Assembly (NCBI GenBank): GCA_000964245.1
Contig: LANB01000001.1
Coordinates: 1,700,392 to 1,764,391 of the forward strand
Direction of reading: 5' to 3'
DNA length: 64,000 bases
Origin: Cellvibrionaceae bacterium 1162T.S.0a.05
GTDB taxonomy: Bacteria > Pseudomonadota > Gammaproteobacteria > Pseudomonadales > Cellvibrionaceae
Shown: positions 1 through 64,000 of the stretch, one piece after another
Layout of the letters: each line of letters starts with the position of its first letter
How positions within the stretch are numbered: the stretch's first letter is position 1
The notes under the pieces: generated by a model
What the model was told of the DNA's origin: nothing
What the model saw: the letters and a program-made list of their open reading frames with translations, nothing else
Database searches by the model: none
Made by a program: the position numbers and the translations under genes

Positions 1-317
1 CAACGAGGTCAGGTTCGTGAGCCACAATTGTTTCGATACTGCTGATATTGTAGCCACCGACACGAGGTAAAGATTGAGCAGCGCTGGGAAAGTCTGCGTA
101 ATCGACGGTAGCAATGATGCGTTTACCGGCACCAATACTAAAAAGGTTTTCCGTAATGTGGGGTGCGAGAGCAACTATGCGCTGTGCGGCTTTCTGTAAG
201 CAGACATTGTTATCTTCATAATCCTTCACACAAAATTGCGGGTTTGCAAGAACGTCGGCAAACAGGGAAACGGCAAGAAGTGATGAAATTAATAGTGTTA
301 ATAAATGTTTAGCCATT
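1..317 (-). CDS. btuF: Periplasmic cobalamin/siderophore-type ABC substrate-binding protein (BtuF/FecB-like). N-terminal part only; the C-terminus runs off the window start.
   Basis: Own translation of the minus strand from the ATG at 317 gives MAKHLLTLLISSLLAVSLFA (signal peptide) followed by RIVALAPHITENLFSIGAGKRIIATVDYADFP, which is a typical BtuF/FhuD-type binding-protein N-terminus. It is last in the btuB-cobO-btuC-btuD operon. Confidence 0.6.
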
Positions 318-342
318 GTTAGGGTGCCGGACTCTTTTTAAC

Positions 343-1116
343 CTATAGATAGACAGGATAGCGGTCCACTGGGTGTGAAAATACCTTGCCGGTTGTGTCG
401 TATAGTGGGTTGAGCACGTCCTCCTTGAATACAGCCTCCGGGCTGCCATCAATGACGGTGCGACCTTGCTTTAAAGCGATAATGCGCTTTGCATAGCGCG
501 AAGCGATATTCACGTCGTGAACGATAAATATTACGCTCAACCCTCGCGCACAAAAATTCTCCAGCAATCGAAATAACATCAGCGCGTGCCCAGGGTCGAG
601 CGCGCTGCAAGGTTCGTCGAGAAGCAAAAGCGAATTTGGGCCGTCTCCGGGCCATATTTGTGCGAGTACGCGCGCAAGTTGGCAGCGCTGCTTTTCTCCG
701 CCAGACAGTTCGGTATAGAACATGTCTGCCTGGTGTGTCATATCCATCGCGTCGAGCGCTTCATCTACAATAGCGACATCCTTACCAAAGCCACTTGCAT
801 GTGGGTAGCGGCCAAGGGTGACGACTTCTCGCACGGTATAGGGAAAAGCCAGCACGCTGTGTTGTGGTAGGACTGCGAGTTGCCGTGCGCGCAATTCCGG
901 AGACCACTCTTTTATTTCGGTCTGTTGAAAATAAATTCGGGAACTCACGGCTATTTCACCACTTATACAACGCAACAAGCTGCTTTTGCCGGCGCCGTTG
1001 GGGCCGATGATTGCGCAAAGCTCACCGCTGTTGAGGTGTAAATTAATTGCATCGAGGACGCAGTGTTGTCCCAGCTTGAGACTGAGTTGTTCAACACAGA
1101 GTAGGGAATCAGGCAT
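343..1116 (-). CDS. btuD: ABC transporter ATP-binding protein, cobalamin/heme/iron-siderophore type (BtuD/HmuV/FecE family)
   Basis: Walker A GPNGAGKSS, ABC signature LSGGEKQR and Walker B LLLLDEP are present. The gene overlaps the permease stop (operon coupling). Confidence 0.85.
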   Translation of the reverse strand: MPDSLLCVEQLSLKLGQHCVLDAINLHLNSGELCAIIGPNGAGKSSLLRCISGEIAVSSRIYFQQTEIKEWSPELRARQLAVLPQHSVLAFPYTVREVVTLGRYPHASGFGKDVAIVDEALDAMDMTHQADMFYTELSGGEKQRCQLARVLAQIWPGDGPNSLLLLDEPCSALDPGHALMLFRLLENFCARGLSVIFIVHDVNIASRYAKRIIALKQGRTVIDGSPEAVFKEDVLNPLYDTTGKVFSHPVDRYPVYL

Positions 1117-2149
1117 GATGACCCCGCCGCAACAACAATATGAAAAAGGGTGCCCCGAGCAGCGCGGTAAGGAGGCCTACTGGTAATTCAGTCGGCGCAA
1201 AAATACTGCGTGAAAATGTATCCGCAAGGCTGAGCAAGATTGCTCCCCCCAGCGCCGAAGCGGGTAAGAGAACGCGGTGATTCGGACCGACTAGTATGCG
1301 CAGTACATGCGGTACGATCAAACCAATAAAAGCGATAGTGCCTGCGAGCGCAACAGCGGTACCAGTGCCCAGGGCGATAAAAATAATAAGATGTTTTTTG
1401 ATCTTTTCGACTTCAATACCGAGGTGACGGGCTTCAGATTCTCCGAGCAAAAAAGCATTGAGCGGCAAAGCATAAAAGCGGTAAGCCAAAAACAGTATGA
1501 ATAAGACGAAAGCGGCAATATACACCGAGAAATAATCCGCTCCCTGAAGGCCACCCATTCGCCACAAACTCATACGGCGCAGTTGTTCACTGTCCGCATA
1601 AAAATCCAGTAAGCCATTGATCGCGGACGTAAAGGCAGTGAGGGCGATACCCACCAATAACATGGTTAACACCGACCCCGGTTGAAGTTGTTGTGCAAGC
1701 TTGTAAACAAACACAACGGCGATAAGCCCCCCGAAAAAAGCGCCGAGTGAGACTAAACTGGCACCGCTGTGCGACAAGGACAAGCCCAAATGCCAACTGG
1801 CAGGCGCAAGTTGCAAAATACCGACAATCACCAGGCTTGCACCGAGTGAAGCGCCCGCAGTAACACCAATAAGCGAAGGGTCTGCCAATGCATTGCGAAA
1901 CAGACCTTGGGAAAGCGTGCCACAAAACGCGAGATTCGCACCTACCAGCGCGGCGAGTAAGGCACGTGGCAAGCGCAATTCAAAAAAGATTAGTTCATGT
2001 TGAACATTGAAATCGCCAAAGGGCAGAGCAACGGCTCCAAAAAAGCATGCAGCCAGTAAACAAAATAACAATATGGCAAACAAAAATGAAAACACCTTAA
2101 CCACAGGAAAACGCTTGTGTGTGAAGGCAGACACTAATGCTTCGCTCAT
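1109..2149 (-). CDS. btuC: FecCD-family ABC permease (BtuC/HmuU-like)
   Basis: 346-aa polytopic membrane protein. The GTLSQGLFRNALADPSLIGV and LLGAPFFILLLRR motifs are typical of the FecCD family. Confidence 0.85.
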   Translation of the reverse strand: MSEALVSAFTHKRFPVVKVFSFLFAILLFCLLAACFFGAVALPFGDFNVQHELIFFELRLPRALLAALVGANLAFCGTLSQGLFRNALADPSLIGVTAGASLGASLVIVGILQLAPASWHLGLSLSHSGASLVSLGAFFGGLIAVVFVYKLAQQLQPGSVLTMLLVGIALTAFTSAINGLLDFYADSEQLRRMSLWRMGGLQGADYFSVYIAAFVLFILFLAYRFYALPLNAFLLGESEARHLGIEVEKIKKHLIIFIALGTGTAVALAGTIAFIGLIVPHVLRILVGPNHRVLLPASALGGAILLSLADTFSRSIFAPTELPVGLLTALLGAPFFILLLRRGHHA

Positions 2150-2161
2150 CGGTCTAAAGGC

Positions 2162-2761
2162 CTAGTAGTCCACGCCTTTGCGTGCTTTGATACCGGCTTC
2201 ATAAGCGTGTTTACTGTTTTTAATTTCTGAAACCGTATCGGCGAGTGCGCGTAGCGCGCTACCACCACCACGGCCGGTGATCACCACGCTGAGTTGCGGA
2301 CTGCGTTTGCGTATGGCTTCTATGACTTGCTCCTCGTCCAGGTATTGGTAGGCAAGCATGTAAGTTAATTCATCCAGTATGAGCAAATCCAGTTGCTTAT
2401 CTTGTAAATGTTTTTCTGCTTCAGACCAGGTGCGTACAGCGGCGGCAGTGTCTTTTTCCCTGTCCTGGGTATCCCAGGTAAACCCGGTTGCCATTTGGTA
2501 AAAGGGAATTGCGGGAAGATGTTGCTTGATATAGATCTCTTCGCCCGATAACTGCTTCCCTTTTATAAATTGAATCACGGCAACTTTCTGCTCATAGCCC
2601 AGGGCGCGCAACACCATTCCAAAGGCCGAAGAAGACTTTCCTTTACCTTCGCCCGTTAATAACAGTACAACACTTTGTTCACTGTCGGCATCCAAAATGG
2701 CAGCGTCAACCGCGGCCTTTTGTTTTTCCATCGCTTTTTTATGTTTACTGTTTTTGTCCAT
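2162..2761 (-). CDS. cobO: Cob(I)yrinic acid a,c-diamide / corrinoid adenosyltransferase (CobO/BtuR/CobA)
   Basis: P-loop-like TGEGKGKSSSAFG and the conserved core IQFIKG...DELTYM are present. The size (199 aa) and position inside a btu operon fit. Confidence 0.8.
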   Translation of the reverse strand: MDKNSKHKKAMEKQKAAVDAAILDADSEQSVVLLLTGEGKGKSSSAFGMVLRALGYEQKVAVIQFIKGKQLSGEEIYIKQHLPAIPFYQMATGFTWDTQDREKDTAAAVRTWSEAEKHLQDKQLDLLILDELTYMLAYQYLDEEQVIEAIRKRSPQLSVVITGRGGGSALRALADTVSEIKNSKHAYEAGIKARKGVDY

Positions 2762-2805
2762 TCTTTACCGCCGTTCTGAAATTGTGATTAACGTTGAAGT
2801 CTGCG

Positions 2806-4689
2806 TTAAAAACGGTATTTAAGCCCGCCGTAGGCCGACGCTTCTGCGGCGTAGTAGCCGGGAACACTTTGGTAGGCTTCATCTGCGATATTTTCCATGC
2901 GCAGATAGAAGTCAAGGTTATCGTTAAATGCGTAGGAGATAGAGGCATCGAGCACAGAATAATTTTCCTGTTCACCAAGCGAAGCGACGTCGTAAATATC
3001 GGCGTTCGCACGCAGGTGCAACGCAAGTTGTAGACGCTCGTTCAACAGGTTTGCCAAAACACTCAAGGCGGCACTGTGTTTGGGAATACGGGAACGAACA
3101 CTACCATCGCTTTGTTCTGTATCTGTGTAACTGTAATTCAAGCGATAAGACCAGGTGGTTGAGAGAGGAACATCGGCGATGAGCTCAAAACCGCTGGCTT
3201 TGCTGTCACCGTCGCCCTGTAAATAGCCGGTGTAACTCAACAAGTCGTAGTAAATTTCATTTTCCACAGTTTGCGAAAAATAGATTGCCTCAAGGTGCAA
3301 ACCCTCACTGCCAAAATATTCCACACCGAGATCGAAGCCGCTGCTCTGCTCTTCTTCAAGTGCGGGCATGTCTACAGGGCCAAAGGCATTATTTAAATAC
3401 TCTTCATAAACAGAGGGTGCGCGAAAACCGGTACCGTAGCTCGCCTTGAATTTTAATTCGTCATCCTGATTAAGAGAGATTAATTTTGCCGCACCCAGGC
3501 GATAGCTGTTGTGGCTTCCAAAATCGTCGTTGTCGTCACGGCGCAAACCGGCATTCACAAAAATGTCGTGAGTGAATTCTCCAAGCAATTCAACATATAC
3601 GCCTTGTTGCCCTCTTTCATACTGGTCTTCACCGCTGATCGAATCGATATCCTCTGTTTTATCATCAAAGCCGAAAATCACACTGTGCTTACCGAGATTG
3701 GCGCGGCCCTTGTAGGCGAGGGTGTCTATGCTTCCTTTGGCGCCAAAAGAAAATTCGCCCTCAGAAAAATTATTGCGTTCAATTTCATTGCGACTATAGG
3801 AAAGTTCGTGAGTGCCGAAACCGTTGTAGTTCAATGCAAGGCGCTGGCTATCCTGCTCATAGTCAGAGAGGCAATTGTGAATAAAAGCAAACGTTGTTGT
3901 GGTGTAGCACCCGTCATATTCACTTTCACCTTCGACATGGCGATACGTGGCTTCCGCTGAGAGCTGCTCAAGAATTTGAACACTCACGCGAGAGTGGATC
4001 GTGGTATTGTCATAACCGTCGTCATCCCTGGTGTCGTCAACCACAAGGGTGTTAAACCCATCAGTTTCAAATTGGTTCGCCTGGATATAGAAGCCAATTT
4101 TTTCATGATTGTAGGCGAGGTCCCCGGCAAGCAGTTGTGTTGCATAACTTCCGGTTTGTGCTTCAATTCCGGCGCTCAAGCCTTCTTCTTCAGGGCGTCG
4201 GGTTTTGATATTTATCACGCCGCCGGCATCGGCACCGTAGGCAAGTCCATGCGGCCCGCGCAGCACTTCAATCCGCGAAAGTCCGCTACTTAAAATGTGT
4301 TCAGTAGACGCGACCGCTTGCGGTGCAGAAGGGTCCGCAAGGTCAATACCGTCCAGAAGAATCAAGGTTCGAAAGCCCGCTTCGCCACGGATACTGACCG
4401 ATGTGGCTTTGCCACGCCCGCCGTTGTTGGACACTGTTGTCGAAGGCAGGGTCGCTAAGGCTTCGCTGACGCTAAGATAACCAAGCTTCTGTAGTTCCGC
4501 TTCTGTGAGTAAGGACACCGATGTCGTCAGCTCGCGAAGCGCTTGCTCACTGCGCGAAGCCACAGTGACAGTCTGTTCTTGCAGGGCACTGGCCTGATCT
4601 TCAGCCTGCGCGAATGACGCAAATAAAGCGACCATACTGCACGTGATACAACGAGAAATTGCTAAGTGTGTAAAAGGTAAGTTCTTCAA
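2806..4689 (-). CDS. btuB: TonB-dependent outer-membrane cobalamin receptor
   Basis: Signal peptide, TonB-box region (EQTVTVASRSEQ), plug domain (NNGGRGKATSVSIRGEAGFRTLILLDGI) and C-terminal aromatic terminus (GGLKYRF). The size (627 aa) matches BtuB-type receptors. Confidence 0.8.
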   Translation of the reverse strand: MKNLPFTHLAISRCITCSMVALFASFAQAEDQASALQEQTVTVASRSEQALRELTTSVSLLTEAELQKLGYLSVSEALATLPSTTVSNNGGRGKATSVSIRGEAGFRTLILLDGIDLADPSAPQAVASTEHILSSGLSRIEVLRGPHGLAYGADAGGVINIKTRRPEEEGLSAGIEAQTGSYATQLLAGDLAYNHEKIGFYIQANQFETDGFNTLVVDDTRDDDGYDNTTIHSRVSVQILEQLSAEATYRHVEGESEYDGCYTTTTFAFIHNCLSDYEQDSQRLALNYNGFGTHELSYSRNEIERNNFSEGEFSFGAKGSIDTLAYKGRANLGKHSVIFGFDDKTEDIDSISGEDQYERGQQGVYVELLGEFTHDIFVNAGLRRDDNDDFGSHNSYRLGAAKLISLNQDDELKFKASYGTGFRAPSVYEEYLNNAFGPVDMPALEEEQSSGFDLGVEYFGSEGLHLEAIYFSQTVENEIYYDLLSYTGYLQGDGDSKASGFELIADVPLSTTWSYRLNYSYTDTEQSDGSVRSRIPKHSAALSVLANLLNERLQLALHLRANADIYDVASLGEQENYSVLDASISYAFNDNLDFYLRMENIADEAYQSVPGYYAAEASAYGGLKYRF

Positions 4690-4699
4690 GGTTCAACCC

Positions 4700-4950
4700 C
4701 GTTTAGTATTGCATTGGGATCGAGGGAGGCAAAAGAAGACGAGACTGCAAATGCAGGAAACAAGTCTGGATGGTAGCCCTCCGCTCCATCGTATTAAGTG
4801 TGATATTCACAGGCCGGTATCGGGCTTAGTACCAGAACTGCGTTCGGCACATCACCGTTGCGGGGGCAGCGTTGGAATGACAATGTTTGATCAGTTAACT
4901 CGAACTGAAGATTGGGTCACCAACTTCCCGTTTACCTTGCCCAGCATCTT
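4700..4950 (-). promoter_or_regulatory. Candidate cobalamin (AdoCbl) riboswitch in the about 470-nt btuB leader
   Basis: The 5' untranslated region upstream of btuB is long. The reverse complement contains GC-rich segments loosely resembling riboswitch core elements (cccGCaACgGTgA..., ...gcagtctcgtcttcttttgcc near the B12-box position). This was not verified by covariance model. Confidence 0.35.
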
Positions 4951-5165
4951 TGCGGCAAGCACCTGTAAACGCGGGCAATGTAGGGGATGTTTATGCTAAT
5001 GTCAACGTGGGGTCTGCTTGTGCTTTTTGGTCGAAGCGTATGATCGTGGCTTTTATTTCTGACTCAAGGCGGTGTCATTTGCTTATGAACATGGATCGTC
5101 TTATTGAAACACCACATCGGATAGCCGTTAATAACATTGCTGAATTAGAAGGGTTTTGAACGATT

Positions 5166-6824
5166 ATGTTTAGAAACTTTGTCATCGTACTCTTAATAGG
5201 CTTTATTGCGTATTTCTTTTATCTGGAAACCGAATTTCAACGCATGCCCAGGTTGAGCAGTGCTGATGCGCTGTTGCCGGATGGTAGCCGCTACTACGGT
5301 GAACTTAAAGACGGTGTTTTACACGGCAAGGGCGAGTTGCACTGGACGAACGGCGCGCGACTTAGCGGTAATTTTGTCGACGGTTTAATCGAAGGTGACG
5401 GGGAGCTAGCGCTTGCCGATGGTGGTCACTACACGGGAGGATTCGTTCAAGGCATGTTTCAAGGTCACGGTCGCTTGGAATATGCCAACGGTGATTGGTA
5501 TGAAGGTGAATTTGAAAAAGGTCTTTTTCAGGGGGTGGGAACCCTCGAAAGTCATGCTTTAGGCCGTTACGACGGTGAATTTAAACGCAATTACTTTGAT
5601 GGCGAAGGTGTGTTCACAGTAAACGGCGTAAGTTATAGTGGTCATTTTGAGAACAACGATTTTGTCAACGGAACAATGCTTGACCAGTCTGGAAACGAAT
5701 TTGAAGGTCAATTTAAAAACTGGATACTGAATGGTTCAGGGAGTTTTCGTAACCCCTCGGGCGACGAATATACCGGTAATTTTGTGGATGGCGTTTTGCA
5801 AGGTGAAGGTGAACACCGTGCTGTCACTGGAGAGTATTATAAAGGCGAGTTTCAGGATTTTTATTATTCAGGCATGGGTAAACTTGAGCTTGCAAATGGT
5901 GATTATTACGAAGGTGAATTTAACTTTGGTGAGTTTGATGGTAAAGGCAGCTACTACACCAAAACCGATAACGATGAACCCAAAGTTCTGAGTGGTACCT
6001 GGCGTTTTGGTGAAATACAACAAGGTTCACGAAATAAAAAGGAATCCGGGGAATATTTATCAAAATTTGAAAAGGCACTTTATCAGCAACCGGAACTTCT
6101 TGAGCAACAAGCGCAATCGGTTCAAGAAGGACAAGCAGGAAAAGCGGAATTATTTTTTCTAAGCGTCGCGGGTTATGGGAGACAAAAAGTCTTTCTTGAA
6201 GAGACAACACGTATTGCTGAACTGATGAATGAACATCAATTTTCAACCAACAGAAATTTTCAATTGGTCAATCATTACCGCGCTATCGACCAATTTCCGT
6301 TGGCAACACAAACGTCACTGAATATCGCCTTGGAAAATATTGCCGGCAAAATGAACCTGGATGAAGATATCCTTTTTCTCTATCTCACCAGCCACGGCAG
6401 TGAAAATCATGAATTCAGTATTGAACTACAAGGTGTAAAACTGCGGGATATTTCTGCAAAAGACCTCGCTGCGAGCCTTGAACAAAGCCCAATAAAATGG
6501 AAAGTCATCATGATTTCAGCCTGTTACTCAGGGGGCTTTATTCCGGAATTGGAAAATGAGCATCACCTGGTAATGACCGCGGCCCGCAAAGACCGTAAAT
6601 CTTTCGGTTGCAGTGATGACAGCACGATGACCTATTTTGCGCGCGCCTATTTCGAAGAAGCGCTGGACAAGAGTGGTGACTTTATCGCCGCTTTCCACCG
6701 AGCAGAAAAATTGGTTGCCGAATGGGAAGCACGTGACTTCCCCGACAGCGATGCATCACTCCCACAAATTTCTGTGGGCGCGGCGATAGAAGTGAAACTG
6801 CATGAGTGGCAACAGGGCTTGTGA
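5166..6824 (+). CDS. MORN-repeat protein fused to a C-terminal clan-CD cysteine peptidase-like domain (C13 legumain/GPI-transamidase-like His-Gly ... Ala-Cys dyad)
   Basis: An N-terminal TM helix is followed by about 12 MORN-type repeats (YxGEfkdGvlhGkGxL...). The C-terminal half has LYLTSHGSEN (His-Gly) and MISACYSGGF (Ala-Cys) at the spacing typical of caspase/legumain-fold peptidases. Confidence 0.65.
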   Translation: MFRNFVIVLLIGFIAYFFYLETEFQRMPRLSSADALLPDGSRYYGELKDGVLHGKGELHWTNGARLSGNFVDGLIEGDGELALADGGHYTGGFVQGMFQGHGRLEYANGDWYEGEFEKGLFQGVGTLESHALGRYDGEFKRNYFDGEGVFTVNGVSYSGHFENNDFVNGTMLDQSGNEFEGQFKNWILNGSGSFRNPSGDEYTGNFVDGVLQGEGEHRAVTGEYYKGEFQDFYYSGMGKLELANGDYYEGEFNFGEFDGKGSYYTKTDNDEPKVLSGTWRFGEIQQGSRNKKESGEYLSKFEKALYQQPELLEQQAQSVQEGQAGKAELFFLSVAGYGRQKVFLEETTRIAELMNEHQFSTNRNFQLVNHYRAIDQFPLATQTSLNIALENIAGKMNLDEDILFLYLTSHGSENHEFSIELQGVKLRDISAKDLAASLEQSPIKWKVIMISACYSGGFIPELENEHHLVMTAARKDRKSFGCSDDSTMTYFARAYFEEALDKSGDFIAAFHRAEKLVAEWEARDFPDSDASLPQISVGAAIEVKLHEWQQGL

Positions 6825-6857
6825 ATCGCGGTCGACCCAATTAAAAGGGTTGCATCA

Positions 6858-8033
6858 TTACTTGCCGGATTGAAAACCGATAAACGTTAATTTACGCCAA
6901 ACCCATTCGAGAGGTCCATAGCGCCGGTGCTGCACGTACCACATGGCGATAAACATTTGGACAAGCCAGCAAAGTATGCCGAGCAGTAAACTCCACGCTT
7001 GCCCAAGGCTGTCGTACCAGGCCAACCCAAAACCATAGTAAAGCGGCACGAATATCACGCTTTGGGCGATATAAAAGCTCAAAGTCATTTTCCCCGCGGG
7101 TGCAAAAGCAGAAAGTATTTTGCCGCCTAAATGTGTCTGGAAAAAAATCACAAAGAGCATGAGTTCAACCACAATCACACAAGAGTTCAAATAGTAGTTA
7201 AACAGTTCATTTGCGGCCCATGCGGCCATTTTCTGAGAAAAAAGTGCGGCGAAGGGGGTAGCGGTAAACTTTAGAATGAAAAACAGGAGGGCGGCTGCAC
7301 TGGCAATAATCAATAAGACGGACTTTTTGTGTACTTTTTCGAAAAACGCAAAACGCCCGAGTAAGTACCCACAAAACATGAGTCCAATAATATTCCATAA
7401 GCGCCCTGTTTCAATAAAAAAGGCCCATTTTCCTTTTTGCCCATTAAACGCATTGTAGTGAATGAGCTCGGGCAAACTGCCATGCGCAAACATCCGAAAG
7501 TTATTACCCATTAATTCCCAAAATGCTGGTTGCTCGTAAGCCTCTGACGGAAAAACACTGTGGTAGAAAATAATAAGAATTTGTGGCACTTGTAGCAGGA
7601 AAAACAAGCATAAGCCGCTAATCGCCCAAACCGGCAAGCGATAACACAGCACCAGAAGAATGCCACACAAGGCCAGGAGCTGAAGAATGTCACCGGCGTA
7701 GAGCAAACTGTGGAGATAGCCAAAAACTAAAAGCAGCGTAATTCGCCAGAGAAAGCGCCCGCGGAAATCAACACCGCGCTGCCGGTAATTGTCGAGAATA
7801 ATAAAAAAACTCAACCCGAAAAGCAGAGCAAACAAGCCGTAAGCCTTGCCACCGAAAATAAAGAAGATCAGATTGTGAATCCAGCCTGGCTCAGGTTTGT
7901 ACCAGTAGAGTTCAAAGTACTCCACCATATGGACAATAAAAAGCCCCATGAGGGCAAAACCGCGTAAGGCATCCGCAACAACAATACGTTCGCGTACGTC
8001 TGCAGTGAATTCTTTCGATTTAATTTCGCGCAT
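6858..8033 (-). CDS. DUF418/YeiB-family polytopic membrane protein
   Basis: The N-terminal RIVVADALRGFALMGLFIVH motif is typical of YeiB/DUF418, with multiple TM helices. The start was chosen at MREIKSKEF; a longer ORF to 8114 exists. Confidence 0.55.
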   Translation of the reverse strand: MREIKSKEFTADVRERIVVADALRGFALMGLFIVHMVEYFELYWYKPEPGWIHNLIFFIFGGKAYGLFALLFGLSFFIILDNYRQRGVDFRGRFLWRITLLLVFGYLHSLLYAGDILQLLALCGILLVLCYRLPVWAISGLCLFFLLQVPQILIIFYHSVFPSEAYEQPAFWELMGNNFRMFAHGSLPELIHYNAFNGQKGKWAFFIETGRLWNIIGLMFCGYLLGRFAFFEKVHKKSVLLIIASAAALLFFILKFTATPFAALFSQKMAAWAANELFNYYLNSCVIVVELMLFVIFFQTHLGGKILSAFAPAGKMTLSFYIAQSVIFVPLYYGFGLAWYDSLGQAWSLLLGILCWLVQMFIAMWYVQHRRYGPLEWVWRKLTFIGFQSGK

Positions 8034-8485
8034 CGACTTGAGGAACCAAGCGTTATTTTTCTTCCTGGAGGGGGAAGTGTACTGGAAAACCTTAAATCGT
8101 GCCTGAATACCCAATAGGTAAGGGTCGGCATTGAGTAGGAAATTCAGCTTATTCGCATTTGCCCATTGTTAACGGTTAGCAGTACGAGGTTGTAGCAGTC
8201 CTGGCATTCGCAGCCTGGTTTAGTGAGCGTAAAACCTCCCCATTCCCGCCAACCGCGCAGTGGAACTGGCTTCCGCTAACTCCCCAATCCAGCAATTCTT
8301 CATTACCAGACGGCCATTGGATTTCGCCTGAGCGGCACTTAAATAGGGGGCTGCGGGTGTATTTGCAAGCCAATCATCATATGATATCATCCATCAATGA
8401 TAATATAATAATATTTTATTCTCCGTTCTGTTCTATATCCAAATTGGTTCTAGCTAAAAATAATGATAATTGGGAGGAGTTCCAA

Positions 8486-11400
8486 ATGTTTAAGCAAAAG
8501 ATACTGACGCGAGCGATACTCGCTGCGATGGGGTCGGCCGGGGTTTGCACGACGGCTCAGGCGCAATCTGACAATCCGGTTTCATTGGAAGAAGTTGTTG
8601 TTACTGGTATTCGAAGCAGTTTAGAGCGCGCAATGGACATCAAAAGATCTTCTACTGGCGTTGTTGACGCGATCTCGGCGGAAGATATCGGTAAGTTTCC
8701 AGATACTAACCTTGCGGAATCACTGCAGCGTATCACGGGTGTTTCGATAGACCGTTCAAACGGCGAGGGCAGCAAAGTCACCGTTCGAGGCTTCGGTGCC
8801 GCCAATAATTTGATCACCTTAAATGGACGTCAATTACCAACCACAACAGGTGATAGAACCTTTGAGTTTGGCAATATCGCTTCGGAGAGTGTTACCGCAG
8901 TTGAGGTCTACAAAACCTCTGATGCCGGCGTAACCTCGGGAGGTATCGGGGCAACAATCAATTTAAAAACGCATAAACCACTTGATAGCCCCGGCTTGAA
9001 AGCGACCGTCGGCGGCAAGCTTTTGGATGACCAATCCACTAACGAAGGTGGAATTACACCGGAGCTTAGCGGTTTATATTCTCAAACTTTTGCTGACGAT
9101 ACCTTTGGTGTGTCTATCTCAGCGAGTTTTCAGGAGCGCGAAAGCGGAACGCAGGAATTTATTGATAGCCAGGGCTATCGTGCTAGCGATTATACAAATA
9201 CCGGTTGGGGTGGTGTTCCTGCAGGTGCTGCGGGTGGTACCAATCGTCCAACTTCCGGTATCTATTCAAACCCGCAACAACCACGTTATTCATTTGAAGA
9301 GCGTCAACGTGAACGTATTAATGGGCAGTTGGTTTTGCAGTACCAACCTGTTGAAGATTTCACTGCGACCTTTGATTACACCATGGTTCAAAACACCACG
9401 GAAGAACAGCACACTGACGCCTCGGTATGGTTTAACTATGCAGGTGATCGCAGTGAATCAGTTTGGGATGGTGAACCCAATGCGGTACCACTGATTTATT
9501 CTGAAATTTATCCGCAAAATGGTGAGCCTTCAGATTTACGGGATACATCGTTAACCGTAGGTGCGTGGGGCCAGGAAGAAACCATTGATTCTCTTGGTTT
9601 AAATCTAGATTGGCAGGCCACAGAAGAATTAAGTTTTGTTTTGGATATTCACAGTTCTGAAGCAGAATTAACGGCAACTGATCCTCGTCACGGTACTCGC
9701 AACAATATTCAGTTGCCTTCCTACACACGTACACGAACCGGTCTGGATTTGCGGGGTGCATTACCTGGTATTGCCACCAGCAATATTGAACAATTCAATC
9801 CCTCTACCATGAGGTTGTCTGGAAGTTGGTTCCAGAACAGCTGGTACACCTCTGAAGTCGATCAGGCACAACTCTCGGGTAAGTTTGAGTTTAGCGAAGA
9901 AGCAAGTATTGATTTTGGCCTTTCTGTTAATACCGTCAACAATCGCTTTCGCTTTACCAACGTAGAACGCGCCGACTGGGGTGGTGTTGGTGTAGTGGGT
10001 GACTTTGCTGATGGCATTGACTGGAGAGAAGATACAATTCTGAATCATTTCCAGGAATCGCCGTCAGATTTTTCCGGTGTTGCATCGCAGTCTGAATACG
10101 ACTTGTTTGATCGAATCTGGTTCGCTGATTTTGACGAAATCGTTGCCGCAGCGGAACTTGCTGACCCTGAAGCGAACCCAACCGGGGGAGTGTTTGGAGA
10201 CTGTCAAGCAGCACCGGGCGCAGCAGCAGGCCCTAACGGTGAAGGGCAATTTTGTCCGAATACCAATTGGGACGGAAACCGTAACGAATTTACCGAAGAG
10301 GAAACCACCGCGCTGTTCGTTAAATTTAATTATGCCGGTGAAATCTCTGACAAACCCTACAGTATGCACTTGGGTTTACGGCATGAAACGACGGATGTCT
10401 TCTCGTCGGCTTCGGCATCTGGCTACAGCAGCGTAGTGTGGACAGAAGGAACGGCCACAGCATTGACGGGAGTGACTGATATCGAAACACTCAGTCAAAG
10501 TGCTGATTACAGTGTCTTTTTACCTAACTTCAATTTCAACATTGAAGCAACGGACGATGTAACTGTTCGCACGGCGATTAGCAAAACAATTTCCCGCGCG
10601 AGTTATCTCGACTTGTTGGGTGGTACAACTCTGAACACCACAGGTACTTTAAGTGGCTATCAGGGTAATTCAGGTAACCCTGGTCTTGAACCCCTTGAAT
10701 CAACCAACTTTGACTTGTCTGTGGAGTGGTATTACGACGAAGGGAGTTACGCGTCGTTGGGTTACTTCAGGAAAGATGTCAAAAACTGGATTTCTGTCGG
10801 TACGGTAGAGTCAACGATTTACGAACTACCTAACCCATTTGACGGAGAGAAGTTTGATGCGGCGGTTGCCGCACTTGGCGAGAATGCGTCTAATCAGTTG
10901 ATAAGGGCATACATTTTTGAAAACTATGCAGACGACCCCTACGTATTGCCGGATGATTCAGTTAACGGTGGAACAATTATTGGTGACCCTGCCACGGACA
11001 ATATTGTCGTCTTTGACATTGAAGTACCAGTGAATGGAGATAGAGAACATACCATTGATGGTATTGAATTTAATGTCCAGCATTTATTTGGTGAGTCCGG
11101 TTTTGGTACGGTATTTAACTACACCATGGTCGACACTGATCTGGAGTACGACAAATCGTCGCTGGGAGACACCGAAGCATTGATTGGTTTGAGTGATACC
11201 AGTAACCTGGTGTTCTTCTATGACAAAAACGGATGGGAAGCACGAATTGCGTATAACTGGCGTGACGAATTCCTGAGCGAGCGTCGAGTTAATGCAGATT
11301 TAACTGCACCTATCTACACAGAAGCCTATTCACAAATTGACTTCAATGTTAGCTATGACATTCCAGCACTTGAGGGCTTAAACGTATTCCTTGAAGGTAT

Positions 11401-11509
11401 CAACATTACTGATGAATATATTAAGACTCATGGTCGTGACGATAGACTTGTTTATCAGCTCACGCAGTCTGGTGCGCGCTATGCAATCGGAGCTCGCTAT
11501 CGATTTTAA
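8486..11509 (+). CDS. TonB-dependent receptor (large, about 1007 aa)
   Basis: A GGAGG RBS lies 8 nt upstream of the ATG at 8486. The signal peptide is MFKQKILTRAILAAMGSAGVCTTAQA. TonB box/plug (VVVTGIRSSLERAMDIKRSSTGVVDAISAEDIGKFPDTNLAESLQRITGV) and the C-terminal ...GARYRF are present. Confidence 0.9.
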   Translation: MFKQKILTRAILAAMGSAGVCTTAQAQSDNPVSLEEVVVTGIRSSLERAMDIKRSSTGVVDAISAEDIGKFPDTNLAESLQRITGVSIDRSNGEGSKVTVRGFGAANNLITLNGRQLPTTTGDRTFEFGNIASESVTAVEVYKTSDAGVTSGGIGATINLKTHKPLDSPGLKATVGGKLLDDQSTNEGGITPELSGLYSQTFADDTFGVSISASFQERESGTQEFIDSQGYRASDYTNTGWGGVPAGAAGGTNRPTSGIYSNPQQPRYSFEERQRERINGQLVLQYQPVEDFTATFDYTMVQNTTEEQHTDASVWFNYAGDRSESVWDGEPNAVPLIYSEIYPQNGEPSDLRDTSLTVGAWGQEETIDSLGLNLDWQATEELSFVLDIHSSEAELTATDPRHGTRNNIQLPSYTRTRTGLDLRGALPGIATSNIEQFNPSTMRLSGSWFQNSWYTSEVDQAQLSGKFEFSEEASIDFGLSVNTVNNRFRFTNVERADWGGVGVVGDFADGIDWREDTILNHFQESPSDFSGVASQSEYDLFDRIWFADFDEIVAAAELADPEANPTGGVFGDCQAAPGAAAGPNGEGQFCPNTNWDGNRNEFTEEETTALFVKFNYAGEISDKPYSMHLGLRHETTDVFSSASASGYSSVVWTEGTATALTGVTDIETLSQSADYSVFLPNFNFNIEATDDVTVRTAISKTISRASYLDLLGGTTLNTTGTLSGYQGNSGNPGLEPLESTNFDLSVEWYYDEGSYASLGYFRKDVKNWISVGTVESTIYELPNPFDGEKFDAAVAALGENASNQLIRAYIFENYADDPYVLPDDSVNGGTIIGDPATDNIVVFDIEVPVNGDREHTIDGIEFNVQHLFGESGFGTVFNYTMVDTDLEYDKSSLGDTEALIGLSDTSNLVFFYDKNGWEARIAYNWRDEFLSERRVNADLTAPIYTEAYSQIDFNVSYDIPALEGLNVFLEGINITDEYIKTHGRDDRLVYQLTQSGARYAIGARYRF

Positions 11510-11542
11510 TTAGCGCTTCACGTAGTTAATAAAAAATAGTTT

Positions 11543-11582
11543 GGGCCACTGGATTTATTACAATTCACGTGGCCCTTTTTAA
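11543..11582 (+). terminator. Rho-independent terminator after the TonB-dependent receptor gene
   Basis: GGGCCAC...GTGGCCC stem followed by a TTTTTAATTTTTTT run. Confidence 0.6.
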
Positions 11583-11608
11583 TTTTTTTATCCTGGTTAT
11601 GTAGCTGT

Positions 11609-13177
11609 ATGAACAGCGTACTTAGAAAAATAACAATACTCGGTGGTGGTTCAGCTGGCTGGTTGAGCGCTGGAATTATTGCAGCGGAACACCTGGTTAA
11701 TGAAAAATCCGGTATCGAAGTGACTCTCATCGAGTCTAGCGATATTGCACCTTTGGGTGTCGGTGAGGGTACCTGGCCTTCAATGCGCGCGACCTTAAAA
11801 AAAATGGGTATTTCCGAGACAGAATTTATTCTTGAATGCGATGCCAGTTTCAAGCAAGGTTCGAGATTTCAAGCGTGGATAAATAATCACAATGACTACT
11901 ATTACCACCCGTTCAGCTTACCCGTAGGGCACGAAAAGCTGGACATCGCACCTTTCTGGCTCCCCTATCACGAAAAAATAAGTTTTGCGGATGCAGTTTG
12001 CGTTCAGTCCAGGCTAGGTGATAAAAATTTGGCACCAAAGCTGATTTCCAGCGGAGAATATGCGTTCAATGCAAATTACGCCTACCATTTGGACGCAGGA
12101 AAATTCGCGGTGCTGTTACGTGAACATTGCGTCGAGAGGCTGGGTGTTAAACATGTTGTCGATCACGTTACCGCGGTAAACAGCACGAGCACAGGGGATA
12201 TAGCCTCTCTTACCACCAAGGAAAACGGTGATATTACTGGTGATCTTTTTATTGATTGTAGCGGTGCGGCATCAGTACTACTGGGTAAGCATTTTAAAGT
12301 GCCTTTCCTGAGTAAAAAAGATGTCTTATTTAATGATACTGCGCTTGCCGCGCAGGCTCCCTACGATTCACCTGAGAGTCCTATTGCATCCTTTACAGTG
12401 TCTACAGCGCAAACAGCAGGTTGGATATGGGATATTGGGCTGCAGTCGCGAAGAGGGATTGGCTATACCTATTCAAGTGCACATACCACTGACGAGCAGG
12501 CTGAAAATATACTGCGCAAATACATCTCACCCACGCCGTCTATGGGCGTACAAAACAAGGATGAAATCCTTGTCAGAAAATTATCCTTTGAGCCCGGACA
12601 CCGTGAGCAATTCTGGTATAAAAATTGTGTAGCGATTGGTGTGTCAGCGGGTTTCATTGAGCCTCTGGAAGCATCGGCACTCGCACTGATTGAACTCTCG
12701 GCAAAGATGGTCAGTGATCAATTGCCCGCAGATAGACGCGCAATGGATATTGTAGCCAGGCGATTTAACGAGAAATTTTTATATCGTTGGCAAAAGATAG
12801 TAGAGTTTTTAAAACTCCACTATGTACTAAGTCAGCGATCAGACAGTGACTATTGGCTCGATAATCGCAAATTAAATACAGTCCCTGATAGCTTACAGGA
12901 CATGCTTGCCTTGTGGCGCTATCAATCACCGAATAAATACGACTTCCCTCAATTGGAAGAGCTATTCCCCTCTGCAAGTTTCCAGTATGTTCTTTATGGT
13001 ATGGGGTTTATACCTGAACTTCCGGAAAGAGTGAAAAGAAAGGATAGTCGTGATTTAGCAAATAAACTAATTGAAGAAAATATACAGCACACAAAGCAAC
13101 TCATGGCTGTTCTTCCAACGAACAGGGGTTTAGTAAATAAACTCAAGCAGTATCACCGGATAGGGCAAGCCTTGTAA
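11609..13177 (+). CDS. Tryptophan-halogenase-family flavin-dependent halogenase homolog (copy 1)
   Basis: N-terminal FAD-binding motif ILGGGSAGW plus GEGTWPS. Size 522 aa. The WxWxIP-like region is GWIWDIGLQ. Confidence 0.8.
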   Translation: MNSVLRKITILGGGSAGWLSAGIIAAEHLVNEKSGIEVTLIESSDIAPLGVGEGTWPSMRATLKKMGISETEFILECDASFKQGSRFQAWINNHNDYYYHPFSLPVGHEKLDIAPFWLPYHEKISFADAVCVQSRLGDKNLAPKLISSGEYAFNANYAYHLDAGKFAVLLREHCVERLGVKHVVDHVTAVNSTSTGDIASLTTKENGDITGDLFIDCSGAASVLLGKHFKVPFLSKKDVLFNDTALAAQAPYDSPESPIASFTVSTAQTAGWIWDIGLQSRRGIGYTYSSAHTTDEQAENILRKYISPTPSMGVQNKDEILVRKLSFEPGHREQFWYKNCVAIGVSAGFIEPLEASALALIELSAKMVSDQLPADRRAMDIVARRFNEKFLYRWQKIVEFLKLHYVLSQRSDSDYWLDNRKLNTVPDSLQDMLALWRYQSPNKYDFPQLEELFPSASFQYVLYGMGFIPELPERVKRKDSRDLANKLIEENIQHTKQLMAVLPTNRGLVNKLKQYHRIGQAL

Positions 13178-13179
13178 TT

Positions 13180-13926
13180 TTGGAATTGAATATGACAAAT
13201 CATGTACTACTGAATAGCATCGACCATAAAGATATAAAGATAGTGACAGAACGATCAGCCGAGTATGGTGACAACCTATGGTATGCGCAGACATTTATTC
13301 AAGAATTCAAACATGTTCAAGCGCACTATCCGATTGTATTTCAGAAAAACCCTGAAAATGACGAATATTTTCCGGTTGCATTATTTGGTTTTAAAAATGA
13401 AGAAAACCTTTTTTTAAAAAACAAGCGCTGGGACGCTCACTATATTCCCCTATCCGTGAAACGTTTGCCTTTTTACATTGGTTTTCAGGAATCTGATTCT
13501 TATGGTGCTAGTGAAAATCAGAGAGTCATCAGTATAGATTTGGATTCGCCCAGGGTCAGTAAAGAAAAAGGCATTGATCTGTTTTTGGAGTTTGGTGGAA
13601 ATAGTCAATATCTCGAAGAAATGGCAAATATTCTGGAAACCCTGCATCACGGTTTACAGGGAAATGCTGCTTTCTGCAAAGCACTGGAATCTCTAAACTT
13701 GATTGAATCATTTACACTTAAAGTTCAGTTACATGATGGCAGTAATAATCAATTAATGGGTTTTTCTACTATCAATGAAGATGCCTTAAATAATTTAAGT
13801 GACGATAAGCTTGTTGAGTTGCATCGGGCGGGCTACTTGCAGGCTGCTTATTTGATGTTGGCCTCTCAAGTACACTTTCAGGATTTGGTTGAGAGAAAAA
13901 ACCGCAATGTTTCCGGGCCGATGTAA
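13180..13926 (+). CDS. SapC-family protein
   Basis: 248 aa; the IVFQKNPENDEYFPVALFG region is typical of SapC. It sits in the canonical position between halogenase and cupin genes. Confidence 0.7.
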   Translation: MELNMTNHVLLNSIDHKDIKIVTERSAEYGDNLWYAQTFIQEFKHVQAHYPIVFQKNPENDEYFPVALFGFKNEENLFLKNKRWDAHYIPLSVKRLPFYIGFQESDSYGASENQRVISIDLDSPRVSKEKGIDLFLEFGGNSQYLEEMANILETLHHGLQGNAAFCKALESLNLIESFTLKVQLHDGSNNQLMGFSTINEDALNNLSDDKLVELHRAGYLQAAYLMLASQVHFQDLVERKNRNVSGPM

Positions 13927-14943
13927 ATGTTAAATGCCAGTCACACTGTGCCGGTTCTGGACGGGTTTAGTCCAGAAAATATTCCCGCAGAAATATTGTC
14001 GTCTGCCATGCCGCTAGTACTAAAAGATTTTTGTGCTAACTGGCAAATTGTTGAGGAAGGTAAAAATTCCGCGCGTAAAGCGGCAAATTACCTAATGGGT
14101 TTTGACCAAGGGAAAAAGTTGAAAGCGAGTTACTTGCCACCAGAGGCCCAGGGACGGGTTTTCTATAATAGTGACATGAGTGGATTTAATTTTACAAATA
14201 AGGAGTTAACCCTGGCTCATATCCTTGTAGATATTTTTTCTCAGAAAAATTTACCTGAACCAGCGGGTATCTATGTCGCATCTACAAGCCTTCACCATTT
14301 CTTTCCTGGCTTAGCAGAGCAAACAGCAGTTACTAATTTAACTAATGATTTATTGGTTAATATCTGGCTTGGTAACCAAAGTCGAATCGCAGCGCATTAT
14401 GATTTTGCACAAAATCTTGCTTGCTCAGTAGTAGGCCATCGGCGATTTACACTTTTTCCACCGGAACAAGGTAAAAACCTTTATGTTGGTCCACTTGATA
14501 AAGCGCCCGGAGGGCAAGAAATCAGCACGGTTGACTTCAGGAATCCCGATTTTGACCGTTATCCAAAATTCAAACAGGCCCTTGCTGTGGCACAGGTTGC
14601 TGAATTAGCGCCAGGAGATGCCCTGGTTTTGCCGAGTATGTGGTGGCACCATGTTGAAGGCCTGGATGAATTTAATGTGTTGATAACCCGTTGGTGGCGT
14701 GATTCCGCAGCGTTTATGGGGCGCCCAACAAATGCGTTGCTACTTGCCATGTTAAGTTTGCGTGACTTGCCCAAGGCGCAGCGAGATGCCTGGCAGGCGA
14801 TTTTTAAACACTATGTTTTTGATTATCAAGCAGAGAATTTCGAACATATTCCCGATAATGCCAAAGGTTATTTAGCAAGCCCGATGAGTGAACTTACAGC
14901 ACGAAAATTACGTGCAGAATTACAAAATAAGTTGAGACGATAG
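13927..14943 (+). CDS. Cupin-like / JmjC-like domain protein (Pass1-type)
   Basis: 338 aa with a WHH...H motif (MWWHHVEGLDEF) in a beta-rich core. It is translationally coupled to SapC (TAAATG). Confidence 0.65.
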   Translation: MLNASHTVPVLDGFSPENIPAEILSSAMPLVLKDFCANWQIVEEGKNSARKAANYLMGFDQGKKLKASYLPPEAQGRVFYNSDMSGFNFTNKELTLAHILVDIFSQKNLPEPAGIYVASTSLHHFFPGLAEQTAVTNLTNDLLVNIWLGNQSRIAAHYDFAQNLACSVVGHRRFTLFPPEQGKNLYVGPLDKAPGGQEISTVDFRNPDFDRYPKFKQALAVAQVAELAPGDALVLPSMWWHHVEGLDEFNVLITRWWRDSAAFMGRPTNALLLAMLSLRDLPKAQRDAWQAIFKHYVFDYQAENFEHIPDNAKGYLASPMSELTARKLRAELQNKLRR

Positions 14944-14979
14944 GCCCAGGCAATTTGTACAAATCAGGTTACAGATAAA

Positions 14980-16485
14980 ATGAATTCAGATGTAATAAAA
15001 AATGTTGTGATAGCAGGGGGTGGTACCGCTGGTTGGATGGCAGCAGCGGCTTTTTCGAAGCTCCTTGGTAAGAATTTAAATGTCACTTTAATTGAATCGG
15101 ATCTTATTCCAACTATTGGTGTTGGTGAGGCTACGATCCCTACGCTACATATTTTTAATGATTTACTCAAAATTAGAGAAGCTGACTTTATGGCTTCTAC
15201 AAATGCGAGTTTCAAGCTGGGAATCTCTTTCGAAAATTGGCGTAACATAAATCAGGATTATATCCATTCCTTTGGCTTTTTAGGCCAGGGATGTTGGGCA
15301 GCAGATTTTCAGCATTTCTGGTTGCGAGGTTTTCAAAATGGATCAGCAAGCGAAATTGGTGATTATGTCCATGAGCATGTCGCTTGCAGAAAGGAGAAAT
15401 TTGCTGTTTTCCCGGGAGAAGACCGAAACCACGCTTTTCATATTGACGCCGGTCTTTATGCAAGGTTTTTACGAAATCTTGCTGAACAGTATGGTACACG
15501 CAGAGTGGAAGGTAAAATTGCTTCGGTTAATCTGGATGAAAACAATGGCTATATAAAATCATTGACTCTTGAGAATGGTCAAACCTGTGAAGGGGACCTA
15601 TTTATCGATTGCACAGGCTTTCGCGGTTTGTTAATTGAACAAGCTCTTCATACCGGCTTTGAAGATTGGAGCCACTGGCTGTCTTGCGATAGAGCAATTG
15701 CCGTACAAACAGAACAAGTGACTCCCGCTGTTCCCTATACACGCTCAATTGCACATCAAAATGGTTGGCAATGGCGAATTCCCTTACAAAATAGAATGGG
15801 TAATGGCAATGTTTATTGCAGCAAATATTTATCGGACGACGCTGCGAAAGAACAATTACTGAGTAGCGTGAGCGGAAAGTTAATCAATGAGCCCAGAGTT
15901 ATCAAGTTTAGAACAGGCACGAGAAGAAAACACTGGAATAAAAATTGTGTTGCCCTGGGTCTCGCTAGCGGTTTTGTCGAACCTTTGGAATCGACCAGCA
16001 TTCATCTTATTCAACAAAGCATTATCAGGCTAATGCTTTTATTACCATCAAAAAAAATCGAGCAAGCGAATGTCGATCGATTCAATGAAAAAATGCAGTT
16101 TGAATTAAATAATATTCGTGACTTTATTGTCCTGCATTATCATGTGACGGAACGAAAAGACAGTGAATTTTGGCGCTATTGTAAAAGTATGCCTATCCCG
16201 GAGTCTTTGCAAGCGCGTATCGATTTGTTTAAACAAAATTCACAGGCATATAAGACAGACGAAGAGTTATTTGGCACAGCTTCCTGGATTCAGGTCATGC
16301 TTGGTCAGGGAATCATGCCTGAGCGTTACCACCCGATAGTAGATATGATGGGCGAAGCTGAATTAAAAGCATTTTTGGATAAAATCAAAAATTCAATTGC
16401 ACGCAGGGTGGACAGTTTACCAAATCACTTGGAGTTCATTAAAAATTATTGTCCTTCTAAGAGCATCAAGGTAAGTGAAGTTTGA
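14980..16485 (+). CDS. Tryptophan-halogenase-family flavin-dependent halogenase homolog (copy 2)
   Basis: IAGGGTAGWMAA and GEATIPT motifs, WQWRIP. 501 aa. Confidence 0.8.
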   Translation: MNSDVIKNVVIAGGGTAGWMAAAAFSKLLGKNLNVTLIESDLIPTIGVGEATIPTLHIFNDLLKIREADFMASTNASFKLGISFENWRNINQDYIHSFGFLGQGCWAADFQHFWLRGFQNGSASEIGDYVHEHVACRKEKFAVFPGEDRNHAFHIDAGLYARFLRNLAEQYGTRRVEGKIASVNLDENNGYIKSLTLENGQTCEGDLFIDCTGFRGLLIEQALHTGFEDWSHWLSCDRAIAVQTEQVTPAVPYTRSIAHQNGWQWRIPLQNRMGNGNVYCSKYLSDDAAKEQLLSSVSGKLINEPRVIKFRTGTRRKHWNKNCVALGLASGFVEPLESTSIHLIQQSIIRLMLLLPSKKIEQANVDRFNEKMQFELNNIRDFIVLHYHVTERKDSEFWRYCKSMPIPESLQARIDLFKQNSQAYKTDEELFGTASWIQVMLGQGIMPERYHPIVDMMGEAELKAFLDKIKNSIARRVDSLPNHLEFIKNYCPSKSIKVSEV

Positions 16486-17177
16486 AAAATATAATCAGCA
16501 AACCTGAACTGGAGTTTATTGGAGAAAGAAAAACACCAATCATTGTTGTCGATAATTATGCTGAGAGTACGGCAAATATTATTGGCAATGCAGTGAATCA
16601 ATGCACATTCAGCCCTGATCGACATACCTATTACCCTGGAATCAGATCTCCCTTACCAAAAGCCTATGTCATAGCGTGCCTAAGGCCGTTTATTCAACGT
16701 TTGTACTCTGTTTATAAAATTCCCCAGGATCTGAAACCGATACCGAAGGACAATTATTATTCACTTATCACCACCAAACCAGAAGATCTTGCGCCAGTCC
16801 AATCACTGCCACATTTTGATACGCTGAACCCTTTTCTTATTGCAGCGATTCACTATTTAAATGAAGGGGAGTACGGCGGAACGGGCTTTTTTCGACATAA
16901 AGTCAGCCAATTTGAATATATCGATGAGTCGCGTAAAGACAGGTACTTTGGGGAAATTGAAAAACATCTGCACACGGTTCGAGACCAGGTCCCCGGTTAC
17001 TGTACCGCCGACCATGACGAGTACGAATGTTACAAAATCATCGACTATAAGCCGAATCGGCTTATCCTGTTTCCGGGCTTTCTCCTGCATTCAACACTCG
17101 TGAATCCAGACACGGATATCAATGCAGATCCAGCAACGGGTCGTCTGACGGCCAATATGTTTATCGAGTTTCAGTAA
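16482..17177 (+). CDS. Putative 2OG-Fe(II) oxygenase-fold protein (HxD...H facial triad candidate)
   Basis: The TTG start overlaps the halogenase stop. HFDTLNP followed later by FLLHS suggests a cupin/2OG oxygenase triad. 231 aa. Confidence 0.5.
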   Translation: MKNIISKPELEFIGERKTPIIVVDNYAESTANIIGNAVNQCTFSPDRHTYYPGIRSPLPKAYVIACLRPFIQRLYSVYKIPQDLKPIPKDNYYSLITTKPEDLAPVQSLPHFDTLNPFLIAAIHYLNEGEYGGTGFFRHKVSQFEYIDESRKDRYFGEIEKHLHTVRDQVPGYCTADHDEYECYKIIDYKPNRLILFPGFLLHSTLVNPDTDINADPATGRLTANMFIEFQ

Positions 17178-17204
17178 GCGTTCGAATTCGCTTGGCAAAA
17201 AAAA

Positions 17205-17221
17205 CCGCTGCAATGCAGCGG
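17205..17221 (-). terminator. Hairpin (CCGCTGCAATGCAGCGG) with an A-run on plus and a U-run on minus
   Basis: The perfect 6-bp stem plus flanking poly-A/T reads as an intrinsic terminator on the minus strand. It is also the 3' boundary of the halogenase cluster. Confidence 0.5.
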
Positions 17222-17448
17222 TATCCTGAATTAGCCCTGTTGCATTCTCCAGGCAGACGGGACCTATTTGGACTAAGCGAGTGAGAAAATTAATACAGCT
17301 AGTATCATAATATAATATGATAATAATATAATACAGTGAATACGTCTCATTGTATATAAGCTGTCATGTGTCTCTGACTATTTAAGAAAGGTGCGTGAAA
17401 GGGAAAATAGGAAAATAGAGGGTTTCGGGAGAATATGGCGATCGAAAG

Positions 17449-17482
17449 CCTATTAGAAATCGGGCTCTGTAAACGCGTGTTT
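17449..17482 (-). terminator. Perfect 15-bp stem hairpin terminator downstream of the methyltransferase gene
   Basis: TCGGGCTCTGTAAAC-gcgt-GTTTACAGAGCCCGA, followed on the minus strand by a U-rich tract. Confidence 0.6.
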
Positions 17483-17531
17483 ACAGAGCCCGATGAGGCA
17501 CCCTAAAATTTTTTGATTTTTAGTTGGTCTT

Positions 17532-18458
17532 TTATTCAGGCTTTTTGAACTTCAGGGTCATACGGTTAGACTCACCCAATTTGCGCAATTTTTCACGCAA
17601 CTCCGGATTATCCTGGCTGGTGTAAAGGCCAGGGGGCAAGCGCCAGACAACATCGGATTCGGTAGGCTTGTCCAAGGGGTTTTCATTCATTGCGCTTTCA
17701 CCAATTAATTCAAAGCCTGCTTCCTGCATTTTCGCAATCACAAAACTTTTCTTCAGGTAGCCATTTTGGCCACCCGCCCATTGGTCGGGCATGTTTTCAC
17801 GCGCTTCGTGCTGCACGATGCCCACAATTCCGCCGGGTTTTAATACTTTATAAGTGGTGGCTAACGCAGAATCCAGATAACCGCCATCGACGTTGAATCT
17901 TGCCAGGTTATGCAGGGCACGAATAAACAAAACGGCATCAGCCGTGCCTTCAAGTTCGGCAGGCAAGCTGCTCAACTCATACGCTTTTACCGGCGCCGTA
18001 CCTTCGATTCCCCATCCAGCGACCTCGTTGGGCCAATCATTTGTCCAGGTTTTCATTTTGGCGAGCGTTTCGTCATTAAAGAAGCCAAACTTGGGCCACA
18101 CTTCATAGTCGTAATTCGCTCCAACCAGCGTGCCTTCCTCGCCGAGTAGGGGCAGTAAAATTTTCGTGTACCAGCCACCACCTGGAAGCGCTTCAACAAC
18201 TGTCATGCCAGGTTCAATGCCAAAGAAAGTTAAAGTTTCATTAGGGTGGCGAAATTGATAGCGCGCTTTTACGTCATCTGGCTGTGAATCCAGAACAATA
18301 TCGAGTTTTCGAGGGCCATCGGTTTTGTTTACCGCGGGTGCTTGCGCTTCGGGTTTTTTCTCTGCATTCTGTGTAGCGCTTTCTGTTGGCTCAGTACTTT
18401 TTCCGCAAGCGGCTACCATACTAAGACCGCAGAAAATTAATAGGATCTTGAGTCGCAT
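17532..18458 (-). CDS. Periplasmic lipoprotein, class I SAM-dependent methyltransferase-like (COG4798-type)
   Basis: Lipobox MVAACG. The motifs VVEALPGGGWYTKILLPLLG and VLKPGGIVGI are typical of the Rossmann MTase fold. Confidence 0.6.
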   Translation of the reverse strand: MRLKILLIFCGLSMVAACGKSTEPTESATQNAEKKPEAQAPAVNKTDGPRKLDIVLDSQPDDVKARYQFRHPNETLTFFGIEPGMTVVEALPGGGWYTKILLPLLGEEGTLVGANYDYEVWPKFGFFNDETLAKMKTWTNDWPNEVAGWGIEGTAPVKAYELSSLPAELEGTADAVLFIRALHNLARFNVDGGYLDSALATTYKVLKPGGIVGIVQHEARENMPDQWAGGQNGYLKKSFVIAKMQEAGFELIGESAMNENPLDKPTESDVVWRLPPGLYTSQDNPELREKLRKLGESNRMTLKFKKPE

Positions 18459-18533
18459 TATTCTCTCCTGATTTTTTGTGAGGGGGCTTTTTACTCCTTA
18501 AGGAGGTGAAGTGTACCCGAGCACAGTGAAAGG

Positions 18534-19736
18534 TTGTATATGTTTACCACACTTAGTCGTCTGCCTGCCAATGTCTGGATTATTGCTTTAAGTTTATCCT
18601 TGGCTTTTTCCGGCGTGCCTTTACTGGTTTTAATCAGCGGCTTGCTTGCAGCTGAGTTAGCACCGGTAAAAGAAATGGCGACCTTGCCCCTTGCATTAAA
18701 TGTAATTGGGGTGGCGGTTTCAAGTATACCGGCAGCATTGCTTGCGAAACGTATTGGTCGCAAAGCGACCGGCTTTACGGGTTTAACGCTTTCGTTTTGT
18801 GGGAGTTTACTCTGTGCATTTTCGACCTTCGTCGGCAGTTTCACTTTTTTGTTGATTGGCGCGTTTTTCATTGGGACTAGTTCGGCTGTTTTTCAGCAGT
18901 TTCGATTTGCTGCGATTGAAAGTCTGCAATACAAGGAAGACACGGGTCCGGCCATTTCCATGATTTTACTTTGTAGTGTTATCGCGGGTTTTATTGGTCC
19001 GGAAATTGGTGAGCGAGGTCGAGATTTAATTCCACAAGCACATTATGCGGGCTCGTTTTTGTTGATGGCTTGCGTCACCATTATCGCAATGCTGGTATGG
19101 ACACGTTTTAGCAACCCCGTTGTTGTCGCGCAGCAGGACGAAGGGAAAGCGCGTCCGCTCAGTGTGATCATCAAGCAACCCGTTTTCTTCATTGCACTCA
19201 GTGCGTCTCTCATTGGATACGCCGTGATGAGTTTTTTAATGACGTCAACGCCCATCAGTATGACGGCGATGCACGGCCACAGTTTGGTTGATTCCAAATG
19301 GGTAATCCAAAGCCACCTTGCCGCCATGTTTGCGCCATCATTGATTACTGGCTTTCTAATCCAGCGCTTTGGTCTCGCCTCCATTCTGGTGACAGGTAGT
19401 TTGTTGTTTATTGCCGTTTTGATCGTGGCCCTGCAAGGGCATGCACTGATGCATTACTGGTGGTCTCTTGTTTTATTAGGTCTGGCCTGGAATTTCCTGT
19501 TCATCAGTGGAACCAGTTTGCTGCCACAAAGTTATCGGCACAGCGAGCGTTTTAAGGTTCAGGCGGTGAATGATTTTGCCGTATTCAGTAGCCAGGCCCT
19601 CGCTTCTCTCAGTGCCGGTTGGGTGCTTTTTCAATTGGGCTGGGAAAAACAGGTGTGGATGTGTGCGCCCCCTTGTTTGCTAATGTTAGGCATTTCCATC
19701 TACTGGCTCCTGCGTGAAAAACACAATTCGCCATAA
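18534..19736 (+). CDS. MFS transporter
   Basis: 400 aa with about 12 TM helices. The LAKRIGRKAT loop motif is present. Confidence 0.75.
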   Translation: MYMFTTLSRLPANVWIIALSLSLAFSGVPLLVLISGLLAAELAPVKEMATLPLALNVIGVAVSSIPAALLAKRIGRKATGFTGLTLSFCGSLLCAFSTFVGSFTFLLIGAFFIGTSSAVFQQFRFAAIESLQYKEDTGPAISMILLCSVIAGFIGPEIGERGRDLIPQAHYAGSFLLMACVTIIAMLVWTRFSNPVVVAQQDEGKARPLSVIIKQPVFFIALSASLIGYAVMSFLMTSTPISMTAMHGHSLVDSKWVIQSHLAAMFAPSLITGFLIQRFGLASILVTGSLLFIAVLIVALQGHALMHYWWSLVLLGLAWNFLFISGTSLLPQSYRHSERFKVQAVNDFAVFSSQALASLSAGWVLFQLGWEKQVWMCAPPCLLMLGISIYWLLREKHNSP

Positions 19737-19820
19737 TTAATCAGTAAAGTGCGCCGTTCCTGCCCTCGCGCGGCCCTTTTTTCTCGCTCTAATAACGTCA
19801 TTAAGAGGGAGGAATAGGCT

Positions 19821-20006
19821 ATGAATACACCCCAACCCCCGAACCTGGAAAAATTACGAGAGCGCCGCAAAGTGCCACTTGAAGGCATTGCATGGCTGAG
19901 CTTTGTGCTACTGACGCTTGCCTTTGGTATTTTTATGACGTTTAAATCTTATGGAGTAAGTACTAACCTGGTTGAGAACCACCAGCAGTATTCGACACGG
20001 AAATAA
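19821..20006 (+). CDS. Small hypothetical membrane protein (61 aa)
   Basis: Strong RBS AAGAGGGAGG and a single TM helix. Confidence 0.3.
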   Translation: MNTPQPPNLEKLRERRKVPLEGIAWLSFVLLTLAFGIFMTFKSYGVSTNLVENHQQYSTRK

Positions 20007-20080
20007 AGAGAGGCTGTTGGCACATAGCGGCTCATGTTATCCTCTTCGTCAATACGAAATGATATTGCCAGGAGGAATAA

Positions 20081-20608
20081 ATGAAAAGGATATTATTGAT
20101 TGCTATTGTGCTTACATCGTCACTGACAAATCTGGCAAGTGCAGAAGATTTTGTTCTGGATTCCGCTAACGAAGGATTAATCGAGAAAAAACTACTTTGG
20201 GGGCCTTCTCGTTTAAGCTTTGACTTGGTGCTCGAGATGCCGGTTTCGGAAGATACCGTACCCAAATTTTTTCTGGAGAGCAACGGTAACTACAGGCATA
20301 ACCTTTTTAAGCTTAGTGTATCGGATGAACAATGCACTGGAGAGTATGAGGTGATGGTTAGTTTCAGGCAGGATAAAAATAAATTAATCACTCATTATTT
20401 TGAATTAAAAGTTCCTTGGCCTGAGGCAATCGAATTGAAACTCGAAGCCAATAGAAAAAGCAAGAAAGGATTTCATCACACGTTAACGGTTAATGGTGAA
20501 TCTAAAGATATTTTTACCTATAAAAAAATTAAGCAGATGGCTTTGCATGGTTCGGGTAAAGCCGAAGTTTTTGATTTAAGTGTTGAAAAAATGGAGAAAG
20601 AGTCATGA
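20081..20608 (+). CDS. Secreted/lipoprotein of unknown function
   Basis: RBS CAGGAGGAATAA and a signal peptide. It is stop/start coupled (ATGA) to the next gene. Confidence 0.5.
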   Translation: MKRILLIAIVLTSSLTNLASAEDFVLDSANEGLIEKKLLWGPSRLSFDLVLEMPVSEDTVPKFFLESNGNYRHNLFKLSVSDEQCTGEYEVMVSFRQDKNKLITHYFELKVPWPEAIELKLEANRKSKKGFHHTLTVNGESKDIFTYKKIKQMALHGSGKAEVFDLSVEKMEKES

Positions 20609-21999
20609 GGGCACTTATATTATTTATTATTCTCGGATGTTCTCTCCCTCTTCGCGCTACTACTATTGAAATTGCTCTCTTTAACTATCAAGAAGGAAAA
20701 TTCTCTGAAGCTTATAAAGCATTTCAGGAACTGGCAGCGATTGGTAACACAAAAGCTCAATTTAATATTGGTGTAATGTATGCTCGTGGAGAACATGTTG
20801 AGACGGATTTTGCCGAATCCTGGGCCTGGTTCAAGTTGACCGAAATGAATCAGGGAGATGATGTTCAGAAAATTATTAACTTGCTTGAAAGCAAAATGAC
20901 AGACCAGAATAAAACGAAAGCTATTCAGCGATTCGAACAATTACGGGAAAGTCATAGTAACGAAGCAATAGCTCAGCGGTATTTACCCCAAAACGAAGCA
21001 ACTGAATCCAGTAGTTTCAAGACAGCACGTAAAATTTTATCAGTACAAGCGCGATATCCCAGTAGAATGCTAAATCGAGGCTTTTCGGGCGCGGTTGATG
21101 TCGAGTTCATGATTGATAAAGATGGTACAGTTCGATATCCCTCGGTGCTTGCTTCTACCAATGCTGCATTTTCTGATGCTTCTATTACGGCAATTTTAAA
21201 AAACCGCTATGAGCCTGCGATGCTCGATGGTAAACCTGTCCACGAATATGGCCGTCGTATGAGGTTTGTATTTAATATGGAGGGTGCTGAAATAAATTAT
21301 AAAAAAGTTGAAAAAATATTTAATCCTTTAAAAGAAAAAGCTGAGACTGGAGGTGGTAGCGATAAATACCAATATGCTTACACTGTTTCTATGGTATTGA
21401 CTATGGGCAATTACATGGATGAAGAAAATAGTTTGCAGCTCGATAACCCGAACTCCTGGTTTTCAAAAGCCGCCCAGGACGGATTCAGCCCCGCGAAATA
21501 TGAATTGGGTAAGCGATTGGCCTATGGTAAATACTGTGCGGTAGATACAAACAAAGCTTTTTTCTGGTTGGAACAAGCAGCCGAGCAAGGCTTGGCTGAA
21601 GCGCAGCTCATGTTGGGGTTGGAATATCTTTCCGGAGTAAGAACTACTAAAGACCCTGTTAAAGGGCTCGATCTTATCAAGAAAGCAGCCGACAAAGGCT
21701 ATGATCATGCAAGTTTACGCTTTGGACTAATTGTGAGTACTAAAACAGAATTGAATCCAAAAGAGTTATCTTTAGCGAAGTCCTTCTTCGAGAAAGTAAA
21801 TGAGAAAGATTACCCTGATAGCCTTTCTTACTATGAAACGGCAGCAACTTTATATTATGCCGTGGGAGAAAAAAAGAAAGCACAAAAAATGTGTAAAAAA
21901 GGATTAAAGGCCGCAAATGAACGAGAGCTGGAAGCGGTGAGGATAACAAAAATTATTACAGCAATAGAGTCTGATCAAAGGTATATCGAGGCAATTTAG
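20605..21999 (+). CDS. Sel1-repeat protein with an embedded TonB C-terminal (TonB_C) domain
   Basis: Sel1/TPR-like repeats (GNTKAQFNIGVMYARGEH; KYELGKRLAYGKYCAVDTNKAFFWLEQAAEQGLAEAQLMLGLEYLSG). The central ARYPSRMLNRGFSGAVDVEFMIDKDGTV...YEPAMLDGKPV is a TonB_C fold. Confidence 0.65.
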   Translation: MRALILFIILGCSLPLRATTIEIALFNYQEGKFSEAYKAFQELAAIGNTKAQFNIGVMYARGEHVETDFAESWAWFKLTEMNQGDDVQKIINLLESKMTDQNKTKAIQRFEQLRESHSNEAIAQRYLPQNEATESSSFKTARKILSVQARYPSRMLNRGFSGAVDVEFMIDKDGTVRYPSVLASTNAAFSDASITAILKNRYEPAMLDGKPVHEYGRRMRFVFNMEGAEINYKKVEKIFNPLKEKAETGGGSDKYQYAYTVSMVLTMGNYMDEENSLQLDNPNSWFSKAAQDGFSPAKYELGKRLAYGKYCAVDTNKAFFWLEQAAEQGLAEAQLMLGLEYLSGVRTTKDPVKGLDLIKKAADKGYDHASLRFGLIVSTKTELNPKELSLAKSFFEKVNEKDYPDSLSYYETAATLYYAVGEKKKAQKMCKKGLKAANERELEAVRITKIITAIESDQRYIEAI

Positions 22000-23184
22000 T
22001 TGAAGTTTGAAGCTCAAGTCCGTGATCTAGCGAGTGACGGGCGTGGTATTGTTGTGTCGCCTGAGGGTGAAAGTTGTTTTGTCGCGGGCGTTTGGAGAGG
22101 CGAAACGGTATATGTCGAAAAGCGCCTGAAAAAATCCAAAGTCGCGGAGGCGAAACTGCTTGACGTGATTGAAGCCAGCGATGCACGCCGTGATGCGCCC
22201 TGTCGTTATCATGGCCACGGGCAACGCTATTGTGGTGGTTGTGCCTGGCAATTTGTCTCGTATGACGCTCAGCTTGAGGCCAAGCAGCAGCGCATTGAAC
22301 AACAAATTGCGCGTATTATTGAAAATGCTCCCATAAAGCAAATCAAGGCATCGCCCGAGGAATGGGCTTATCGTAATCGTGCGCAATTGAAAAGCGATGG
22401 GCAGGTCCTTGGCTTCGAAGCCTCTCAAAGTCATGCACTTATTGAGATTACGGATTGTTTGGTACTGAGTGACAAAAATCGTAAACACCTGCAATCACTT
22501 CTAACACGATTGCCGAATAAAGAATGGCAACCAAAAGGCAAACATCACAAAACGCGGCAAAAAGTTAGGTCCAACGGGCGAGTAAAGTTCTCCCGAAAGA
22601 AATGGACGACGCTGGATATTGATGAAAGTCTTGATATCGGTGAGGTGAGTGTAAATCAGCGTTTGCCTTTCCAGCAGGCAAACACGGCGCAAAATAGCTA
22701 TATGCAAGAATGGTTGCGAGATCACTTGCTCACACTGGACGCAACACAGGAAATTCTTGAGCTTTTTTGTGGGTCAGGTAACTTTACAGACGTTATTAGT
22801 GCAAACGCGAAAGCGTGCATTCGAGCCATTGAGCTGGACGAGCGTGCCGTATCTGCCCTGAACGCACGGCAATTGGCAGGAGTCAAAGCGTTAACTGGAA
22901 ATTTATTTGACGAAGCAGCGATTGAACAATTGGTCCCGGAAATAAAAAATACCAATATTCTGGTGTTGGACCCGCCACGTGATGGTTTTAAACTTATGGC
23001 GGCCTTGTTAAAGAATCTGCCCCGGCTTGAAACTGTGTTTTATATAAGCTGCGATTTGGCTAGTTTTTGTAGGGATACGCGAGCGCTGTTAGAAGCGGGT
23101 TTCGAAATGCAGGAATTGCAACCATTGGATTTATTCCCGCAAACCCCTCATGTTGAAACGCTAGCCTGCTTTAAAAGAATGTAA
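22000..23184 (+). CDS. rlmD: TRAM-domain SAM-dependent RNA (uracil-5) methyltransferase, RlmD/RumA family
   Basis: N-terminal TRAM-like beta domain, Cys cluster CRYHGHGQRYCGGCAWQ and MTase motifs (LELFCGSGNFT; VLDPPRDG). It has a TTG start and an unusual basic insertion KGKHHKTRQKVRSNGRVKFSRKK. Confidence 0.65.
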   Translation: MKFEAQVRDLASDGRGIVVSPEGESCFVAGVWRGETVYVEKRLKKSKVAEAKLLDVIEASDARRDAPCRYHGHGQRYCGGCAWQFVSYDAQLEAKQQRIEQQIARIIENAPIKQIKASPEEWAYRNRAQLKSDGQVLGFEASQSHALIEITDCLVLSDKNRKHLQSLLTRLPNKEWQPKGKHHKTRQKVRSNGRVKFSRKKWTTLDIDESLDIGEVSVNQRLPFQQANTAQNSYMQEWLRDHLLTLDATQEILELFCGSGNFTDVISANAKACIRAIELDERAVSALNARQLAGVKALTGNLFDEAAIEQLVPEIKNTNILVLDPPRDGFKLMAALLKNLPRLETVFYISCDLASFCRDTRALLEAGFEMQELQPLDLFPQTPHVETLACFKRM

Positions 23185-23225
23185 GTGGGATATCCTCTAA
23201 AAAAAGGAATCGGGTGTTTACCTGG

Positions 23226-23822
23226 TTAATAATGCCCGAGTTTTTTAGAAACGGTTTCTCTCGCGAGTCGCAGTGAGTTACGCATATGGTTAGCGTCTGT
23301 ACCCGTCGAGTATGTGTGCTTGAGTAAATTCATATCAAAATAATTTTCAATGCGGTGCTTGTTGGCCGCCTCCTTTCCGTAGAGTATTTTTGCCCAGATA
23401 TTAATGCACTTTAAATACCGTACTGTCGATAAATTCACGTATTTGGAAAAAGCGGAGTGCATACCTTGAATGTTGCGTTCGCCAGGTGGGCGGAAGCCGG
23501 GTGGCAGGTAATAGGTTGAATAGTAACGCCAGGGAAAAATAAGCACACGAAAACCCAACTTCGCGAGCCAGAACAAAAGTATAAGTGGCAGCCCAACCAG
23601 CATAATTATGAAATAGACAAAGCGCGTTAATACGTTGTGTTGCATTGCAACGCGATAGAGAGGCAGTTTGGGCACCAATGCGGCTTTCAAGCCGTCCAGC
23701 ACGTCCTCGCGTTGCAATGCGCGAGCAGCCTTGAAACAAGCAGCCTCGGCATTCGTCATCATGGCGGCCTGCTTTGCCTTATTTGCCTTGTTGGTCATGG
23801 CGTCCATTGCGAGTGTGTGCAA
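23226..23822 (-). CDS. Hypothetical membrane protein
   Basis: 198-aa ORF with one or two TM segments. No recognisable family. Confidence 0.35.
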   Translation of the reverse strand: MHTLAMDAMTNKANKAKQAAMMTNAEAACFKAARALQREDVLDGLKAALVPKLPLYRVAMQHNVLTRFVYFIIMLVGLPLILLFWLAKLGFRVLIFPWRYYSTYYLPPGFRPPGERNIQGMHSAFSKYVNLSTVRYLKCINIWAKILYGKEAANKHRIENYFDMNLLKHTYSTGTDANHMRNSLRLARETVSKKLGHY

Positions 23823-23921
23823 AAAGCGCCTATGTTAAAAACTTGCGCAGTAATTTGGAAGGCTTTTTGGTTTGTCGCGCTTCAGATAAGCAGGTTCCGC
23901 TTCATAGATGTGCACAAACTA

Positions 23922-24767
23922 TCATTTAGTCTGTAAGGCATTTGCGTGAAAGCGAATGTGATCTTCTATAAAACTCGCAATGAAGAAGTAGCTGTGGTCA
24001 TAGCCTGTGTGGCGTCGCAGAGTCAGTTCAACACCTGCATTAGAGGCCGCTTGCTCAAGTAGCTCAGGTTTAAGTTGCTCAGCAAAAAAATTATCTGCTT
24101 CACCTTGATCAACCAGAATGGGTAAATGACAACCACGTGTTTGCAGAAGTGCGCAGCTGTCGTACTCCGACCACTGTTCGCGATCATCCCCTAAATAAAG
24201 TCCGAGGGCCTTATGGCCCCAGGGGCAATTGAGGGGCGAGCAAATTGGTGCAAAGGCAGAAATGGAACTAAAGCGCTCCGGGTTTTTCAATGCAATTGTC
24301 AACGCACCGTGGCCACCCATCGAGTGCCCCATGATGGACTGGCGATCAAGAATTTGCGGAAAATTCGCTGCAACGAGAGCGGGCAACTCTTCGGTAATAT
24401 AGGAATACATTTTGTAGTGCTCTGACCAGGGTGTTGCTGTTGCATCGACATAAAAGCCGGCGCCGAGACCAAAGTCCCAGGCACCGTCAGGGTCGTCAGG
24501 CACGGTCTCGCCCCGTGGGCTGGTATCGGGGCATAAAATGGCGACATAATGTTCGGCTGCAAATTTTTGTGCGCCGGCTTTTTGCACAAAATTTTCATCT
24601 GTACAGGTCAAGCCGGACAGCCAGTAAATTAATGGAACGGGTTGTTCGGCAGACGCCTGCGGTGGCAGGTATAAAGAAAAATGCATTTCACAGGCTGTTG
24701 TTGATGCCTGATGTTTAAAACGCAGCTGCTGACCACCAAAACAAAGATTATTTGAAAGCTGTTCCAT
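23922..24767 (-). CDS. frmB: S-formylglutathione hydrolase (esterase D)
   Basis: GHSMGGHGAL serine motif, 281 aa, immediately downstream of frmA. Confidence 0.85.
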   Translation of the reverse strand: MEQLSNNLCFGGQQLRFKHQASTTACEMHFSLYLPPQASAEQPVPLIYWLSGLTCTDENFVQKAGAQKFAAEHYVAILCPDTSPRGETVPDDPDGAWDFGLGAGFYVDATATPWSEHYKMYSYITEELPALVAANFPQILDRQSIMGHSMGGHGALTIALKNPERFSSISAFAPICSPLNCPWGHKALGLYLGDDREQWSEYDSCALLQTRGCHLPILVDQGEADNFFAEQLKPELLEQAASNAGVELTLRRHTGYDHSYFFIASFIEDHIRFHANALQTK

Positions 24768-24797
24768 TTGTTGTCCCTTTACGACGCCTTTATACGA

Positions 24798-25922
<1,125 letters not shown>

Positions 25923-27023
25923 TTAATTTATTCGATTATGTGGATATTCGTCTGCGAGTTGTTTTTGTTTTTCGCTCACAGTTTTATTGTCAGTAGACCA
26001 TCCTTGAAGATTTTCTTCTATCAAGGATTTTAGAAAAGCAATGTGTTCGGGGCGATCATTCAATGCGGCAATATATTCATAGCTCTCACCGCCGGCTTCA
26101 ATAAAATAGTCTCGATTCTCTTCACCAATTTCTTCAATGGTTTCCAGGCAGTCGGCAGAAAAACCCGGGCAAATTAGCTGTACAGATTTGCAGCCCTCTG
26201 AAGCCAGGGTTTTTAACGTTTCATCTGTATAAGGTTGCAACCAGGCTTCACGGCCGAAGCGCGATTGAAAAGTTGTTATATATTCCTCTTTTTTCAGGCC
26301 TAGTTTTTCAGCAACCATGCGTGTCGTGCGCAAGCATTGACAGTGGTAGGGATCACCGGCGTGCAGATAGCGCAAGGGTACACCATGGTAGGTGAATACT
26401 AATTTTTCAGCGCGGCTGTGGCTTTGCCAATGTTGCTCAATGCTTGAACACAGCGCTGCGATATATGCTGGGTGTGTGTGGTAGCTGTCTACAAAACGTA
26501 AGGCAGGCAGCCAGCGACGTGAAACAAAATCCTTGGCCACGGCGTCAAAAGTAGAGGCTGTTGTGCTTGCGGAATACTGAGGATACAGGGGCAAAACCAA
26601 TAATTTACGAACACCTTGTTCGAGCATGGCGTCAATGCGCTCGGCAATGGCCGGTTTTCCATAACGCATACCCCAGTCGATCAGAACACTTTCACCGAAT
26701 TCAGCACGGAGAGCATCTGCCTGCTTGCGTGTATTCTCCGCGAGAGGTGAGCCCAGAGCGGCATCTTCTGACCAAATACTCTGGTAGGCCTTGGCGGAAC
26801 GCGCGGGACGAAAAATAAGAATAATGCGCAAGATAAACCACCACAGAAGCCGGTTGACCTCAATCACGCGGGGATCTGAAAGGAATTCCTTCAGGTAGCG
26901 CCGAAGGGCCGGGGCAGTGGGGGCATCGGGTGTGCCGAGGTTGGTGATGAGGACCCCGATTCGGGGAGGTTCACTGTGATCAAACTGACTGCGTCCGGAA
27001 TATTTCACGACTTCTTGTCCCAA
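25923..27023 (-). CDS. hemH: Ferrochelatase
   Basis: N-terminal IGVLITNLGTPDAPTAPALRRYLKEFLSDPRVIEV is the ferrochelatase signature. 366 aa. Confidence 0.85.
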   Translation of the reverse strand: MGQEVVKYSGRSQFDHSEPPRIGVLITNLGTPDAPTAPALRRYLKEFLSDPRVIEVNRLLWWFILRIILIFRPARSAKAYQSIWSEDAALGSPLAENTRKQADALRAEFGESVLIDWGMRYGKPAIAERIDAMLEQGVRKLLVLPLYPQYSASTTASTFDAVAKDFVSRRWLPALRFVDSYHTHPAYIAALCSSIEQHWQSHSRAEKLVFTYHGVPLRYLHAGDPYHCQCLRTTRMVAEKLGLKKEEYITTFQSRFGREAWLQPYTDETLKTLASEGCKSVQLICPGFSADCLETIEEIGEENRDYFIEAGGESYEYIAALNDRPEHIAFLKSLIEENLQGWSTDNKTVSEKQKQLADEYPHNRIN

Positions 27024-27149
27024 GTGAGTGCAGTGCAGATTATAGGCCAGCCCTGCGGTTCGCCAAAGTCATATACGAAGAAGATGATAAGAGAGATCTA
27101 AATGCGCTTGTTTTTTAACTTTTTCCTTAATAATCAAGGCATTAAATTT

Positions 27150-27220
27150 CAAAATCCTGTTACATGTAATAAATTTGTTTTTGTTACATGTAAAACGCTT
27201 TACATATCACATGTAATAGA
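27150..27220 (+). promoter_or_regulatory. Three phased palindromic TTACATGTAA-type operator candidates upstream of the 27226 operon
   Basis: TTACATGTAA at 27160-27169 and 27184-27193, cACATGTAAt at 27208-27217, and a TTACATAT half-site at 27200. The spacing is about 24-25 bp, and the sites lie 20-75 bp upstream of the start codon. Confidence 0.45.
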
Positions 27221-27225
27221 TTAAA

Positions 27226-27876
27226 GTGGGCCTCATGAAAGCGAAGTCTTCAGCGCATTACCAAAGAGAATATCGTCGTCGTTTGCGCGAGCAGGGCCTT
27301 GTGAAAAAGGAAGTCTGGATTCGCCCTGAAAACGCGAAGCAGCTGGCCGTATTCGAAAAAATCCTGCGTGATGTCATCGAGACACCGCTGGACCCTAACA
27401 AACTGTTGCGTAAAGGAGAGCACACAATGACAGACTTGAAATGTTGGACGACAGACTCTCTCTACGAGGCCATGAAAGATGAAGAGTTGATTCTCAGTGG
27501 GCAGGCCTCGGTAGAACTTATAGGTGGCGTGCATCCAACCTTGCATATCGTGATGCATGAGTACGGGGATTTACCCCTTTTTATGACCGTAGCCGGGGAG
27601 CAGCTTGTCGTTGAAGCCGTACTGTGGTCAACAGAGGAAGTCAGCGATCTTGCGAAATTTAATGATGCTGTGCTGCGAACACACAAGTATTTTCCGCTGT
27701 CCACCATAAGCCTGGACACTCTGGGCGACGGCAAGGATTACTACCACATGTTTGGCGCCTTGAGCTCCGCCTCGATTTTGCCGAACGTGATTTTTGAAAT
27801 TGAAACACTCGCTGCCAATGTGATTCAGGCAACGGAAGCCTACAGCGATCTGTTAAACCCCGCCAAAGAAGCTTAG
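27226..27876 (+). CDS. Hypothetical protein. An N-terminal basic, probably DNA-binding segment is fused to a YjfI/DUF2170-like domain (assignment tentative).
   Basis: The N-terminus KSSAHYQREYRRRLREQGLVKKEVWIRPE resembles RHH/phage-repressor-like basic motifs. It is followed immediately by a PspA/IM30 gene, as in E. coli yjfI-yjfJ. The ATG at 27235 is an alternative start. Confidence 0.4.
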   Translation: MGLMKAKSSAHYQREYRRRLREQGLVKKEVWIRPENAKQLAVFEKILRDVIETPLDPNKLLRKGEHTMTDLKCWTTDSLYEAMKDEELILSGQASVELIGGVHPTLHIVMHEYGDLPLFMTVAGEQLVVEAVLWSTEEVSDLAKFNDAVLRTHKYFPLSTISLDTLGDGKDYYHMFGALSSASILPNVIFEIETLAANVIQATEAYSDLLNPAKEA

Positions 27877-27892
27877 TGCTGAGGAGATAGAA

Positions 27893-28576
27893 ATGAATAT
27901 CTGGGCGAAAATGATGACCGCTTTGCGCGGAGGCATTAACGAAGCCGGCGAAGCCATCGTCGACACGCAAGCCTTGCGCATTTTGGACCAGGAAGTCCGT
28001 GAGGCTACGGATGAGCTTGAGCAATCCAGGGATGGTTTGGCGGCAATTTTGGCTCGCCAAAAACTGGCCGAAGAAAAAGCGGCAAGTTTAAAAAAACAAA
28101 TTGGTGAATACGAAGGCTATGCCACCCAGGCGCTGGAAAAAGGTGACGACGCGCTTGCGCTTGAAGTCGCGCAGAAAATTGCCGACCTGGAGAACCAATT
28201 GCAAACTGAAAATGATGCGGCTGCGGGTTTTGCTGACAGTGCGAAGGATTTACGTTCCGCTATCAAGCAGGCAGAGAGCAATATCAAACGTATCAAGCAG
28301 CAAATCGATACAGTCAAAGCCAAGGAAAGTGTGCAAAAAGCACAAACGGCGGTTGCCGAAAGGCACAGTGGTTCCAATTCAAAAATGCGCACGGCGATGG
28401 ATTCACTGGAGCGCATTAAGGAAAAGCAAGCACTTAAAGATGCGCAAATAAAAGCGGCTGCTGAAATGTCACGTGAAAAAGGTGATGACAGCCTGCAAAC
28501 AAAACTGGAAGAAGCCGGGATCGCACCGACGGGTAAAAAAGCACAAGAGGTGCTGGACCGACTGAAAAAGAAATAG
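27893..28576 (+). CDS. PspA/IM30-family protein (YjfJ-like)
   Basis: The MNIWAKMMTALRGGINEAGEAIVD N-terminus and the long coiled coil (227 aa) are typical of PspA/Vipp1/YjfJ. Confidence 0.8.
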   Translation: MNIWAKMMTALRGGINEAGEAIVDTQALRILDQEVREATDELEQSRDGLAAILARQKLAEEKAASLKKQIGEYEGYATQALEKGDDALALEVAQKIADLENQLQTENDAAAGFADSAKDLRSAIKQAESNIKRIKQQIDTVKAKESVQKAQTAVAERHSGSNSKMRTAMDSLERIKEKQALKDAQIKAAAEMSREKGDDSLQTKLEEAGIAPTGKKAQEVLDRLKKK

Positions 28577-28759
28577 CAAAACAGCTGTTACACGGACGTT
28601 GGGCCTGACTGCAAAGCAGGTACACGAAGGACCGACATGGAAGAGGCCTAATGATTAGGAAATGTATCACAGGACGTGATCCATGGATGAAGCGATTGGC
28701 TCAAGGATGAGCGCACTTAAACAACCCGCCTGATCTGGGCTGTAGAAAAGGAAAGTGAT

Positions 28760-28972
28760 ATGGATCGTTTTGAAAAAATTGCCTACAGCATTCTCTTTAT
28801 TCTCGCCGTCTTATACGGGCTCGCTTTGATTGTTGGCATGATGGCCGCTTTCCCTTTCGGTCTGCTTGGTCTGGCTGCAATGGTGGCTTTTGGCTTGCTC
28901 TTTATCAAAGTGCTGTGTGAGCGCATGAATAGCAAGGAAGACGATTATTACGATAAGCACGTGGAGAAATAG
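28760..28972 (+). CDS. Small two-TM membrane protein
   Basis: 70 aa with two hydrophobic helices. It is stop/start adjacent to the ybjQ-like gene (28972/28974). Confidence 0.4.
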   Translation: MDRFEKIAYSILFILAVLYGLALIVGMMAAFPFGLLGLAAMVAFGLLFIKVLCERMNSKEDDYYDKHVEK

Positions 28973-28973
28973 C

Positions 28974-29288
28974 ATGATTATCACCACCCAGGATCGCATT
29001 GAAGAAAAAGAAATCGTTGAAACGCTCGGTCTTGTTCGGGGAAATACAATTCGGGCAAGGCACATTGGTAAGGATATTCTCGCGGGGCTGCGCACTATCG
29101 TCGGTGGTGAAATCAGTGAATACACCAAAATGCTGGCGGAAGCGCGTGAACAGGCCATTGACCGCATGACGGAAGAAGCAAGGAAGTTAGGTGCTGACGC
29201 GATTGTATGTTTACGTTTTACGACGTCGCCGGTTCTACAAGGCGCGGCGGAACTTCTAGCCTATGGAACAGCTGTAAAATTAAATTAA
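28974..29288 (+). CDS. YbjQ/UPF0145 (DUF74) family protein
   Basis: 104 aa; the EIVETLGLVRGNTIRARHIGKDILAGLRTIVGGEI core is typical of YbjQ. Confidence 0.75.
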   Translation: MIITTQDRIEEKEIVETLGLVRGNTIRARHIGKDILAGLRTIVGGEISEYTKMLAEAREQAIDRMTEEARKLGADAIVCLRFTTSPVLQGAAELLAYGTAVKLN

Positions 29289-29341
29289 GTTTGCTGGCTT
29301 AAGCTTCCATAGCTAAGTAATGACAGATACAGGAGCATCCC

Positions 29342-30283
29342 ATGTTTAATCTCATTCTAATTTTTATATTATTTGTATTGTCAGTGCTTAGCGTGACGAA
29401 AATAGCGAGCGCTGTACAGGAAAAAGAAGCCGCACCCGTGTTTAGATACGGAGGCTATTTAGGTCTGGCAGCAGCGACAGTGTGGTTGGCATTCAGCTGT
29501 GTGATGACCGTGCCTGCAGGCCACGTCAAAGTGGCTACGCTCTTTGGTAAAGTACTTGATAATACCTATAAAGAAGGGTTTCATGTCGTCAATCCGCTAC
29601 TCGACTTTACGGTATTTGACCTCCGCCAAAAAACGCATAAAGAAACGGCAGGCATTCCTGCTGAGGATAAGTTGATTACCCGTATGGATGTGTCTGTGCA
29701 ATATCGAACTATCGGTAGCATGGCACCAGACATACTGAGAAACACCGGTACGACAGAATCACTTATCCAGGTTCATATGATTCCCAAGTTGCGTTCAATC
29801 TTGAGAGAGCAGGGTAAAGGAGTGCCGATGTCACAGGATTTTTTCAAGGAGTCGATTCAAAGACAGCTACAAGAGAGTTTACAAGTTGGCTTGGCGGATT
29901 TTCTTGCGGATAAAGGTATTCAGGTTGAGACTGTGCTTATTCGTGAAGTGCAACTGCCAGAAGTGATTCGCACGGCGATTACCGAAACCAAAAAACGTGA
30001 ACAGGAAGTATTAAAGCAGCAAGCAGAATTGGAGCGTTTCGCGACAGAGCAAGATCAGAAAGTGAAACAAGCCGAATCAGAGTTAAAAGCTGCGAAGCTT
30101 GAAGCTCAGAAAATCAAGGAGTTAGCTGATGCTGAAGCCTACAAAATCAAGGTGATTAACGAAACCCTGGCGAAATCACCTAACTACATTGAATTAAAGC
30201 GTGTTGAGCAATGGAATGGCGTTCTGCCAGTATACGCAGGCGGAGAAAACATCCCGATGATTGACTTAAGAAAACCACGCTAA
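29342..30283 (+). CDS. SPFH/band-7 (prohibitin-like) membrane protein
   Basis: N-terminal TM helix, then the SPFH core (VPAGHVKVATLFGKV...FHVVNPLLDFTVFDLRQ) and a C-terminal coiled coil. Confidence 0.8.
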   Translation: MFNLILIFILFVLSVLSVTKIASAVQEKEAAPVFRYGGYLGLAAATVWLAFSCVMTVPAGHVKVATLFGKVLDNTYKEGFHVVNPLLDFTVFDLRQKTHKETAGIPAEDKLITRMDVSVQYRTIGSMAPDILRNTGTTESLIQVHMIPKLRSILREQGKGVPMSQDFFKESIQRQLQESLQVGLADFLADKGIQVETVLIREVQLPEVIRTAITETKKREQEVLKQQAELERFATEQDQKVKQAESELKAAKLEAQKIKELADAEAYKIKVINETLAKSPNYIELKRVEQWNGVLPVYAGGENIPMIDLRKPR

Positions 30284-30336
30284 CAATTACAGGAGCAGCC
30301 GCGCAGCGGTTGCTCTAAAGACCAAAAGGGAAATTT

Positions 30337-31023
30337 ATGTTTGCAATTCTCGTCACTGACAAAATGGATGTGTTCTACGGAAACATTACCAGCTTCCCCA
30401 CGGTCGTTTTCACCGTTTTACTTTTGTTTTGTTTTCTCTATTGGTTGGTTGCCGTCATTGGTTTGATCGACTTTGATTTTCTTGATTTCGATTTGCCGTC
30501 CGATGATATTGACCTGGGTGGAAACGATAGCCTCGAAAACGTGAATGTGCTGGCGGGCTTGCTGTTAAGGTTGGGCTTAAACGGTGTTCCCTTTCCCATT
30601 GTTTTTTCTATCATAACCATTATTGGCTGGCTAATCTGCTACTACGCGGTGTACTTTATTTTTCCGCTTGTGCCGGGCAGTGTACTCGAGTTTCTGGTCG
30701 GTATACCCATTCTTATAGCAACGTTTTATTTCAGTGCGTTAATTACCGGGAAAATCATTAAGCCACTCAAGTCTATATTTCGAGCTGCCAATCAGGAAGT
30801 TCAGAAAACCATCCTGGGAAAAGTTGCCATTGTTCGTACAGCAAGAGTGGATGCAGATTTTGGTGAAGCGGTTGTGGAAGATGGGGGTGCAGGTCTCATA
30901 GTGAAGGTAAGGCCGTACAAAAAACAAACCTTTACGCGCGGCGACCGTGTTGTATTACTGGAACACGTACGGGAAGAAAATATTTATAAAGTGATATCAG
31001 AACAAGAATTTAGCGATTCTTAA
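30337..31023 (+). CDS. NfeD/YqiJ-like membrane protein with a C-terminal OB-fold (flotillin partner)
   Basis: Multi-TM N-terminal half with an acidic DFDFLDFDLPSDDIDLGG loop. The C-terminal GKVAIVRTARVDADFGEAVVEDGGAGLIVKVRP is an NfeD-type OB fold. It sits immediately upstream of flotillin, as yqiJ does with yqiK. Confidence 0.6.
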   Translation: MFAILVTDKMDVFYGNITSFPTVVFTVLLLFCFLYWLVAVIGLIDFDFLDFDLPSDDIDLGGNDSLENVNVLAGLLLRLGLNGVPFPIVFSIITIIGWLICYYAVYFIFPLVPGSVLEFLVGIPILIATFYFSALITGKIIKPLKSIFRAANQEVQKTILGKVAIVRTARVDADFGEAVVEDGGAGLIVKVRPYKKQTFTRGDRVVLLEHVREENIYKVISEQEFSDS

Positions 31024-31036
31024 AAGGAGAAAAGAA

Positions 31037-32965
31037 ATGTCAGAATATATTGGCGCATTGGGAGGCATAATGGTGGCGGTTTTTGCCATCTTTATATTTC
31101 TCGTGGTTGTGGCTGCGCTGTTTAAATCTTTCTATGTAAAGGTTGAGCAGGGCACCGCGTTAATTAAAAACGACCTTAGCACTCGTCCAAAAGTGTTTTT
31201 TACTGGTGCCTGGATTATTCCTGTCATCCATAAAAAGGAATTAATGCGTATCTCCTTGATTACCATGGAGGTCGATCGGCGAGGTAAAGATGGCTTGATC
31301 TGTAAGGACAATATGCGGGCGGATATCACGGTTGCGTTTTACCTGCGAGTCAATGAAACACCTGAAGATGTACTCAAAGTCGCCAAGTCACTCGGCTCCA
31401 GTCGCGCATCAAATAAAGATGCCGTAAATGAACTCTTCAATGCCAAATTTTCTGAGGCGTTGAAAACAGTGGGTAAGCGCTTTGACTTTGTGAACCTTTT
31501 TGAAAATCGTCAGGAGTTTCGCGACGCGATCATCGAAGTTATCGGCAACGACTTGAACGGTTACGTACTGGAAGACGTTGCAATTGATTATCTGGAGCAA
31601 ACGCCAAAAGTCTCACTGGACCCAAGCAATATTCTTGATGCAGAGGGTATTCGCAAGATCACTGAACTGACAGCGACTCAAAATGTACAAACCAATAATT
31701 ATGAGCGTGACGAAGAGCTCGCAATTAAGAAGAAAAACGTAGAAACCGTTGAAGCGATGCTGGAACTCGAACGCCAGCAGGCAGATGCGGAAGCCAAACA
31801 GCAACGTGAAATTGCCACCATTCAAGCGCGAGAAGAAGCGGAAACCATTAAAGTTCAGGAAGAAGAACGCAAAAAATCCTCTTCAGCAACCATCCAGGTT
31901 GACCAGGATCTCGCCGTACAAAAAGAAAATCAACAGCGTGAAATCGAAGTGGCCGAACAAAATCGCCAACGTGCAGTGGTTATTGAGGTCGAAAAAGTCA
32001 CGCGCGCACGAGATCTTGAAATTGTCGCCCGTGAACGCGAGGTCGAACTGCAACGTATTGATGCAGAAAAAGCAGTTGAAGTTGAGAAGAAAGAAATTGC
32101 CAATGTCATTCGGGAACGTGTTGCGGTTGATAAAACGGTTGCGATTGAAGAAGAGCGTATCAAGGAAGTGCGTGAAGTGTCTGAAGCAGATCGCCTGAAG
32201 CAAACCCAGGTATTGGCAGCAGAAGCTAAAGCGGAAGAAGAGAAAGTTAAACGTGTGAAAGAAGCGGAAGCTGAAGAGATTGCAGCGAAGCATAAAGCGG
32301 TTGAGGTCACCACTATCGCGCAGGCCGATCTCGAAGCGGCTGCGAAAGAAGCCGATGCCAAGAAGAAACTTGCAGAAGGTGTACAGGCTGAACGTGCAGC
32401 GCCGGGGCTTGCGGATGCCAAAGTGCAGGAAGCTAAAGCGGATGCGCTAGAGAAAGAAGGCCTTGCTGAAGCGAAAGTGATTGCATCAAAAGGTCAGAGC
32501 GAAGCGGAAGTGATTGCTGCGAAAGGCGATGCCGAGGCGCGTGCTACGAAAGAAACAGGTCTTGCGGGTGCTGAAGTTATTCGTCAGAAGTTCAAAGCGG
32601 AAGCGGACGGCCTTGTAGATAAATTCGAAGCGATGGGCACTATGAGTGATCAGGCGCGTAATCACGAAGAATTCCGTATGGCGCTGGAAACAGCTCTCAA
32701 GGAAGCGCTGGCCTCGATTGAAGCGGGTAAGGAAATCGCGAAGGAAAATGCCGAAGTGCTGGCCACAGCGCTGCAAAAAGCGAAGATCGATATTGTCGGT
32801 GGAGAAGATCACTTCTTCGATAACTTTGCGAAATCGCTTTCCATTGGTAAAGCGGTCGACGGGTTGGCCAACAAGAGCAGCACGATTTCGACTTTGTTGG
32901 AAAAAGTGATGGCCTTCTCTGCGGGTGCGCAGGCTACGAAAAGCTCCGATTTGGAAACCCAATAA
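31037..32965 (+). CDS. Flotillin-family protein (YqiK-like)
   Basis: N-terminal TM and SPFH domain (VEQGTALIKNDLSTRPKVFFTGAWIIPVIHK...), then a very long E/A/K-rich coiled-coil tail. 642 aa. Confidence 0.85.
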   Translation: MSEYIGALGGIMVAVFAIFIFLVVVAALFKSFYVKVEQGTALIKNDLSTRPKVFFTGAWIIPVIHKKELMRISLITMEVDRRGKDGLICKDNMRADITVAFYLRVNETPEDVLKVAKSLGSSRASNKDAVNELFNAKFSEALKTVGKRFDFVNLFENRQEFRDAIIEVIGNDLNGYVLEDVAIDYLEQTPKVSLDPSNILDAEGIRKITELTATQNVQTNNYERDEELAIKKKNVETVEAMLELERQQADAEAKQQREIATIQAREEAETIKVQEEERKKSSSATIQVDQDLAVQKENQQREIEVAEQNRQRAVVIEVEKVTRARDLEIVAREREVELQRIDAEKAVEVEKKEIANVIRERVAVDKTVAIEEERIKEVREVSEADRLKQTQVLAAEAKAEEEKVKRVKEAEAEEIAAKHKAVEVTTIAQADLEAAAKEADAKKKLAEGVQAERAAPGLADAKVQEAKADALEKEGLAEAKVIASKGQSEAEVIAAKGDAEARATKETGLAGAEVIRQKFKAEADGLVDKFEAMGTMSDQARNHEEFRMALETALKEALASIEAGKEIAKENAEVLATALQKAKIDIVGGEDHFFDNFAKSLSIGKAVDGLANKSSTISTLLEKVMAFSAGAQATKSSDLETQ

Positions 32966-32996
32966 AAATTAACTCAAAACCTCGTAAGGAATTAGC

Positions 32997-33488
32997 ATGA
33001 AAACTCTAGTGAAAATTAGCCTTTTACTCATTCTGTCAGTGCCGGTATTTGCTGCAGATAACGAAAAGGCCGCACGCGCCGAACTGGATAAAATGTTCGA
33101 ACTAACGAATATGACTGCAATGGTCGATCAAATGTACGCCCAAATTGGGAATATGTGGCAACAAATGGCGGCGCAGCAAAATATTCCTGCTGACAAAGCG
33201 GGTGTCACTAAAAAATATTTTGAGAGACTCGAAGCCATAATGCGTGAAGACATGAGCTGGGAAAAAATGAAAGAACCAATGATGCAGGTCTACATTCGCG
33301 CTTTCAGTCTTGAAGAAATAAAAGCCATGAATGAATTCTACGAAACACCGGCAGGTTCTGCGATGTTGAAAAAAATGCCCCAGGTCATGCAGGAAAGCAT
33401 GATGGTGGGTCAACAACTTGCACAAGCAATGATGCCTAAAATCCAGGCTTTATCGCAGGAAATGTCTGCCGAACTGCAAGCGAAATAA
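32997..33488 (+). CDS. Periplasmic DUF2059-like protein
   Basis: Signal peptide and Met/Gln-rich helices (FYETPAGSAMLKKMPQVMQESMM). Confidence 0.55.
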   Translation: MKTLVKISLLLILSVPVFAADNEKAARAELDKMFELTNMTAMVDQMYAQIGNMWQQMAAQQNIPADKAGVTKKYFERLEAIMREDMSWEKMKEPMMQVYIRAFSLEEIKAMNEFYETPAGSAMLKKMPQVMQESMMVGQQLAQAMMPKIQALSQEMSAELQAK

Positions 33489-33512
33489 AGTCAACAGAAA
33501 AAGGAAGCTCAG

Positions 33513-36500
33513 GTGTCAATAGAACGGGAAAGCGCACAAGTCGATCAAGCCGTTGCTGAAGGTGGCGCATACGAGGTTCTGCGCAAGCGCTTGCTTGAGC
33601 AGGGTACAGCGCTGGAGACTGCGATCAAAGCGCTCAATACAGCACGGCTGGATGAATTTGGTTCGTCAGATATGGAAGTCTGCGCGCGGGTTCGTATCCG
33701 CACGGAGAACAATTGTGTAGCGCGTGACATTGTCCAGGTTGGCCCTTTGCTTCTTTTTGGTTACAACGTTTTTATCGGTTTAAAAAAAGAAACACGCGTA
33801 GAGGATGTTTTTTCTGTTTTTTCACTAAAGGGTGAGGGAAAGGACCTGACGCTTGAAGAGGTCAAAGCAGAAAACTGCTTCCTGGCAAACAAGGCCTTCC
33901 GCAAAGACTTTAAAGAACTTTATCATTATTACAGCCAAACCAAATTGCTGGAGCTCACTGTCAAGGACGGCAAATTATTGATGGGCTTTCAAATCGGCGA
34001 GCGCCTGGAAGACCAGCGTGTTTTCCGTTGGGCATTTTCTCCAGACGGCACACAACTGGAATACATTGATAATCGCGGTGAGCGTGATATCGCGTTGCCA
34101 CCTTCCTATGATTTTGAATGGTTGAAACTCGGCCGTGACGATACCGTACATGGCAAACACGCGCATGTGAATGTGCTCGACAAGGTTTTTGTTGAAACAA
34201 CACGCGGCGATCTTACCATCAAAATTGAAAACAATACTGAAAGTGGATTGGGTATTTACAGCGAAGCGGTCGAAGAACCAAACCAATCCATAGACGACGC
34301 TGAATATTATTACGCTGCACTGGGGGATTTGATTCTTTTAAAAATCTTACCCTACAAAGAAGATCACTTCCGTTATTTTATTTTTAATACCCTAACGAAT
34401 GATATCCGCCGGCTTGATGCCATTGGCGGTTCTTGTGTGCAGCTCCCGGAAGATCACGGCGTGGTTTTTCCAGGTGGTTATTACTTGCAAAGTGGTGAAT
34501 ACAAAACCTTCGATAGCAATAGCGAAAACCTTCGTTTCAAACGGGTATTGAAATCGCCCAACGGCGAAGATGTACTTTACGTTTTCTACGAGCCTGAAAA
34601 GGGTATTTGCGGCCTGTTTGCTTACAACATGATCAATAAGAGCTTGCAAAACCCGATTTACGGGCATGGCTACGCGCTCAGAAACGACGGCAAGCTCATC
34701 ATATTTTCAGCCGAAAAAGAGGCGACACGTGTTCACCCCATGCAAATTTGGGAAACACCCTATTTCAGTGACGAGTACGCGAGCACCCAGCCCGCGAGTC
34801 AAAGTTACTATGGCCGTATTGGTAACGCTGCTCTGGTCCGAGGCATATCTGACGTTCTGTCTGTTGTCCGCATGATTAAAAACCAGAGTGTTAGCTCGCG
34901 GCTTTACGAAGAAATGGCCAGAGCCTCGCTCAAGGTGTTTGATGATCACTATTGGTTAGCGGAAGATGAATGTGCGGAAATTCAGGCACAGCTCAAAGAC
35001 ATTGCTTCGAGCGCCAATCTTGCAATTGATGAATTTGAGAAAGTCAAAAGCATTCAAAAACAAAGTGCACAGGCACTAAGAGAAGCGGATAGCAAACAGA
35101 AGGCGCTGGTATCGCGCATTCGCACAGCGAGTTGGGAAAATGCAGAAGACTATGTGAAAGCGCTCGATGAATGTCGCCACCAGCGTGGTCGTCTGGCAAC
35201 AATTAAAGATTACCGTTATATCGATCTCGAAAAAATCGGCGCGCTGGATGAAGAAATTGCTGAAGTCCAGGAGCAGCTTGGTGTTAAAACGATAGAATTT
35301 CTGAGCGCTGGCGATGCGCTAGCGCCCTACCTGGAAAAAATCAGTGGCATCGACAGTGAGGTGCAAGAAGCAGAAACGATTGCAACGCTAACCCCCTTGG
35401 TTGAGCAGATCGAAAACATTGCCTCTGGTCTGGACTTGCTGTCGGAATTACTTGCGAGCTTACAAGTTGGTGATACCACAGTACGCACCCGCATCGTCGA
35501 CAGCATCTCTGAAGTGTATGCGAAGCTGAACCAGAGTAAGGCGCAAGCACAACACAAGCAAAAAAATCTTGGCTCCGAAGAGGCCATCGCACAATTTGCC
35601 GCGCAATTTAAGTTGTTCTCACAAAGCATTACCAATGCCTTGGGTTTGGCAACAAGCCCGGAAGCTTGCGACGAGCAAATGTCGCGCTTGCTCATTCAGC
35701 TGGAAGAACTTGAAAGCCAATTCAGTGAATACGAACAATTCCTCGCAGATATTATGGAAAAGCGCGAGGAAATTTACGAAACCTTTGAAAGTCACAAGCA
35801 AAAATTGTTAGACGATTGTCAGCGGCGCGCGCAAGGCATTGCTGATGCGGCAGACAGGGTTCTGAGCAGTATTCAGCGGCGCAGCCAAAAATTTACCGAC
35901 CAGGATGAGCTCAATACCTATTTTGCTTCTGATGCTCTGGTGCTCAAGGTACGTGAATTCGTTGCGCAATTGCACAAACTGGATGCCAGTGTAAGCGCTG
36001 AAGACATCGATGCCCGTTTTAAAGCCCTGAAAGAACAAAGCATCCGAATTTTGCGTGATAAAAGTGATATTTACGAAGAGGGCGGTGCGGTTATCAAGTT
36101 GGGGCCGCGTCATAAATTTTCGGTGAATACCCAGGAGCTGGATCTCACCATCATACCCCGCAAAGATGCACTCTTTATTCATTTATCGGGAACAGATTAC
36201 TACCAGCGCATTGAGCATGAAGAGCTCAACGCGTTAAAACCCTGGTGGCATGTCAATCTGGAATCAGAAAGCGACGAGGTGTATCGCGCAGAATATCTGG
36301 CTGCCAGTATTTTGTGGGCAGCCCAATCCCGGCGCGATGATCTGGATATGGAGACCTTGCGTCTTGCCAGCTCAGACGACAAAGCGTTGAATAAACTTTG
36401 CCGAAATTTTGCCGCGCCACGCTACAAGGAAGGCTATGAAAAAGGCATACACGACCACGATGCTGCGCGGATTCTTTCTGCTCTTATTCCTGCAATGGAA

Positions 36501-38831
36501 AGTGCAGACTTGCTGCGTTTTGATCCGCAATGCCGGGGTTTTGCTCAGGTATTTTGGGCAAACATTGAAAGAATTTCGGCAGAACTAAAGAACAAACGCC
36601 TCACGTTTGAGACCTGGGTTGAGCGCGCGCAATCAGCACATCAGATGCAAGCTCAGCTACAAAGCCGCGACGCCGCTGAATTGCTCGCAGAAGAAGTGTT
36701 TGCAGCAATGCAGGAGTTTATCGCCTATCACCCCTTTGACCTCAGCGAACTGGAGTTAAAACGTGCTGCTGATTATCTTGTGGCTGAGTTGGGCGAGGAC
36801 CGACCGCAATTTGTTGGCTCAAAATATGCGAGAACACTGGCAGATGAATTAAAACGCTCATTGAATGATGAAAGCTGGCGGCAATTTCAAACCGCACTGA
36901 AGAAAATGCAGGGTTGGCCAGCAGAACGTTGGAAGCTCAGTTGTGCCTGGTTGAAAGCGATGGTCAAGGAGCGGAACCTGGAATCCTTGATGCGCTATGT
37001 CCCCGAAGCGGCAGCACTGATCAATGCAGACGAACGGATCGAACGACGCCCCTCGGAAGTGGATTTGGAATTAAATGTTGAAAAGCTCCTTGGGGATCAC
37101 AAACGTATCCAGAACCAATGTTTGCAACTAGGCGTCGATGAATTCCTTTTGCGTATGCACAAACATCGCAATGAATTTATTCCATCCTACCAGCGCTTTC
37201 ATCACTTGCGTCAGCGCATTGCCGATGAACAAAAGGCCCGCTTGCGCTTGCAGGAATTCAAAGCCAGGCCCTTGAGCTCGTTCGTACGCAACAAACTGAT
37301 TAACGAAGCCTACCTGCCTATTATTGGCGACAACCTGGCAAAACAAATGGGAACGGTCGGCGACAGTAAGCGCACGGATTTGATGGGCTTATTAATGATG
37401 ATCTCGCCTCCCGGCTACGGTAAAACCACATTAATGGAATATGTGGCGAGCCGCCTGGGATTGATATTCATGAAAATAAATTGCCCGGCCCTTGGACATG
37501 ATGTGCTATCACTGGACCCACAACAAGCGCCAAACGCAACGGCGGCTCAGGAGTTGAACAAACTCAATCTGGGTCTTGAAATGGGCAACAATGTCATGCT
37601 GTATCTGGATGATATTCAACATACTCATCCGGAATTTCTGCAAAAATTTATTTCTCTTTGCGATGGTACGCGCCGTATAGAAGGGGTATGGGACGGTCAA
37701 ACAAAAACCTACGATATGCGTGGCAAAAAATTCTGCGTTGTTATGGCCGGTAACCCCTACACCGAGTCTGGGGAAGTGTTCAAAATTCCGGACATGTTGG
37801 CTAACCGCGCCGACATTTATAATCTTGGTGATATTCTGGGCGGCATGGATGAGGCGTTCGCACTCAGTTATGTGGAGAACAGCCTAACATCAAACTCCGT
37901 GCTCGCGCCTCTCGCGACTCGGGATTTGAAAGACGTGTACCTTTTTGCGCGCATGGCACAAGGTGAAGATGTCGCGACCACAGATCTGAGCCATCAGTAT
38001 TCAGCGGCAGAAATCGGTGAAATTGTCGATGTCCTGAAAAAACTTTTCATGATTCGCGATGTCGTGTTGAAAATTAATCAACAATACATCGCCTCCGCAG
38101 CACAAGCGGACAAGTATCGCGTAGAGCCGCCCTTTAAACTGCAAGGTAGCTATCGCAACATGAATAAAATGGCAGAAAAGGTTTCTGCCATCATGAATGA
38201 AAAAGAACTTCAACAACTTATTGAAGATCATTACCTCGGTGAAGCACAGTTATTAACAACAGGTGCCGAAGAAAACCTGTTGAAACTGATGGAATTGCGC
38301 GGCGTTCTTCAAGGTGAAAAAGCGCAACGTTGGCAAGCCATTAAGAAAGATTTCTTGCGCGTTAAATCTCTTGGTGGAGACGACGCAGATACCGGAACCA
38401 AAATCATAACGCAGCTCGGCGTGTTGGGTGAAAGCTTGAATAGCATTGCTGTGGCTACCCAGCGAGCGGGCAAGGATTTTGGTAAGGCGGTGAGTAAAAC
38501 AGACAAAAGTCGTGATCATGCTGCTATGGATTCAAGAGTGGCGGACGCATTACTCGCCTTAAAATCCGTAATCGAGAAAATTGAATCAACAACAAAAAAT
38601 ACGCCACCTCCCAAGGTTGAAGTTATCAATCAACCCGTACCTGGCGTTGATAAAATATTGAGAGTGTTGGCAAAAACTATCGAAGGAACAATCTTTCCAC
38701 TGGTTCGCAGTATGGATAAGAAGCTGGAAATCGACCTGCGAACCCATGAAAAAATGTCTGAAGTTTCGAACCAACTCAGAGAACTGGAAAAGGAAGTTCG
38801 TACAGGTAGTTTTGAAAAAGGTCAGTCCTGA
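33513..38831 (+). CDS. Giant (1772 aa) protein with an N-terminal beta-rich domain, a long coiled coil and a C-terminal MoxR/AAA_5-like ATPase domain
   Basis: GTG start with an AGGAAG RBS. Walker A MMISPPGYGKTTLM, Walker B MLYLDDIQH and the MoxR-like sensor block VVMAGNPYTESGEVFKIPDMLANRADIYNLGD are present. About 600 aa of heptad-rich helix precede the ATPase. Confidence 0.8.
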   Translation: MSIERESAQVDQAVAEGGAYEVLRKRLLEQGTALETAIKALNTARLDEFGSSDMEVCARVRIRTENNCVARDIVQVGPLLLFGYNVFIGLKKETRVEDVFSVFSLKGEGKDLTLEEVKAENCFLANKAFRKDFKELYHYYSQTKLLELTVKDGKLLMGFQIGERLEDQRVFRWAFSPDGTQLEYIDNRGERDIALPPSYDFEWLKLGRDDTVHGKHAHVNVLDKVFVETTRGDLTIKIENNTESGLGIYSEAVEEPNQSIDDAEYYYAALGDLILLKILPYKEDHFRYFIFNTLTNDIRRLDAIGGSCVQLPEDHGVVFPGGYYLQSGEYKTFDSNSENLRFKRVLKSPNGEDVLYVFYEPEKGICGLFAYNMINKSLQNPIYGHGYALRNDGKLIIFSAEKEATRVHPMQIWETPYFSDEYASTQPASQSYYGRIGNAALVRGISDVLSVVRMIKNQSVSSRLYEEMARASLKVFDDHYWLAEDECAEIQAQLKDIASSANLAIDEFEKVKSIQKQSAQALREADSKQKALVSRIRTASWENAEDYVKALDECRHQRGRLATIKDYRYIDLEKIGALDEEIAEVQEQLGVKTIEFLSAGDALAPYLEKISGIDSEVQEAETIATLTPLVEQIENIASGLDLLSELLASLQVGDTTVRTRIVDSISEVYAKLNQSKAQAQHKQKNLGSEEAIAQFAAQFKLFSQSITNALGLATSPEACDEQMSRLLIQLEELESQFSEYEQFLADIMEKREEIYETFESHKQKLLDDCQRRAQGIADAADRVLSSIQRRSQKFTDQDELNTYFASDALVLKVREFVAQLHKLDASVSAEDIDARFKALKEQSIRILRDKSDIYEEGGAVIKLGPRHKFSVNTQELDLTIIPRKDALFIHLSGTDYYQRIEHEELNALKPWWHVNLESESDEVYRAEYLAASILWAAQSRRDDLDMETLRLASSDDKALNKLCRNFAAPRYKEGYEKGIHDHDAARILSALIPAMESADLLRFDPQCRGFAQVFWANIERISAELKNKRLTFETWVERAQSAHQMQAQLQSRDAAELLAEEVFAAMQEFIAYHPFDLSELELKRAADYLVAELGEDRPQFVGSKYARTLADELKRSLNDESWRQFQTALKKMQGWPAERWKLSCAWLKAMVKERNLESLMRYVPEAAALINADERIERRPSEVDLELNVEKLLGDHKRIQNQCLQLGVDEFLLRMHKHRNEFIPSYQRFHHLRQRIADEQKARLRLQEFKARPLSSFVRNKLINEAYLPIIGDNLAKQMGTVGDSKRTDLMGLLMMISPPGYGKTTLMEYVASRLGLIFMKINCPALGHDVLSLDPQQAPNATAAQELNKLNLGLEMGNNVMLYLDDIQHTHPEFLQKFISLCDGTRRIEGVWDGQTKTYDMRGKKFCVVMAGNPYTESGEVFKIPDMLANRADIYNLGDILGGMDEAFALSYVENSLTSNSVLAPLATRDLKDVYLFARMAQGEDVATTDLSHQYSAAEIGEIVDVLKKLFMIRDVVLKINQQYIASAAQADKYRVEPPFKLQGSYRNMNKMAEKVSAIMNEKELQQLIEDHYLGEAQLLTTGAEENLLKLMELRGVLQGEKAQRWQAIKKDFLRVKSLGGDDADTGTKIITQLGVLGESLNSIAVATQRAGKDFGKAVSKTDKSRDHAAMDSRVADALLALKSVIEKIESTTKNTPPPKVEVINQPVPGVDKILRVLAKTIEGTIFPLVRSMDKKLEIDLRTHEKMSEVSNQLRELEKEVRTGSFEKGQS

Positions 38832-38834
38832 TCT

Positions 38835-39392
38835 ATGGCCAGCGAGAGTATAGTTGCGCGCGTAAAATTGCTGTTCAGCTTATGCATGTTTCTGATTCTG
38901 GTTCATGCAGCGAATGTGTTTCTACAAGGCTATTTACTGCAATTCGGCATTTTACCGCGGGAACCCACTAGCCTGCCTTTTATATTCACCACCGTATTTA
39001 TTCATGGGTCCTGGGCGCATTTATTTAACAACCTCTTCGGCCTTGTAATTTTTGGTTCGCTTTGTCTTTTGCGCGGTCGCCGATATTTCATTAACGCCAG
39101 CCTCTTTATTATTGTAGTCGGTGGGCTACTGGTATGGGCGTTTGGTCGGCCAGCAATACACATCGGTGCGAGTGGATGGATATTTGGCTTGTGGAGTTTA
39201 AGTATTGCTCTTGCCTGGTACCAAAAAAGCTTTATCAACTTCGCTATAGCGGTGCTTGTTCTATTTTTTTATGGCGGGATGATATACGGCGTACTGCCAG
39301 CGGATAAAGCGATTTCATTTGAAGCGCACCTGGCGGGCGCCTTCGCAGGCATTCTATGTGCTGCAAATAGCAGAACACGAAAAATACGGTAA
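38835..39392 (+). CDS. Rhomboid-family intramembrane serine protease
   Basis: GASGWIFGL (GxSG) and AHLAGAFAGIL (catalytic His helix) with 6 TM helices. The start lies 4 nt after the giant ORF stop. Confidence 0.8.
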   Translation: MASESIVARVKLLFSLCMFLILVHAANVFLQGYLLQFGILPREPTSLPFIFTTVFIHGSWAHLFNNLFGLVIFGSLCLLRGRRYFINASLFIIVVGGLLVWAFGRPAIHIGASGWIFGLWSLSIALAWYQKSFINFAIAVLVLFFYGGMIYGVLPADKAISFEAHLAGAFAGILCAANSRTRKIR

Positions 39393-39452
39393 ACATACAC
39401 CTCAGAGCAATTTTTTTAACAAAGGAGAGTTACAAAAAGGAAAGGAGAAAAA

Positions 39453-39704
39453 ATGAAAAGGAAATTTTCAGTAAAAGTCAATCATTATGCAGCAAAAGCA
39501 ATAGATGTAAATTTTAATAGTAATGAAGAGACAATCGCAATCAACCTTGTTTTATTGATGATTGTTGGTGGAGTCGCATGGTATGGAATCGAACATAAAA
39601 TATGGGGATTGTTCTGGTTTTTTATCGTTGCCGGTACCCTTATAGGGATATCCCTGTTAATCGATTTATACTTGCTTATTAAGAAAAAGATATGTCCAGA
39701 TTAA
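39453..39704 (+). CDS. Small two-TM membrane protein
   Basis: RBS AAAGGAGAAAAAATG. 83 aa. It overlaps the start of the PLD-like gene. Confidence 0.4.
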   Translation: MKRKFSVKVNHYAAKAIDVNFNSNEETIAINLVLLMIVGGVAWYGIEHKIWGLFWFFIVAGTLIGISLLIDLYLLIKKKICPD

Positions 39705-40387
39705 AAGAGCTTGAACAAAAACTTCTAATCACATTCGAAGATCTGCGTTTATCCAAGCTGGAAAAATATGAGTTGCAGAAGCTTGTGACTGAATGCTCGG
39801 AAGAGGAGCGTCGTTTTCTCAAGAATCGGGCTTTTGCTATTTTCAGGGAGCATTTAAATCATTTTGAAGATGCTGCTGATGCTTATTCGTGGCTTGAGCG
39901 TTGCGTAAAGGCACTAGCGCTTCCGCAAAATCATTTGGCGAAACCACGGGTCTATTTTTCGCCAGGTGAAACGTGCCGGCAGGCCATCGTACATGAAATA
40001 AAAAACGCCCGAGAGAAAATACAGATTTGCGTGTTTACCATTTCAGACAACGTAATAAGTGAAGCACTATTGCAAGCTTTTGAAAAGGGTATAGACCTAA
40101 AAATTATTACCGACAATGAAAAAAAGGAAGATCGGGGATCCGATATTAATGCGCTAAAAAACGCGGGCATCGCAGTAAGAGAAGATGCGAGCCCGGATCA
40201 TATGCATCACAAATTTGCGATTTTTGATAACGACGTACTTATAAATGGCAGTTTCAATTGGACGCGAAGTGCAAGCCTTCGAAACCACGAGAATATCGTG
40301 GTCCACCGCCAACCGCAGCTTGTTGCTGAATTTCAAAGAGAGTTTGCTAGACTGTGGACTCAATTTTCCAAAGAGGGGAGACGATAA
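39692..40387 (+). CDS. Phospholipase-D-superfamily (single HKD, Nuc-like) protein with an N-terminal helical extension
   Basis: HKD motif HHKFAIFDNDVLINGSFNWTRSA. About 140-aa PLD core after a 90-aa coiled-coil N-terminus. Confidence 0.7.
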   Translation: MSRLKELEQKLLITFEDLRLSKLEKYELQKLVTECSEEERRFLKNRAFAIFREHLNHFEDAADAYSWLERCVKALALPQNHLAKPRVYFSPGETCRQAIVHEIKNAREKIQICVFTISDNVISEALLQAFEKGIDLKIITDNEKKEDRGSDINALKNAGIAVREDASPDHMHHKFAIFDNDVLINGSFNWTRSASLRNHENIVVHRQPQLVAEFQREFARLWTQFSKEGRR

Positions 40388-40917
40388 TGCATTGCCCGGT
40401 ATGTAAAGAACCCGATCTGGAGCCCAGAGAACTTGAACGTGGACTGGTAGGCGCAGTGTGTCAATCTTGCGAAGGCGCACTTTTATCATTGATACAGTAC
40501 CGCTATTGGGTCGATCATCATGATGACAAGGAACTTAAACCTTTGGAGGAGGGGCCAATCAAGGAAAGTGAAAATGCCTTGCTGTGCCCAAAGTGCCAAA
40601 AAATGATGACTAAATATCGCTTGGGGGCTGGAACTCGCCACCGTATAGATCTTTGCGGTCATTGCGATGAGGCCTGGCTTGACAAGGGGGAATGGCAATT
40701 GCTCAAACAATTGGATTTACACAATCAATTGCCTTCTGTTTTTACCGAGGCTTGGCAGCGCAATATTCGTAAACAAAAAGAACGTCAAAGCCTGGAAAAA
40801 CACTATGAACAAGAAATTGGAGAAGAAGATTTTTTAAAAGTAAAAACATTTAAAGAGTGGCTCGACAAGCATCCGAAACTGGGGCAGATAAAACACTATA
40901 TCAATATCAAGTTTTAA
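40387..40917 (+). CDS. Zinc-ribbon protein with four CxxC pairs
   Basis: CPVCKE...CQSCEG and CPKCQK...CGHCDE. The start ATG overlaps the PLD stop (TAATG). Confidence 0.6.
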   Translation: MHCPVCKEPDLEPRELERGLVGAVCQSCEGALLSLIQYRYWVDHHDDKELKPLEEGPIKESENALLCPKCQKMMTKYRLGAGTRHRIDLCGHCDEAWLDKGEWQLLKQLDLHNQLPSVFTEAWQRNIRKQKERQSLEKHYEQEIGEEDFLKVKTFKEWLDKHPKLGQIKHYINIKF

Positions 40918-40929
40918 GGGGAGTGATTA

Positions 40930-41165
40930 TGACTGAAGCAAGAGACTATCTGGAGTTAACCTTTCGTTCGATCAATTGCTTTGCCGACGATGGCAAGCTC
41001 GATGTTCAGGAGTTGGATAGTTTAATCAGCATCGCGCTACGCGATGGTGTTGTTGATGATAACGAAAAGCGTGTTTTGCAAGCGATTATCGGTCGATTGA
41101 ACCAACAAGAGCTGACTGAGGAAATGCAGGCTAGAATCAAACAAATCCAGAACACTTATTTCTGA
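40930..41165 (+). CDS. TerB-like (tellurite-resistance TerB fold) small protein
   Basis: [38 protein letters not shown] is a TerB/DjlA-N type acidic helix pair. 78 aa. Confidence 0.5.
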
Positions 41166-41272
41166 TCCCGGTGTTCATTTTGAGAGGGTTTGCGATTGTG
41201 AATGCCGTCACGCAACTTTCTCCTTTCATTTTGCGTATAGATTCAGGACTTTCCAACAAAAGGATGTACGCA

Positions 41273-41470
41273 ATGTTAGTGTTAACTCGAAAAATCGGCG
41301 AAACCGTCATGATCGGCGATGATACTGCTGTAACCGTGTTGGGCATGCGCGGTGGCCATGTCCGTATCGGAATCGCCGCACCAAAGGAACTGCCCGTTCA
41401 TCGTGAAGAAGTGTATATAAAAATCAAGCGTGGGATGGGTGTACCCGGCTATACCTTCGAGAATTGCTGA
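41273..41470 (+). CDS. csrA: Carbon storage regulator CsrA
   Basis: [48 protein letters not shown] is near-identical in pattern to E. coli CsrA. 65 aa. Confidence 0.9.
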
Positions 41471-41709
41471 ACGTTGATAAAACAGGGCCCTCATCAAACG
41501 GGCAAATGCGGGCCTTGTATATTCGTGCAGCCCCTGTATATTCGATAGTACAGGCATAACAGCGCTCAGACGCCGATCAAACAGCCGCAGTCTATGCCTA
41601 CTTGCATAGCGTGGCGAGTTGGCATTTCAAACGCCCTTTCCCCCCTAAAAGCGGTTTTTTTGGTATAAAGTGCCCTCCCAAATTTCCTGCACTTTGTCAT
41701 GGAGGCCAT

Positions 41710-43317
41710 ATGCGCTTACTTTTCGGGCTAATCGGCACAGTTCTTTTAATTTCCTGCAGCACCAGGGACGCTGAACTCTTTAATGAAGATCGCTATCGTG
41801 AGCATATTAAAGTGCTTGCATCAGATGAATTCGAGGGGCGCGCACCAGCGTCGGCAGGCGAAGTTAAAACCATAAACTATCTCTCTGAACAATTTGCAGC
41901 ACTGGGCATACCAGGTGCAAATAACGGTTCTTATACTCAAGGCGTTCCCCTCACATCTTTGGAAGTCACGAATAAACCTGTACTTAAAATCCATGGCCAG
42001 GGTGAACACGCCGAATATGCTTACCAACAAGACTTTATGGTCGCGTCATTTCAACAGCAAGCGCGTATAGGCCTGGACTCTGAACTGGTTTTTGTCGGGT
42101 ATGGCATTAATGCACCGGAGCGCAATTGGAACGATTACGAGGGCCTGGATGTAAAAGGTAAAACCGTGATCGTGTTGGTGAACGATCCGGGCTTTGCGAC
42201 CCAGGACCCCGCCATCTTCAATGGCAATGCAATGACCTACTACGGCCGTTGGACTTATAAATATGAAGAAGCGGCGAGGCAAGGTGCTGCAGCGGCAATC
42301 ATTGTTCACGAAACGGCGCCAGCTTCCTACCCCTGGTCTGTGGTCACGGGAAGTTGGTCGGGTAAACAATTTGATATTCAACGCGAAGACGGTGGTAAAA
42401 ACCTGTTAAAGGCTGAAGCCTGGATAAATATTGACACCGCGCAACAGGTGTTCGGCATGGCCGGGATGGACTTCAATAAACTGAAACTTGCTGCACAACA
42501 GCCAGGGTTTCGCGCAGTGAATTTGAATTTACGCGCGCAGACTGAATTGGAAATGGCAATTGAGCACACCGCTTCCAATAATATTGCCGCTTATATTGAA
42601 GGCAGCGAAAAACCCGATGAAGTCTTTATTTTTACCGCACACTGGGATCACCTTGGTGTAAACCCGCAGTTGGAAGGTGACCAAATTTACAATGGCGCTA
42701 TCGACAATGCCACCGGAACGGCTGCACTTCTGGAGCTGGCTGCCGCGTATAAAAATGATAAAACACCGCCGAAACGCAGTGTGCTCTTCCTTGCTGTGAC
42801 GGCAGAGGAACAAGGGCTATTAGGGTCGAACTACTATGCGGAATTCCCCTTGTTTCCAATCGAAAAAACCGTCGCGGGTTTAAATATGGATGCCTTGAGA
42901 GCGATAGGCCCTGTAAAGGATGTGGTTGTGATGGGTTACGGTTTTAGTGATTTGGACAACTACCTCAAAGATGCGGCAGTGCAATTAGACCGCGAAATAT
43001 TACCGGATGATAAACCGCAAAATGGTTACTACTTTCGCTCGGACCATTTTGAATTAGCAAAAAAAGGCGTGCCCATGATTTATGCTCGTGGCGGTATCAA
43101 TCATTTGGAAAAGGGGCCGGAATATGGCAAGGAAATGTCGCAAGCCTATTCAGAAAATGAATACCACCAAGTGTCTGATGAATACCGTGAAGACTGGGAT
43201 TTACGTGGCGCCTTGCGTGACCTTGAACTGTATTACCGTACTTCGCGCTTGATTGTTGATGGTGATAATTGGCCTGCCTGGAGCGAAGGCAGTGAATTCA
43301 AAAAACTTCGTCCCTAA
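41710..43317 (+). CDS. M28-family aminopeptidase with a PA domain, lipoprotein
   Basis: A GGAGG RBS precedes the ATG at 41710. The lipobox is LISCST. M28 metal ligands are in HWDHLG...DNATG...EEQGLLGS. Confidence 0.8.
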   Translation: MRLLFGLIGTVLLISCSTRDAELFNEDRYREHIKVLASDEFEGRAPASAGEVKTINYLSEQFAALGIPGANNGSYTQGVPLTSLEVTNKPVLKIHGQGEHAEYAYQQDFMVASFQQQARIGLDSELVFVGYGINAPERNWNDYEGLDVKGKTVIVLVNDPGFATQDPAIFNGNAMTYYGRWTYKYEEAARQGAAAAIIVHETAPASYPWSVVTGSWSGKQFDIQREDGGKNLLKAEAWINIDTAQQVFGMAGMDFNKLKLAAQQPGFRAVNLNLRAQTELEMAIEHTASNNIAAYIEGSEKPDEVFIFTAHWDHLGVNPQLEGDQIYNGAIDNATGTAALLELAAAYKNDKTPPKRSVLFLAVTAEEQGLLGSNYYAEFPLFPIEKTVAGLNMDALRAIGPVKDVVVMGYGFSDLDNYLKDAAVQLDREILPDDKPQNGYYFRSDHFELAKKGVPMIYARGGINHLEKGPEYGKEMSQAYSENEYHQVSDEYREDWDLRGALRDLELYYRTSRLIVDGDNWPAWSEGSEFKKLRP

Positions 43318-43493
43318 CCAGGGCAGAGCATAAGGCGTTCGGGTAGGCGTGTGTTTCTACCGCAGGGCTGAACACACCGCCCGCTACCCGGCCCCTAAAG
43401 CGCAGCGTCACGTGTCGAGCCCTGCTATAATAGCGGTTTTTTACAGGAAGGCCCTAAGGGCCTTCCGCTTCCAGTTGTACATTTCGGACTAGC

Positions 43494-44903
43494 ATGAACT
43501 CCAGATATTTAAGCCTGATTGCGACGTTTATCGTAAGCACATTGATTTACATCCCCACCGCCCACGCCGGCTTTATTGATTATTTCAAAGACGAAGAGGG
43601 CGAAACCAAGTGGCAATACGTCGCGAACTTCACAGGGTCGGTGTTGATTGTCTTGCTGACCATCACCGCTCTGGCCCTGCTGGTGAATTCTTTTAAATTA
43701 CGTCGTTCCAACCGGGCACTTCGTGAGATTCGTAAAAACCTCCAGCGTATGGTTGATGAGCGCACTGCGAATTTAAATGAATCCAATCGCCTCTTGCAAA
43801 AATCAATGGATGACCTCGAAATGTCCGAGGCCTACCTGAAGAGTATTCTTGATTCGATGCCGCTGATGCTTATCGGCCTGGACAGTGAATTAAAGATCAC
43901 CCAATGGAATGCCAGCGCTGAAAAAATTTCTGGTGTAAATAGCGAGAAAGTATTGGGCCAGTATTTATGGGATGCCTACCCCACCATCAGCATCATGCCC
44001 GACCAGGTAAAAGAAGCGATGGAAGAGAAAAAACCTGTGAACATTCGTCAGGGCCAACGCGGCATGTTCTATTTCGATATCACACTGTATGCGCTCAAAA
44101 CATCGCGCGGCAAAGGCATGGTGATTCTTGTTGACGATGTTACACAGCAAACCAAAACTGAAAACCTCGCAATACAACGCGATAAAATGTCTGCGATTGG
44201 TGAATTAACCTCCACCATGGGCTACGATCTTTTACCACCCTTGCGTGCGATTTTAAGCGGCCTGGATTTATTGCAAAATCAAATTGGCAGTGAAGGAGAA
44301 GCACTCAGCAAAGGCACAATAGCACCCGTTTTAATTGATGCAGTAGAACACGGTAAACAAGCTTCAGCCATTATTAACAATTTATTGCATTTCTCTCGCA
44401 GCCTGGATGATAAAAAACAAAAAGCCGCTTTGCCCGAGCTTATTGATCATTCGCTTGACTTGGCTGAATCACTTTTCAGTTCCTCATCGGGTTTGCGATT
44501 CAAGGAAATAAAAATCATAAAAAATTATTCACCCGACTTACCTCAAGTACCCTGTTTTGCTGTGGGCTTGCAGCAAGTGTTCCTGAGTTTATTTCGCCAC
44601 GCTTTTCAAACTTTTGATCGCGGTGAAAAAGCCAATATCGAGCCGACTATCACCGTTGATTTAAGCATGTTCTATGATTCACTCTGGATCAAAGTCCAAC
44701 ACAACGGACGCGGTTTGAGCGGCGAAGAACAGCAGGTCATTTTCGAGCCCTTTTTTCAAAGCGAGCAGAATCCGGACGAAAACGTTGAAAATCGATTGTC
44801 GTTTTCCTACTTTATTATCACGGAAGACCACGGAGGGCGTATGTCAGTGACCTCCGACCTGGAAATCGGAACCACCTTCCATATTCAATTGGAACTGCGC
44901 TAA
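43494..44903 (+). CDS. Sensor histidine kinase (TM-anchored, PAS domain, HisKA, HATPase_c)
   Basis: A PAS-like segment (ILDSMPLMLIGLDSELKITQWNASAEKISG), an H-box region and the G-boxes of the ATPase domain are present. Confidence 0.75.
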   Translation: MNSRYLSLIATFIVSTLIYIPTAHAGFIDYFKDEEGETKWQYVANFTGSVLIVLLTITALALLVNSFKLRRSNRALREIRKNLQRMVDERTANLNESNRLLQKSMDDLEMSEAYLKSILDSMPLMLIGLDSELKITQWNASAEKISGVNSEKVLGQYLWDAYPTISIMPDQVKEAMEEKKPVNIRQGQRGMFYFDITLYALKTSRGKGMVILVDDVTQQTKTENLAIQRDKMSAIGELTSTMGYDLLPPLRAILSGLDLLQNQIGSEGEALSKGTIAPVLIDAVEHGKQASAIINNLLHFSRSLDDKKQKAALPELIDHSLDLAESLFSSSSGLRFKEIKIIKNYSPDLPQVPCFAVGLQQVFLSLFRHAFQTFDRGEKANIEPTITVDLSMFYDSLWIKVQHNGRGLSGEEQQVIFEPFFQSEQNPDENVENRLSFSYFIITEDHGGRMSVTSDLEIGTTFHIQLELR

Positions 44904-44928
44904 CAGAGCGTGGCGGGGAAATGAAAAA

Positions 44929-44947
44929 GGGCTTGTGAAACAAGCCC
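44929..44947 (-). terminator. Terminator hairpin between convergent genes
   Basis: GGGCTTG-tgaaa-CAAGCCC with a poly-T on the minus strand. Confidence 0.55.
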
Positions 44948-44956
44948 CTGGTAATC

Positions 44957-45187
44957 TTACTCAGCGTCGCCTTCAGAAGCTTCCGCTTCAGCTGCAACTT
45001 CTTCTTCAGCCGCGGCTTCGGGTTCAGGTTCTGGCTTGGGCTCTGGCTTCTTCAGCAGGCCTTCTTTTTGCAGAATTGCGACTTTCTCTTCGCCATTGAT
45101 CCACTTTCTGCCAGCAGCACGAATCGCGTAACGCTTGTCATTGCGCTCGAAAATGGCGTACTCGGCGGTCTTCTTTACTAGTTTCAT
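44957..45187 (-). CDS. Small hypothetical protein with a PEPK/E-A-rich acidic tail
   Basis: RBS GAGGAAAGG. 76 aa (MKLVKKTAEYAIFERNDKRYAIRAAGRKWINGEEK...). The longer annotated ORF would overlap the tRNA and is rejected. Confidence 0.45.
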   Translation of the reverse strand: MKLVKKTAEYAIFERNDKRYAIRAAGRKWINGEEKVAILQKEGLLKKPEPKPEPEPEAAAEEEVAAEAEASEGDAE

Positions 45188-45283
45188 TTGCCTTTCCTCG
45201 TTGATTAAAGGGTGCGCGATTGTATAGCGTGTTTTGACTGGTTGCAATAATGGCCTAAGGCCAGGTATCATTCGTGCCGCACC

Positions 45284-45360
45284 GCACCCGTAGCTCAGCT
45301 GGATAGAGTAGGTGGCTTCGAACCACTTGGTCGGGAGTTCGAATCTCTCCGGGTGCGCCA
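45284..45360 (+). tRNA. tRNA-Arg (anticodon reads TCG)
   Basis: Manual cloverleaf: 7-bp acceptor stem GCACCCG/CGGGTGC, D-arm GCTC/GAGT, anticodon stem GGTGG/CCACT with loop CTTCGAA, T-arm GGGAG-TTCGAAT-CTCTC, 3' CCA. It is near-identical in architecture to E. coli tRNA-Arg(ACG). Confidence 0.85.
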
Positions 45361-45364
45361 AATA

Positions 45365-45398
45365 AAAAAACCCCTGCAGAAATGCAGGGGTTTTTTTA
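45365..45398 (+). terminator. Bidirectional intrinsic terminator after the tRNA
   Basis: A-run, CCCCTGCA-gaaa-TGCAGGGG, T-run. Confidence 0.7.
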
Positions 45399-45492
45399 TT
45401 TGGTGGTCCTGGAAGATGAAAACTCCTCAGTTCGACAAATTTGACAGGATCAAATTTGGGCGCCCAAAGGGCGGGCGAAGCCCGAGCCACAG

Positions 45493-45558
45493 GGAGGTGG
45501 CGAGTCCATCTCTCCGGTTGCACCAGATCAAAACCCCTGCAGAAATGCAGGGGTTTTT
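45493..45558 (+). repeat. Direct repeat of the tRNA-Arg 3' end (degenerate T-arm/acceptor) plus a second copy of the terminator hairpin; att-like remnant
   Basis: GGCGAGTCCATCTCTCCGGTTGCACCA compares with the tRNA GGGAGTTCGAATCTCTCCGGGTGCGCCA. It is followed by an identical CCCCTGCAGAAATGCAGGGG hairpin. Confidence 0.6.
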
Positions 45559-45569
45559 GATTCCAGGGC

Positions 45570-46085
45570 CTACTGCAAACAATCTGCGGGGCTCAATACA
45601 CCTTTACCCCCTCTATTCACGACATGTGTATAGATTTCTGTTGTAGAAATATCAGCGTGCCCTAACAATTCCTGAATAGTACGGAGATCATAGCCAGACT
45701 CGAGTAGGTGCGTAGCAAAACTATGTCGGAAACCATGAGCCTTGGCAGGTTTATGAATTTTCGCTGCTTTTAGCGCCTTTCGAATTTGCTTGCTCAGTGC
45801 GCTTGCGTGTAGATGATGTCGTCGGAGTTCACCATTCCTGGGGTCAGGCCCTATGCGGGAAGATGGAAAAAGAAATTGCCAGGCAGTTTCGCGTGAAGCA
45901 CTCGGGTACTTCCTTTCAAGGGCATCCGGTAAATAAACACTGCCAAAGCCATTGCTAATATCTTTACGGTGTAAGCGCTCAGCTTTTTTAATTTGTTCTT
46001 TCAAATCTGGAACAAGTTTTTGTGGAAGTATCGTTGTACGATCCTTGTTTCCTTTTCCAGCCCTTACATAAATGTTATTGGCATA
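45570..46085 (-). pseudogene. intI: Integron integrase (IntI) fragment; the C-terminal about 170 aa are intact and the N-terminal about 150 aa are missing
   Basis: The translation matches the IntI-specific C-terminus, including the additional domain and catalytic residues. This window reads [18 protein letters not shown]...[41 protein letters not shown]...[12 protein letters not shown]. Recalled IntI1 reads SGIDPRSGVRRRHHMY...[56 protein letters not shown]. Upstream in frame, [18 protein letters not shown] is like IntI1 IIVREGKGSKDRALMLPE. An in-frame stop follows, with no N-terminal homolog in any frame. Confidence 0.8.
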
Positions 46086-46213
46086 GAAACCTATATTCCA
46101 TTTTCAATTGTCCTGCGGCAATATAATTCGAAATGCTTAGAGTTAAGTTACTGATTTGATTTAACTTTTGAATTTGTTCAAGGGACCCCTGAAATTAATT
46201 CCCCGTAGATCGC

Positions 46214-46361
46214 TTGGCTTGTTAATTCTGAGCTGTTAAAGTCATAGACAAACCTATGTTATTGAATTTAAATAGGAATTTTTTAATTTCAAGATTTCAT
46301 TAGCCGAGTTATAAGGCGAGGTGTTATGTGGCCTCTTGGCTTATTAATTAACTGTTAAGGC
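46214..46361 (+). promoter_or_regulatory. attI-like region with two imperfect 27-bp direct repeats and a GTTAAGG core at the first cassette junction
   Basis: cttggcttgttaattctgagctgttaaagtc (46214-46244) versus cttggcttattaattaactgttaaggc (46335-46361). GTTAAGG at 46354-46360 lies 8 bp before the first cassette ATG. Confidence 0.5.
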
Positions 46362-46367
46362 TACCTA

Positions 46368-46703
46368 ATGAAGAAAGCACTACTTTTCTGCATATTTATA
46401 TCAAGCTGCGCGTTTAATAACGGATATTTCGTGGCAAGGGAATTCTATGGCAAGCCCTATAACATTCCTGTTTACGATGGCCTAGATTTAGGTGAAGCAG
46501 AAAGCGCAGTTAGCTTTGTTCAAACAATCATTGATGAAAATGAATATATTATGAATGTATCAACTGTCACAAGTTATGTAGTTATTAGGACTCATGTTGG
46601 CATTCCAAATAAGAACCAAGCCGGAAAAGCGGGCCCCAGCTACTATCTTCGAAAAACTGAGTCTGGATGGGAAGCAAATGAACCAGTCACATGGATAGAA
46701 TAA
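46368..46703 (+). CDS. Integron cassette ORF 1: small lipoprotein/secreted hypothetical
   Basis: Signal/lipobox MKKALLFCIFISSCAF. 111 aa. The stop lies 10 bp before the attC inverse core. Confidence 0.5.
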   Translation: MKKALLFCIFISSCAFNNGYFVAREFYGKPYNIPVYDGLDLGEAESAVSFVQTIIDENEYIMNVSTVTSYVVIRTHVGIPNKNQAGKAGPSYYLRKTESGWEANEPVTWIE

Positions 46704-46712
46704 ATTCTACAT

Positions 46713-46804
46713 GCCTTAACAAGCCAAAGCACTATTCGCCGCAAAAAGCGCGGCGCGGACTCGCTACACGTTGTTTCGCTCGCCCGTGTTTGGGGCGTTA
46801 AGGC
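46713..46804 (+). repeat. attC site 1 (92 bp)
   Basis: Inverse core GCCTTAAC-AAGCC at the 5' end and GGGGC-GTTAAGGC at the 3' end form an imperfect palindrome. The next ORF starts 6 bp after the core. Confidence 0.7.
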
Positions 46805-46809
46805 TCACT

Positions 46810-47262
46810 ATGAAAAAATTAATAACAAGTACACTGTTTTTGTTTTCTCTAAATGTTCATGCCATTGAATGCCCTGAGTCGGATAAGCTCGATCTAAATG
46901 GATTTTGGGATAAGTCCATCGAAGTGTTTCTTGGCAGGGTTGTTTCTTCGAAGTTAATTGAAAGCAGTGACCCAGAACTAATTGAAATAACAATAAAAGT
47001 TAAAGAAGTATTTAAAGGCAATCCGAAAGCAGAAATTACAACCAAATCATACGAGTCACTTTCTTGGGCAGGAACTACGGTTGGAATGAACTCAATCTAC
47101 TTCAGTGATGGTAAAAACTATATTGATGTATGCTCAAAAATACTTGAAATAAACCCAGGAGAAATTGATTTAGAGGAATTATTCGTTTACACAGACAGAG
47201 CAGATATAACATATGCAAAGGATATTGAGAAAGTGCTTAAGCTTTCCGGGAAAATGCCTTAA
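46810..47262 (+). CDS. Integron cassette ORF 2: secreted hypothetical protein
   Basis: Signal peptide MKKLITSTLFLFSLNVHA. The stop codon TAA lies inside the next attC inverse core GCCTTAAC. Confidence 0.5.
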   Translation: MKKLITSTLFLFSLNVHAIECPESDKLDLNGFWDKSIEVFLGRVVSSKLIESSDPELIEITIKVKEVFKGNPKAEITTKSYESLSWAGTTVGMNSIYFSDGKNYIDVCSKILEINPGEIDLEELFVYTDRADITYAKDIEKVLKLSGKMP

Positions 47263-47380
47263 CAAGCCGGTGAACTACAGGCAGCAAGCTGCCCCGGACC
47301 TCCACCGCGTGGTTCGCTTATGTGCTTTAATAGCACAACGGAAACAACTCCATTCCGGCCCGTTACCGGAACGTTATGTT
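47256..47380 (+). repeat. attC site 2 (about 125 bp)
   Basis: It begins GCCTTAACAAGCCGG and ends ...CCGGAACGTTATG, with an internal palindromic segment (GGTTCGC / CGGAAC). Confidence 0.5.
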
Positions 47381-47777
47381 TCGAGTAATTTAATCTGCAA
47401 ATGTTTCGCGTAACTAATGAAGTCTTTATCGGTAGTAAAAATATTTAATCTAAGGCGCACAGATACGGCGCAAATTAGAAAATCTGTATGTGAACCCTGA
47501 ACGCCTTTCGCACGGCAAAAATTTGAATACTCAGCAGCACATTCATAATCAGCGTCTAACACTGGCTCATTGGGAAAATACTGGAGTTTTTGTCTGAGCT
47601 TATAGTACTTGTTTTTATCAGAGTACCCAGAGAGCAACTCTTGGCGTATCGGTCCAATTTCCTTACTTGGTTGTCATCTATTATCTGGGATAGCTGGGTC
47701 GCTATAGAGGTCTCTTTGGGGGTGCTGCCTCGTAACGCTAGGGACCAAACGCAAGTATCTACAAGTACCCCGCTCAT
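47374..47777 (-). pseudogene. vapC: PIN-domain toxin VapC, frameshifted (N-terminal ORF 47556-47777 and C-terminal ORF 47374-47637 overlap out of frame)
   Basis: N-terminal LVDTCVWS (PIN Asp motif) and C-terminal TDKDFISYAKHLQIKLLE are split over two frames. The ATG overlaps the vapB stop (ATGA). Confidence 0.6.
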
Positions 47778-47968
47778 TTGCGGCCCTTTTTGTAGTCATA
47801 ATCAGTATCTTGGGGTAGGCTGCCAAATAGAGAAGTTATTTCTCGTTGTTTGCGGCGCTGTACGAACTCCATAAGTGCTTGATTTGCAGTGTCTTTTTTC
47901 GTGGAGAGCCCACTAATTATGAGGGCTTCATTTAATAGTTCAGTATCAATTGAAAGGTTGGTAGCCAT
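47774..47968 (-). CDS. vapB: VapB-type RHH antitoxin
   Basis: MATNLSIDTELLNEALIISG is an Arc/MetJ-type N-terminus. 64 aa. Confidence 0.6.
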   Translation of the reverse strand: MATNLSIDTELLNEALIISGLSTKKDTANQALMEFVQRRKQREITSLFGSLPQDTDYDYKKGRK

Positions 47969-48014
47969 GCTCACACCTCTTGGCACACAAGTATCCACAC
48001 AAAGCGTTACACAA

Positions 48015-48128
48015 AGCTAACAAGGCAGTCAACCTGACGCCGCGTGCTACGTTCAGCTTTGGGATGGCTACGCCATTTTACTCCAAAGCTTCTCTCCACA
48101 CGCAACGCAGGTTACTGCGACGTTAAGA
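48015..48128 (+). repeat. attC site 3
   Basis: AGCTAACAAGGCAG at 5' and CTGCGACGTTAAGAG at 3'. The GTTA overlaps the parE stop codon on the opposite strand. Confidence 0.45.
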
Positions 48129-48425
48129 GTTTTTGAGATTTCTCGCGACGTCCATTCGCTTGTGAAGAATGCGAATTATTTCAATGTGAGAGCCGGAGCC
48201 ATCTTTATAAAAAATAACATGGCTTCCTTGAGGAAATTTTTTATATCCTGGCAAAATGTAATCGCACTTAGCGCCGAGGTCAGGAGATTCAGCTAAAGCA
48301 TGAAAAATTTCATCTAATTGTTTTAGGTATATGTTTCGTTGGTTTCGACCCCACTCTTCTTCAGTGTAAATTGCAATATTCTTTAGGTCTGCTTTAGCTT
48401 TGGCCGTAAGCTTGAAAGGAATCAT
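48123..48425 (-). CDS. parE: ParE/RelE-family toxin
   Basis: 100 aa; the IAIYTEEEWGRNQRNIYLKQLDEIFHALAESPDLG pattern is typical of ParE. Confidence 0.7.
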   Translation of the reverse strand: MIPFKLTAKAKADLKNIAIYTEEEWGRNQRNIYLKQLDEIFHALAESPDLGAKCDYILPGYKKFPQGSHVIFYKDGSGSHIEIIRILHKRMDVARNLKNS

Positions 48426-48426
48426 T

Positions 48427-48666
48427 TTAATGGCTGTCTTCGTCCAACTCAGATATCAAACCTTCAAGGCTGTAATCTACAAAACCACTTTCTTCCCCTT
48501 CATTAAGCAAGCGTCTCAAGGTCCCAAGCTTAGATTCGGTATCTTCCAACATTCTCAATCCGGCTCTCACCACTTCACTAGCAGAGCCATACCGTCCGGA
48601 CTCAATTTGCTGGGCAATAAAATCCTCAAAGTGCTCCCCAAGGGTTATGCTCGTGTTTTTAGCCAT
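48427..48666 (-). CDS. parD: ParD-family RHH antitoxin
   Basis: [41 protein letters not shown] is the canonical ParD/CC2985 pattern. It is 1 bp from parE. Confidence 0.75.
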
Positions 48667-48699
48667 AATTCACCACCAGTAGTACCAAATATTGGTATA

Positions 48700-48810
48700 T
48701 ATTGGTATAAAGCTCTTGGCAAGTCAATTAACTTAGAGCCTTTGGCGCCGGACAGCCTGCACGCCGCTTTGCTCTGTTCCGGTTGACGGTTATTGAGGTG
48801 TTATGGCCCT
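48700..48810 (+). repeat. attC site 4 (boundaries approximate)
   Basis: The 3' core GGTGTTATGGCCCTCACTA parallels the attC1 3' end GGGCGTTAAGGCTCACTA. The internal CTCTTGGC...AATTAAC echoes the attI repeats. Confidence 0.35.
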
Positions 48811-48834
48811 CACTAAACGAGAGATATTTAGCTA

Positions 48835-49374
48835 ATGCTAATTTGGTTTATTATTGCTTGCGAGGTTGGTTTTTGGGTAGTTCTTGTATTAGGCCTATTT
48901 GTTAGATTTGTACTGAAATTACATGTTCTAAGTAAATATATTTTACTATGCGTACCGCTTTTAGACCTCATGCTTCTCGTAGCAACTGCTATAGATCTCA
49001 ATAATGGAGCATCAGCAGAGTTTGCACATGGATTAGCTGCGGTATATTTAGGCTTTACAGTGGTGTACGGAAATAGGGTTATTAGATGGGCGGATAGTTA
49101 TGTATCTTATAAATTCTATTCTGGCAAGAACCCTAAAAGCCAAGTCTATGGTTGGTCATATGCTAAATACGAGTGGTTTGAGTGGTTTAATGGGCTATTA
49201 GCGTGCGCTGTAGCTGTAATACTGCTAAGCATTGCAATACTTTATATTGATAATTCTGAAAGGACTGAGGCCTTGGTTCAGTGGTTCTCACACTTATTTT
49301 GGTTGTTGCTCATTTGGCTTTTAGGTTGGCCTGTTTGGTATACAGTATTTCCAAAAAAAGAGAAAAAGCCATAA
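48835..49374 (+). CDS. Integron cassette ORF 5: polytopic membrane protein of unknown function
   Basis: 179 aa with about 5 TM helices. The stop TAA lies inside GCCATAACAAACGGC, an inverse-core-like motif. Confidence 0.45.
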   Translation: MLIWFIIACEVGFWVVLVLGLFVRFVLKLHVLSKYILLCVPLLDLMLLVATAIDLNNGASAEFAHGLAAVYLGFTVVYGNRVIRWADSYVSYKFYSGKNPKSQVYGWSYAKYEWFEWFNGLLACAVAVILLSIAILYIDNSERTEALVQWFSHLFWLLLIWLLGWPVWYTVFPKKEKKP

Positions 49375-49421
49375 CAAACGGCTCCACGCAAACGGCCAAA
49401 CCTACGCTGCGTCATTCTTGA

Positions 49422-50114
49422 CTAAAGACGACGCACTTTTATATTACGAAACCAGACCTTTTCCCCATGATGTTGAAACATGATATGCCCTTCGCGAGAC
49501 TGGCCGAAGATGGGGTTATCTTTGAATTTACTGTCTTTAATTTTTCTTTTTAATTCATCACTGCCAATAGTAAAATCCAGAACTTTAACGCCATTCAAAT
49601 AATGTGTTACCCGTCCGTTATCAACTACCAAGCGAGCCTCGTTAAACTCACCCCAGGGCCGGACAGCACGACTTGCAGGAGCGATCAGATCATATAAAGA
49701 ACCTGCAGAGCGTTCTGGGTCTTTATCATAGAAATTTACATCATCCTGAATCTGTATTTCGAAATCATTTAGCCAATTGGGGCTATTGCCATTTCCTGAT
49801 TCCATATCGTTAAGTTCTTTAACATGAAAAAATAGCCCGCTGTTTCCTGCTTTTGATACCTTCCAATCGTAAACCAGTTCAAAACTTTCAAATGTATCTC
49901 GCGTTACGATGTCTACGTTGTCTACATCCGAAAGTGTCGCCAGTGTACCGTCCTCGATCGCCCATGCGTTCGCTGGAAACGTCTCCATCCGGTAACCACG
50001 CAATAAACTTGTATCCTGTCCATCAAATAATACAATCCACTTTGGTTCAGCTTGAACTGAATAAACAGACAACATACAGATGAGGCTTAGCAAGCCTTTA
50101 GCTTTATTTATCAT
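49422..50114 (-). CDS. DUF1080 (3-keto-disaccharide hydrolase / LamG-like) secreted protein
   Basis: Signal peptide; the ...GHIMFQHHGEKVWFRNIKV C-terminus is typical of DUF1080. Confidence 0.7.
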   Translation of the reverse strand: MINKAKGLLSLICMLSVYSVQAEPKWIVLFDGQDTSLLRGYRMETFPANAWAIEDGTLATLSDVDNVDIVTRDTFESFELVYDWKVSKAGNSGLFFHVKELNDMESGNGNSPNWLNDFEIQIQDDVNFYDKDPERSAGSLYDLIAPASRAVRPWGEFNEARLVVDNGRVTHYLNGVKVLDFTIGSDELKRKIKDSKFKDNPIFGQSREGHIMFQHHGEKVWFRNIKVRRL

Positions 50115-50654
50115 TATTGTTACCTTTTTTGATTTTTAACCCTGGTCTGCTATCTAAGAGATAATGGAGTTATTGAGACCACGATTAGTGAAATAGTTGG
50201 TTCACTTTTGTGGCCGTGAAGCGTAAGTAGTTCTCACGAGGTTATCACCCTTATGGTTAAGACTCGGTGGAAACAAGGCCATACATTGTGATTTCACCAA
50301 ATATTGCTGAAGTAGAACCCATGCTATTGTTTTATAAGTATTTTTTTTGTTTGCGGAAACACTTATTTCGCCTGCCCATTGACAATGGGTGCGATTTGTA
50401 GCGTTGGTTTAACATGATAGACTCTTAATTTCTTTATTAGCTTTTTCGTTTTTGGCAGCAGTAAATGAAATTTAATCTAAAGAAGAGAAAGTTCATACTT
50501 GGGGCCATGGCTTACGCTATCAGCAGCCTATATGCTCGAGTTATGAAGGTTTGAGTCTATAGAGCTTGTTCTCACAGCGCTATGAATGGCTATCCAGCGC
50601 CTCTGTGGCCCATGCACCCCAGTCAAAACGCAACTCACAAAGCGATAGAAGCTT

Positions 50655-51320
50655 ATGAAAATCGTTCTCCTACCAGGGCTAGACGGTACAGGTAATTTAT
50701 TTGATTCGTTAATAAGGTTCTTACCTGCAGAGGATGTAGAAGTTATTGCATTACCGGATACAGGTGAACAAACATACGAAGCCTTAGTTGAATATTGCCA
50801 AGCAAAGATGCCAAAGGAACCTTACATTTTGGTTGCTGAATCCTTTTCAGGTCCCATAGGTATCAAGCTGGCTGAAAGCGATATTGGAATAATGACGAGG
50901 CTTGTACTTGTTGCAACTTTTGCCGCCCCACCAAAACCCCTTTTATCGAGAATTTGTTCATTACTTCCCATGAAGGGGCTTTTGCGCTTACCTTTTTCGA
51001 TGCTAGTGTCGCGAACACTATTCCTGGGATTTAACACGTCTAAAGAAGTCCTGGAAAAATTTCTAAGCTCCATTGCTAGTGTTCCATCGGAAATTTTAGC
51101 GCAACGCTTGCGCGTGGCGTCTTCATTTGAGTGTGGAGTAGCATCTATAAAAGTGCCAGTAATCTATATCCAAGCGACAAACGATGTATTAGTTCCTAAA
51201 AAATGTTTTGGCCTGGTAGAGAAGCTTGCACATAATTTAGAGCTAAAAAGGGTGGATGGACCACATTTTATATTGCAATCCAATCCTGAAGAATGTGCAC
51301 AAATCATTGTTTCTGAGTAA
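50655..51320 (+). CDS. Alpha/beta-hydrolase-fold protein (serine esterase-like)
   Basis: Nucleophile elbow VAESFSG. 221 aa. Confidence 0.55.
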   Translation: MKIVLLPGLDGTGNLFDSLIRFLPAEDVEVIALPDTGEQTYEALVEYCQAKMPKEPYILVAESFSGPIGIKLAESDIGIMTRLVLVATFAAPPKPLLSRICSLLPMKGLLRLPFSMLVSRTLFLGFNTSKEVLEKFLSSIASVPSEILAQRLRVASSFECGVASIKVPVIYIQATNDVLVPKKCFGLVEKLAHNLELKRVDGPHFILQSNPEECAQIIVSE

Positions 51321-51406
51321 GGCTTCTTGAAAAAACATGTGATGGCTGAATCCCAAACGAACCTCGAAAATACCTGGTTGGCTTTCGCCTTTTATGACGA
51401 GTTGCT

Positions 51407-52489
51407 TTAGGGCAGATCAACCACTTCCACCCAGCTTGGATTTTTGCCAACAGCGTAACGAGCCAAATGAGTGAGTTGGCCACTGGATTGATCAATTTTG
51501 TATACGCTCAGATGGTTTGAGAGCTGTCCCGCTGATAGTAAGAACTTTCCATCAGGGCTTAAGGTAAAACTTCGGGGTTTGGTTTCGGTGGGAACGCTTT
51601 CAATCAAGGTCAGGAGACCGCTTTGTTGGTCTCGCTGAAAAACATTGATTGTATTTGTGCGGCGCTCAGAGGTGTAAACAAACTTTCCATTCGGTGTAAT
51701 CTGAATTTCCGCTGCTGAGGGTTTTTCCTTGAAGGGTTTCTTTGCCATGAGAATCGATTGTTTCTCGGTGAGTACACCGCGGGCCTTATCGAAGGCATAA
51801 ACATTGACTGTGCCATCCAGCTCGTTAAGTAGGTACACAAATTTTTGATCTGGTGAAAAGCGTATATGGCGGGGGCCTGACTCCTTAGCTGTTTTAATGC
51901 TGGCAGGAGAGTTCGGGCTCACTTTTCCTGTACTGGCATCGAATTTAAATTGCATGACCTGGTCGCTGCCCTTGTTGGCAACAAAAAGAAATTGGTTGCT
52001 GCTATCAAGCAAGAGTGAGTGCGCATAGAGCCCCGTGGGGTACACACTCACACTTGCTTCCTGTACGAGGCGCTTGTCATCGAGCCTGTTAACCATCAAT
52101 GCGGAACTGCCATAAGAGGTTGTTAATACATTTTTTCCGGAAGTATCGGCGTGTACAAAGCAAATATCGTGGGGAAGCACGGCTTGCGATTGCTCGGTCA
52201 GTTCGCCGTTAGTGGACTGTATTGAAAATGATACGATGGAATAAGGCGTAGAACGAATGGCGGCGTAGAGGGTTTTTTTATCGGGGCTTACCGCGAGGGG
52301 CATAACGGAATCGCCTGCTTTAACGCGTTGCGCTAAATGAAGTTTGCCCGTTTCTTTGTCCATGTTGTAGGCAGCAATTTCACCGTCATCTGCATTGGAA
52401 ACGTATACCATGGTGCGTGCAAGTGATGTATTGCTGAAAAATAAAACCGACAATACAGACAAACAATAGCTAAAAAAAAGTGATTTCAT
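51407..52489 (-). CDS. Lactonase, 7-bladed beta-propeller (6-phosphogluconolactonase/Pgl-like), secreted
   Basis: Signal peptide MKSLFFSYCLSVLSVLFFSNTSLA. Repeated propeller blades (YVSNADDGEIAAYNMDKETGKL...). The start was chosen at the M of MKSLFF. Confidence 0.75.
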   Translation of the reverse strand: MKSLFFSYCLSVLSVLFFSNTSLARTMVYVSNADDGEIAAYNMDKETGKLHLAQRVKAGDSVMPLAVSPDKKTLYAAIRSTPYSIVSFSIQSTNGELTEQSQAVLPHDICFVHADTSGKNVLTTSYGSSALMVNRLDDKRLVQEASVSVYPTGLYAHSLLLDSSNQFLFVANKGSDQVMQFKFDASTGKVSPNSPASIKTAKESGPRHIRFSPDQKFVYLLNELDGTVNVYAFDKARGVLTEKQSILMAKKPFKEKPSAAEIQITPNGKFVYTSERRTNTINVFQRDQQSGLLTLIESVPTETKPRSFTLSPDGKFLLSAGQLSNHLSVYKIDQSSGQLTHLARYAVGKNPSWVEVVDLP

Positions 52490-55451
52490 GATGAACTCTT
52501 CGTTTGGGTATTCTTCACTTAGGCATTTTTTATTTAAAACGTTATTTAGATCTTTATTCAGGAGTGGCCTGATACTTGTTGTATGCAGCGTGGGTATGCA
52601 CCCCTGTTTTGGCGCGTCCTTTGTTGAAACGAGCCCTGACCAGTATACCCAGGACGAAGTGGTCATTTCGGCAGGAGAACGCCTCTACGGCCGCTATTGT
52701 GCAAGTTGTCACTTACTTGAGGGCGAAAGTTTTGGTCCGCAATTGGGCGGCGTTACCCAGGTAGTGTCAACAGAGGACCTGCACGATTTTATTCGCAACC
52801 CGGCCTCGATCATGGCCTCCGGGAATCCACGTGCCTCAGCGTTAATGCAGCGCTACAAAGTCATGATGCCGGGGTTTGATCAGCTTAAGCAGCAAGAAAT
52901 CCAGGCAATTCTGGCCTACATTCACCTGCAATCCAACAAACGTGAAATTGCAGCTCTCACACTGGACGCCATTTTAAATACAGGCAGCCACAAGCGCCTT
53001 CTCCCGCCGGTGGTGCAGTCGGGCATTGTGGTCGAGCTGGAAGAGTTTGCTCGCCTCCCGACCCTGGAAAATCGCCCTGCCTATAAAGGCATTACCTCCA
53101 TGCGTGTGGACCCACGCAGAAAATCAGCGTATTTCGTTAATGAACTTATGGGGATTTTGTATTCTGTAAGGAAGGGCAAGCATGCAGTTTTTCTGGATTT
53201 GCGGCCCCACTTCCCGAAATTTATGTATGAACCGGGCGTGGCCAGTGGGCTCGGTAGTTTTGCGATGCACCCCAACTTTAAAGAAAACGGAATTTTTTAT
53301 ACCACGCACTCGGAAATTCGTCGCGGCTCGCCCGCCATCAATGAAGACGATATACCCGCAGATGTGCCTGAACATGAATCGCCCCCCCTTGAGTGGGTGC
53401 TAAGTGAATGGACTTTAAAGCAACCCGCTGCACCGCACTTTGAAGGCAGCCGACGAGAAGTGTTGCGTTTTGTGACGCCAACCACTGCGCACGGCGCCCA
53501 GGAAATTAAATTTTCGCCCGTGCGTGACCCACATCATCCGGATTACGGCATGCTTTACATCGCTTGTGGTGACGGTGGTGCAATTAATCTAAAACGCCCT
53601 GATATGGCAGGCCATCCGCATACCCTTCTGGGCACGATTATGCGTATTGATCCCGCCGGCACCAATGGTAAAGGCGGTGGTTATGGCATTCCTGAAGACA
53701 ACCCTTTTGCAAACAGTGAAGACCCGATGGTGCACAAGGAAATCTGGGCCTACGGTTTTCGCAACCCTCATCGTTTTTCCTGGGATGCCAAAAAATACAA
53801 ACCGATGATTGCGATTGATATTGGTGAATCCAATATTGAAGAGATCAATATTATTAAAGCCGGTGGTAATTATGGTTGGGGGCAGGGCGGCCTTGAAGGA
53901 ACTATGGCCATCGACCCCATAAAAGACCCGACACAGGTTTCACCAGCGAGTGCTGAACTTTTGCGTCAACATTTATCGCCCTACGGGCAATATGATCACA
54001 ACGATGGCACGGCCATTACGGGGGGCTATATTTACCGTGGCCCACTCAAAGCATTGCAGGGAAAATATATTTTTGGCGATATCGTCAATGGCCGATTGTT
54101 TTATATGAATATGGATGCGCATCAATTTGCCGGTGTGAGGGACAAAACGATTTACGAAATACAAATACAACAAAAGGGCCAGCTCACCAGTGTACGTGAA
54201 ATGTCGCAAGTTGAACGGGCGCATTTACGCCTTGCTTACGATGCAGCTAAAGGCGAACTTTTTATACTGACAAAAGATGACGGACGTATTCGGCGTATTG
54301 TTTCAGCACGTTATAGCGAAGACGCGAAGAGTGATAGTGCGAGTGAAAACACAGCCCATGCCCAAATAAAAGGAAAAGAAAAAGAAAAAACAAAAACCTT
54401 CGGCATCCACAGTGAAACTTTTGGTTTAAATGAAGCTGGCGAAATGGTCACGCAATACAGCCTCACCAACAAACAAGGTAGCCAGGTCAATATCATTGAT
54501 TACGGCGCAACAGTAGTTTCGCTTTTTGTTCCCGACCGTAAGGGGAACTTGGCCGACGTGGTAATAGGCTACGACAACATGCCGGACTATGAACAGCGCA
54601 GTCACAATTTTGGCTCCACCATTGGACGCGTTGCCGGGCGCATTGCGAATGCGCAATTTGAATTGGACGGCAAACGTTATCAACTACCGAAAAATTTGGG
54701 TGAGCATACACTTCACGGTGGCCCGCAAGGTTTTGATAAAGTGATGTGGCATATGACGGAGCAAAGTTATACCAGCGAAGGTGCAACACTGACATTGCGC
54801 TATGAAAGTGCAGATGGTGAAATGGGTTTTCCCGGTAACTTGATTGCTTATGTCAGTTATACCTTTACGGAAGACAATGCTCTAAAAATACAGTATTCCG
54901 CCACCAGCGATAAGCCGACACCCTACAACCCCACCCATCACAGTTATTTCAATTTAAAGGGGGAGGGCAAGGGCAATATTTTTGATCACAGCCTACAAAT
55001 TTTTGCTTCAAAAACGCCTGCCACGCTCAATGTTTTTCCGACAGGCGAGATTAAAAATATAGAAGGCAGTGTGCTGGATTTTCGACGCCCCACATTGATT
55101 GGAAAGCGTATTCTCGACCCGAGCCTGGAAGCACGAAGAGGTTACAATGATTTTTATATTTTCGATAAGGTCGGCGATGAGCTTGCGCACGTGGCGACCC
55201 TGGCGGAAGAAAAAAGTGGGCGCAAAATGGAAGTGTGGACAACCGAGCCTGGCTTGCAACTCTACACCGGGAATTGGTTGAATGATCAATTAGTGGGTAA
55301 AAGTGGTGTGCCCTACGTGCAGTATGGCGGTGTGTGTTTGGAAGCGCAGCACTACCCGGATTCACCCAACCAGCCCTTGTTTCCCGATACGATTTTAAGG
55401 CCAGGTGAAAAATTTGAATCGACAACGGTTTATAAATTTTCAGCGCGATAA
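52488..55451 (+). CDS. Tri-domain periplasmic oxidoreductase: cytochrome c, PQQ-dependent (soluble) sugar dehydrogenase beta-propeller and aldose 1-epimerase (mutarotase)
   Basis: CASCH heme motif. An sGDH-like region (GLGSFAMHPNF...GGNYGWGQGG). The C-terminal galactose-mutarotase fold has VCLEAQHYPDSPNQ. The exact start is uncertain, since the annotated start overlaps the divergent lactonase start. Confidence 0.7.
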   Translation: MMNSSFGYSSLRHFLFKTLFRSLFRSGLILVVCSVGMHPCFGASFVETSPDQYTQDEVVISAGERLYGRYCASCHLLEGESFGPQLGGVTQVVSTEDLHDFIRNPASIMASGNPRASALMQRYKVMMPGFDQLKQQEIQAILAYIHLQSNKREIAALTLDAILNTGSHKRLLPPVVQSGIVVELEEFARLPTLENRPAYKGITSMRVDPRRKSAYFVNELMGILYSVRKGKHAVFLDLRPHFPKFMYEPGVASGLGSFAMHPNFKENGIFYTTHSEIRRGSPAINEDDIPADVPEHESPPLEWVLSEWTLKQPAAPHFEGSRREVLRFVTPTTAHGAQEIKFSPVRDPHHPDYGMLYIACGDGGAINLKRPDMAGHPHTLLGTIMRIDPAGTNGKGGGYGIPEDNPFANSEDPMVHKEIWAYGFRNPHRFSWDAKKYKPMIAIDIGESNIEEINIIKAGGNYGWGQGGLEGTMAIDPIKDPTQVSPASAELLRQHLSPYGQYDHNDGTAITGGYIYRGPLKALQGKYIFGDIVNGRLFYMNMDAHQFAGVRDKTIYEIQIQQKGQLTSVREMSQVERAHLRLAYDAAKGELFILTKDDGRIRRIVSARYSEDAKSDSASENTAHAQIKGKEKEKTKTFGIHSETFGLNEAGEMVTQYSLTNKQGSQVNIIDYGATVVSLFVPDRKGNLADVVIGYDNMPDYEQRSHNFGSTIGRVAGRIANAQFELDGKRYQLPKNLGEHTLHGGPQGFDKVMWHMTEQSYTSEGATLTLRYESADGEMGFPGNLIAYVSYTFTEDNALKIQYSATSDKPTPYNPTHHSYFNLKGEGKGNIFDHSLQIFASKTPATLNVFPTGEIKNIEGSVLDFRRPTLIGKRILDPSLEARRGYNDFYIFDKVGDELAHVATLAEEKSGRKMEVWTTEPGLQLYTGNWLNDQLVGKSGVPYVQYGGVCLEAQHYPDSPNQPLFPDTILRPGEKFESTTVYKFSAR

Positions 55452-55754
55452 AAATCGACAAGGAATCTGAACCGTACTCTGCCGGTTGCGAATGTTTCTC
55501 GTTATCAATTGGCTAGGTCTTGCCTGTGCGCTGTTTGTGCGTCCACCTTGAAAGACATCCATTTTTGTTATGCCTCCGTATACTTTTATGAGCCTAAGCC
55601 AGTTGTCCTGGCTCCATACGGTGTTAAAGGGTGGCCGAAACGCGCATTCACTGGTATTTGCGGGCGATTTTGCCCCTGGTTACTGCTAGCGGCAGCATTT
55701 GCCGCTATAATTCAGCCACAAATTTTGAACTGACTGATTCTTAAGGTGAATTAC

Positions 55755-56153
55755 ATGAAAAAAGTGTCCTGGTTGGCGCTAGCAGTTGTGGCTTTGGCGT
55801 CATTTGCCTCGGCGGAAACGGTTGAAGATCGTATCAAGCCAGTGGGTTCTGTCTGTATGGCAGGCGATGATTGTGCTTCGGGCGCAATACAGTTGGCTGC
55901 GGCTGACGGCCCTCGTAGTGGTGAAGATGTGTATAAGAAAGCGTGTACAACCTGTCACGCAGCAGGTATTGCCGGCGCACCCAAGTTGGGTGATGTGGCG
56001 GCATGGGCGCCTCGCATCGAGAAAGGTATTGATGTGCTGTACACCAGCGCGATCAAGGGTTTGAACGGGATGCCTGCGAAAGGTATGTGTTTTGACTGTT
56101 CTGACGACGAGCTGAAGGCATCCGTTGATTATATGGTGGAAAACTCCAAATAA
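55755..56153 (+). CDS. Cytochrome c5-family monoheme cytochrome
   Basis: RBS AGGTG, signal peptide, CTTCHAAG heme-binding motif. Confidence 0.8.
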   Translation: MKKVSWLALAVVALASFASAETVEDRIKPVGSVCMAGDDCASGAIQLAAADGPRSGEDVYKKACTTCHAAGIAGAPKLGDVAAWAPRIEKGIDVLYTSAIKGLNGMPAKGMCFDCSDDELKASVDYMVENSK

Positions 56154-56177
56154 GCGTAACGTGTCAGATGAATTGCA

Positions 56178-56207
56178 AACGGGGGCCTTGGCCCCCGTTT
56201 TTGTTTT
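56178..56207. terminator. Bidirectional intrinsic terminator
   Basis: AAACGGGGGCC-tt-GGCCCCCGTTT with a TTTTGTTTTT run. It lies between convergent genes. Confidence 0.7.
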
Positions 56208-56227
56208 TGAGGTCTCTGTTTTCGTCT

Positions 56228-57466
56228 TTACTGGAAGAGTGTGAGGTCTACGGCACTTCCCATAATGACGTAGCCATTTTCATTCGGGTGCAAATGATCA
56301 CCGGTATCACCATCCGCCCGCAGTAAACCGGGTTGTTCGGGGTCGGTCATAACGGCTTCGAAATCGATCACTGCATCAAACTCGCCACTGTTTCGAATCC
56401 AGCTATTGACCGTGCGCCAGGCGTCGAGTCGTTCAGGTGTATCGTAAAAGGAGGTGGCAAAGGGCAACAGGGTTGCGCCATAAACCTTGATGTTGGCAGC
56501 ATGCGCCTGGTTGATCATACTTTGATAGGCGGCAATTAACGCATCAGCAATTTTTTCGGCGTCTTCGGCATTTTTTGCCTGGCCGATATCATTTATGCCT
56601 TCAAAAATAATCAGCCATTTCACACCTGCCTGATTCAGCACATCGCGCTCGAAGCGGTCCAGTGCCGAAGGCCCCAGACAAGCGCGGGTAACGCAGTTGC
56701 CACCAATTCCCTGATTAATGACCGCAATGTTTTGTGTGTTCGCATTCGCGCGTAATTTTTCGGCAAAAATATCGGGCCAACGATTTTGTTTGTTTGTGCC
56801 CGATCCGCGTCCATCGGTAATTGAATCACCGAGCACGACCACGGCCGCTGCATTTTCCGGCGCTTGCACTTCAATACCCGTTACAACATACCAGCGGTCT
56901 GCCGTAACCTGCGTACTCAAATCCGCAGCATTGAGTTGATTACCCTCAGCAATATAAGACGTTGTGCGGGAGCCGGGGTGGCCGGTAACATCTTTTGAGG
57001 TTTCAGCGAAATAAATATTAATTGCAACGGTTGAACCAGCTTGGAGATTAAAATCCAAAGGGTCTGATACGTGCTCACTACCGGGAGCCATCGTAATGGC
57101 TTCCGCACCCGAAAATAAAACGGGTCTCGCTGTTTGTGGATCAATCTCACCGGCGTGTCGATGTTGCGCGATACTGACTTTTTGTAGTGTCACGGGCTCA
57201 CTGCTGAAGGCATTTGAAAAGCGCAAGCGGATGTGATCTCCACCTTGCGTAACGCGAACGATACTGCGCAAGGTATTGTTGCTGAGGCCGGGCTCGGGTG
57301 GCATGTTGTGAGGCTCAACCAGTTGGGGCCCGGTGCTCCAGGTAGCGAGCCATTGTGTGGCTGCGGTGTCTTTTTCTGTTGGCGCGTTATCGTTGGTACA
57401 CGCACCAAGCAGTAAAAGCATTGCCAGGGAACAGCAATACAGGTGGAGTTTAAAAGAATTTGTCAT
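56228..57466 (-). CDS. Secreted SGNH/GDSL-family hydrolase with an N-terminal beta domain
   Basis: Signal/lipobox LLLGACT. The GDSITDG block (VVVLGDSITDGRG) and the C-terminal DxxH (DTGDHLHPN) are present. Confidence 0.7.
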   Translation of the reverse strand: MTNSFKLHLYCCSLAMLLLLGACTNDNAPTEKDTAATQWLATWSTGPQLVEPHNMPPEPGLSNNTLRSIVRVTQGGDHIRLRFSNAFSSEPVTLQKVSIAQHRHAGEIDPQTARPVLFSGAEAITMAPGSEHVSDPLDFNLQAGSTVAINIYFAETSKDVTGHPGSRTTSYIAEGNQLNAADLSTQVTADRWYVVTGIEVQAPENAAAVVVLGDSITDGRGSGTNKQNRWPDIFAEKLRANANTQNIAVINQGIGGNCVTRACLGPSALDRFERDVLNQAGVKWLIIFEGINDIGQAKNAEDAEKIADALIAAYQSMINQAHAANIKVYGATLLPFATSFYDTPERLDAWRTVNSWIRNSGEFDAVIDFEAVMTDPEQPGLLRADGDTGDHLHPNENGYVIMGSAVDLTLFQ

Positions 57467-57531
57467 GTGCTTCCCCCTATCATTTATTGTTGCTTTTTAT
57501 TTTGCTTTTTCGATTTATTTTCAGAGGTTCC

Positions 57532-60297
57532 CTAGTTGTGCTCATTACCGGAAAGCAAAGTAAAGCCGGTGATAATAAACAGCGCTTTGTCGGCATTTTT
57601 ATCATCGTTTCTGAAAATAAAGGTGAGTTTGTGTTGGCCTTGTTGTTGATTAATCGCAATGGTTTTACTGAAGCCTCTGCCAGCAATATCCTTCGCATCA
57701 AAGTACGCCGTCTTGCCGAGTAGTGTGCCGTGTTCATCACCAAGTCGAAGTTCAATATACCCCCCCACAGTAAATTCCGGGTCAGCATTACCGTGAATGT
57801 GTAATCCGCTTACACCGTTTAAATCCATTTCCGGGAATTGTAGAAAAGCGCCATCTTTAAGCCCCACTTTAAGTGAAATAGGTGGGTCAGATACTGTAAG
57901 GAAATTAATTTCCTTTTCGGCAATGATTTCATTTGCATCAATGTAGGGGTTGTCCAGTGTCAGGGTTTTTTCTGTTTTAATTGAAGGTAAGTCCCCGGCA
58001 CCCTTGTCTTCATACGCAGCGCGTAAAATGACTGTGCCATCGCGTGCAATAATGTCTTCTTGCTTAATGGTGTATTCGCCCGCTAAGGGAAGAGGGATAC
58101 CGATTTTTTCTTCATCTACTGCGAGAATATATTTCACTGCAAGGCGGGCCTCAACGACGCTCATATCCTGATGGGGCGGCATCGCCGTTTCGCCCCACAC
58201 ACCGCTGCCACCCTGAATAATTTTATCGACCAGGTGGGCCTGGGCGTTGAGCGTGTTTTTATCGTTGTTCTCTTTGTAGTAGCGCGCAATATCCACATAG
58301 CTTGGCCCAATCGACGCCCCGTGTTTTTTGTGGCACGCGGTGCAGTCGCTTTGGCTTATGACTTTTTCTCCGGCAGACATATTGGCTGCGTTTTCTGCTG
58401 CAAGATGCCCTTGTTGAATATCAACCTTATCGAAACCGACAGGAAGAAAATCGAGCGTGAGTGCAACGTCCTCTGCTTTTACGTCACCGTCTTCACTATC
58501 ACTCACACGCGCTTGATAACGAATGGGGGTATTCGGGAAAAAGAACATACTGTTGCCCTCAACAATATCAAGATGCACTTCCGGTGGGCTGTTCCCCGCT
58601 AACAGTTCAAAACTTGTTTGACTATGTGCTGCATGCTGATCTGTCACGGTGAGCAAGGCTTGATACTGTCCGGCTTGTGTCAGACGATAGTGAAAATCTT
58701 TTTCGCTGCTTTCGGCAATGGCTTGGCCTTCTGCGTTTTTAATTTGCCAGAGATAGCTCAGTTGATCGCCATCGGGGTCGGTACTGCCTTCAGCACTTAA
58801 GGACACCTCAAAAGGGAGGGCGCCGTGTTGCGCAGCCAGCGTCGCGCGCGCCACGGGGTTGCGATTACCTTGAATGTAGTCGACGCGCACGATACGCGCA
58901 TCGGCATTTGGCTGAAACCAGGCACGACCGTACTCAAGAATATAAAGGCTGCCGTCGGGGCCGAATAACATATCGACCGGTGCACTGAAAGACATCTCCG
59001 GCAAAAAACGTTGCATGGAAACGTAGTCACCACTTTCACTTAGCGTGACAGTATTGACCCAGCCGCGCATCCATTCGTAAATAAATAATTTATTGTCGAA
59101 CCAGGCGGGAAAGGGCGAGGGCTGGTCTGCATAAAACTGATGACGATAGACCGGCCCTGCCATTGCGGTACGGCCACCTTTGCCTAGCTCGGGGAAGGAA
59201 GATGATTTCGCATAGGAATACCAGATAAACGCACCTTGTGCCGGTGGCAAGCTTTGCAAGCCGGTGTTATTCGGTGAATTGTTTATTGGTGTGTGTGGAT
59301 TAAAATTTCCAAGGGATTTTTTTGTTGCAAAATCAAATTCTGCATAGGCCTGATTGTCGCCAATAAAATAGGGCCAGCCAAAAAAACCGGGTTCGCGTAA
59401 TTGATTGATTTCATCGTAACCTATAGGTCCCTTTTCTTTTATTAGGCGGCTCGCATCCGGGCCGACATCGCCCCAATACAGATAGGATGTAACGGGGTCG
59501 ATTGAAATGCGATAGGGGTTGCGCACACCCATTGCGTAAATTTCCGGGCGGGTATTGGCGGTTCCAGGAGGGAAAAGATTACCTTCTGGAATGGCGTAGC
59601 TGCCGTCAGCGAGTGGCAATATGCGCAGAATTTTTCCACGTAAATCATTGGTGTTGGCTGAGCTTTTTTGTGCATCCCAGGGTGAGCGCCCGGGGCGTTC
59701 ATCAATGGGGGCGTAGTGCGAGGCGTGTGGGTTGGTATTGTCACCCGTTGATAGATACAGGTGGCCTTCACGGTCGAATTCTATCGCGCCGCCGGTATGG
59801 CAACACTGCTCGCGTTGCACGGGGACTTCCAAAACACGTTTTCCGGAGCCTGCTTGCAAGGCATCGTTTTTAAATGTCCAGCGCGTTAGGACGTTAACGG
59901 GTTTATCGCCTGCCAGTGAATAATACAAATACAACCAGCCGTTAGTGGCAAAGTTCGGGTCTAGCGCGAGGCCGAGGAGTCCGTCTTCGGAGCCGCCGCC
60001 GTCGACAAGTGTTGTGTTCACGTCAAGGCTATGAATGGTCTTTATTTTTTGAATTTTTGGATCGAGTAAGCGAAGCCTGCCAGTGCGCTCTATAAACAGA
60101 ATGCGCCCATCGGGCAAGATATCGAATTCGAGTGGCTCATTGAGATTGTTTGCCAGAACCTTGACTTGAAAACGGCTGGGGTCGGGAGCTGATGTCTGGT
60201 CTGTAACCGCAGCTGAATTTTCGTTGGTGGAATTCGAGTCTGTTTGCGTGCACGCTACCAACAGCAACGCTGTGGCGAGAGAGGAAAATATTTTCAC
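57532..60297 (-). CDS. Multi-domain PQQ-dependent sugar dehydrogenase: beta-propeller, PKD-like, cytochrome c, and a C-terminal carbohydrate-binding-like domain
   Basis: Lipoprotein signal. The sGDH-like propeller (GDVGPDASR...EINQL) is followed by a PKD-like segment (LSAEGSTDPDGDQLSYLW) and the heme motif CTACH. Confidence 0.7.
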   Translation of the reverse strand: MKIFSSLATALLLVACTQTDSNSTNENSAAVTDQTSAPDPSRFQVKVLANNLNEPLEFDILPDGRILFIERTGRLRLLDPKIQKIKTIHSLDVNTTLVDGGGSEDGLLGLALDPNFATNGWLYLYYSLAGDKPVNVLTRWTFKNDALQAGSGKRVLEVPVQREQCCHTGGAIEFDREGHLYLSTGDNTNPHASHYAPIDERPGRSPWDAQKSSANTNDLRGKILRILPLADGSYAIPEGNLFPPGTANTRPEIYAMGVRNPYRISIDPVTSYLYWGDVGPDASRLIKEKGPIGYDEINQLREPGFFGWPYFIGDNQAYAEFDFATKKSLGNFNPHTPINNSPNNTGLQSLPPAQGAFIWYSYAKSSSFPELGKGGRTAMAGPVYRHQFYADQPSPFPAWFDNKLFIYEWMRGWVNTVTLSESGDYVSMQRFLPEMSFSAPVDMLFGPDGSLYILEYGRAWFQPNADARIVRVDYIQGNRNPVARATLAAQHGALPFEVSLSAEGSTDPDGDQLSYLWQIKNAEGQAIAESSEKDFHYRLTQAGQYQALLTVTDQHAAHSQTSFELLAGNSPPEVHLDIVEGNSMFFFPNTPIRYQARVSDSEDGDVKAEDVALTLDFLPVGFDKVDIQQGHLAAENAANMSAGEKVISQSDCTACHKKHGASIGPSYVDIARYYKENNDKNTLNAQAHLVDKIIQGGSGVWGETAMPPHQDMSVVEARLAVKYILAVDEEKIGIPLPLAGEYTIKQEDIIARDGTVILRAAYEDKGAGDLPSIKTEKTLTLDNPYIDANEIIAEKEINFLTVSDPPISLKVGLKDGAFLQFPEMDLNGVSGLHIHGNADPEFTVGGYIELRLGDEHGTLLGKTAYFDAKDIAGRGFSKTIAINQQQGQHKLTFIFRNDDKNADKALFIITGFTLLSGNEHN

Positions 60298-60442
60298 TGG
60301 CGAACCTGAATTATTGTTATGCAGTTTTAATTATCTACCAAACGTAGGTAGAACACGGAAAAGGCAGAATAACAGTCAGCAATGCGAATTCAAAGGCTAT
60401 GACCTATGGGGTGGTAACAACGAGCAGTTGGTAGCAAGAAAA

Positions 60443-60970
60443 TTATTGCCGTTCGCTGCTCTCAAGAATAACAACTTTCCTGCCTTGGCGTTCGCTGTGG
60501 TGCTTTTGCGTTTTTTGTTGCGCAAGTGTCTTTCCAGCCTGAATGAGCCCAACCTGAACGGGCCCAACCTGAATGGGTAATTCGAAAACACGCCGGAGCT
60601 CACGGCCACTGGTATCAACAGTGGAGACATGGATTCCGATATAGTGTTTACCATTTTGTACCGCAGTCACTTGCAGTGGCAGACTGGATGTATGTGCGTC
60701 GAAGTCACCTTTCTGTATTTGCAGGCCTGCAGGTGTATGGATTTTCACATCGAATTTCAGGATGTCCTCGGCTTTCCGAAATGTCAGTAACAGCTGTTCG
60801 AGCTCGCCGATGTCACTCCGGCCATCGTAGTTGTGGCTGAACGCTACATTTGCACCGGGCTTTTCCATGCGGCCTTCATCGTGGGCGTGGACAAACCAGG
60901 CGCTGACGATCAGGGCGAAACTTAATGTTGCCTTTGAAAAATGTGCGGATAGGGATTTGACGTTTTTCAT
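60443..60970 (-). CDS. Secreted hypothetical protein
   Basis: Signal peptide. The PIQVGPVQVGLIQAG tail is encoded by a 15-bp tandem duplication. Confidence 0.4.
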   Translation of the reverse strand: MKNVKSLSAHFSKATLSFALIVSAWFVHAHDEGRMEKPGANVAFSHNYDGRSDIGELEQLLLTFRKAEDILKFDVKIHTPAGLQIQKGDFDAHTSSLPLQVTAVQNGKHYIGIHVSTVDTSGRELRRVFELPIQVGPVQVGLIQAGKTLAQQKTQKHHSERQGRKVVILESSERQ

Positions 60971-60988
60971 CTGTATTCTCCGCTTGAC

Positions 60989-63001
60989 CTAGTTGCTGCT
61001 CATGCTGACATTAAAGCAAACGTTGCCACCGCCACTTTCGTTGTCGTAGTTGCTGGCTTCCCACACAATAATTAAACCCGGGCCGGCGTTATACACACGG
61101 GTCAACTCTTCATTATTTTGCTGTGAACCATCGGCGATACCGAAAAGGGCACCTTCTTGCATGAACCAAAAATCCGGATCGGAACCTGTCATGCCGGAAC
61201 TGCGCACGACATTAATGTCGTAACTGCCAAGACTGGGAACATCGACGCGAATGTAATTGGCATTCCCCAATTTGTTGTACTCGCCTCCAGTGTTGGTGCT
61301 GCAAACGGTTGTCGCGGCACCATCGACAGTCAGGCTGTGGTAGATCGGGAGGGCAATGCTCACTCCGCCATCGTTGCTTTCGCTGCTGCCATAAATATCG
61401 CTGAGCGTAAAACCATGTTCACTGGCAAGTTGATCGACGACAGATACGAGGCCGGTATTTTGCGCTTTTAGAATTGAACCGAATGTGTGAACACTGGTGA
61501 GTGCGGCTGTGTTCACGTAGTCATCGCTCGCCAGGGTATTAAACATCGCAGCAAAATTATTCGCGCCGGCCTGGTGAATGGCGTACACAAAGGCATGCAC
61601 TGAGGCTTCATTAAACCAGCCGGGGTTGGCGTTACTGCCTTCAGACACATCGAAAACGAAGCCCACTGACTGGGAACTTCCGGATGAATCCCGGTATTCA
61701 GGATCATTCAATGACATCGCAGCAAAGGCATTGGCATAACCCTCACCAAAGGCCACCCGCATATCCAACTCTTCTGACAGTGTGTGCGTGCCGCCAATGG
61801 AATCGGAGCGGAAAACGTTGTAATCCAGGTAGTGGCCAAACTCATGCGTAACAACGTGGCGATCATATTCATCGGTGTCGTTGTTGGCGGAGCCGAGGAG
61901 GTAAATGGCGTTGTCACCACTGAAAAAGTGACTGTTGCCGATATCACCATCGGCATTCGCGCCCGGCGTTGCGCGGTTATTCGGGCTCCAGAAAATATCC
62001 ATCGCGGGCAATACGATATCCGGATCTGCTTGCTGAATAATACTCAGGCTTTCGTAGACGGCATCCAGGATGGCGAAAGGCGCGGCAGAGCGTGTACCTG
62101 TATAGGCATTGACCCCGTTCCAGCCGGAACTGGCGTGCAAGTGTCGTTCGGAATTTTCAGTGCCCGAGGACGCGAGTGTGCCTTGAATCGCATAAAGGGC
62201 ATTGCCGTCGGTATTGTCGCCAACTTCGATATCCCAGGCGGGGCTATCACTTTGCATGGACGCATAAGCGCGAATACGCACATTGGTTTCGGCATCAACA
62301 ATCACGCTGTAGGCCCCCGCGCTGTCAGTCACAGTAGACGCAAGAACCTGGTCGGACGCATTCAAGGCTTCAACCACAATACCGCGCGCTGGCGCTTCGA
62401 TGGTGGCGTTGTAGTTCAAACCATTGGTGAATTCATTGTGTGGGACCAAATCAAAGGTGATGGTGCCGGAAATGGCCACACTGCTCCCCGTCAGTACTTT
62501 GCTTACGTTGGAAACAATAGTCTGGCCGACATTGCCCGCGCTGTCGGCGAGCTGTAGGGCGATTTGTATCTGGCCCTCGGCAAAACTACTGAGATCGAGG
62601 GTTTCGGTGATTTCTGCTGAAGTCACGACGGCGTTATTGGACGCTGTGCCTGTAGCGCTGTCGCTCCAGCTCAAGGTGTAGGTCGCACCGACTTCCAGAC
62701 CTGTGAGCGTCACATCAAAGCTGCTTTGGTTGCTCTCGCTCACCACGGCGTTCTCCGGCGTCAGTTCATATCCGCTGGGTGCGGTTGTATCGGCCCCGCC
62801 GGAGCTTGAACTGGCGCTGGAGCTGGAACTGCTGCTTGAACTACTGCTGGAAGCGCTTGAGGCGCTGCTGCTTGATGTTGCACTGGATGCCGAACTTGAG
62901 GAAGACGACGAACCACCGCTATCGTCGCCACCGCCGCCGCACGAGGCTAAAAATAAACTGAAAACAAGCAGAGAATAGGGTGCAAACCTGAATGACAACA
63001 T
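60989..63001 (-). CDS. Secreted/lipoprotein zinc metalloprotease (HEFGH) with an N-terminal polyserine linker
   Basis: Lipobox LASCGGGG. About 45 consecutive Ser/Ala residues. HExxH (VVTHEFGHYLD) is present. Confidence 0.6.
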   Translation of the reverse strand: MLSFRFAPYSLLVFSLFLASCGGGGDDSGGSSSSSSSASSATSSSSASSASSSSSSSSSSSSASSSSGGADTTAPSGYELTPENAVVSESNQSSFDVTLTGLEVGATYTLSWSDSATGTASNNAVVTSAEITETLDLSSFAEGQIQIALQLADSAGNVGQTIVSNVSKVLTGSSVAISGTITFDLVPHNEFTNGLNYNATIEAPARGIVVEALNASDQVLASTVTDSAGAYSVIVDAETNVRIRAYASMQSDSPAWDIEVGDNTDGNALYAIQGTLASSGTENSERHLHASSGWNGVNAYTGTRSAAPFAILDAVYESLSIIQQADPDIVLPAMDIFWSPNNRATPGANADGDIGNSHFFSGDNAIYLLGSANNDTDEYDRHVVTHEFGHYLDYNVFRSDSIGGTHTLSEELDMRVAFGEGYANAFAAMSLNDPEYRDSSGSSQSVGFVFDVSEGSNANPGWFNEASVHAFVYAIHQAGANNFAAMFNTLASDDYVNTAALTSVHTFGSILKAQNTGLVSVVDQLASEHGFTLSDIYGSSESNDGGVSIALPIYHSLTVDGAATTVCSTNTGGEYNKLGNANYIRVDVPSLGSYDINVVRSSGMTGSDPDFWFMQEGALFGIADGSQQNNEELTRVYNAGPGLIIVWEASNYDNESGGGNVCFNVSMSSN

Positions 63002-63049
63002 TGAATTTCCCGCGATAAAAACGGACGCATTACGAAAAGTATAGACAGA

Positions 63050-64000
63050 CTAATCGAAGAGATTCATCAATGTAGTTATCGTTTCTTCACCTTTTTGTGC
63101 AATTTGTTCTTTAGAGGCCTCGCTAAAGCCTTCGCGTTCGACGTCCTCCTGAGGCAATTCCTCGATAAAACGACTGGCTTCCGTTTCAATTTTTTCGCCG
63201 AACTGTTTACGTGAGGCTGCCAGTGTCATGGTGAGTTTGCGCTGTGCGCGGGTAATACCGACATAGGCCAAGCGGCGTTCTTCTTCGATATTGTCTTCTT
63301 CGATACTGCTGCGATGGGGTAATAAATTCTCTTCCATGCCGACTAGAAACACAAAGGGAAACTCCAGACCTTTGGATGCATGCAAGGTCATCAATTGTAC
63401 ACGGTCGGTTAAATCTTCTTCTTCCTGGCGTTCAAGGAGATCCTGTAACAACAATTTACTCAGGGCGCGTTTTAATTGTTCTTCGTTGTCGAGTTCTTCT
63501 TCAACGAATTCATCGCCAAATTCATTTTCCTGTTTTCGTTTGAGTGAATTGTTAATCGAGTCGACAAGGAAATTAACATTTTCCCAGCGGCGCTCAGCGA
63601 CTGAGGCGGCACTTGCATTCTGATGCAGCCAGCCCTCGTAATCCATGTCGCTGAGCATTTCGCGGATTGCTGCTATCGGTTCATTATCGTGGCAGTTTGT
63701 GCGTACGGCATGCAACCAACTGACAAATTTGCGTAAACGCTCAAGGCCGTTCTTGGGGAGCACGCTTTGCAGCCCAACTTCATCGCAGGCGTTGAGTAAA
63801 CTGATTTCACGTTCAGTTGCATAGCGACTGAGCGCTTCCAGTGTGCCGGTTCCGATTTGTCGGCGCGGTGTGTTAACGATACGCAAAAACGCATTGTCAT
63901 CGTCGGGGTTAACCACAATGCGCAAATAAGCCATAACGTCCTTGACTTCAGTGCGCGAAAAAAAGCTTGTTCCACCGCTAATGTTGTAGGGGATTTGATG
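63050..64000 (-). CDS. rep: ATP-dependent DNA helicase Rep/UvrD, C-terminal part; the gene continues past the window end
   Basis: UvrD_C motifs LMTLHASKGLEFPFVFLVGMEE and RRLAYVGITRAQ are present. The ORF is open to position 64000. Confidence 0.7.
   Translation of the reverse strand, partial: HQIPYNISGGTSFFSRTEVKDVMAYLRIVVNPDDDNAFLRIVNTPRRQIGTGTLEALSRYATEREISLLNACDEVGLQSVLPKNGLERLRKFVSWLHAVRTNCHDNEPIAAIREMLSDMDYEGWLHQNASAASVAERRWENVNFLVDSINNSLKRKQENEFGDEFVEEELDNEEQLKRALSKLLLQDLLERQEEEDLTDRVQLMTLHASKGLEFPFVFLVGMEENLLPHRSSIEEDNIEEERRLAYVGITRAQRKLTMTLAASRKQFGEKIETEASRFIEELPQEDVEREGFSEASKEQIAQKGEETITTLMNLFD

Follow-up and report, generated by a model that had tools for sequence, protein, structure and literature searches.

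The window, i.e. the whole 64-kb stretch of DNA analysed, contains ten open reading frames between positions 27226 and 39392, all pointing in one direction and closely packed, with successive gaps of 16, 183, 1, 53, 53, 13, 31, 24 and 3 nt. The genes and sites assigned to the cluster below lie on the plus strand; hemH is located upstream of it on the opposite strand. The layout agrees with the original prediction of consecutive plus-strand genes with small gaps or overlaps, and all of the predicted protein families were verified by Pfam and NCBIfam or, for the YqiJ-like and YqiK-like proteins, by hhalign. Conservation was assessed in a sample of 80 genomes with the giant protein of the cluster as anchor, and counts are given out of 68 or 73 loci. 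Genes are named after the bacABCDEF operon of Pseudomonas aeruginosa.

The first gene, bacA (27235-27876), encodes a basic N-terminal domain of about 45 residues followed by a DUF2170/CesT-like domain (DUF2170 E-value 2e-49). Translation probably begins at the ATG at 27235 and not at the upstream GTG at 27226. The protein matches the NCBIfam BacA equivalog with 316 bits (cut-off 300), and its N-terminal domain (N-domain) is putatively DNA-binding, an assignment based on two sub-threshold matches, a weak one to the UrfF repressor (1e-4) and one of MazE-like type (E-value 0.14). Directly after bacA, across the 16-nt gap, lies bacB (27893-28576), which encodes a PspA/IM30 protein of the ESCRT-III superfamily (PspA_IM30 E-value 6e-45). 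The 183-nt gap that follows bacB has no folding advantage over shuffled sequence (z -1.0). No convincing terminator was found within the cluster, and an Rfam scan of the locus yielded no RNA family.

The genes bacC (30337-31023) and bacD (31037-32965) are adjacent, separated by 13 nt. BacC is a 228-residue multi-TM protein of the YqiJ/YuaF (NfeD-like) type whose C-terminal soluble domain is rich in β-structure, while BacD is a 642-residue YqiK-type flotillin with an N-terminal TM segment, an SPFH domain and a long coiled coil. Neither has a Pfam match, and both were assigned by hhalign against their E. coli counterparts (YqiJ, probability 92%, E-value 6e-7; YqiK, probability 99.8%, E-value 3e-29). 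Homologues of BacD carry the NCBI name 'flotillin family protein'. An AlphaFold2 model of BacD, built from a shallow alignment (77-93% identity), reached a pLDDT of 54, with values below 50 over the SPFH part.

The largest protein, BacE (33513-38831), comprises 1772 residues: DUF3686 (residues 34-480, Pfam E-value 4e-198), DUF7902 (residues 601-684), a long helical region, a MoxR-like AAA+ module and a helical C-terminal tail. The AAA+ module displays a Walker A motif (GYGKT at 1301), a Walker B motif (LYLDD at 1363, with DD in place of the usual DE), sensor-1 residue N1414 and, before sensor 1, a β-hairpin at about 1388-1401. We modelled the C-terminal 592 residues, of which the AAA+ module was predicted confidently. 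In this model its fold is closest to MoxR/midasin ATPases and not Vps4-like, in line with the MoxR type predicted at the outset, and BacE has neither of the Vps4-type traits, a classical-clade AAA module and an N-terminal MIT domain. MoxR ATPases are normally paired with a VWA partner. BacE differs from the MoxR remodellers CbbQ, NorQ and RavA and from midasin in having one AAA+ module per 1772-residue chain, no VWA/MIDAS partner at the locus, and DUF3686/DUF7902 N-terminal domains that are particular to its own family. Because no VWA domain was found in the cluster and the protein is far longer than the usual ~250-500 residues, BacE would be a MoxR-like motor but not part of a typical MoxR system.

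In a genome scan, giant proteins from different orders were 49-66% identical over about 1750 residues. The closest database homologues of BacE share 76-79% identity with it, and the P. paraeruginosa gene at the same position 55% over the full length. Judged by the nearest homologues, the window probably comes from a Cellvibrionaceae-like gammaproteobacterium. A PDB search with the giant-family profile gave nothing significant, so that no solved relative is detectable by sequence, and sequence searches of the PDB with the giant, flotillin-like and YqiJ-like proteins returned no match.

Four further genes are interspersed among these. A lineage-specific pair, encoding a 70-residue hydrophobic protein of two-TM type (28760-28972) and YbjQ (YbjQ_1, 28974-29288), is shared with the closest relative, L085, and was found in 0/68 sampled loci. 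A 313-residue SPFH/Band_7 membrane protein (29342-30283; Band_7 E-value 3e-18) and a DUF2059 protein with a signal-peptide-like N-terminus, presumably secreted (32997-33488; Pfam), were likewise found in 0/68 loci. The surrounding regions, 29285-30335 and 32945-33539, have no counterpart in L085; as clean indels absent even from this nearest relative, the two genes are recent insertions. The flotillin-family profile gave no useful signal against the 313-residue protein. None of the four genes occurs in any of the 80 sampled genomes, and they are local add-ons rather than parts of a conserved machine.

The rhomboid gene (38835-39392), which was predicted to close the cluster, does not mark its end. 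It encodes a minimal intramembrane serine protease of 185 residues (Pfam Rhomboid E-value 1e-20, 74.6 bits, cut-off 22.6) with intact catalytic motifs (H57/N66, GAS113G and H165, i.e. Ser113/His165). It follows the giant gene directly in 19 of 73 loci, comprising 17/44 with BacA-PspA versus 2/22 without, and is thus a frequent accessory but no constant member. Beyond a lineage-specific gene of low GC content (0.325) for an 83-residue two-TM protein (39453-39704; 0/73 loci), the conserved neighbourhood continues with three genes. The first encodes a bacF-type single-HKD phospholipase-D-superfamily (PLD) protein (39692-40387; PLDc_2 E-value 5e-32) with an intact catalytic motif, H172-x-K-x4-D179, and 24/73 loci, that of P. 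paraeruginosa L027 among them, have it downstream of the giant. Its stop codon overlaps the start (TAATG) of a double zinc-ribbon gene (40387-40917; Zn_ribbon_TFIIB E-value 9e-9), present downstream of the giant gene on the same strand in 9/73 loci and seen in Teredinibacter, Bacterioplanes and Hahella. The third encodes a weakly TerB-like protein of 78 residues (40929-41165; TerB E-value 0.004, under the curated cut-off) and shifts position; it follows the giant gene in 5/73 loci and precedes it in 8/68. As these three are recurrent accessories, the cluster extends to about 41165. The gene csrA, located just downstream, follows the cluster in 0/73 loci and was ruled out as a member.

Predicted operators and promoter of bacA

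Upstream of bacA we identified three palindromic boxes, TTACATGTAA at 27160-27169 and 27184-27193 and TCACATGTAA at 27207-27216, which are predicted to be operators of the bac promoter. Exact copies were found nowhere else in the window. A consensus scan points to a probable σ70-like promoter (27199-27227), with a -35 element TTTACA (27199-27204), a 17-nt spacer and a -10 element TAAAGT (27222-27227); the proximal box sits inside the spacer. With 7 nt between the end of the -10 element and the ATG, the bacA transcript probably has little or no leader.

This arrangement recurs elsewhere. At least two ACATGT cores are located no more than 110 nt from the ATG in 42 of 48 bacA loci, spanning many orders, and the proximal core lies 24-28 nt from the ATG in 40 of these 48. 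A -35-like motif (TTGAN/TTTAC) between the boxes, followed by a TAnanT element, was found in 33/40 loci. An alignment of 47 long BacA orthologues (genes of >550 nt) shows the N-domain to be conserved throughout. The boxes are absent from all 22 loci without BacA and from the two loci whose BacA has no N-domain, and in Xanthomonadales variant N-domains are accompanied by variant boxes. Since the N-domain varies together with the paired TTACATGTAA boxes, which overlie a σ70-like promoter, the bac operon is predicted to be autorepressed by BacA through these boxes.

A P. aeruginosa bacA mutant over-produces BacB-F 6-13-fold (PMC10948618). The authors of the P. aeruginosa studies put forward a σ54 promoter and regulation through protein-protein interaction, and their work on BacA used a 139-residue construct without the N-terminal domain (PMC2587700; PMC10948618). 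The σ54 consensus TGGCA-N5-TTGC matched in none of the 48 regions upstream of bacA, and a σ54 promoter was rejected. On the N-domain and promoter data, work on P. aeruginosa BacA to date seems to have dealt with an N-terminally truncated form. The predicted operators and promoter constitute a regulatory switch open to immediate test.

Conservation and relation to known systems

The gene-neighbourhood search anchored on the giant protein showed the core order to be syntenic in 68/68 sampled loci, with the YqiJ-like and flotillin genes immediately upstream of the giant gene in each. An ATPase of 1600-1900 residues adjoins flotillin and YqiJ throughout the sample, which ranges from Gammaproteobacteria to Actinobacteria and Bacteroidota. 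Elsewhere the DUF3686 giant directly follows the flotillin gene, while in the window one inserted gene, for the DUF2059 protein, separates the two. The core was found in Actinobacteria, Bacteroidota, Firmicutes and many marine Gammaproteobacteria, in an actinobacterium beside a Band_7 protein and in a Flavobacterium together with CesT_Tir-PspA. BacA-PspA accompanies it in 44-45 of 68 loci, the PspA gene following bacA directly. One third of the loci are devoid of this pair, and a neighbouring PspA therefore cannot be a requirement for the ATPase. Flanking genes vary from genome to genome. The conserved core hence consists of the YqiJ-like protein, the flotillin and the giant ATPase, usually with BacA and PspA. 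The original prediction that this is no chance set of housekeeping genes is upheld, as the core is a conserved, co-inherited and membrane-associated module. Its picture of a machine of ten to eleven genes survives as regards a conserved module but not as regards ten components, four of the genes being absent from all 80 sampled loci.

Sequence and gene order identify the locus as orthologous to bacABCDEF of P. aeruginosa (PA3732-PA3727), the operon described by Macé (2008; PMC2587700) and Wallart (2024; PMC10948618), and as a marine relative of it with extra inserted genes. The P. aeruginosa operon has the same order, BacA (DUF2170), BacB (PspA), BacC (YqiJ-like), BacD (flotillin), BacE (DUF3686) and BacF (PLD), and in strain PA14 RT-PCR transcripts span every junction from bacA to bacF (PMC10948618). 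In P. paraeruginosa L027 we found BacA, PspA, the YqiJ-like protein, flotillin, the giant and PLD in the same order as in the window, along with paired ACATGT boxes at a matching distance upstream of bacA. Compared with bac, the window adds the two-TM, YbjQ and SPFH genes between pspA and the yqiJ-like gene, DUF2059 before the giant, the rhomboid and 83-residue TM protein before PLD, and the zinc-ribbon and weakly TerB-like proteins after it.

Ravi et al. (2024) define a neighbourhood of CesT/Tir-PspA, YqiJ/YuaF, band-7/flotillin and a novel AAA+ protein, with or without PLD, and describe an ATPase with N-terminal β-propeller repeats and a coiled coil (PMC11237479). The window matches this exact combination, including the optional HKD/PLD enzyme, and we also found their 'abbreviated' flotillin-YqiJ-AAA+ form in Xanthomonadales, Actinobacteria and Firmicutes. 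The locus is therefore a further example of a known system, and its arrangement, predicted to be undescribed, has already been reported (PMC10948618; PMC11237479). The main text of Ravi et al. is silent on the rhomboid, on the BacA N-domain and its operator, and on the MoxR-like class of the ATPase (PMC11237479). In the literature searched we found neither the MoxR/midasin-like module of the giant nor the co-variation of the BacA N-domain with TTACATGTAA boxes.

Parts of the cluster resemble gene pairs of E. coli, where yqiJK is the same NfeD-like and flotillin pair as bacC-bacD, and yjfIJ (YjfI/YjfJ) the same DUF2170 and PspA pair as bacA-bacB. We take the two pairs to lie at separate loci in E. 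coli, with YjfI presumably devoid of the N-terminal domain. Unlike the window, the yqiJK region of E. coli K-12 contains no giant ATPase gene. As to the classical Psp system, no PspF, PspB or PspC domains were found in the genes from 27226 to 43317, and no σ54 match in the 48 loci.

Proposed function and alternative explanations

The P. aeruginosa bac orthologues are induced by osmotic shock (PMC2587700) and by membrane-active staphylococcal peptides (bioRxiv 2023.01.29.526047), and PA3728-PA3732 were up-regulated in all phage-infected P. aeruginosa samples (PMC12041424). We consider the locus to be a stress-inducible inner-membrane maintenance module orthologous to bac, in which an ancient core of YqiJ-like protein, flotillin and giant ATPase is coupled to a BacA-BacB regulator-effector pair, and assign this reading a probability of roughly 0.6. 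Of the sensing, scaffolding and repair role first proposed for the ten genes, the stress and repair part fits these induction data, while the notion of all ten genes acting as one machine does not stand.

In the proposed working of the module, a BacA dimer, built from the CesT-like domain and bearing the basic N-domain, would occupy two or three TTACATGTAA boxes and keep the operon repressed, the bound boxes flanking the -35 element and filling the spacer of the σ70-type promoter. Membrane damage would release BacA, probably through binding of a client to its chaperone-like domain, and so lead to derepression. PspA-like BacB could then polymerise on the damaged bilayer, while YqiJ-like BacC and flotillin BacD would form an SPFH scaffold or microdomain. 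The giant BacE might assemble into a ring through its C-terminal MoxR/midasin-like AAA+ module, with its helical arms and DUF3686 N-domains gripping the flotillin and/or PspA lattice, which ATP hydrolysis would remodel or take apart. The optional rhomboid protease and HKD/PLD enzyme may have as substrates the proteins and lipids that the domain confines.

Mutation of bacA or bacB costs P. aeruginosa its rhamnolipid secretion, swarming, biofilm formation and virulence (PMC10948618; PMC2587700). These phenotypes are not obviously those of membrane repair. They would suit a device for biofilm, surfactant or vesicle export, in which scaffold and ATPase drive the secretion of rhamnolipid-like amphiphiles or membrane vesicles and no repair takes place. 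Such phenotypes can also be secondary to envelope stress; the core occurs in Actinobacteria, Bacteroidota, Firmicutes and marine Gammaproteobacteria without a common surfactant pathway, and the cluster has no conserved transporter or biosynthetic gene. We thus regard an export device as improbable.

Somewhat less probable still is an anti-phage defence or abortive-infection island, with the large ATPase as sensor of infection and either the PLD-type nuclease or the rhomboid as effector. The response to phage, the variable downstream accessory genes and genomic contexts, and clear but generic PADLOC matches of the PLD gene to DrmC/Mko/DpdK models are compatible with it. Induction by phage, however, is also expected of Psp systems, being a classic trait of these envelope-stress systems. 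Moreover, PADLOC gave no match for BacA, YbjQ, SPFH, YqiJ-like, flotillin, giant or rhomboid, and marginal ones (~1e-4) for PspA and DUF2059. The giant is always tied to flotillin and YqiJ, and its conservation across orders (49-66%) is far above that of typical defence genes.

A loose juxtaposition of several independent small operons that happen to share one orientation would account for the 183-nt gap after pspA and for the four genes of ten without conservation elsewhere. It is very hard to reconcile with a core order kept in every sampled genome, with the start/stop overlap or 3-nt gap at the PLD/zinc-ribbon and giant/rhomboid junctions, with the PA14 transcripts across each bacA-F junction (PMC10948618), and with a gap that holds no convincing terminator or structured RNA. 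Least credible of all is a DNA-repair ATPase with unrelated neighbours, as the NCBI and Pfam labels 'DNA repair ATPase' and 'ATPase involved in DNA repair' would have it, given that no nuclease or DNA-binding domain was detected in the giant, that its AAA+ module is closest to protein-remodelling MoxR/midasin ATPases, that flotillin and YqiJ are linked to it in 68/68 loci, and that the name is without support in the library searched, where DUF3686 turned up in the full text of no paper.

Within the preferred reading, a membrane maintenance module, the giant ATPase is of particular interest. Much work has been done on bacterial flotillins and PspA/ESCRT-III-like proteins, and to our knowledge an energy-consuming partner has been established for none of them. 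The DUF3686 giant, which lies beside flotillin and YqiJ in every sampled genome, is the obvious candidate for such a partner, and it is tractable for cryo-EM and genetics. According to a 2025 review, a Vps4-like ATPase "appears absent in bacteria" (PMC7619361). In a bolder and rather unlikely extension, the DUF3686 ATPase would be the missing motor of flotillin/PspA (ESCRT-III-like) scaffolds, a hexameric, MoxR/midasin-like armed ring that dismantles SPFH cages or PspA polymers and, with the translationally coupled rhomboid, extracts and clips trapped membrane proteins, while BacA as a chaperone-fold repressor reads the client load.

The same extension would make the locus a prokaryotic counterpart of two eukaryotic hubs. 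SPFH-rhomboid-AAA+ assemblies are known from mitochondria (SLP2-PARL-YME1L, 'SPY') and from the ER (erlin, RHBDL4-derlin and p97). Homology to them is at the superfamily level at most: the AAA+ protein in the window is of another clade and carries no protease domain, and the bacterial rhomboid is present in just about a quarter of loci. By analogy only, the same three classes of protein, SPFH scaffold, rhomboid and AAA+ motor, stand side by side in the window.

Gene layout and identity with the bac operon

The region at 27226-39392 contains ten ORFs, all on the plus strand and separated by intergenic gaps of 16, 183, 1, 53, 53, 13, 31, 24 and 3 nt, with hemH as the upstream neighbour on the opposite strand. 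Eight of the ten family calls were confirmed using Pfam and NCBIfam. The DUF2170 protein scored above the NCBIfam equivalog cut-off for the "biofilm formation regulator" BacA (316 bits vs 300), the 1772-aa giant protein (33513-38831) comprises DUF3686, DUF7902 and AAA domains, and further confirmed families were PspA_IM30, YbjQ_1, Band_7, DUF2059 and Rhomboid, the last with intact catalytic residues (GAS113G and H165). The 70-aa protein contains a long hydrophobic stretch, consistent with a 2-TM call. No Pfam, NCBIfam or PDB sequence matches were obtained for the 228-aa and 642-aa proteins. Profile comparison related the 642-aa family to E. coli YqiK (probability 99.8%, E 3e-29, 32% identity over 394 columns including the SPFH domain) and the 228-aa family to E. 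coli YqiJ (probability 92%, E 6e-7). The ORF layout, family matches and profile comparisons confirm the co-directional run of ten genes noticed in the original prediction.

The system itself has been described before. PA3729-PA3732 received the name biofilm-associated cluster (bac) from Macé et al. 2008, who reported bac defects in biofilm, swarming, rhamnolipid and virulence, and found the PspA-like PA3731 to be osmotically induced (PMC2587700). Wallart et al. 2024 extended bac by RT-PCR to a six-gene operon, bacA-F, found BacB-F over-produced 6-13-fold when bacA was mutated and solved the structure of BacA, which is CesT-like (PMC10948618). Phage infection induces PA3728-PA3732 (PMC12041424), and according to the literature PA3731 responds likewise to membrane-active peptides of staphylococci. 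Ravi et al. 2024 had already described exactly this gene neighbourhood and noted that bacteria and archaea also carry abbreviated operons of flotillin, YqiJ and AAA+ (PMC11237479). The P. paraeruginosa bac locus has the order BacA-PspA-YqiJ-like-flotillin-giant-PLD, which identifies BacE as the giant ATPase and BacF as the PLD protein. The locus in the window is a further member of this known, partly characterised bac-type system, with local insertions. The original interpretation holds in part: its membrane-stress theme was right; the claim that the arrangement was undescribed was wrong, and the list of components does not stand either.

Conservation, insertions and downstream extent

The family of the giant protein is very large, with at least 4968 homologues in a word-indexed search, the best 120 of which share 63-100% identity with the query along its full length, and 1373 clusters at 50% identity in an exhaustive search. 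Members with the same architecture occur in Bacteroidota, Firmicutes and Actinobacteria. Scanning one genome per species, we confirmed at least 586 relatives, from which we sampled 80 loci with 10-kb flanks, spanning Cellvibrionaceae, Pseudomonas, Xanthomonadales, Xenorhabdus, Gilliamella, Burkholderiales, Zetaproteobacteria and Longimicrobium. Every ORF of these loci was compared with the proteins of the window.

In all the loci with enough flank (68/68), the giant gene is directly preceded by the YqiJ-like and flotillin genes, and BacA and PspA lie upstream of these two in 44-45 of the 68. On the same strand downstream, we found the rhomboid in 19/73 loci, the PLD gene in 24/73 and the Zn-ribbon gene in 9/73, while a weakly TerB-like small protein occurred downstream in 5/73 and upstream in 8/68. 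Both the rhomboid (17/44 vs 2/22) and PLD (21/44 vs 3/22) mainly accompany loci with BacA-PspA rather than those without. Pfam-labelled neighbourhoods from Teredinibacter, Bacterioplanes and Hahella agreed. In an actinobacterium, the giant gene is accompanied by Band_7 and a gene for a 212-aa protein; in a Flavobacterium, it is found with CesT_Tir, PspA and genes for proteins of 221 and 686 aa. Since the neighbourhood is conserved while the genes flanking it vary between genomes, this synteny refutes a loose, chance juxtaposition of genes. In Teredinibacter sp. KSP-S5-2 (17604-21915 of the sampled locus), a phage-type integrase and an IS110 transposase lie just 3' of the bac-like cluster, and a Peptidase_M90/SEC-C gene takes the place of the window's PLD gene.

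Not all genes of the run belong to this conserved system, and the machine of ten to eleven parts originally envisaged was overstated. The 70-aa 2-TM gene, YbjQ, the 313-aa SPFH gene, DUF2059 and an 83-aa gene further downstream had counterparts in 0/80 sampled loci. The closest available relative, with a 93% identical flotillin and the same hemH neighbour, carries the 2-TM gene and YbjQ and lacks the SPFH and DUF2059 genes. Its DNA is collinear with the window at 69-79%, interrupted only by two clean indels (window 29285-30335 and 32945-33539), which correspond to the 313-aa SPFH gene and the secreted DUF2059 gene. In other genomes, these slots between genes hold other small genes, weakly TerB-like or unknown. 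Given their absence from the 80 loci and the clean indels, the inserted genes are recent insertions into such slots and lie outside the conserved system.

Conversely, the same-strand run continues beyond 39392, where the cluster was first thought to end, with four more plus-strand genes. The first, at 39453-39704, encodes an 83-aa 2-TM protein and shares 13 nt with the start of the PLD gene. The PLD gene itself (39692-40387) codes for a PLD-superfamily member with a single HKD motif, and its stop overlaps the start of the next gene, which specifies a double Zn-ribbon protein (40387-40917). The last (40929-41165) encodes a 78-aa protein whose similarity to TerB is weak and sub-threshold. As the PLD, Zn-ribbon and 78-aa genes recur in this neighbourhood elsewhere, the conserved cluster reaches to about 41165. 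The 83-aa ORF, with a GC content of 0.325 vs about 0.43-0.50 in its neighbours and no homologue in 73 loci, could represent a recent acquisition or a spurious ORF. Immediately 3' of the cluster lies a CsrA-family gene (41171-41470; true start probably near 41273). Neither csrA nor the M28 peptidase gene that likewise follows the cluster was linked to it in other loci (csrA 0/73). In pathogenic E. coli, CsrA is bound by CesT-type chaperones, and the position of csrA next to a system with a CesT-like BacA is a suggestive hint from a non-conserved linkage.

Predicted control by BacA

Three TTACATGTAA-type palindromes lie upstream of bacA, at 27160, 27184 and 27207, and exact TTACATGTAA copies occur in the 64-kb window only among these boxes. 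Across orders, at least two ACATGT cores lie no more than 110 nt from the conserved bacA ATG in 42/48 loci, against a background of 0.14 per kb. The proximal core is positioned 24-28 nt from the ATG in 40/48 loci, and the spacing between boxes is mostly 21-24 nt. A -35-like TTGAN/TTTAC motif is found between the boxes in 33/40 loci, and about 7 nt lie between the end of a -10-like TAnanT element and the ATG; the σ54 consensus had no match upstream of bacA in the 48 loci.

All 47 long BacA orthologues (> 550 nt) extracted from the sampled loci, including that of P. paraeruginosa, share a conserved, basic N-terminal domain of ~45 aa ahead of DUF2170. Its consensus is KSSAHYQREYRRRLREQGLVKKEVWILPEN..L...EK.LR, and the domain gave only weak matches, to the plasmid repressor UrfF (1e-4) and MazE-like antitoxins (0.14). 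The boxes are linked to BacA by covariation with the presence and type of this domain: they are found upstream of the yqiJ-like gene in 0/22 loci without BacA, are missing from both loci whose BacA lacks the N-domain, and in Xanthomonadales a variant N-domain occurs together with variant boxes, TTTCATGTAA-N12-TTACATGAAA. Two of the sampled loci, L039 from a Hahella and L051 from a member of the Cellvibrionaceae, have BacA-PspA inverted and divergent from yqiJ-flotillin-giant; their BacA proteins are short (153 and 135 aa) and without the N-domain, and no ACATGT boxes are present.

From these sequence features, we predict that BacA binds DNA and represses its own promoter, which would be of σ70 type and nearly leaderless. 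Such autorepression fits the derepression in the bacA mutant. Published proposals for P. aeruginosa, in contrast, invoke a σ54 promoter and protein-protein control. On this reading, the crystallised 139-aa P. aeruginosa BacA was a form without the N-domain. The operator prediction is cheap to test.

The giant ATPase and the role of the system

No relative of the giant protein with a solved structure was detectable by sequence. A model of residues 1181-1772, built from a 69-sequence alignment, was confident (pLDDT 88.9, pTM 0.72), and in Foldseek, too, two MoxR families ranked top, with smaller margins. In the model, the Walker B strand (LYLDD at 1363) is separated from sensor 1 (N1414) by a β-hairpin, as would be expected for the MoxR part of the AAA+ tree. 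These features support the earlier "MoxR-type" call for the motor. The giant protein is no homologue of Vps4. Nor does it make up a typical MoxR system, as it has no VWA partner and its chain spans 1772 aa.

The best-supported reading of the locus is a stress-inducible membrane-maintenance module. BacA would act as the switch, the PspA-like BacB as a bilayer-binding polymer, and the YqiJ-like protein and flotillin as an SPFH scaffold, which the giant MoxR/midasin-like ATPase would remodel at the expense of ATP. Two optional enzymes, the rhomboid and PLD, would act on confined proteins and lipids. Orthology, synteny and the domains and folds assigned to the proteins are established, as are, for Pseudomonas, the operon structure, repression that depends on BacA and induction by stress. 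Every physical interaction in this scheme is putative, as are the ATPase client, the rhomboid substrate and the binding of DNA by BacA. A giant core ATPase always found beside flotillin offers a plausible answer to what powers bacterial flotillin and PspA dynamics.

A device for biofilm formation or surfactant export would account for the Pseudomonas phenotypes, but does not fit the phyletic breadth of the family. An anti-phage defence system, with which phage induction and the PLD protein agree, is argued against by the very high conservation and by the conserved core having no PADLOC match. A DNA-repair ATPase has the database name "DNA repair ATPase" in its favour and nothing else, a full-text literature search having found no DUF3686 paper and no relative of solved structure being detectable by sequence.

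Elsewhere in the window, a cobalamin riboswitch (4795-4981, minus strand; Rfam RF00174, 62 bits) presumably controls a minus-strand 627-aa ORF at 2806-4689. A tRNA gene (45284-45357; Rfam RF00005, 64 bits) is followed by a stretch of lower GC content (0.38-0.42) at about 46-51 kb, which could be an integrated element.

What the first reader, a model, noticed from the sequence alone, without database searches (positions are those of the whole stretch)
27150..27260. Triple phased TTACATGTAA palindromes upstream of the locus, and a regulator-like N-terminus on the first gene
Perfect 10-bp palindromes TTACATGTAA occur at 27160 and 27184. An 8/10 copy (cACATGTAAt) sits at 27209 and a TTACATAT half-site at 27200. 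They are spaced about 24-25 bp apart and lie 20-75 bp upstream of the first start codon. The first ORF begins with a strongly basic segment (KSSAHYQREYRRRLREQGLVKKEVWIRPE) resembling ribbon-helix-helix or phage-repressor-type DNA-binding N-termini. An autoregulatory repressor/operator pair is a plausible reading. This would be the control point of the membrane-scaffold locus and of the divergently transcribed hemH.
Basis: seen in the sequence. Interest (0 to 1): 0.55.

Follow-up and report, generated by a model that had tools for sequence, protein, structure and literature searches.

The report
BacA autorepressor operators at bac promoter
Three copies of the palindrome TTACATGTAA sit on top of the promoter of a membrane-stress (PspA/flotillin) operon. 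They are almost certainly the operator for the operon's first protein, BacA, whose overlooked 45-residue N-terminal module is related to a toxin-antitoxin DNA-binding domain.

Summary
TTACATGTAA occurs exactly twice in 64 kb (27160, 27184; 0.04 expected), with a 9/10 copy at 27207-27216.

The "half-site" at 27200 is the -35 box of a sigma-70 promoter (TTTACA, 17 nt, TAAAGT). The -10 box ends 7 nt before the ATG at 27235.

The first gene is BacA (NCBIfam NF050185, full length). In 80 related genomes and in P. aeruginosa the same palindrome sits at -27, -50 and -72 from the bacA ATG. There are 134 exact copies in 8 kb of upstream DNA and none in 642 kb of flanks.

The nearly invariant N-terminal 45 residues are remotely homologous to PF11455 "MazE-like" antitoxins. 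Promoters of those antitoxin genes carry GTT[A/G]CATGTAAC. DUF2170 genes lacking this module lack the palindrome.

P. aeruginosa BacA was crystallised without this module. Its transposon mutant over-produces BacB-F 6-13 fold.

BacA is therefore very probably an autorepressor of the bac operon. Control of hemH, a ribbon-helix-helix fold and a sigma-54 promoter are not supported.

Also seen: a probable leaderless long form, and a conserved internal ribosome-binding site for a short form without the DNA-binding module. No binding experiment exists.

The parts
27160..27169 (.). Operator O3, exact TTACATGTAA (distal site)
   Evidence: A site at about -63 to -83 from the ATG is present in 39 of 82 loci.
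27184..27193 (.). Operator O2, exact TTACATGTAA, 5 nt upstream of the -35 box
   Evidence: A site at -47 to -53 is present in 78 of 82 loci.
27199..27204 (+). -35 hexamer TTTACA (TTGACA in most relatives)
   Evidence: A -35 match of at least 4/6 with a 16-18 nt spacer is found in 66 of the 76 loci where a -10 box was located.
27207..27216 (.). Operator O1, TCACATGTAA (9/10), inside the 17-nt spacer between -35 and -10
   Evidence: A site at -25 to -29 is present in 75 of 82 loci. TCACATGTAA is one of only two common variants.
27222..27227 (+). -10 hexamer TAAAGT, ending 7 nt before the ATG, which implies a leaderless or near-leaderless mRNA
   Evidence: The gap from -10 to ATG is 6-7 nt in 61 of 82 loci. 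A Shine-Dalgarno-like motif precedes the main ATG in only 4 of 77 loci. The transcription start itself is inferred.
27235..27876 (+). bacA long ORF (213 aa): N-terminal module, linker and DUF2170 domain
   Evidence: NCBIfam NF050185 'biofilm formation regulator BacA' scores 316.4 bits (cut-off 300) over residues 1-208. No locus of 82 has an in-frame stop.
27235..27369 (+). N-terminal module (aa 1-45, MKAKSSAHYQREYRRRLREQGLVKKEVWIRPENAKQLAVFEKILR), the proposed DNA-binding and dimerisation module
   Evidence: - It is nearly invariant across relatives.
- Codon-position entropy is 0.62 / 0.39 / 1.44 bits for positions 1, 2 and 3, a coding signature.
- hhalign links it to PF11455 antitoxins.
- AlphaFold2 predicts helix 6-19, a loop, then helix 31-45.
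27413..27429 (+). Internal ribosome-binding site AAGGAG (27413-27418) and in-frame ATG (27427-27429, Met65), the probable start of a short isoform that is DUF2170 only
   Evidence: - GGAG lies 7-9 nt before the internal ATG in 72 of 77 loci, although the linker protein sequence is variable.
- PDB 8q8o begins exactly at this point.
- PA3732 is listed as an RsmA target with several binding sites around its Shine-Dalgarno sequence (PMC4066749).
27445..27849 (+). DUF2170 domain (aa 71-205), a type III secretion (T3SS) chaperone / YbjN-like fold. Proposed to dimerise and to bind the partner BacB.
   Evidence: - Pfam PF09938, E = 2.3e-49.
- Foldseek matches 8q8o with target-normalised TM-score 0.94-0.97, followed by YbjN, SigE and ExsC.
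- A BacA-BacB interaction was predicted by AlphaFold2 with probability 0.981 (PMC13092808).
27893..28576 (+). bacB, a PspA/IM30 family protein
   Evidence: Pfam PF04012, E = 6e-45. It follows bacA in 80 of 80 loci.
28760..30283 (+). Three genes inserted in this lineage: a 70-aa membrane protein, YbjQ (28974-29288) and an SPFH/Band 7 protein (29342-30283)
   Evidence: They are present in only 2-3 of the 80 related loci (Agarilytica).
30337..32965 (+). bacC-like membrane protein (30337-31023) and bacD-like 642-aa flotillin-like protein (31037-32965)
   Evidence: Both follow bacB in 77 of 80 loci. The order matches the P. aeruginosa locus L082.
32997..39392 (+). Probable distal part of the operon: DUF2059 protein, a 1772-aa DUF3686/AAA ATPase (BacE-like, 33513-38831) and a rhomboid protein (38835-39392)
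   Evidence: The genes are on the same strand with short gaps. P. aeruginosa has a DUF3686 protein at the same place.

Best explanation
The three palindromes are operators O1-O3 of a sigma-70 promoter that drives the bac operon: bacA, bacB (PspA-like), membrane and flotillin-like genes, and probably a large AAA ATPase and a rhomboid protein.

The full-length product of the first gene, BacA, is the repressor.
- Its conserved N-terminal 45 residues form a basic helix, a short strand and a helix. The same kind of module forms the N-terminus of PF11455 'MazE-like' antitoxins.
- This module is proposed to bind each two-fold symmetric site (consensus tATTACATGTAATa) as a dimer.
- O1 lies in the -35/-10 spacer and O2 abuts the -35 box, so bound BacA would exclude RNA polymerase. 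O3, two helical turns further upstream, would add cooperativity.
- The C-terminal DUF2170 domain (T3SS-chaperone fold) would provide dimerisation and binds the PspA-like BacB. That coupling would let membrane stress control repression.

Shown here:
- the sites, their extreme conservation and their position on the promoter;
- the fusion and the coding status of the N-terminal module;
- its homology to antitoxins whose promoters carry the same palindrome.

Shown by others: derepression of BacB-F in a bacA transposon mutant.

Inferred: physical binding, the sign of BacB's effect, cooperativity, and the transcription start.
For: 1. Significance in the window: two exact copies against 0.04 expected.

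2. Phylogenetic footprint.
- In 80 loci from diverse Gammaproteobacteria there are 134 exact and 54 one-mismatch sites in 8,063 bp upstream of bacA. The other 642,114 bp hold 0 exact and 10 one-mismatch sites.
- Positions are fixed at about -27, -50 and -72 from the ATG, with spacing of 22-24 bp.
- Only the symmetry-related positions 2 and 9 of the palindrome vary.

3. Promoter overlap: TTGACA lies between O2 and O1, and a TAnnnT box follows O1.

4. P. aeruginosa has the same layout: TTACATGTGA, N4, TTGAAA, N2, TTACATGTGA, N5, TAGTGT, N6, ATG. Its bacA::MAR2xT7 mutant accumulates BacB-F 6- to 13-fold (PMC10948618).

5. Co-occurrence.
- DUF2170 genes without the N-terminal module have no such site. 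This holds for E. coli yjfI and for Pseudomonas sp. DG56-2.
- No upstream neighbour gene is conserved; the largest cluster covers 5 of 74 loci.

6. Independent link between the module and the site.
- A scan of metagenomes for the DNA pattern alone found 5 GC-rich loci where tandem GTTACATGTAAC directly precedes a PF11455 antitoxin / PemK-MazF toxin pair.
- A protein-first sample of 12 plasmid PF11455 antitoxin genes showed GTT[A/G/T]CATGTAAC at -23 to -35 in 8 of them, plus a weaker variant (GTTGTATGTAAC) in Polaromonas.

7. Homology.
- The BacA N-module profile finds stand-alone 44-80 aa proteins.
- Of 27 such proteins, 13 match PF11455 and 20 match NCBIfam UrfF, 'plasmid repression protein F'.
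- hhalign gives probability 95.7% (stand-alone proteins against PF11455 antitoxins) and 75.9% (BacA module against PF11455 antitoxins).

8. The module is translated and always fused to DUF2170.

9. Type II antitoxins are established autorepressors that bind palindromes in their own promoters (general knowledge of toxin-antitoxin systems).
Against: - There is no binding or footprint experiment for any member of this module family. No solved structure of it exists.
- The direct Pfam score of the window's module against PF11455 is below threshold (12.8 against 22 bits), so the homology is transitive.
- The published 'delta-bacA' is a transposon insertion. An outward promoter in the transposon could also raise downstream expression.
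- The AlphaFold2 monomer model does not form the expected strand. In the full-length model residues 23-28 have pLDDT below 50.
- The rest of this organism's genome could not be scanned, so the size of the regulon is unknown.
- Tandem TTACATGTAA also occurs in unrelated low-GC lineages as a different element.
Confidence: 0.8

Rival explanations
1. The palindromes are operators for a different regulator encoded elsewhere. The BacA N-terminal module would then do something else, for example bind RNA or membrane, or serve only for oligomerisation.
For: Binding is not demonstrated. The module has no solved relative. Its weak similarity to the KorA C-terminal strand-helix segment hints at a dimerisation role for residues 22-45.
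Against: - The sites travel with the module in three unrelated gene contexts: bacA operons, PF11455/PemK toxin-antitoxin pairs, and a phage-like cluster.
- The sites are absent where DUF2170 lacks the module.
- No other gene is conserved next to the sites.
Confidence: 0.1
2. BacA binds the sites but acts mainly as an activator, or as a dual regulator working through O2/O3 upstream of the -35 box, rather than as a repressor.
For: O2 abuts the -35 box, as class II activator sites do. The Hahella-group loci keep only O2/O3 and lack O1.
Against: - O1 lies inside a standard 17-nt spacer in 75 of 82 loci, and the promoter has good -35/-10 boxes that need no activator.
- The P. aeruginosa bacA mutant over-produces the downstream proteins.
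Confidence: 0.06
3. The operon is a classical psp-like sigma-54 regulon, as proposed for P. aeruginosa. The palindromes would be upstream activating sites for an enhancer-binding protein.
For: A putative RpoN site was proposed upstream of PA3732 (PMC2587700; PMC10948618).
Against: - There is no conserved GG-N10-GC element. No plus-strand match was found in the window or in P. aeruginosa, and the best score is 8/11 or less in 81 of the 82 loci scanned.
- The conserved elements are TTGACA, 17 nt, TAnnnT, overlapped by the palindromes.
- The published proposal used the short gene annotation.
- No enhancer-binding protein gene is conserved nearby.
Confidence: 0.03
4. The palindromes are a generic intergenic repeat (REP-like or terminator-like) without a regulatory role.
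For: In low-GC metagenome contigs, pairs of CTTTACATGTAAAG occur after genes in many unrelated places.
Against: - There are no exact copies in the other roughly 64 kb of the window or in 642 kb flanking bacA in 80 genomes.
- The sites keep a fixed register with the promoter boxes and the ATG.
- They are not followed by T-runs.
Confidence: 0.01

Closest known systems
P. aeruginosa BacA (PA3732 / PA14_16140) and the bacABCDEF 'biofilm-associated cluster' (Mace 2008; Wallart 2024; PDB 8q8o)
   Same: - Same protein family over its full length (NF050185 above cut-off; 48% identity to 8q8o).
- Same core gene order: bacA, PspA-like bacB, membrane protein, flotillin-like protein, DUF3686 ATPase.
- Same operator/promoter layout.
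- Negative control of the operon by BacA is reported.
   Different: - The literature treats BacA as the 16-kDa short protein. It proposes protein-protein regulation and a sigma-54 promoter.
- The N-terminal module, the palindromic operators, the sigma-70 promoter and the two starts are not described in the papers I could search.
- The window's operon carries three extra genes: a small membrane protein, YbjQ and an SPFH protein.
PF11455 'MazE-like' (DUF3018) antitoxins of PemK/MazF type II toxin-antitoxin systems
   Same: - Shared N-terminal basic helix, Gly-Leu, and strand (R..LR..GL....W.P).
- Same palindrome core in their own promoters, in one or two copies 21-31 bp apart.
- Presumably the same logic: the N-terminus binds the operator and the C-terminus binds a partner protein.
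   Different: - BacA scores below the Pfam threshold.
- The toxin-binding tail is replaced by a linker and a DUF2170 domain.
- The partner is a PspA-like protein rather than an RNase toxin.
- The controlled genes are a membrane-stress operon.
PspF-PspA phage-shock regulation in E. coli
   Same: A PspA/IM30-family effector is encoded with, and is predicted to bind, the transcription regulator of its own operon. This could couple membrane state to transcription.
   Different: - PspF is a sigma-54 enhancer-binding activator that PspA inhibits.
- Here the regulator is a small sigma-70 repressor with an antitoxin-type module.
- There is no sigma-54 element.
ExsC/ExsD/ExsA and CesT-type T3SS chaperones, and YbjN/AmyR
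   Same: The DUF2170 domain has this fold, and these proteins regulate through partner binding.
   Different: Those proteins have no DNA-binding domain of their own. BacA carries one fused to it.
Leaderless repressor mRNAs (lambda cI from PRM, Tn1721 tetR) and in-frame DNA-binding-domain-less isoforms (Tn5 Inh versus Tnp)
   Same: - The -10 box ends 6-7 nt before the ATG, with no Shine-Dalgarno sequence.
- An internal ribosome-binding site and ATG would yield a form without the DNA-binding module.
   Different: This rests on sequence only. No transcription start or protein isoform data were available here. The comparison is from my own knowledge and is not tested.

Membership tests
BacA family (NCBIfam NF050185, 'biofilm formation regulator BacA') | Full-length HMM score at or above the curated cut-off (300 bits) | tested here: met
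   316.4 bits, covering residues 1-208 against model positions 1-203 of 206.
BacA family (NCBIfam NF050185, 'biofilm formation regulator BacA') | DUF2170 domain with the T3SS-chaperone-like fold of PDB 8q8o | tested here: met
   PF09938, E = 2.3e-49. phmmer to 8q8o gives E = 2.4e-38. Foldseek target-normalised TM-score is 0.94-0.97.
BacA family (NCBIfam NF050185, 'biofilm formation regulator BacA') | First gene of an operon followed by a PspA/IM30 homologue and BacC/BacD-like proteins | tested here: met
PF11455 MazE-like antitoxin | Pfam gathering score (22 bits) | tested here: not met
   12.8 bits, E = 0.12, covering residues 11-29 only.
PF11455 MazE-like antitoxin | Remote homology of the N-terminal helix-strand module | tested here: inconclusive
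   - hhalign, BacA module against five PF11455 antitoxins: probability 75.9%, E = 2.3e-5.
- hhalign, stand-alone relatives against the same five: probability 95.7%, E = 8.8e-9.
- The link is transitive and spans about 30 columns.
PF11455 MazE-like antitoxin | Adjacent PemK/MazF toxin gene | tested here: not met
   The downstream gene is a PspA/IM30 protein, and there is no toxin.
Ribbon-helix-helix (CopG/Arc/MetJ) repressors | N-terminal beta-strand followed by two helices, with a match to RHH family models | tested here: not met
   The predicted order is helix (6-19), unstructured or strand-like segment (22-29), helix (31-45). There is no RHH Pfam or NCBIfam hit at E up to 10. A dimer model could not be run.
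Sigma-54-dependent psp-type promoter | Conserved -24 GG / -12 GC element (TGGCAC-N5-TTGCW) upstream of the operon | tested here: not met
   There is no plus-strand match in the window or in P. aeruginosa, and none is conserved across 82 loci.
Autoregulated repressor/operator pair | Operator overlapping the core promoter of the regulator's own gene | tested here: met
   O1 lies within the spacer and O2 lies 5 nt from the -35 box.
Autoregulated repressor/operator pair | Physical binding of the protein to the operator, with repression | not testable with these tools
   Support is indirect only: co-occurrence and a published transposon-mutant proteome.
REP-like dispersed repeat | Many dispersed intergenic copies in the genome | tested here: not met
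   There are no further exact copies in the 64-kb window and none in 642 kb of related flanks. The whole genome was not available.

The most novel reading that the evidence does not exclude
bacA encodes two proteins from one reading frame.
- A long form would be translated at a low level from a leaderless mRNA. It carries the antitoxin-type DNA-binding module and represses the operon.
- A short form would be translated efficiently from the conserved internal ribosome-binding site (GGAG at 27415-27418, ATG at 27427). It lacks that module.

The short form, which is the protein that was crystallised, would share the DUF2170 dimer interface and the BacB-binding surface. It could therefore titrate the long form or BacB. 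This would turn the locus into a ratio-sensing membrane-stress switch. In Pseudomonas the switch would additionally be tuned by RsmA acting at the internal ribosome-binding site.
Probability: 0.4. Interest if true: 0.75.

Novelty: new variant of a known kind. Interest (0 to 1): 0.65.

Why it matters
BacA is published as a 'possible regulator' of a P. aeruginosa biofilm and virulence operon, with a PspA-like effector and no known mechanism.

If this reading holds:
- The mechanism is a classical operator-repressor circuit. Its DNA-binding domain was missed because the gene was annotated, and crystallised, from an internal start.
- It replaces the proposed sigma-54 control with a sigma-70 promoter.
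- It supplies an exact operator (tATTACATGTAATa) for EMSA, ChIP and reporter tests.
- It assigns a DNA target to the uncharacterised PF11455 antitoxin family, which occurs on hundreds of plasmids.
- It shows a toxin-antitoxin DNA-binding module recruited, by fusion to a T3SS-chaperone fold, to control a PspA/flotillin membrane-stress system across many Gammaproteobacteria.

Tried and rejected
- **Fold search.** Foldseek with the monomer model of the module found nothing. Sequence-profile searches of the PDB with the BacA module, its stand-alone relatives and PF11455 antitoxins gave only chance-level hits: KorA C-terminal segment E = 0.17, ribosomal protein uL30 E = 0.045.
- **Literature.** Searches for UrfF, DUF3018, PF11455, pRAS3 toxin-antitoxin autoregulation and the motif itself returned nothing relevant.
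- **Viral contigs.** Scanning for the tandem motif gave six loci with no related gene.
- **Stand-alone relative P0324.** Its context is a phage-like cluster with a single exact site about 58 bp upstream. This is suggestive but not analysed further.
- **Readings considered and rejected:** sigma-54 promoter, REP-like repeat, control of hemH, and an N-terminal region that is untranslated or a separate gene.
Full report
**1. Observation**

- The intergenic region between hemH (minus strand, ending at 27023) and the first plus-strand gene holds exact TTACATGTAA at 27160-27169 and 27184-27193.
- These are the only exact copies in 64 kb. The expectation is 0.04, and none of 100 shuffles reaches two.
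- With up to two mismatches the motif is not enriched in the window as a whole (26 found, 31 expected). The signal is therefore the local cluster.
- The third copy is TCACATGTAA at 27207-27216, a 9/10 match.
- A consensus scan places a sigma-70-type promoter here: TTTACA (27199-27204), a 17-nt spacer, then TAAAGT (27222-27227).
O1 lies inside the spacer, O2 ends 5 nt before the -35 box, and O3 lies 24 bp further upstream.
- The ORF starts at ATG 27235, 7 nt after the -10 box.

**2. What the first gene is**

- The 213-aa product matches Pfam DUF2170 only over residues 71-205.
- It matches the NCBIfam model 'biofilm formation regulator BacA' over its whole length, with 316 bits against a cut-off of 300.
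- The following genes are a PspA/IM30 protein, a small membrane protein, YbjQ, an SPFH protein, a 228-aa membrane protein and a 642-aa flotillin-like protein.
- After those come a DUF2059 protein, a 1772-aa DUF3686/AAA ATPase and a rhomboid protein.
- This is the bac ('biofilm-associated cluster') operon described in P. aeruginosa (PMC2587700, PMC10948618), with three extra genes inserted.
- The crystal structure of P. aeruginosa BacA (8q8o) starts at the window protein's residue 66. PA3732 is described as a 16-kDa protein. The literature has therefore worked with a short form that lacks the N-terminal 60-65 residues.

**3. Comparative evidence for the sites**

A scan of one genome per species returned 80 loci encoding BacA relatives at 54-73% identity. 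They come from Cellvibrionaceae, Hahella, Oleispira, Oleiphilaceae, Methylococcales, Thiotrichaceae and others.

- Nearly every locus has two to four copies of TTACATGTAA or its variants TCACATGTAA / TTACATGTGA within 100 bp upstream of bacA.
- Counted over all loci, the 8,063 bp of upstream windows hold 134 exact and 54 one-mismatch sites. The remaining 642,114 bp hold 0 exact and 10 one-mismatch sites.
- Positions are stereotyped at about -27, -50 and -72 from the ATG, with start-to-start spacing mostly 22-24 bp.
- A logo of 193 sites reads t-A-T-[T/c]-A-C-A-T-G-T-[A/g]-A-T-a. Only the two symmetry-related positions vary, as expected for a two-fold symmetric dimer.
- TTGACA lies between the -50 and -27 sites, and a TAnnnT box follows the -27 site.
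- No sigma-54 element is conserved.
- No upstream neighbour gene is conserved; the largest cluster covers 5 of 74 loci. hemH is the divergent neighbour in only 4 of 80 loci.
- The core order bacA, bacB, bacC-like, bacD-like is kept in 77 of 80 loci.

**4. The organism with genetics**

- The P. aeruginosa locus was retrieved through the 206-aa RefSeq-style protein.
- Its promoter reads TTACATGTGA, gctg, TTGAAA, tc, TTACATGTGA, tctcg, TAGTGT, gagtcc, ATG. The layout is the same in a 66% GC genome.
- There, a bacA::MAR2xT7 mutant accumulates BacB-F 6- to 13-fold.
- Caveat: the mutant is a transposon insertion, so read-through from the transposon is not excluded.

**5. The N-terminal module**

- Residues 1-45 are the most conserved part of the protein. 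They are followed by a linker of variable length and sequence.
- The module is translated. Codon-position entropy is 0.62 / 0.39 / 1.44 bits, and no locus of 82 has an in-frame stop, whereas 81 and 76 loci have stops in the other two frames.
- A profile of the module against 1.84 billion representative proteins finds only 158 hits. These are BacA proteins and stand-alone proteins of 44-80 aa.
- Of 27 such small proteins, 13 match Pfam PF11455 'Antitoxin MazE-like' (best E = 9e-6) and 20 match NCBIfam UrfF, 'plasmid repression protein F'.
- Profile-profile comparison with bona fide PF11455 antitoxins gives 95.7% probability for the small proteins and 75.9% for the BacA module. The match covers the basic helix, Gly-Leu and strand.
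- AlphaFold2 predicts helix 6-19, an unstructured stretch 20-30 (VKKEVWI, probably a strand that needs a partner), and helix 31-45.
- This order is not the strand-helix-helix of RHH proteins, and no RHH or HTH model matches.
- No solved structure is related by sequence or fold.

**6. Independent link between module and motif**

- Scanning metagenome contigs for the DNA pattern alone (two exact palindromes 11-15 nt apart) returned 120 loci before truncation.
- Eleven of them are bacA promoters.
- Five are GC-rich loci (56-67% GC) where tandem GTTACATGTAAC lies immediately upstream of a PF11455 antitoxin (E = 1e-23 to 1e-30) followed by a PemK/MazF toxin.
- I then started from the protein instead. 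tblastn of a PF11455 antitoxin finds 326 plasmid records, and 12 diverse ones were fetched.
  - Four have exact GTTACATGTAAC at -26 to -30.
  - Three have GTTGCATGTAAC at -54 to -59. Two of these (Aeromonas pRAS3.2 and Xanthomonas pXCV38) carry a second copy at -23 to -29. Halomonas has GTTACATGAAAC there instead.
  - Xylella has a one-mismatch variant (GTTTCATGTAAC) and Polaromonas a weaker one (GTTGTATGTAAC).
  - Three lack it.
- Conversely, two DUF2170 genes without the module, E. coli yjfI and a short Pseudomonas sp. DG56-2 gene, have no site within one mismatch.
- The motif thus follows the module across unrelated operons. This is the strongest argument that the module reads it. Antitoxins of type II systems are established autorepressors (general knowledge).

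**7. Mechanism**

- Most likely, full-length BacA binds O1-O3 as dimers and occludes the sigma-70 promoter of its own operon.
- The DUF2170 domain resembles 8q8o, YbjN, SigE and ExsC. It forms chaperone-type dimers in the crystal and is predicted to bind BacB (PMC13092808).
- By analogy with antitoxin/toxin co-repression and with PspF/PspA, BacB binding probably modulates repression. Relocation of BacB to stressed membranes would then change operon expression. PA3731 (BacB) rises on osmotic shock.
- The direction of this effect is not known.

**8. Two further features**

- The -10 box ends 6-7 nt before the ATG in 61 of 82 loci. Only 4 of 77 loci have a Shine-Dalgarno-like motif there. The long form is therefore probably made from a leaderless mRNA.
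- In contrast, GGAG lies 7-9 nt before a conserved in-frame Met (Met65; ATG 27427) in 72 of 77 loci, inside an otherwise variable linker.
- This predicts a second, abundant short isoform without the DNA-binding module, which is the protein that was annotated and crystallised.
- PA3732 is listed among RsmA targets with several binding sites around its Shine-Dalgarno sequence (PMC4066749). That sequence would be this internal site.

**9. Caution on specificity**

- About 100 of the metagenome hits are not next to any related gene.
- Many are low-GC contigs with pairs of CTTTACATGTAAAG after genes, which is a different element in other lineages.
- This does not bear on the bacA genomes, where flanking DNA is free of the motif. 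It does mean the 10-mer alone is not diagnostic across all bacteria.

**10. Verdict**

- The repressor/operator reading is well supported by comparative evidence and is consistent with published genetics.
- The hemH, RHH and 'half-site' details are not supported.
- The kind of system is ordinary (an autoregulated operon). The particular regulator is not described in the literature I could search, and it corrects the published picture of BacA. It combines an antitoxin-type module, a T3SS-chaperone fold, control of a PspA/flotillin operon, a probable leaderless long form and an internal short form.

Noticed in passing
window 27413-27429: An internal AAGGAG and an in-frame ATG (Met65) lie in the variable linker of bacA. 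GGAG 7-9 nt before this ATG is conserved in 72 of 77 loci. The main ATG has a Shine-Dalgarno-like motif in only 4 of 77. This suggests a short isoform lacking the DNA-binding module.
   Followed up: partly
window 27222-27235: The -10 box ends 7 nt before the ATG, and 6-7 nt before it in 61 of 82 loci. The long BacA form is therefore probably translated from a leaderless mRNA.
   Followed up: partly
L082 5950-6185 (P. aeruginosa): PDB 8q8o and the PA3732 / PA14_16140 annotation start at the internal Met. The published structure and the 478-bp 'gene region' therefore lack the conserved N-terminal module. The RefSeq-style protein is 206 aa.
   Followed up: yes
L085, L086, L107, L125, L159; L214-L225: PF11455 'MazE-like' antitoxin / PemK-MazF toxin pairs carry GTT[A/G]CATGTAAC, often twice, just upstream of the antitoxin gene. 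This looks like the operator of that uncharacterised antitoxin family. The Bradyrhizobium plasmid locus L225 instead has GTAGCGCGCAAC twice.
   Followed up: partly
L087-L204 (for example L092, L095, L098, L113, L121, L131): Low-GC metagenome contigs carry pairs of the 14-bp palindrome CTTTACATGTAAAG separated by 7-9 nt, mostly after genes. This appears to be a separate REP-like or terminator-like element in other lineages, with no BacA-type gene nearby.
   Followed up: no
window 28760-30283; L055, L072, L073: Three genes (a 70-aa membrane protein, YbjQ and an SPFH/Band 7 protein) are inserted between bacB and the bacC-like gene. Parts of this insertion (the small membrane protein and/or YbjQ, but not the SPFH gene) are shared only with the Agarilytica loci, and three of the four hemH-adjacent loci are these Agarilytica ones.
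   Followed up: partly
L015, L018, L032, L034, L043: The Hahella-group loci and a few others keep the sites upstream of the -35 box but lack the proximal site in the spacer. Regulation there may differ.
   Followed up: no
L084 3001-4250: Pseudomonas sp. DG56-2 has a short BacA (149 aa) with no N-terminal module and no palindromes. Its PspA gene is split into two ORFs of 133 and 142 aa, so the locus is possibly decaying.
   Followed up: partly
L211 722-731 (also L212, L213): Phage-like contigs encode a 45-aa stand-alone relative of the module (P0324). They have one exact TTACATGTAA about 58 bp upstream of the small-gene cluster that contains it.
   Followed up: no
window 27445-27849 (DUF2170 domain): The CesT-CsrA complex (5z38) is among the structural neighbours, and PA3732 mRNA is a reported RsmA target. 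This may be coincidence or a lead to RsmA/CsrA binding by DUF2170 proteins.
   Followed up: no
window 27298-27369 (aa 22-45): There is weak similarity between the strand-helix segment (VEVW.P....L...E) and the C-terminal segment of KorA/TrfB plasmid repressors (E = 0.17; PDB 7bca, 7bbq), and between the helix-GL-strand segment and ribosomal protein uL30. Both are at chance level and are leads only.
   Followed up: no

Follow-up and report, generated by a model that had tools for sequence, protein, structure and literature searches.

The gene at 33513..38831 (+) of the window, by which we mean the whole 64,000-nucleotide stretch of Cellvibrionaceae DNA analyzed here, encodes a 1772-aa protein that its sequence matches identify as a typical full-length member of a catalogued family defined by Pfam DUF3686, DUF7902, and one AAA+ module. 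The reading we prefer, and hold with about even confidence, is that this DUF3686 ATPase is a cytoplasmic ring ATPase, the ATP-consuming part of an envelope-stress operon, that would remodel flotillin/PspA assemblies on the membrane. For this reading, we drew on the family, domain layout, motifs, and gene neighborhood as observed in the sequences and, from the literature, on the co-transcription and co-regulation of the orthologous genes in P. aeruginosa.

The reading frame is complete and uninterrupted, starts with GTG, and is preceded by an AGGAAG ribosome-binding site (33502-33507) at a spacing of 5 nt, bearing out the view of the first-pass annotation that the ORF is real. The same annotation had considered a sequencing frameshift that joined two separate genes. 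Because collinear full-length homologs of ~1770 aa are found at 63-80% identity, and 64 family representatives with 33-53% identity have the same architecture in common, a fusion of this kind is excluded. Clustering at 90% identity gives at least 4968 clusters for the family, and at 50% identity there are 723 representatives, of which the full-length ones are all ~1550-1930 aa. The 1772 aa of the window protein lie within the constant full-length range of the family (~1600-1900 aa). Pfam labels the DUF3686 family "DNA repair ATPase."

Members of the family occur in Pseudomonadota, Actinomycetota, Bacteroidota, and Deinococcota. Only 13 of 72,556 plasmid records carried the family, mostly replicons of 0.17-11.8 Mb, and it was found in none of the 50,697 phage records searched; the DUF3686 ATPase gene is not mobile. 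Three database proteins in which flotillin or NfeD appears fused to the ATPase (P0232, P0257, and P0187) were considered as Rosetta-stone evidence and rejected, as they contain mid-domain joins or frameshift-like low-complexity sequence. The apparent flotillin-ATPase fusions look like assembly or gene-calling artifacts.

In the window, the ATPase gene is part of a predicted operon whose genes are all on the same (+) strand, with gaps of 24 nt before the ATPase gene and 3 nt after it. The first two genes (27226..28576) encode a YjfI-like protein of the CesT/Tir type (DUF2170, E=2.3e-49) and PspA/IM30 (PspA_IM30, E=6.1e-45). These are followed by genes for an NfeD/YqiJ-like membrane protein of 228 aa (30337..31023), with hydrophobic stretches at aa 12-33 and 71-123, and for a 642-aa flotillin-like partner (31037..32965) that consists of an N-terminal TM helix, an SPFH-like region, and a long E/A-rich helical region. 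After the ATPase gene come a rhomboid protease gene (38835..39392; GASG and H present), an 83-aa ORF with no Pfam match (39453..39704), and a gene for a cytoplasmic PLD-family hydrolase with a single HKD motif (39692..40387). Three palindromic copies of T(T/C)ACATGT(A/G)A precede the first gene (27160..27216) and form a candidate operator. Of 46 related loci, 36 carry this motif, most often in two copies spaced 21-24 bp apart and located near -50 and -27 relative to the first gene. Promoter and terminator scans of the operon gave results at chance level, with terminator-like sites not above chance.

The flotillin-like and NfeD-like proteins of the window had no Pfam matches even at E<=10 and, as single sequences or as profiles, no matches in the PDB. 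We assigned their probable identities from a few orthologs, annotations elsewhere, and the literature (PMC13086221). YqiJ_N matched 1 of 26 orthologs of the NfeD-like protein, whose counterpart in Hymenobacter is annotated DUF1449; Band_7 matched 2 of 28 orthologs of the flotillin-like protein, counterparts of which are annotated "flotillin family protein" or "SPFH domain-containing protein." When the flotillin-like family was compared by hhalign to the window's own Band_7 protein, only the coiled coil aligned.

The first-pass annotation placed the ATPase directly after flotillin genes and called this placement unusual. The first statement is nearly correct: the flotillin-like gene precedes the ATPase gene, but a DUF2059 gene (32997..33488) lies between them. 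The second does not hold. Of 80 related loci, 74 have a flotillin-like gene and 72 an NfeD-like gene, and in nearly all loci that have them, the two are immediately upstream of the ATPase gene in conserved order. The flotillin-like gene is also directly upstream in all eight distant relatives (~30-40% identity), and the arrangement is annotated in Streptomyces, Hymenobacter, and on pQBR103. Other partners are less constant, with YjfI and PspA present in 48 of the 80 related loci, a downstream rhomboid gene in 22, and a PLD gene in 24. As the adjacency is conserved and has already been described (PMC11237479; PMC10948618), the placement is the rule and not an oddity; the family is defined, in its genomic setting, by this conserved adjacency to flotillin.

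Ravi et al. 2024 (PMC11237479) described a CesT-PspA-YqiJ-flotillin-AAA+ operon type and proposed roles for PspA-associated proteins in sub-membrane assembly and remodeling. The window operon has this layout, with YjfI (DUF2170) and PspA at its head and the NfeD/YqiJ-like, flotillin-like, and ATPase genes in that order. Moreover, the window ATPase matches both DUF models over their full length, has the same partners, and shows no difference of substance from the family in that study.

Judging from sequence and collinearity, the ATPase gene is an ortholog of P. aeruginosa BacE (PA3728/PA14_16190), which belongs to the "biofilm-associated cluster" bacABCDEF. In this cluster, the order is DUF2170, PspA, NfeD-like, flotillin-like, ATPase, and PLD (PMC10948618). 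The window operon differs by three additional, inserted genes, which encode YbjQ_1, DUF2059, and a 313-aa Band_7 protein, and by the rhomboid gene located after the ATPase gene. We infer that BacE is a DUF3686 protein from gene order and the published descriptions; the ortholog that we aligned is that of the sister species P. paraeruginosa L023 rather than PAO1 or PA14, and it is 55% identical over aa 10-1760 and has the same operon around it. RT-PCR showed bacABCDEF to be a single transcript in P. aeruginosa, where BacB to BacF increase together in a bacA mutant (PMC10948618). PA14_16180 is PaFlo3, an SPFH protein whose partner is a short NfeD, and deletion of paFlo3 lowers biofilm by only ~20% (PMC13086221).

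Phage infection induces PA3728-PA3732, in all phage-infected samples (PMC12041424). This induction could mean that the operon is an anti-phage defense or abortive-infection module, in which the ATPase would detect infection at the membrane, with either the PLD-family (Nuc/DrmC-like) hydrolase or the rhomboid protease as effector. Consistent with such a role, the PLD protein of the window matches the DrmC, MkoC, and DpdK models of PADLOC (E=3.5e-12 to 1e-8) as well as NucT, and PLD genes adjoin the ATPase gene in the 24 loci noted above. However, most loci lack PLD, and induction by phage is expected of any Psp-type membrane-stress operon. The ATPase gene is kept in the same operon across orders and phyla at 50-80% identity, unlike patchy defense genes, and the family is hardly seen on plasmids and missing from the phage records. 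The ATPase itself matched only IetA in PADLOC-DB 2.0, with a sub-significant E=0.004 that is local to the P-loop, and no stretch of the protein passes alone. We therefore consider a defense function improbable.

The N-terminal part of the protein matches DUF3686 (PF12458) at aa 34-480 (E=4.3e-198; 658.8 bits versus a cutoff of 25; profile positions 2-448 of 448). An AF2 model of aa 1-500 (pLDDT 82.8) placed ~26 strands within aa 55-414 (33675..34754), the core of DUF3686, in agreement with the beta-rich N-terminal domain of the first-pass annotation. In the model, the fold of this domain appears propeller-like. It is followed by an amphipathic helical arm of ~445 aa (aa 416-860; 34758..36092), delineated from Pfam, AF2, and sequence periodicity, which contains DUF7902 (PF25472) at aa 601-684 (E=6.6e-28) and whose first residues (aa 416-500) form a helical bundle together with an N-terminal helix (aa 19-49). 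The arm is segmented, as a periodicity of 3.5-3.6 residues is confined to aa 443-600, 618-670, 695-775, and from ~828, with conserved breaks between these stretches. Next is a compact, mostly helical middle domain (aa 875-1240; 36135..37232; AF2 pLDDT >90) with a conserved motif, RY-EGY--G(I/V)HD-DA, at aa 970-984. Thus, what had been described as a coiled coil of about 600 aa is this segmented arm and the compact domain after it. The earlier estimate of ~1200 non-ATPase residues stands, since ~1245 residues are N-terminal to the ATPase module, but the long heptad-rich helical region that they were said to include is not continuous.

The length of the arm is nearly fixed. The stretch at aa 496-860 has a median of 365 aa (sd 1.3) in 65 representatives and no length difference across 28 diverse loci. 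This near-constancy, despite ~33% identity, fits a mechanical spacer or lever. The comparison of the protein to a dynein stalk nonetheless fails, as the arm precedes a single AAA module on its N-terminal side, does not emerge inside a ring of concatenated modules, and is itself segmented. Nor is the protein SMC-like, because it has only one P-loop (aa 1301) and no ABC-type heads; it also lacks any SMC/ABC Pfam match, and its N terminus appears propeller-like.

The single P-loop and the missing ABC/SMC head also weigh against the function implied by the inherited Pfam/NCBI names ("ATPase involved in DNA repair" and "DNA repair ATPase"), which would have the protein act on DNA like SMC or Rad50. 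Weak matches to RuvB agree with such a function but are local to the P-loop. Pfam detected no DNA-binding or nuclease domain, and all conserved neighbors are membrane or PspA-system proteins. A literature search for DUF3686, PF12458, or "DNA repair ATPase" together with flotillin found nothing, including nothing that ties DUF3686/PF12458 to DNA repair. A role in DNA repair is scarcely credible, and the database name is without support.

The AAA+ core spans aa 1246-1445 (37248..37847). The full-length protein scored above the Pfam cutoffs for AAA (25.7 bits; cutoff 21.2) and AAA_5 (24.6 bits; cutoff 22), and both models were matched by all 29 of the diverse family members tested. For the isolated ATPase segment, AAA_5 was the best whole-core Pfam match (29.2 bits versus 22; profile positions 2-128 of 139), in support of the single C-terminal AAA_5-like module proposed on first pass. 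The other landmarks named there were also located: exactly one P-loop, SPPGYGKTT, at aa 1298; Walker B, LYLDDIQ, at aa 1363; and the sensor-1 region, VVMAGNPYTESGEVFKIPDMLANRADIYNL, at aa 1409. By eye, we assigned Walker A to SPPGYGKT (1298-1305), Walker B to LYLDDIQH (1363-1370), with D-D as its acidic pair, and sensor-1 to GNPY (1413-1416), with RRIEGVW (1387-1393) as a candidate pre-sensor-1 hairpin and R1432 as a candidate Arg finger. The canonical order of Walker A, Walker B, sensor-1, and the candidate Arg finger points to membership in the AAA+ superfamily. In an AF2 model of aa 851-1772, pLDDT was <50 over aa 1246-1443, where the alignment was shallow and highly conserved; the AAA+ assignment therefore rests on the Pfam matches and motifs.

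No variation was seen among 65 representatives with 33-53% identity in Walker A, the D-D Walker B, GNPY, R1432, or QGSYR, and the core is 200 aa long (sd 1.4) with a mean identity of 69%. The invariant catalytic motifs suggest that the ATPase is active and under selection. A helical lid region (aa 1446-1600; 37848..38312), defined from AF2 and the alignment of representatives, contains the invariant EPPFKLQGSYRNM. Within the lid, we take R1548 to be a candidate sensor-2, on the model of the G-x-x-R sensor-2 in AAA+ proteins of the RuvB/MoxR type. The C-terminal tail (aa 1601-1772; 38313..38828) is poorly conserved and of low pLDDT, with a length of 36-304 aa across the family and 21% mean identity to the window sequence.

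To place the core among AAA+ proteins, we searched the PDB with the single protein, a profile of the AAA segment, and a 65-member full-length profile, and obtained only P-loop-local matches to RuvB, p97, NVL, and Rix7. Comparisons of the AAA alignment by hhalign to single sequences, which are non-discriminating for this core, gave a probability of 7% over 81 columns for E. coli RavA and 86% for an FtsH, the latter over only 33 columns around the P-loop. The first-pass annotation favored a MoxR-like ATPase. In this case, the protein would be a chaperone that matures or activates a specific complex with a VWA/MIDAS partner. In addition to AAA_5 being the best full-core match, the core shares with MoxR/AAA_5-type modules (RavA, CbbQ, dynein, and midasin) the GNP after beta4, a predicted pre-sensor-1 insert, and the L-x-x-R arginine, and by eye its GNP sensor-1 and L-x-x-R-h block resemble the ATQNP...LDRF block of MoxR and dynein. 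However, the Pfam model to which MoxR ATPases match, AAA_3, reached only 14.4 bits (cutoff 27; E=0.035) and was matched at E<=0.1 by 14 of 29 members. Unlike the MoxR/AAA_5 type, the protein has a D-D Walker B and a huge N-terminal extension of ~1245 conserved residues, and it is ~5 times the size of MoxR. A search for the VWA partner found, as the first-pass annotation had reported, none: VWA is absent from the protein and from the neighboring ORFs scanned (27.2-41.2 kb). Together with the low RavA probability, these differences make a MoxR-type chaperone very unlikely, and membership in the MoxR group was not upheld.

A further possibility is that ATP serves as a switch rather than as fuel. 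The D-D in place of D-E in Walker B may indicate slow, switch-like hydrolysis rather than a motor. DnaA carries a similar D-D Walker B, IDDIQ. By eye, no aromatic pore-loop motif was evident between beta2 and alpha2, which makes substrate threading doubtful. On these grounds, the protein could be a nucleotide-gated scaffold or tether, a slow switch like DnaA whose ATP state organizes or spaces flotillin microdomains or recruits PspA without mechanical remodeling. The invariance of D1366-D1367 and the conserved, ruler-like length of the arm fit this explanation. Against it, the arginines proposed as Arg finger and sensor-2 are invariant too, as expected of an ATP-hydrolyzing oligomer, and we regard a scaffold or tether as possible but rather unlikely.

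In the remodeling model that we prefer, the ATPase would be the ATP-using member of a conserved envelope-stress operon, in which the genes run from YjfI-like chaperone through PspA, NfeD/YqiJ-like membrane protein, and flotillin-like SPFH protein to the ATPase, often followed by rhomboid and PLD. The ATPase has no TM segment by hydropathy, in contrast to its flotillin-like partner, and is thus predicted to be cytoplasmic. Its C-terminal AAA+ modules would assemble into a ring, probably a hexamer, with the invariant R1432 as a trans-acting finger. The propeller-like domain and the fixed-length arm would project from this ring and dock onto flotillin/NfeD assemblies from the cytoplasmic side, and onto PspA polymers either directly or indirectly. 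During membrane stress, ATP binding and hydrolysis would remodel these membrane scaffolds through assembly, disassembly, or turnover. The substrate could be flotillin, NfeD, PspA, or another protein; gene adjacency does not identify it.

Such remodeling would be functionally analogous to the action of Vps4 on ESCRT-III, or to that of the AAA+ protease FtsH with the HflK/C SPFH cage. PspA and Vipp1 are bacterial relatives of ESCRT-III, and the genetic coupling of an AAA+ ATPase to a polymer of this family makes an analogous role plausible. Unlike Vps4, the window ATPase has no detectable MIT or Vps4 C-terminal domain, its matches to the classical AAA clade are limited to the P-loop, and its genomic link is tighter to flotillin than to PspA. 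SPFH scaffolds are paired with AAA+ enzymes in HflK/C-FtsH and in the mitochondrial SLP2-PARL-YME1L (SPY) complex, which adds a rhomboid protease; SPFH, AAA+, and rhomboid proteins likewise co-occur in the window operon. Unlike FtsH, the window ATPase lacks a protease domain and a TM anchor, and its core is not of the FtsH type.

More tentatively, the family could be a new class of AAA+ mechanoenzyme, in which a ring of single modules bears propeller-tipped arms of fixed length and actively disassembles or reshapes flotillin cages, PspA (ESCRT-III) polymers, or both. If so, the DUF3686 ATPase would supply the Vps4 counterpart that is missing from bacteria and be the first regulator of SPFH microdomains to run on ATP. 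To our knowledge, most bacteria lack Vps4, and we know of no energy source for flotillin dynamics. The window gene itself adds nothing new to the picture of the family. The family, however, offers experimental handles in the invariant K1304, D1366/D1367, R1432, and R1548 and the strictly conserved arm length, as well as in the orphan middle domain, where an H-D-x-D motif is conserved, and in the candidate operator motif conserved before the operon. In P. aeruginosa, the operon affects biofilm and virulence and responds to phage. As the only ATPase consistently encoded beside a flotillin gene, and one that often shares its operon with PspA, the DUF3686 family bears on the assembly and dismantling of flotillin scaffolds and PspA/ESCRT-III polymers in bacteria.

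The open reading frame at 33513..38831 (+) has a GTG start preceded, 5 nt upstream, by an AGGAAG ribosome-binding site and encodes 1772 aa without an internal stop. It does not result from a frameshift fusion of two genes, a possibility raised by the first-pass annotation, as homologs of ~1770 aa align with it over their full length at 63-80% identity. Likewise, 64 family representatives with 33-53% identity align end to end. Pfam places DUF3686 (PF12458, "ATPase involved in DNA repair") at aa 34-480 (E=4e-198), DUF7902 at aa 601-684 (E=7e-28), and AAA and AAA_5, both above gathering cutoffs, near aa 1294-1421. A word-indexed search yielded at least 4968 clusters of relatives at 90% identity, named "DNA repair ATPase", "AAA family ATPase" or "MoxR-like ATPase" in their source records; we found no support for the DNA repair name. 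Using aa 1-500 as query, an exhaustive search returned 723 representatives at 50% identity. Since all full-length members of this set are ~1550-1930 aa, the family architecture is monolithic. Three representatives (P0232, P0257 and P0187) looked like fusions of flotillin or NfeD sequence with the ATPase; as their junctions lie inside domains or in low-complexity sequence resembling a frameshift, they are probably artefacts of assembly or gene calling. A PDB search revealed no relative except for matches local to the P-loop, and no paper naming DUF3686 or PF12458 was found in our literature search. What the first-pass annotation observed was largely correct, but the protein is an ordinary member of a catalogued, computationally described family that is biochemically uncharacterised.

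To describe the gene neighborhood, we scanned one genome per species, obtaining at least 586 species with a homolog, and fetched 80 loci. Homologs of the 642-aa flotillin-like protein (31037..32965, +) were present in 74 loci and homologs of the 228-aa NfeD/YqiJ-like protein (30337..31023, +) in 72; in nearly all of these, the two lie directly upstream of the ATPase in conserved order. Loci without upstream genes were mostly on short contigs. A DUF2170 (YjfI-like)-PspA pair, which forms the first two genes of our operon (27226..28576, +), occurred in 48 of the 80 loci, in most cases ahead of the NfeD- and flotillin-like genes, while rhomboid (22 loci) and PLD (24 loci) genes usually follow the ATPase. 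Among distant relatives (~30-40% identity), a flotillin-like gene was directly upstream in all eight loci and an NfeD-like gene was detected in four, with PspA, rhomboid or TelA near some. Annotated records show this arrangement too: in Streptomyces, "flotillin family protein" precedes "DNA repair ATPase"; in Hymenobacter, "chaperone Tir", "PspA/IM30", "DUF1449" and a hypothetical protein do so; and on the megaplasmid pQBR103, a rhomboid gene, yjfKLMC-like genes, a hypothetical gene and "SPFH domain-containing protein" do so. The yjfKLMC-like genes joined to the pQBR103 flotillin-ATPase pair are polyamine-linked. Two tellurite-resistance-type stress genes also lie near family members: TelA directly downstream of a distant member (locus L081, 13001-14221) and TerD in Streptomyces (locus L092, 15122-15655). 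The flotillin-like protein is an obligate genomic partner of the ATPase, in an association that often extends to PspA, and the adjacency that was initially considered unusual is a hallmark of the DUF3686 family.

The partner is easily left unannotated. The 642-aa protein, with a single N-terminal transmembrane helix and an extended helical region rich in E and A, gave no Pfam match even at E<=10, and only two of 28 orthologs reached Band_7; the Pfam model misses most of this SPFH clade. The 228-aa protein contains two hydrophobic stretches, and one of 26 orthologs matched YqiJ_N. Our operon also carries genes for a 104-aa YbjQ_1 protein (28974..29288), a second, 313-aa SPFH protein with Band_7 (29342..30283) and a DUF2059 protein whose N terminus resembles a signal peptide (32997..33488), none of which has a counterpart in any of the 80 loci. 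After the ATPase come a rhomboid protease retaining GASG and H (38835..39392) and a cytoplasmic single-HKD PLD protein (39692..40387). In mitochondria, the SLP2-PARL-YME1L complex combines SPFH, AAA+ and rhomboid proteins, and the set at our locus recalls it.

Operons of this type were described by Ravi et al. (2024; PMC11237479), who report that shorter flotillin-YqiJ-ATPase versions are common across bacteria and archaea. The six genes of bacABCDEF in P. aeruginosa are all linked by RT-PCR, bacE is PA14_16190, and levels of BacB to BacF are 6- to 13-fold higher when bacA is mutated (PMC10948618). PaFlo3 is the SPFH protein PA14_16180, partnered by the short NfeD PA14_16160 (PMC13086221). Our ATPase is 55% identical to that of a P. 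paraeruginosa locus (L023) whose genes lie in the same order, from which we infer that our protein is a BacE ortholog. Upstream of the first gene, the palindromic 10-mer T(T/C)ACATGT(A/G)A occurs in three copies (27160-27216). Of 46 related loci, 36 carry it in the equivalent position, usually as two copies spaced by 21-24 bp and lying near -50 and -27 relative to the start of the DUF2170 gene; these 36 come from Cellvibrionales, Pseudomonas, Gilliamella, Lampropedia and others. The 10-mer is a candidate conserved operator. By eye, the window contains no sigma-54 -24/-12 element such as that proposed for bacA.

PA3728-PA3732 were induced in all phage-infected samples of one study (PMC12041424). 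The idea that the operon is a defense system is nonetheless weakened by several findings: there was no significant PADLOC match, the gene is kept in the same operon across phyla, the family is absent from phages, and plasmids nearly lack it (13 records out of 72,556, the majority being replicons of 0.17-11.8 Mb).

Within the ATPase, a propeller-like N-terminal domain is borne on a helical arm of fixed length. The initial description of a coiled coil of about 600 aa was too generous: aa 416-860 are helical, but hydrophobic periodicity (3.5-3.6 residues) is confined to segments (aa 443-600, 618-670, 695-775 and from ~aa 828) separated by conserved breaks. Among 65 representatives with ~33% identity across the arm (aa 496-860; 34998-36092), its median length is 365 aa (sd 1.3, range 359-367), with zero difference among 28 diverse loci. 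Unlike the arm, the middle domain (327-412 aa) and the C-terminal tail (36-304 aa) differ in length between members. Such constancy of the arm would fit a molecular ruler or a matched antiparallel arm.

The best conserved part is aa 1246-1600, which includes a core of 200 aa (sd 1.4) with 69% mean identity. The single P-loop, SPPGYGKTT (aa 1298), is followed by LYLDDIQ (aa 1363) and a VVMAGNP...ADIYNL block (aa 1409). SPPGYGKT, D1366-D1367-x-Q-H, R1387, GNPY, PDML--R1432 and QGSYR1548 are invariant across the family; sensor-1, arginine finger and sensor-2 residues were assigned by eye and are candidates. AAA_5 is the sole profile spanning the core from Walker A to sensor-1 (positions 2-128 of 139, with 29.2 bits when the segment was searched alone) and matched all 29 diverse members tested, and the earlier AAA_5-like reading was reasonable. 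MoxR membership fails, as AAA_3, the MoxR-type model, scored below threshold and no VWA partner was found among the neighboring ORFs scanned. AF2 did not fold the core (pLDDT below 50). From its sequence, the protein is an ATPase with invariant catalytic motifs, and no transmembrane segment was found in it.

As the invariant candidate arginine finger suggests a ring, we propose that the predicted AAA+ modules would assemble into one, that propeller and arm would dock on flotillin/NfeD, possibly PspA, at the cytoplasmic membrane face, and that ATP turnover would remodel these scaffolds. Vps4 acting on ESCRT-III, and FtsH with its HflK/C cage, would be analogues; we consider the proposal about evenly balanced between right and wrong. 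Several points weaken it. AF2 gave no folded AAA+ core, no aromatic pore loop is evident, and Walker B (37608-37613) is D-D in every family member. AAA+ Walker B motifs usually read D-E; the D-D version, which resembles the IDDIQ of DnaA, may confer slow or regulated hydrolysis. Our second-ranked explanation is that the protein may be a slow switch, of which D-D is a possible sign. The interest lies in the unsolved function of the DUF3686 family, rather than in this gene as such.
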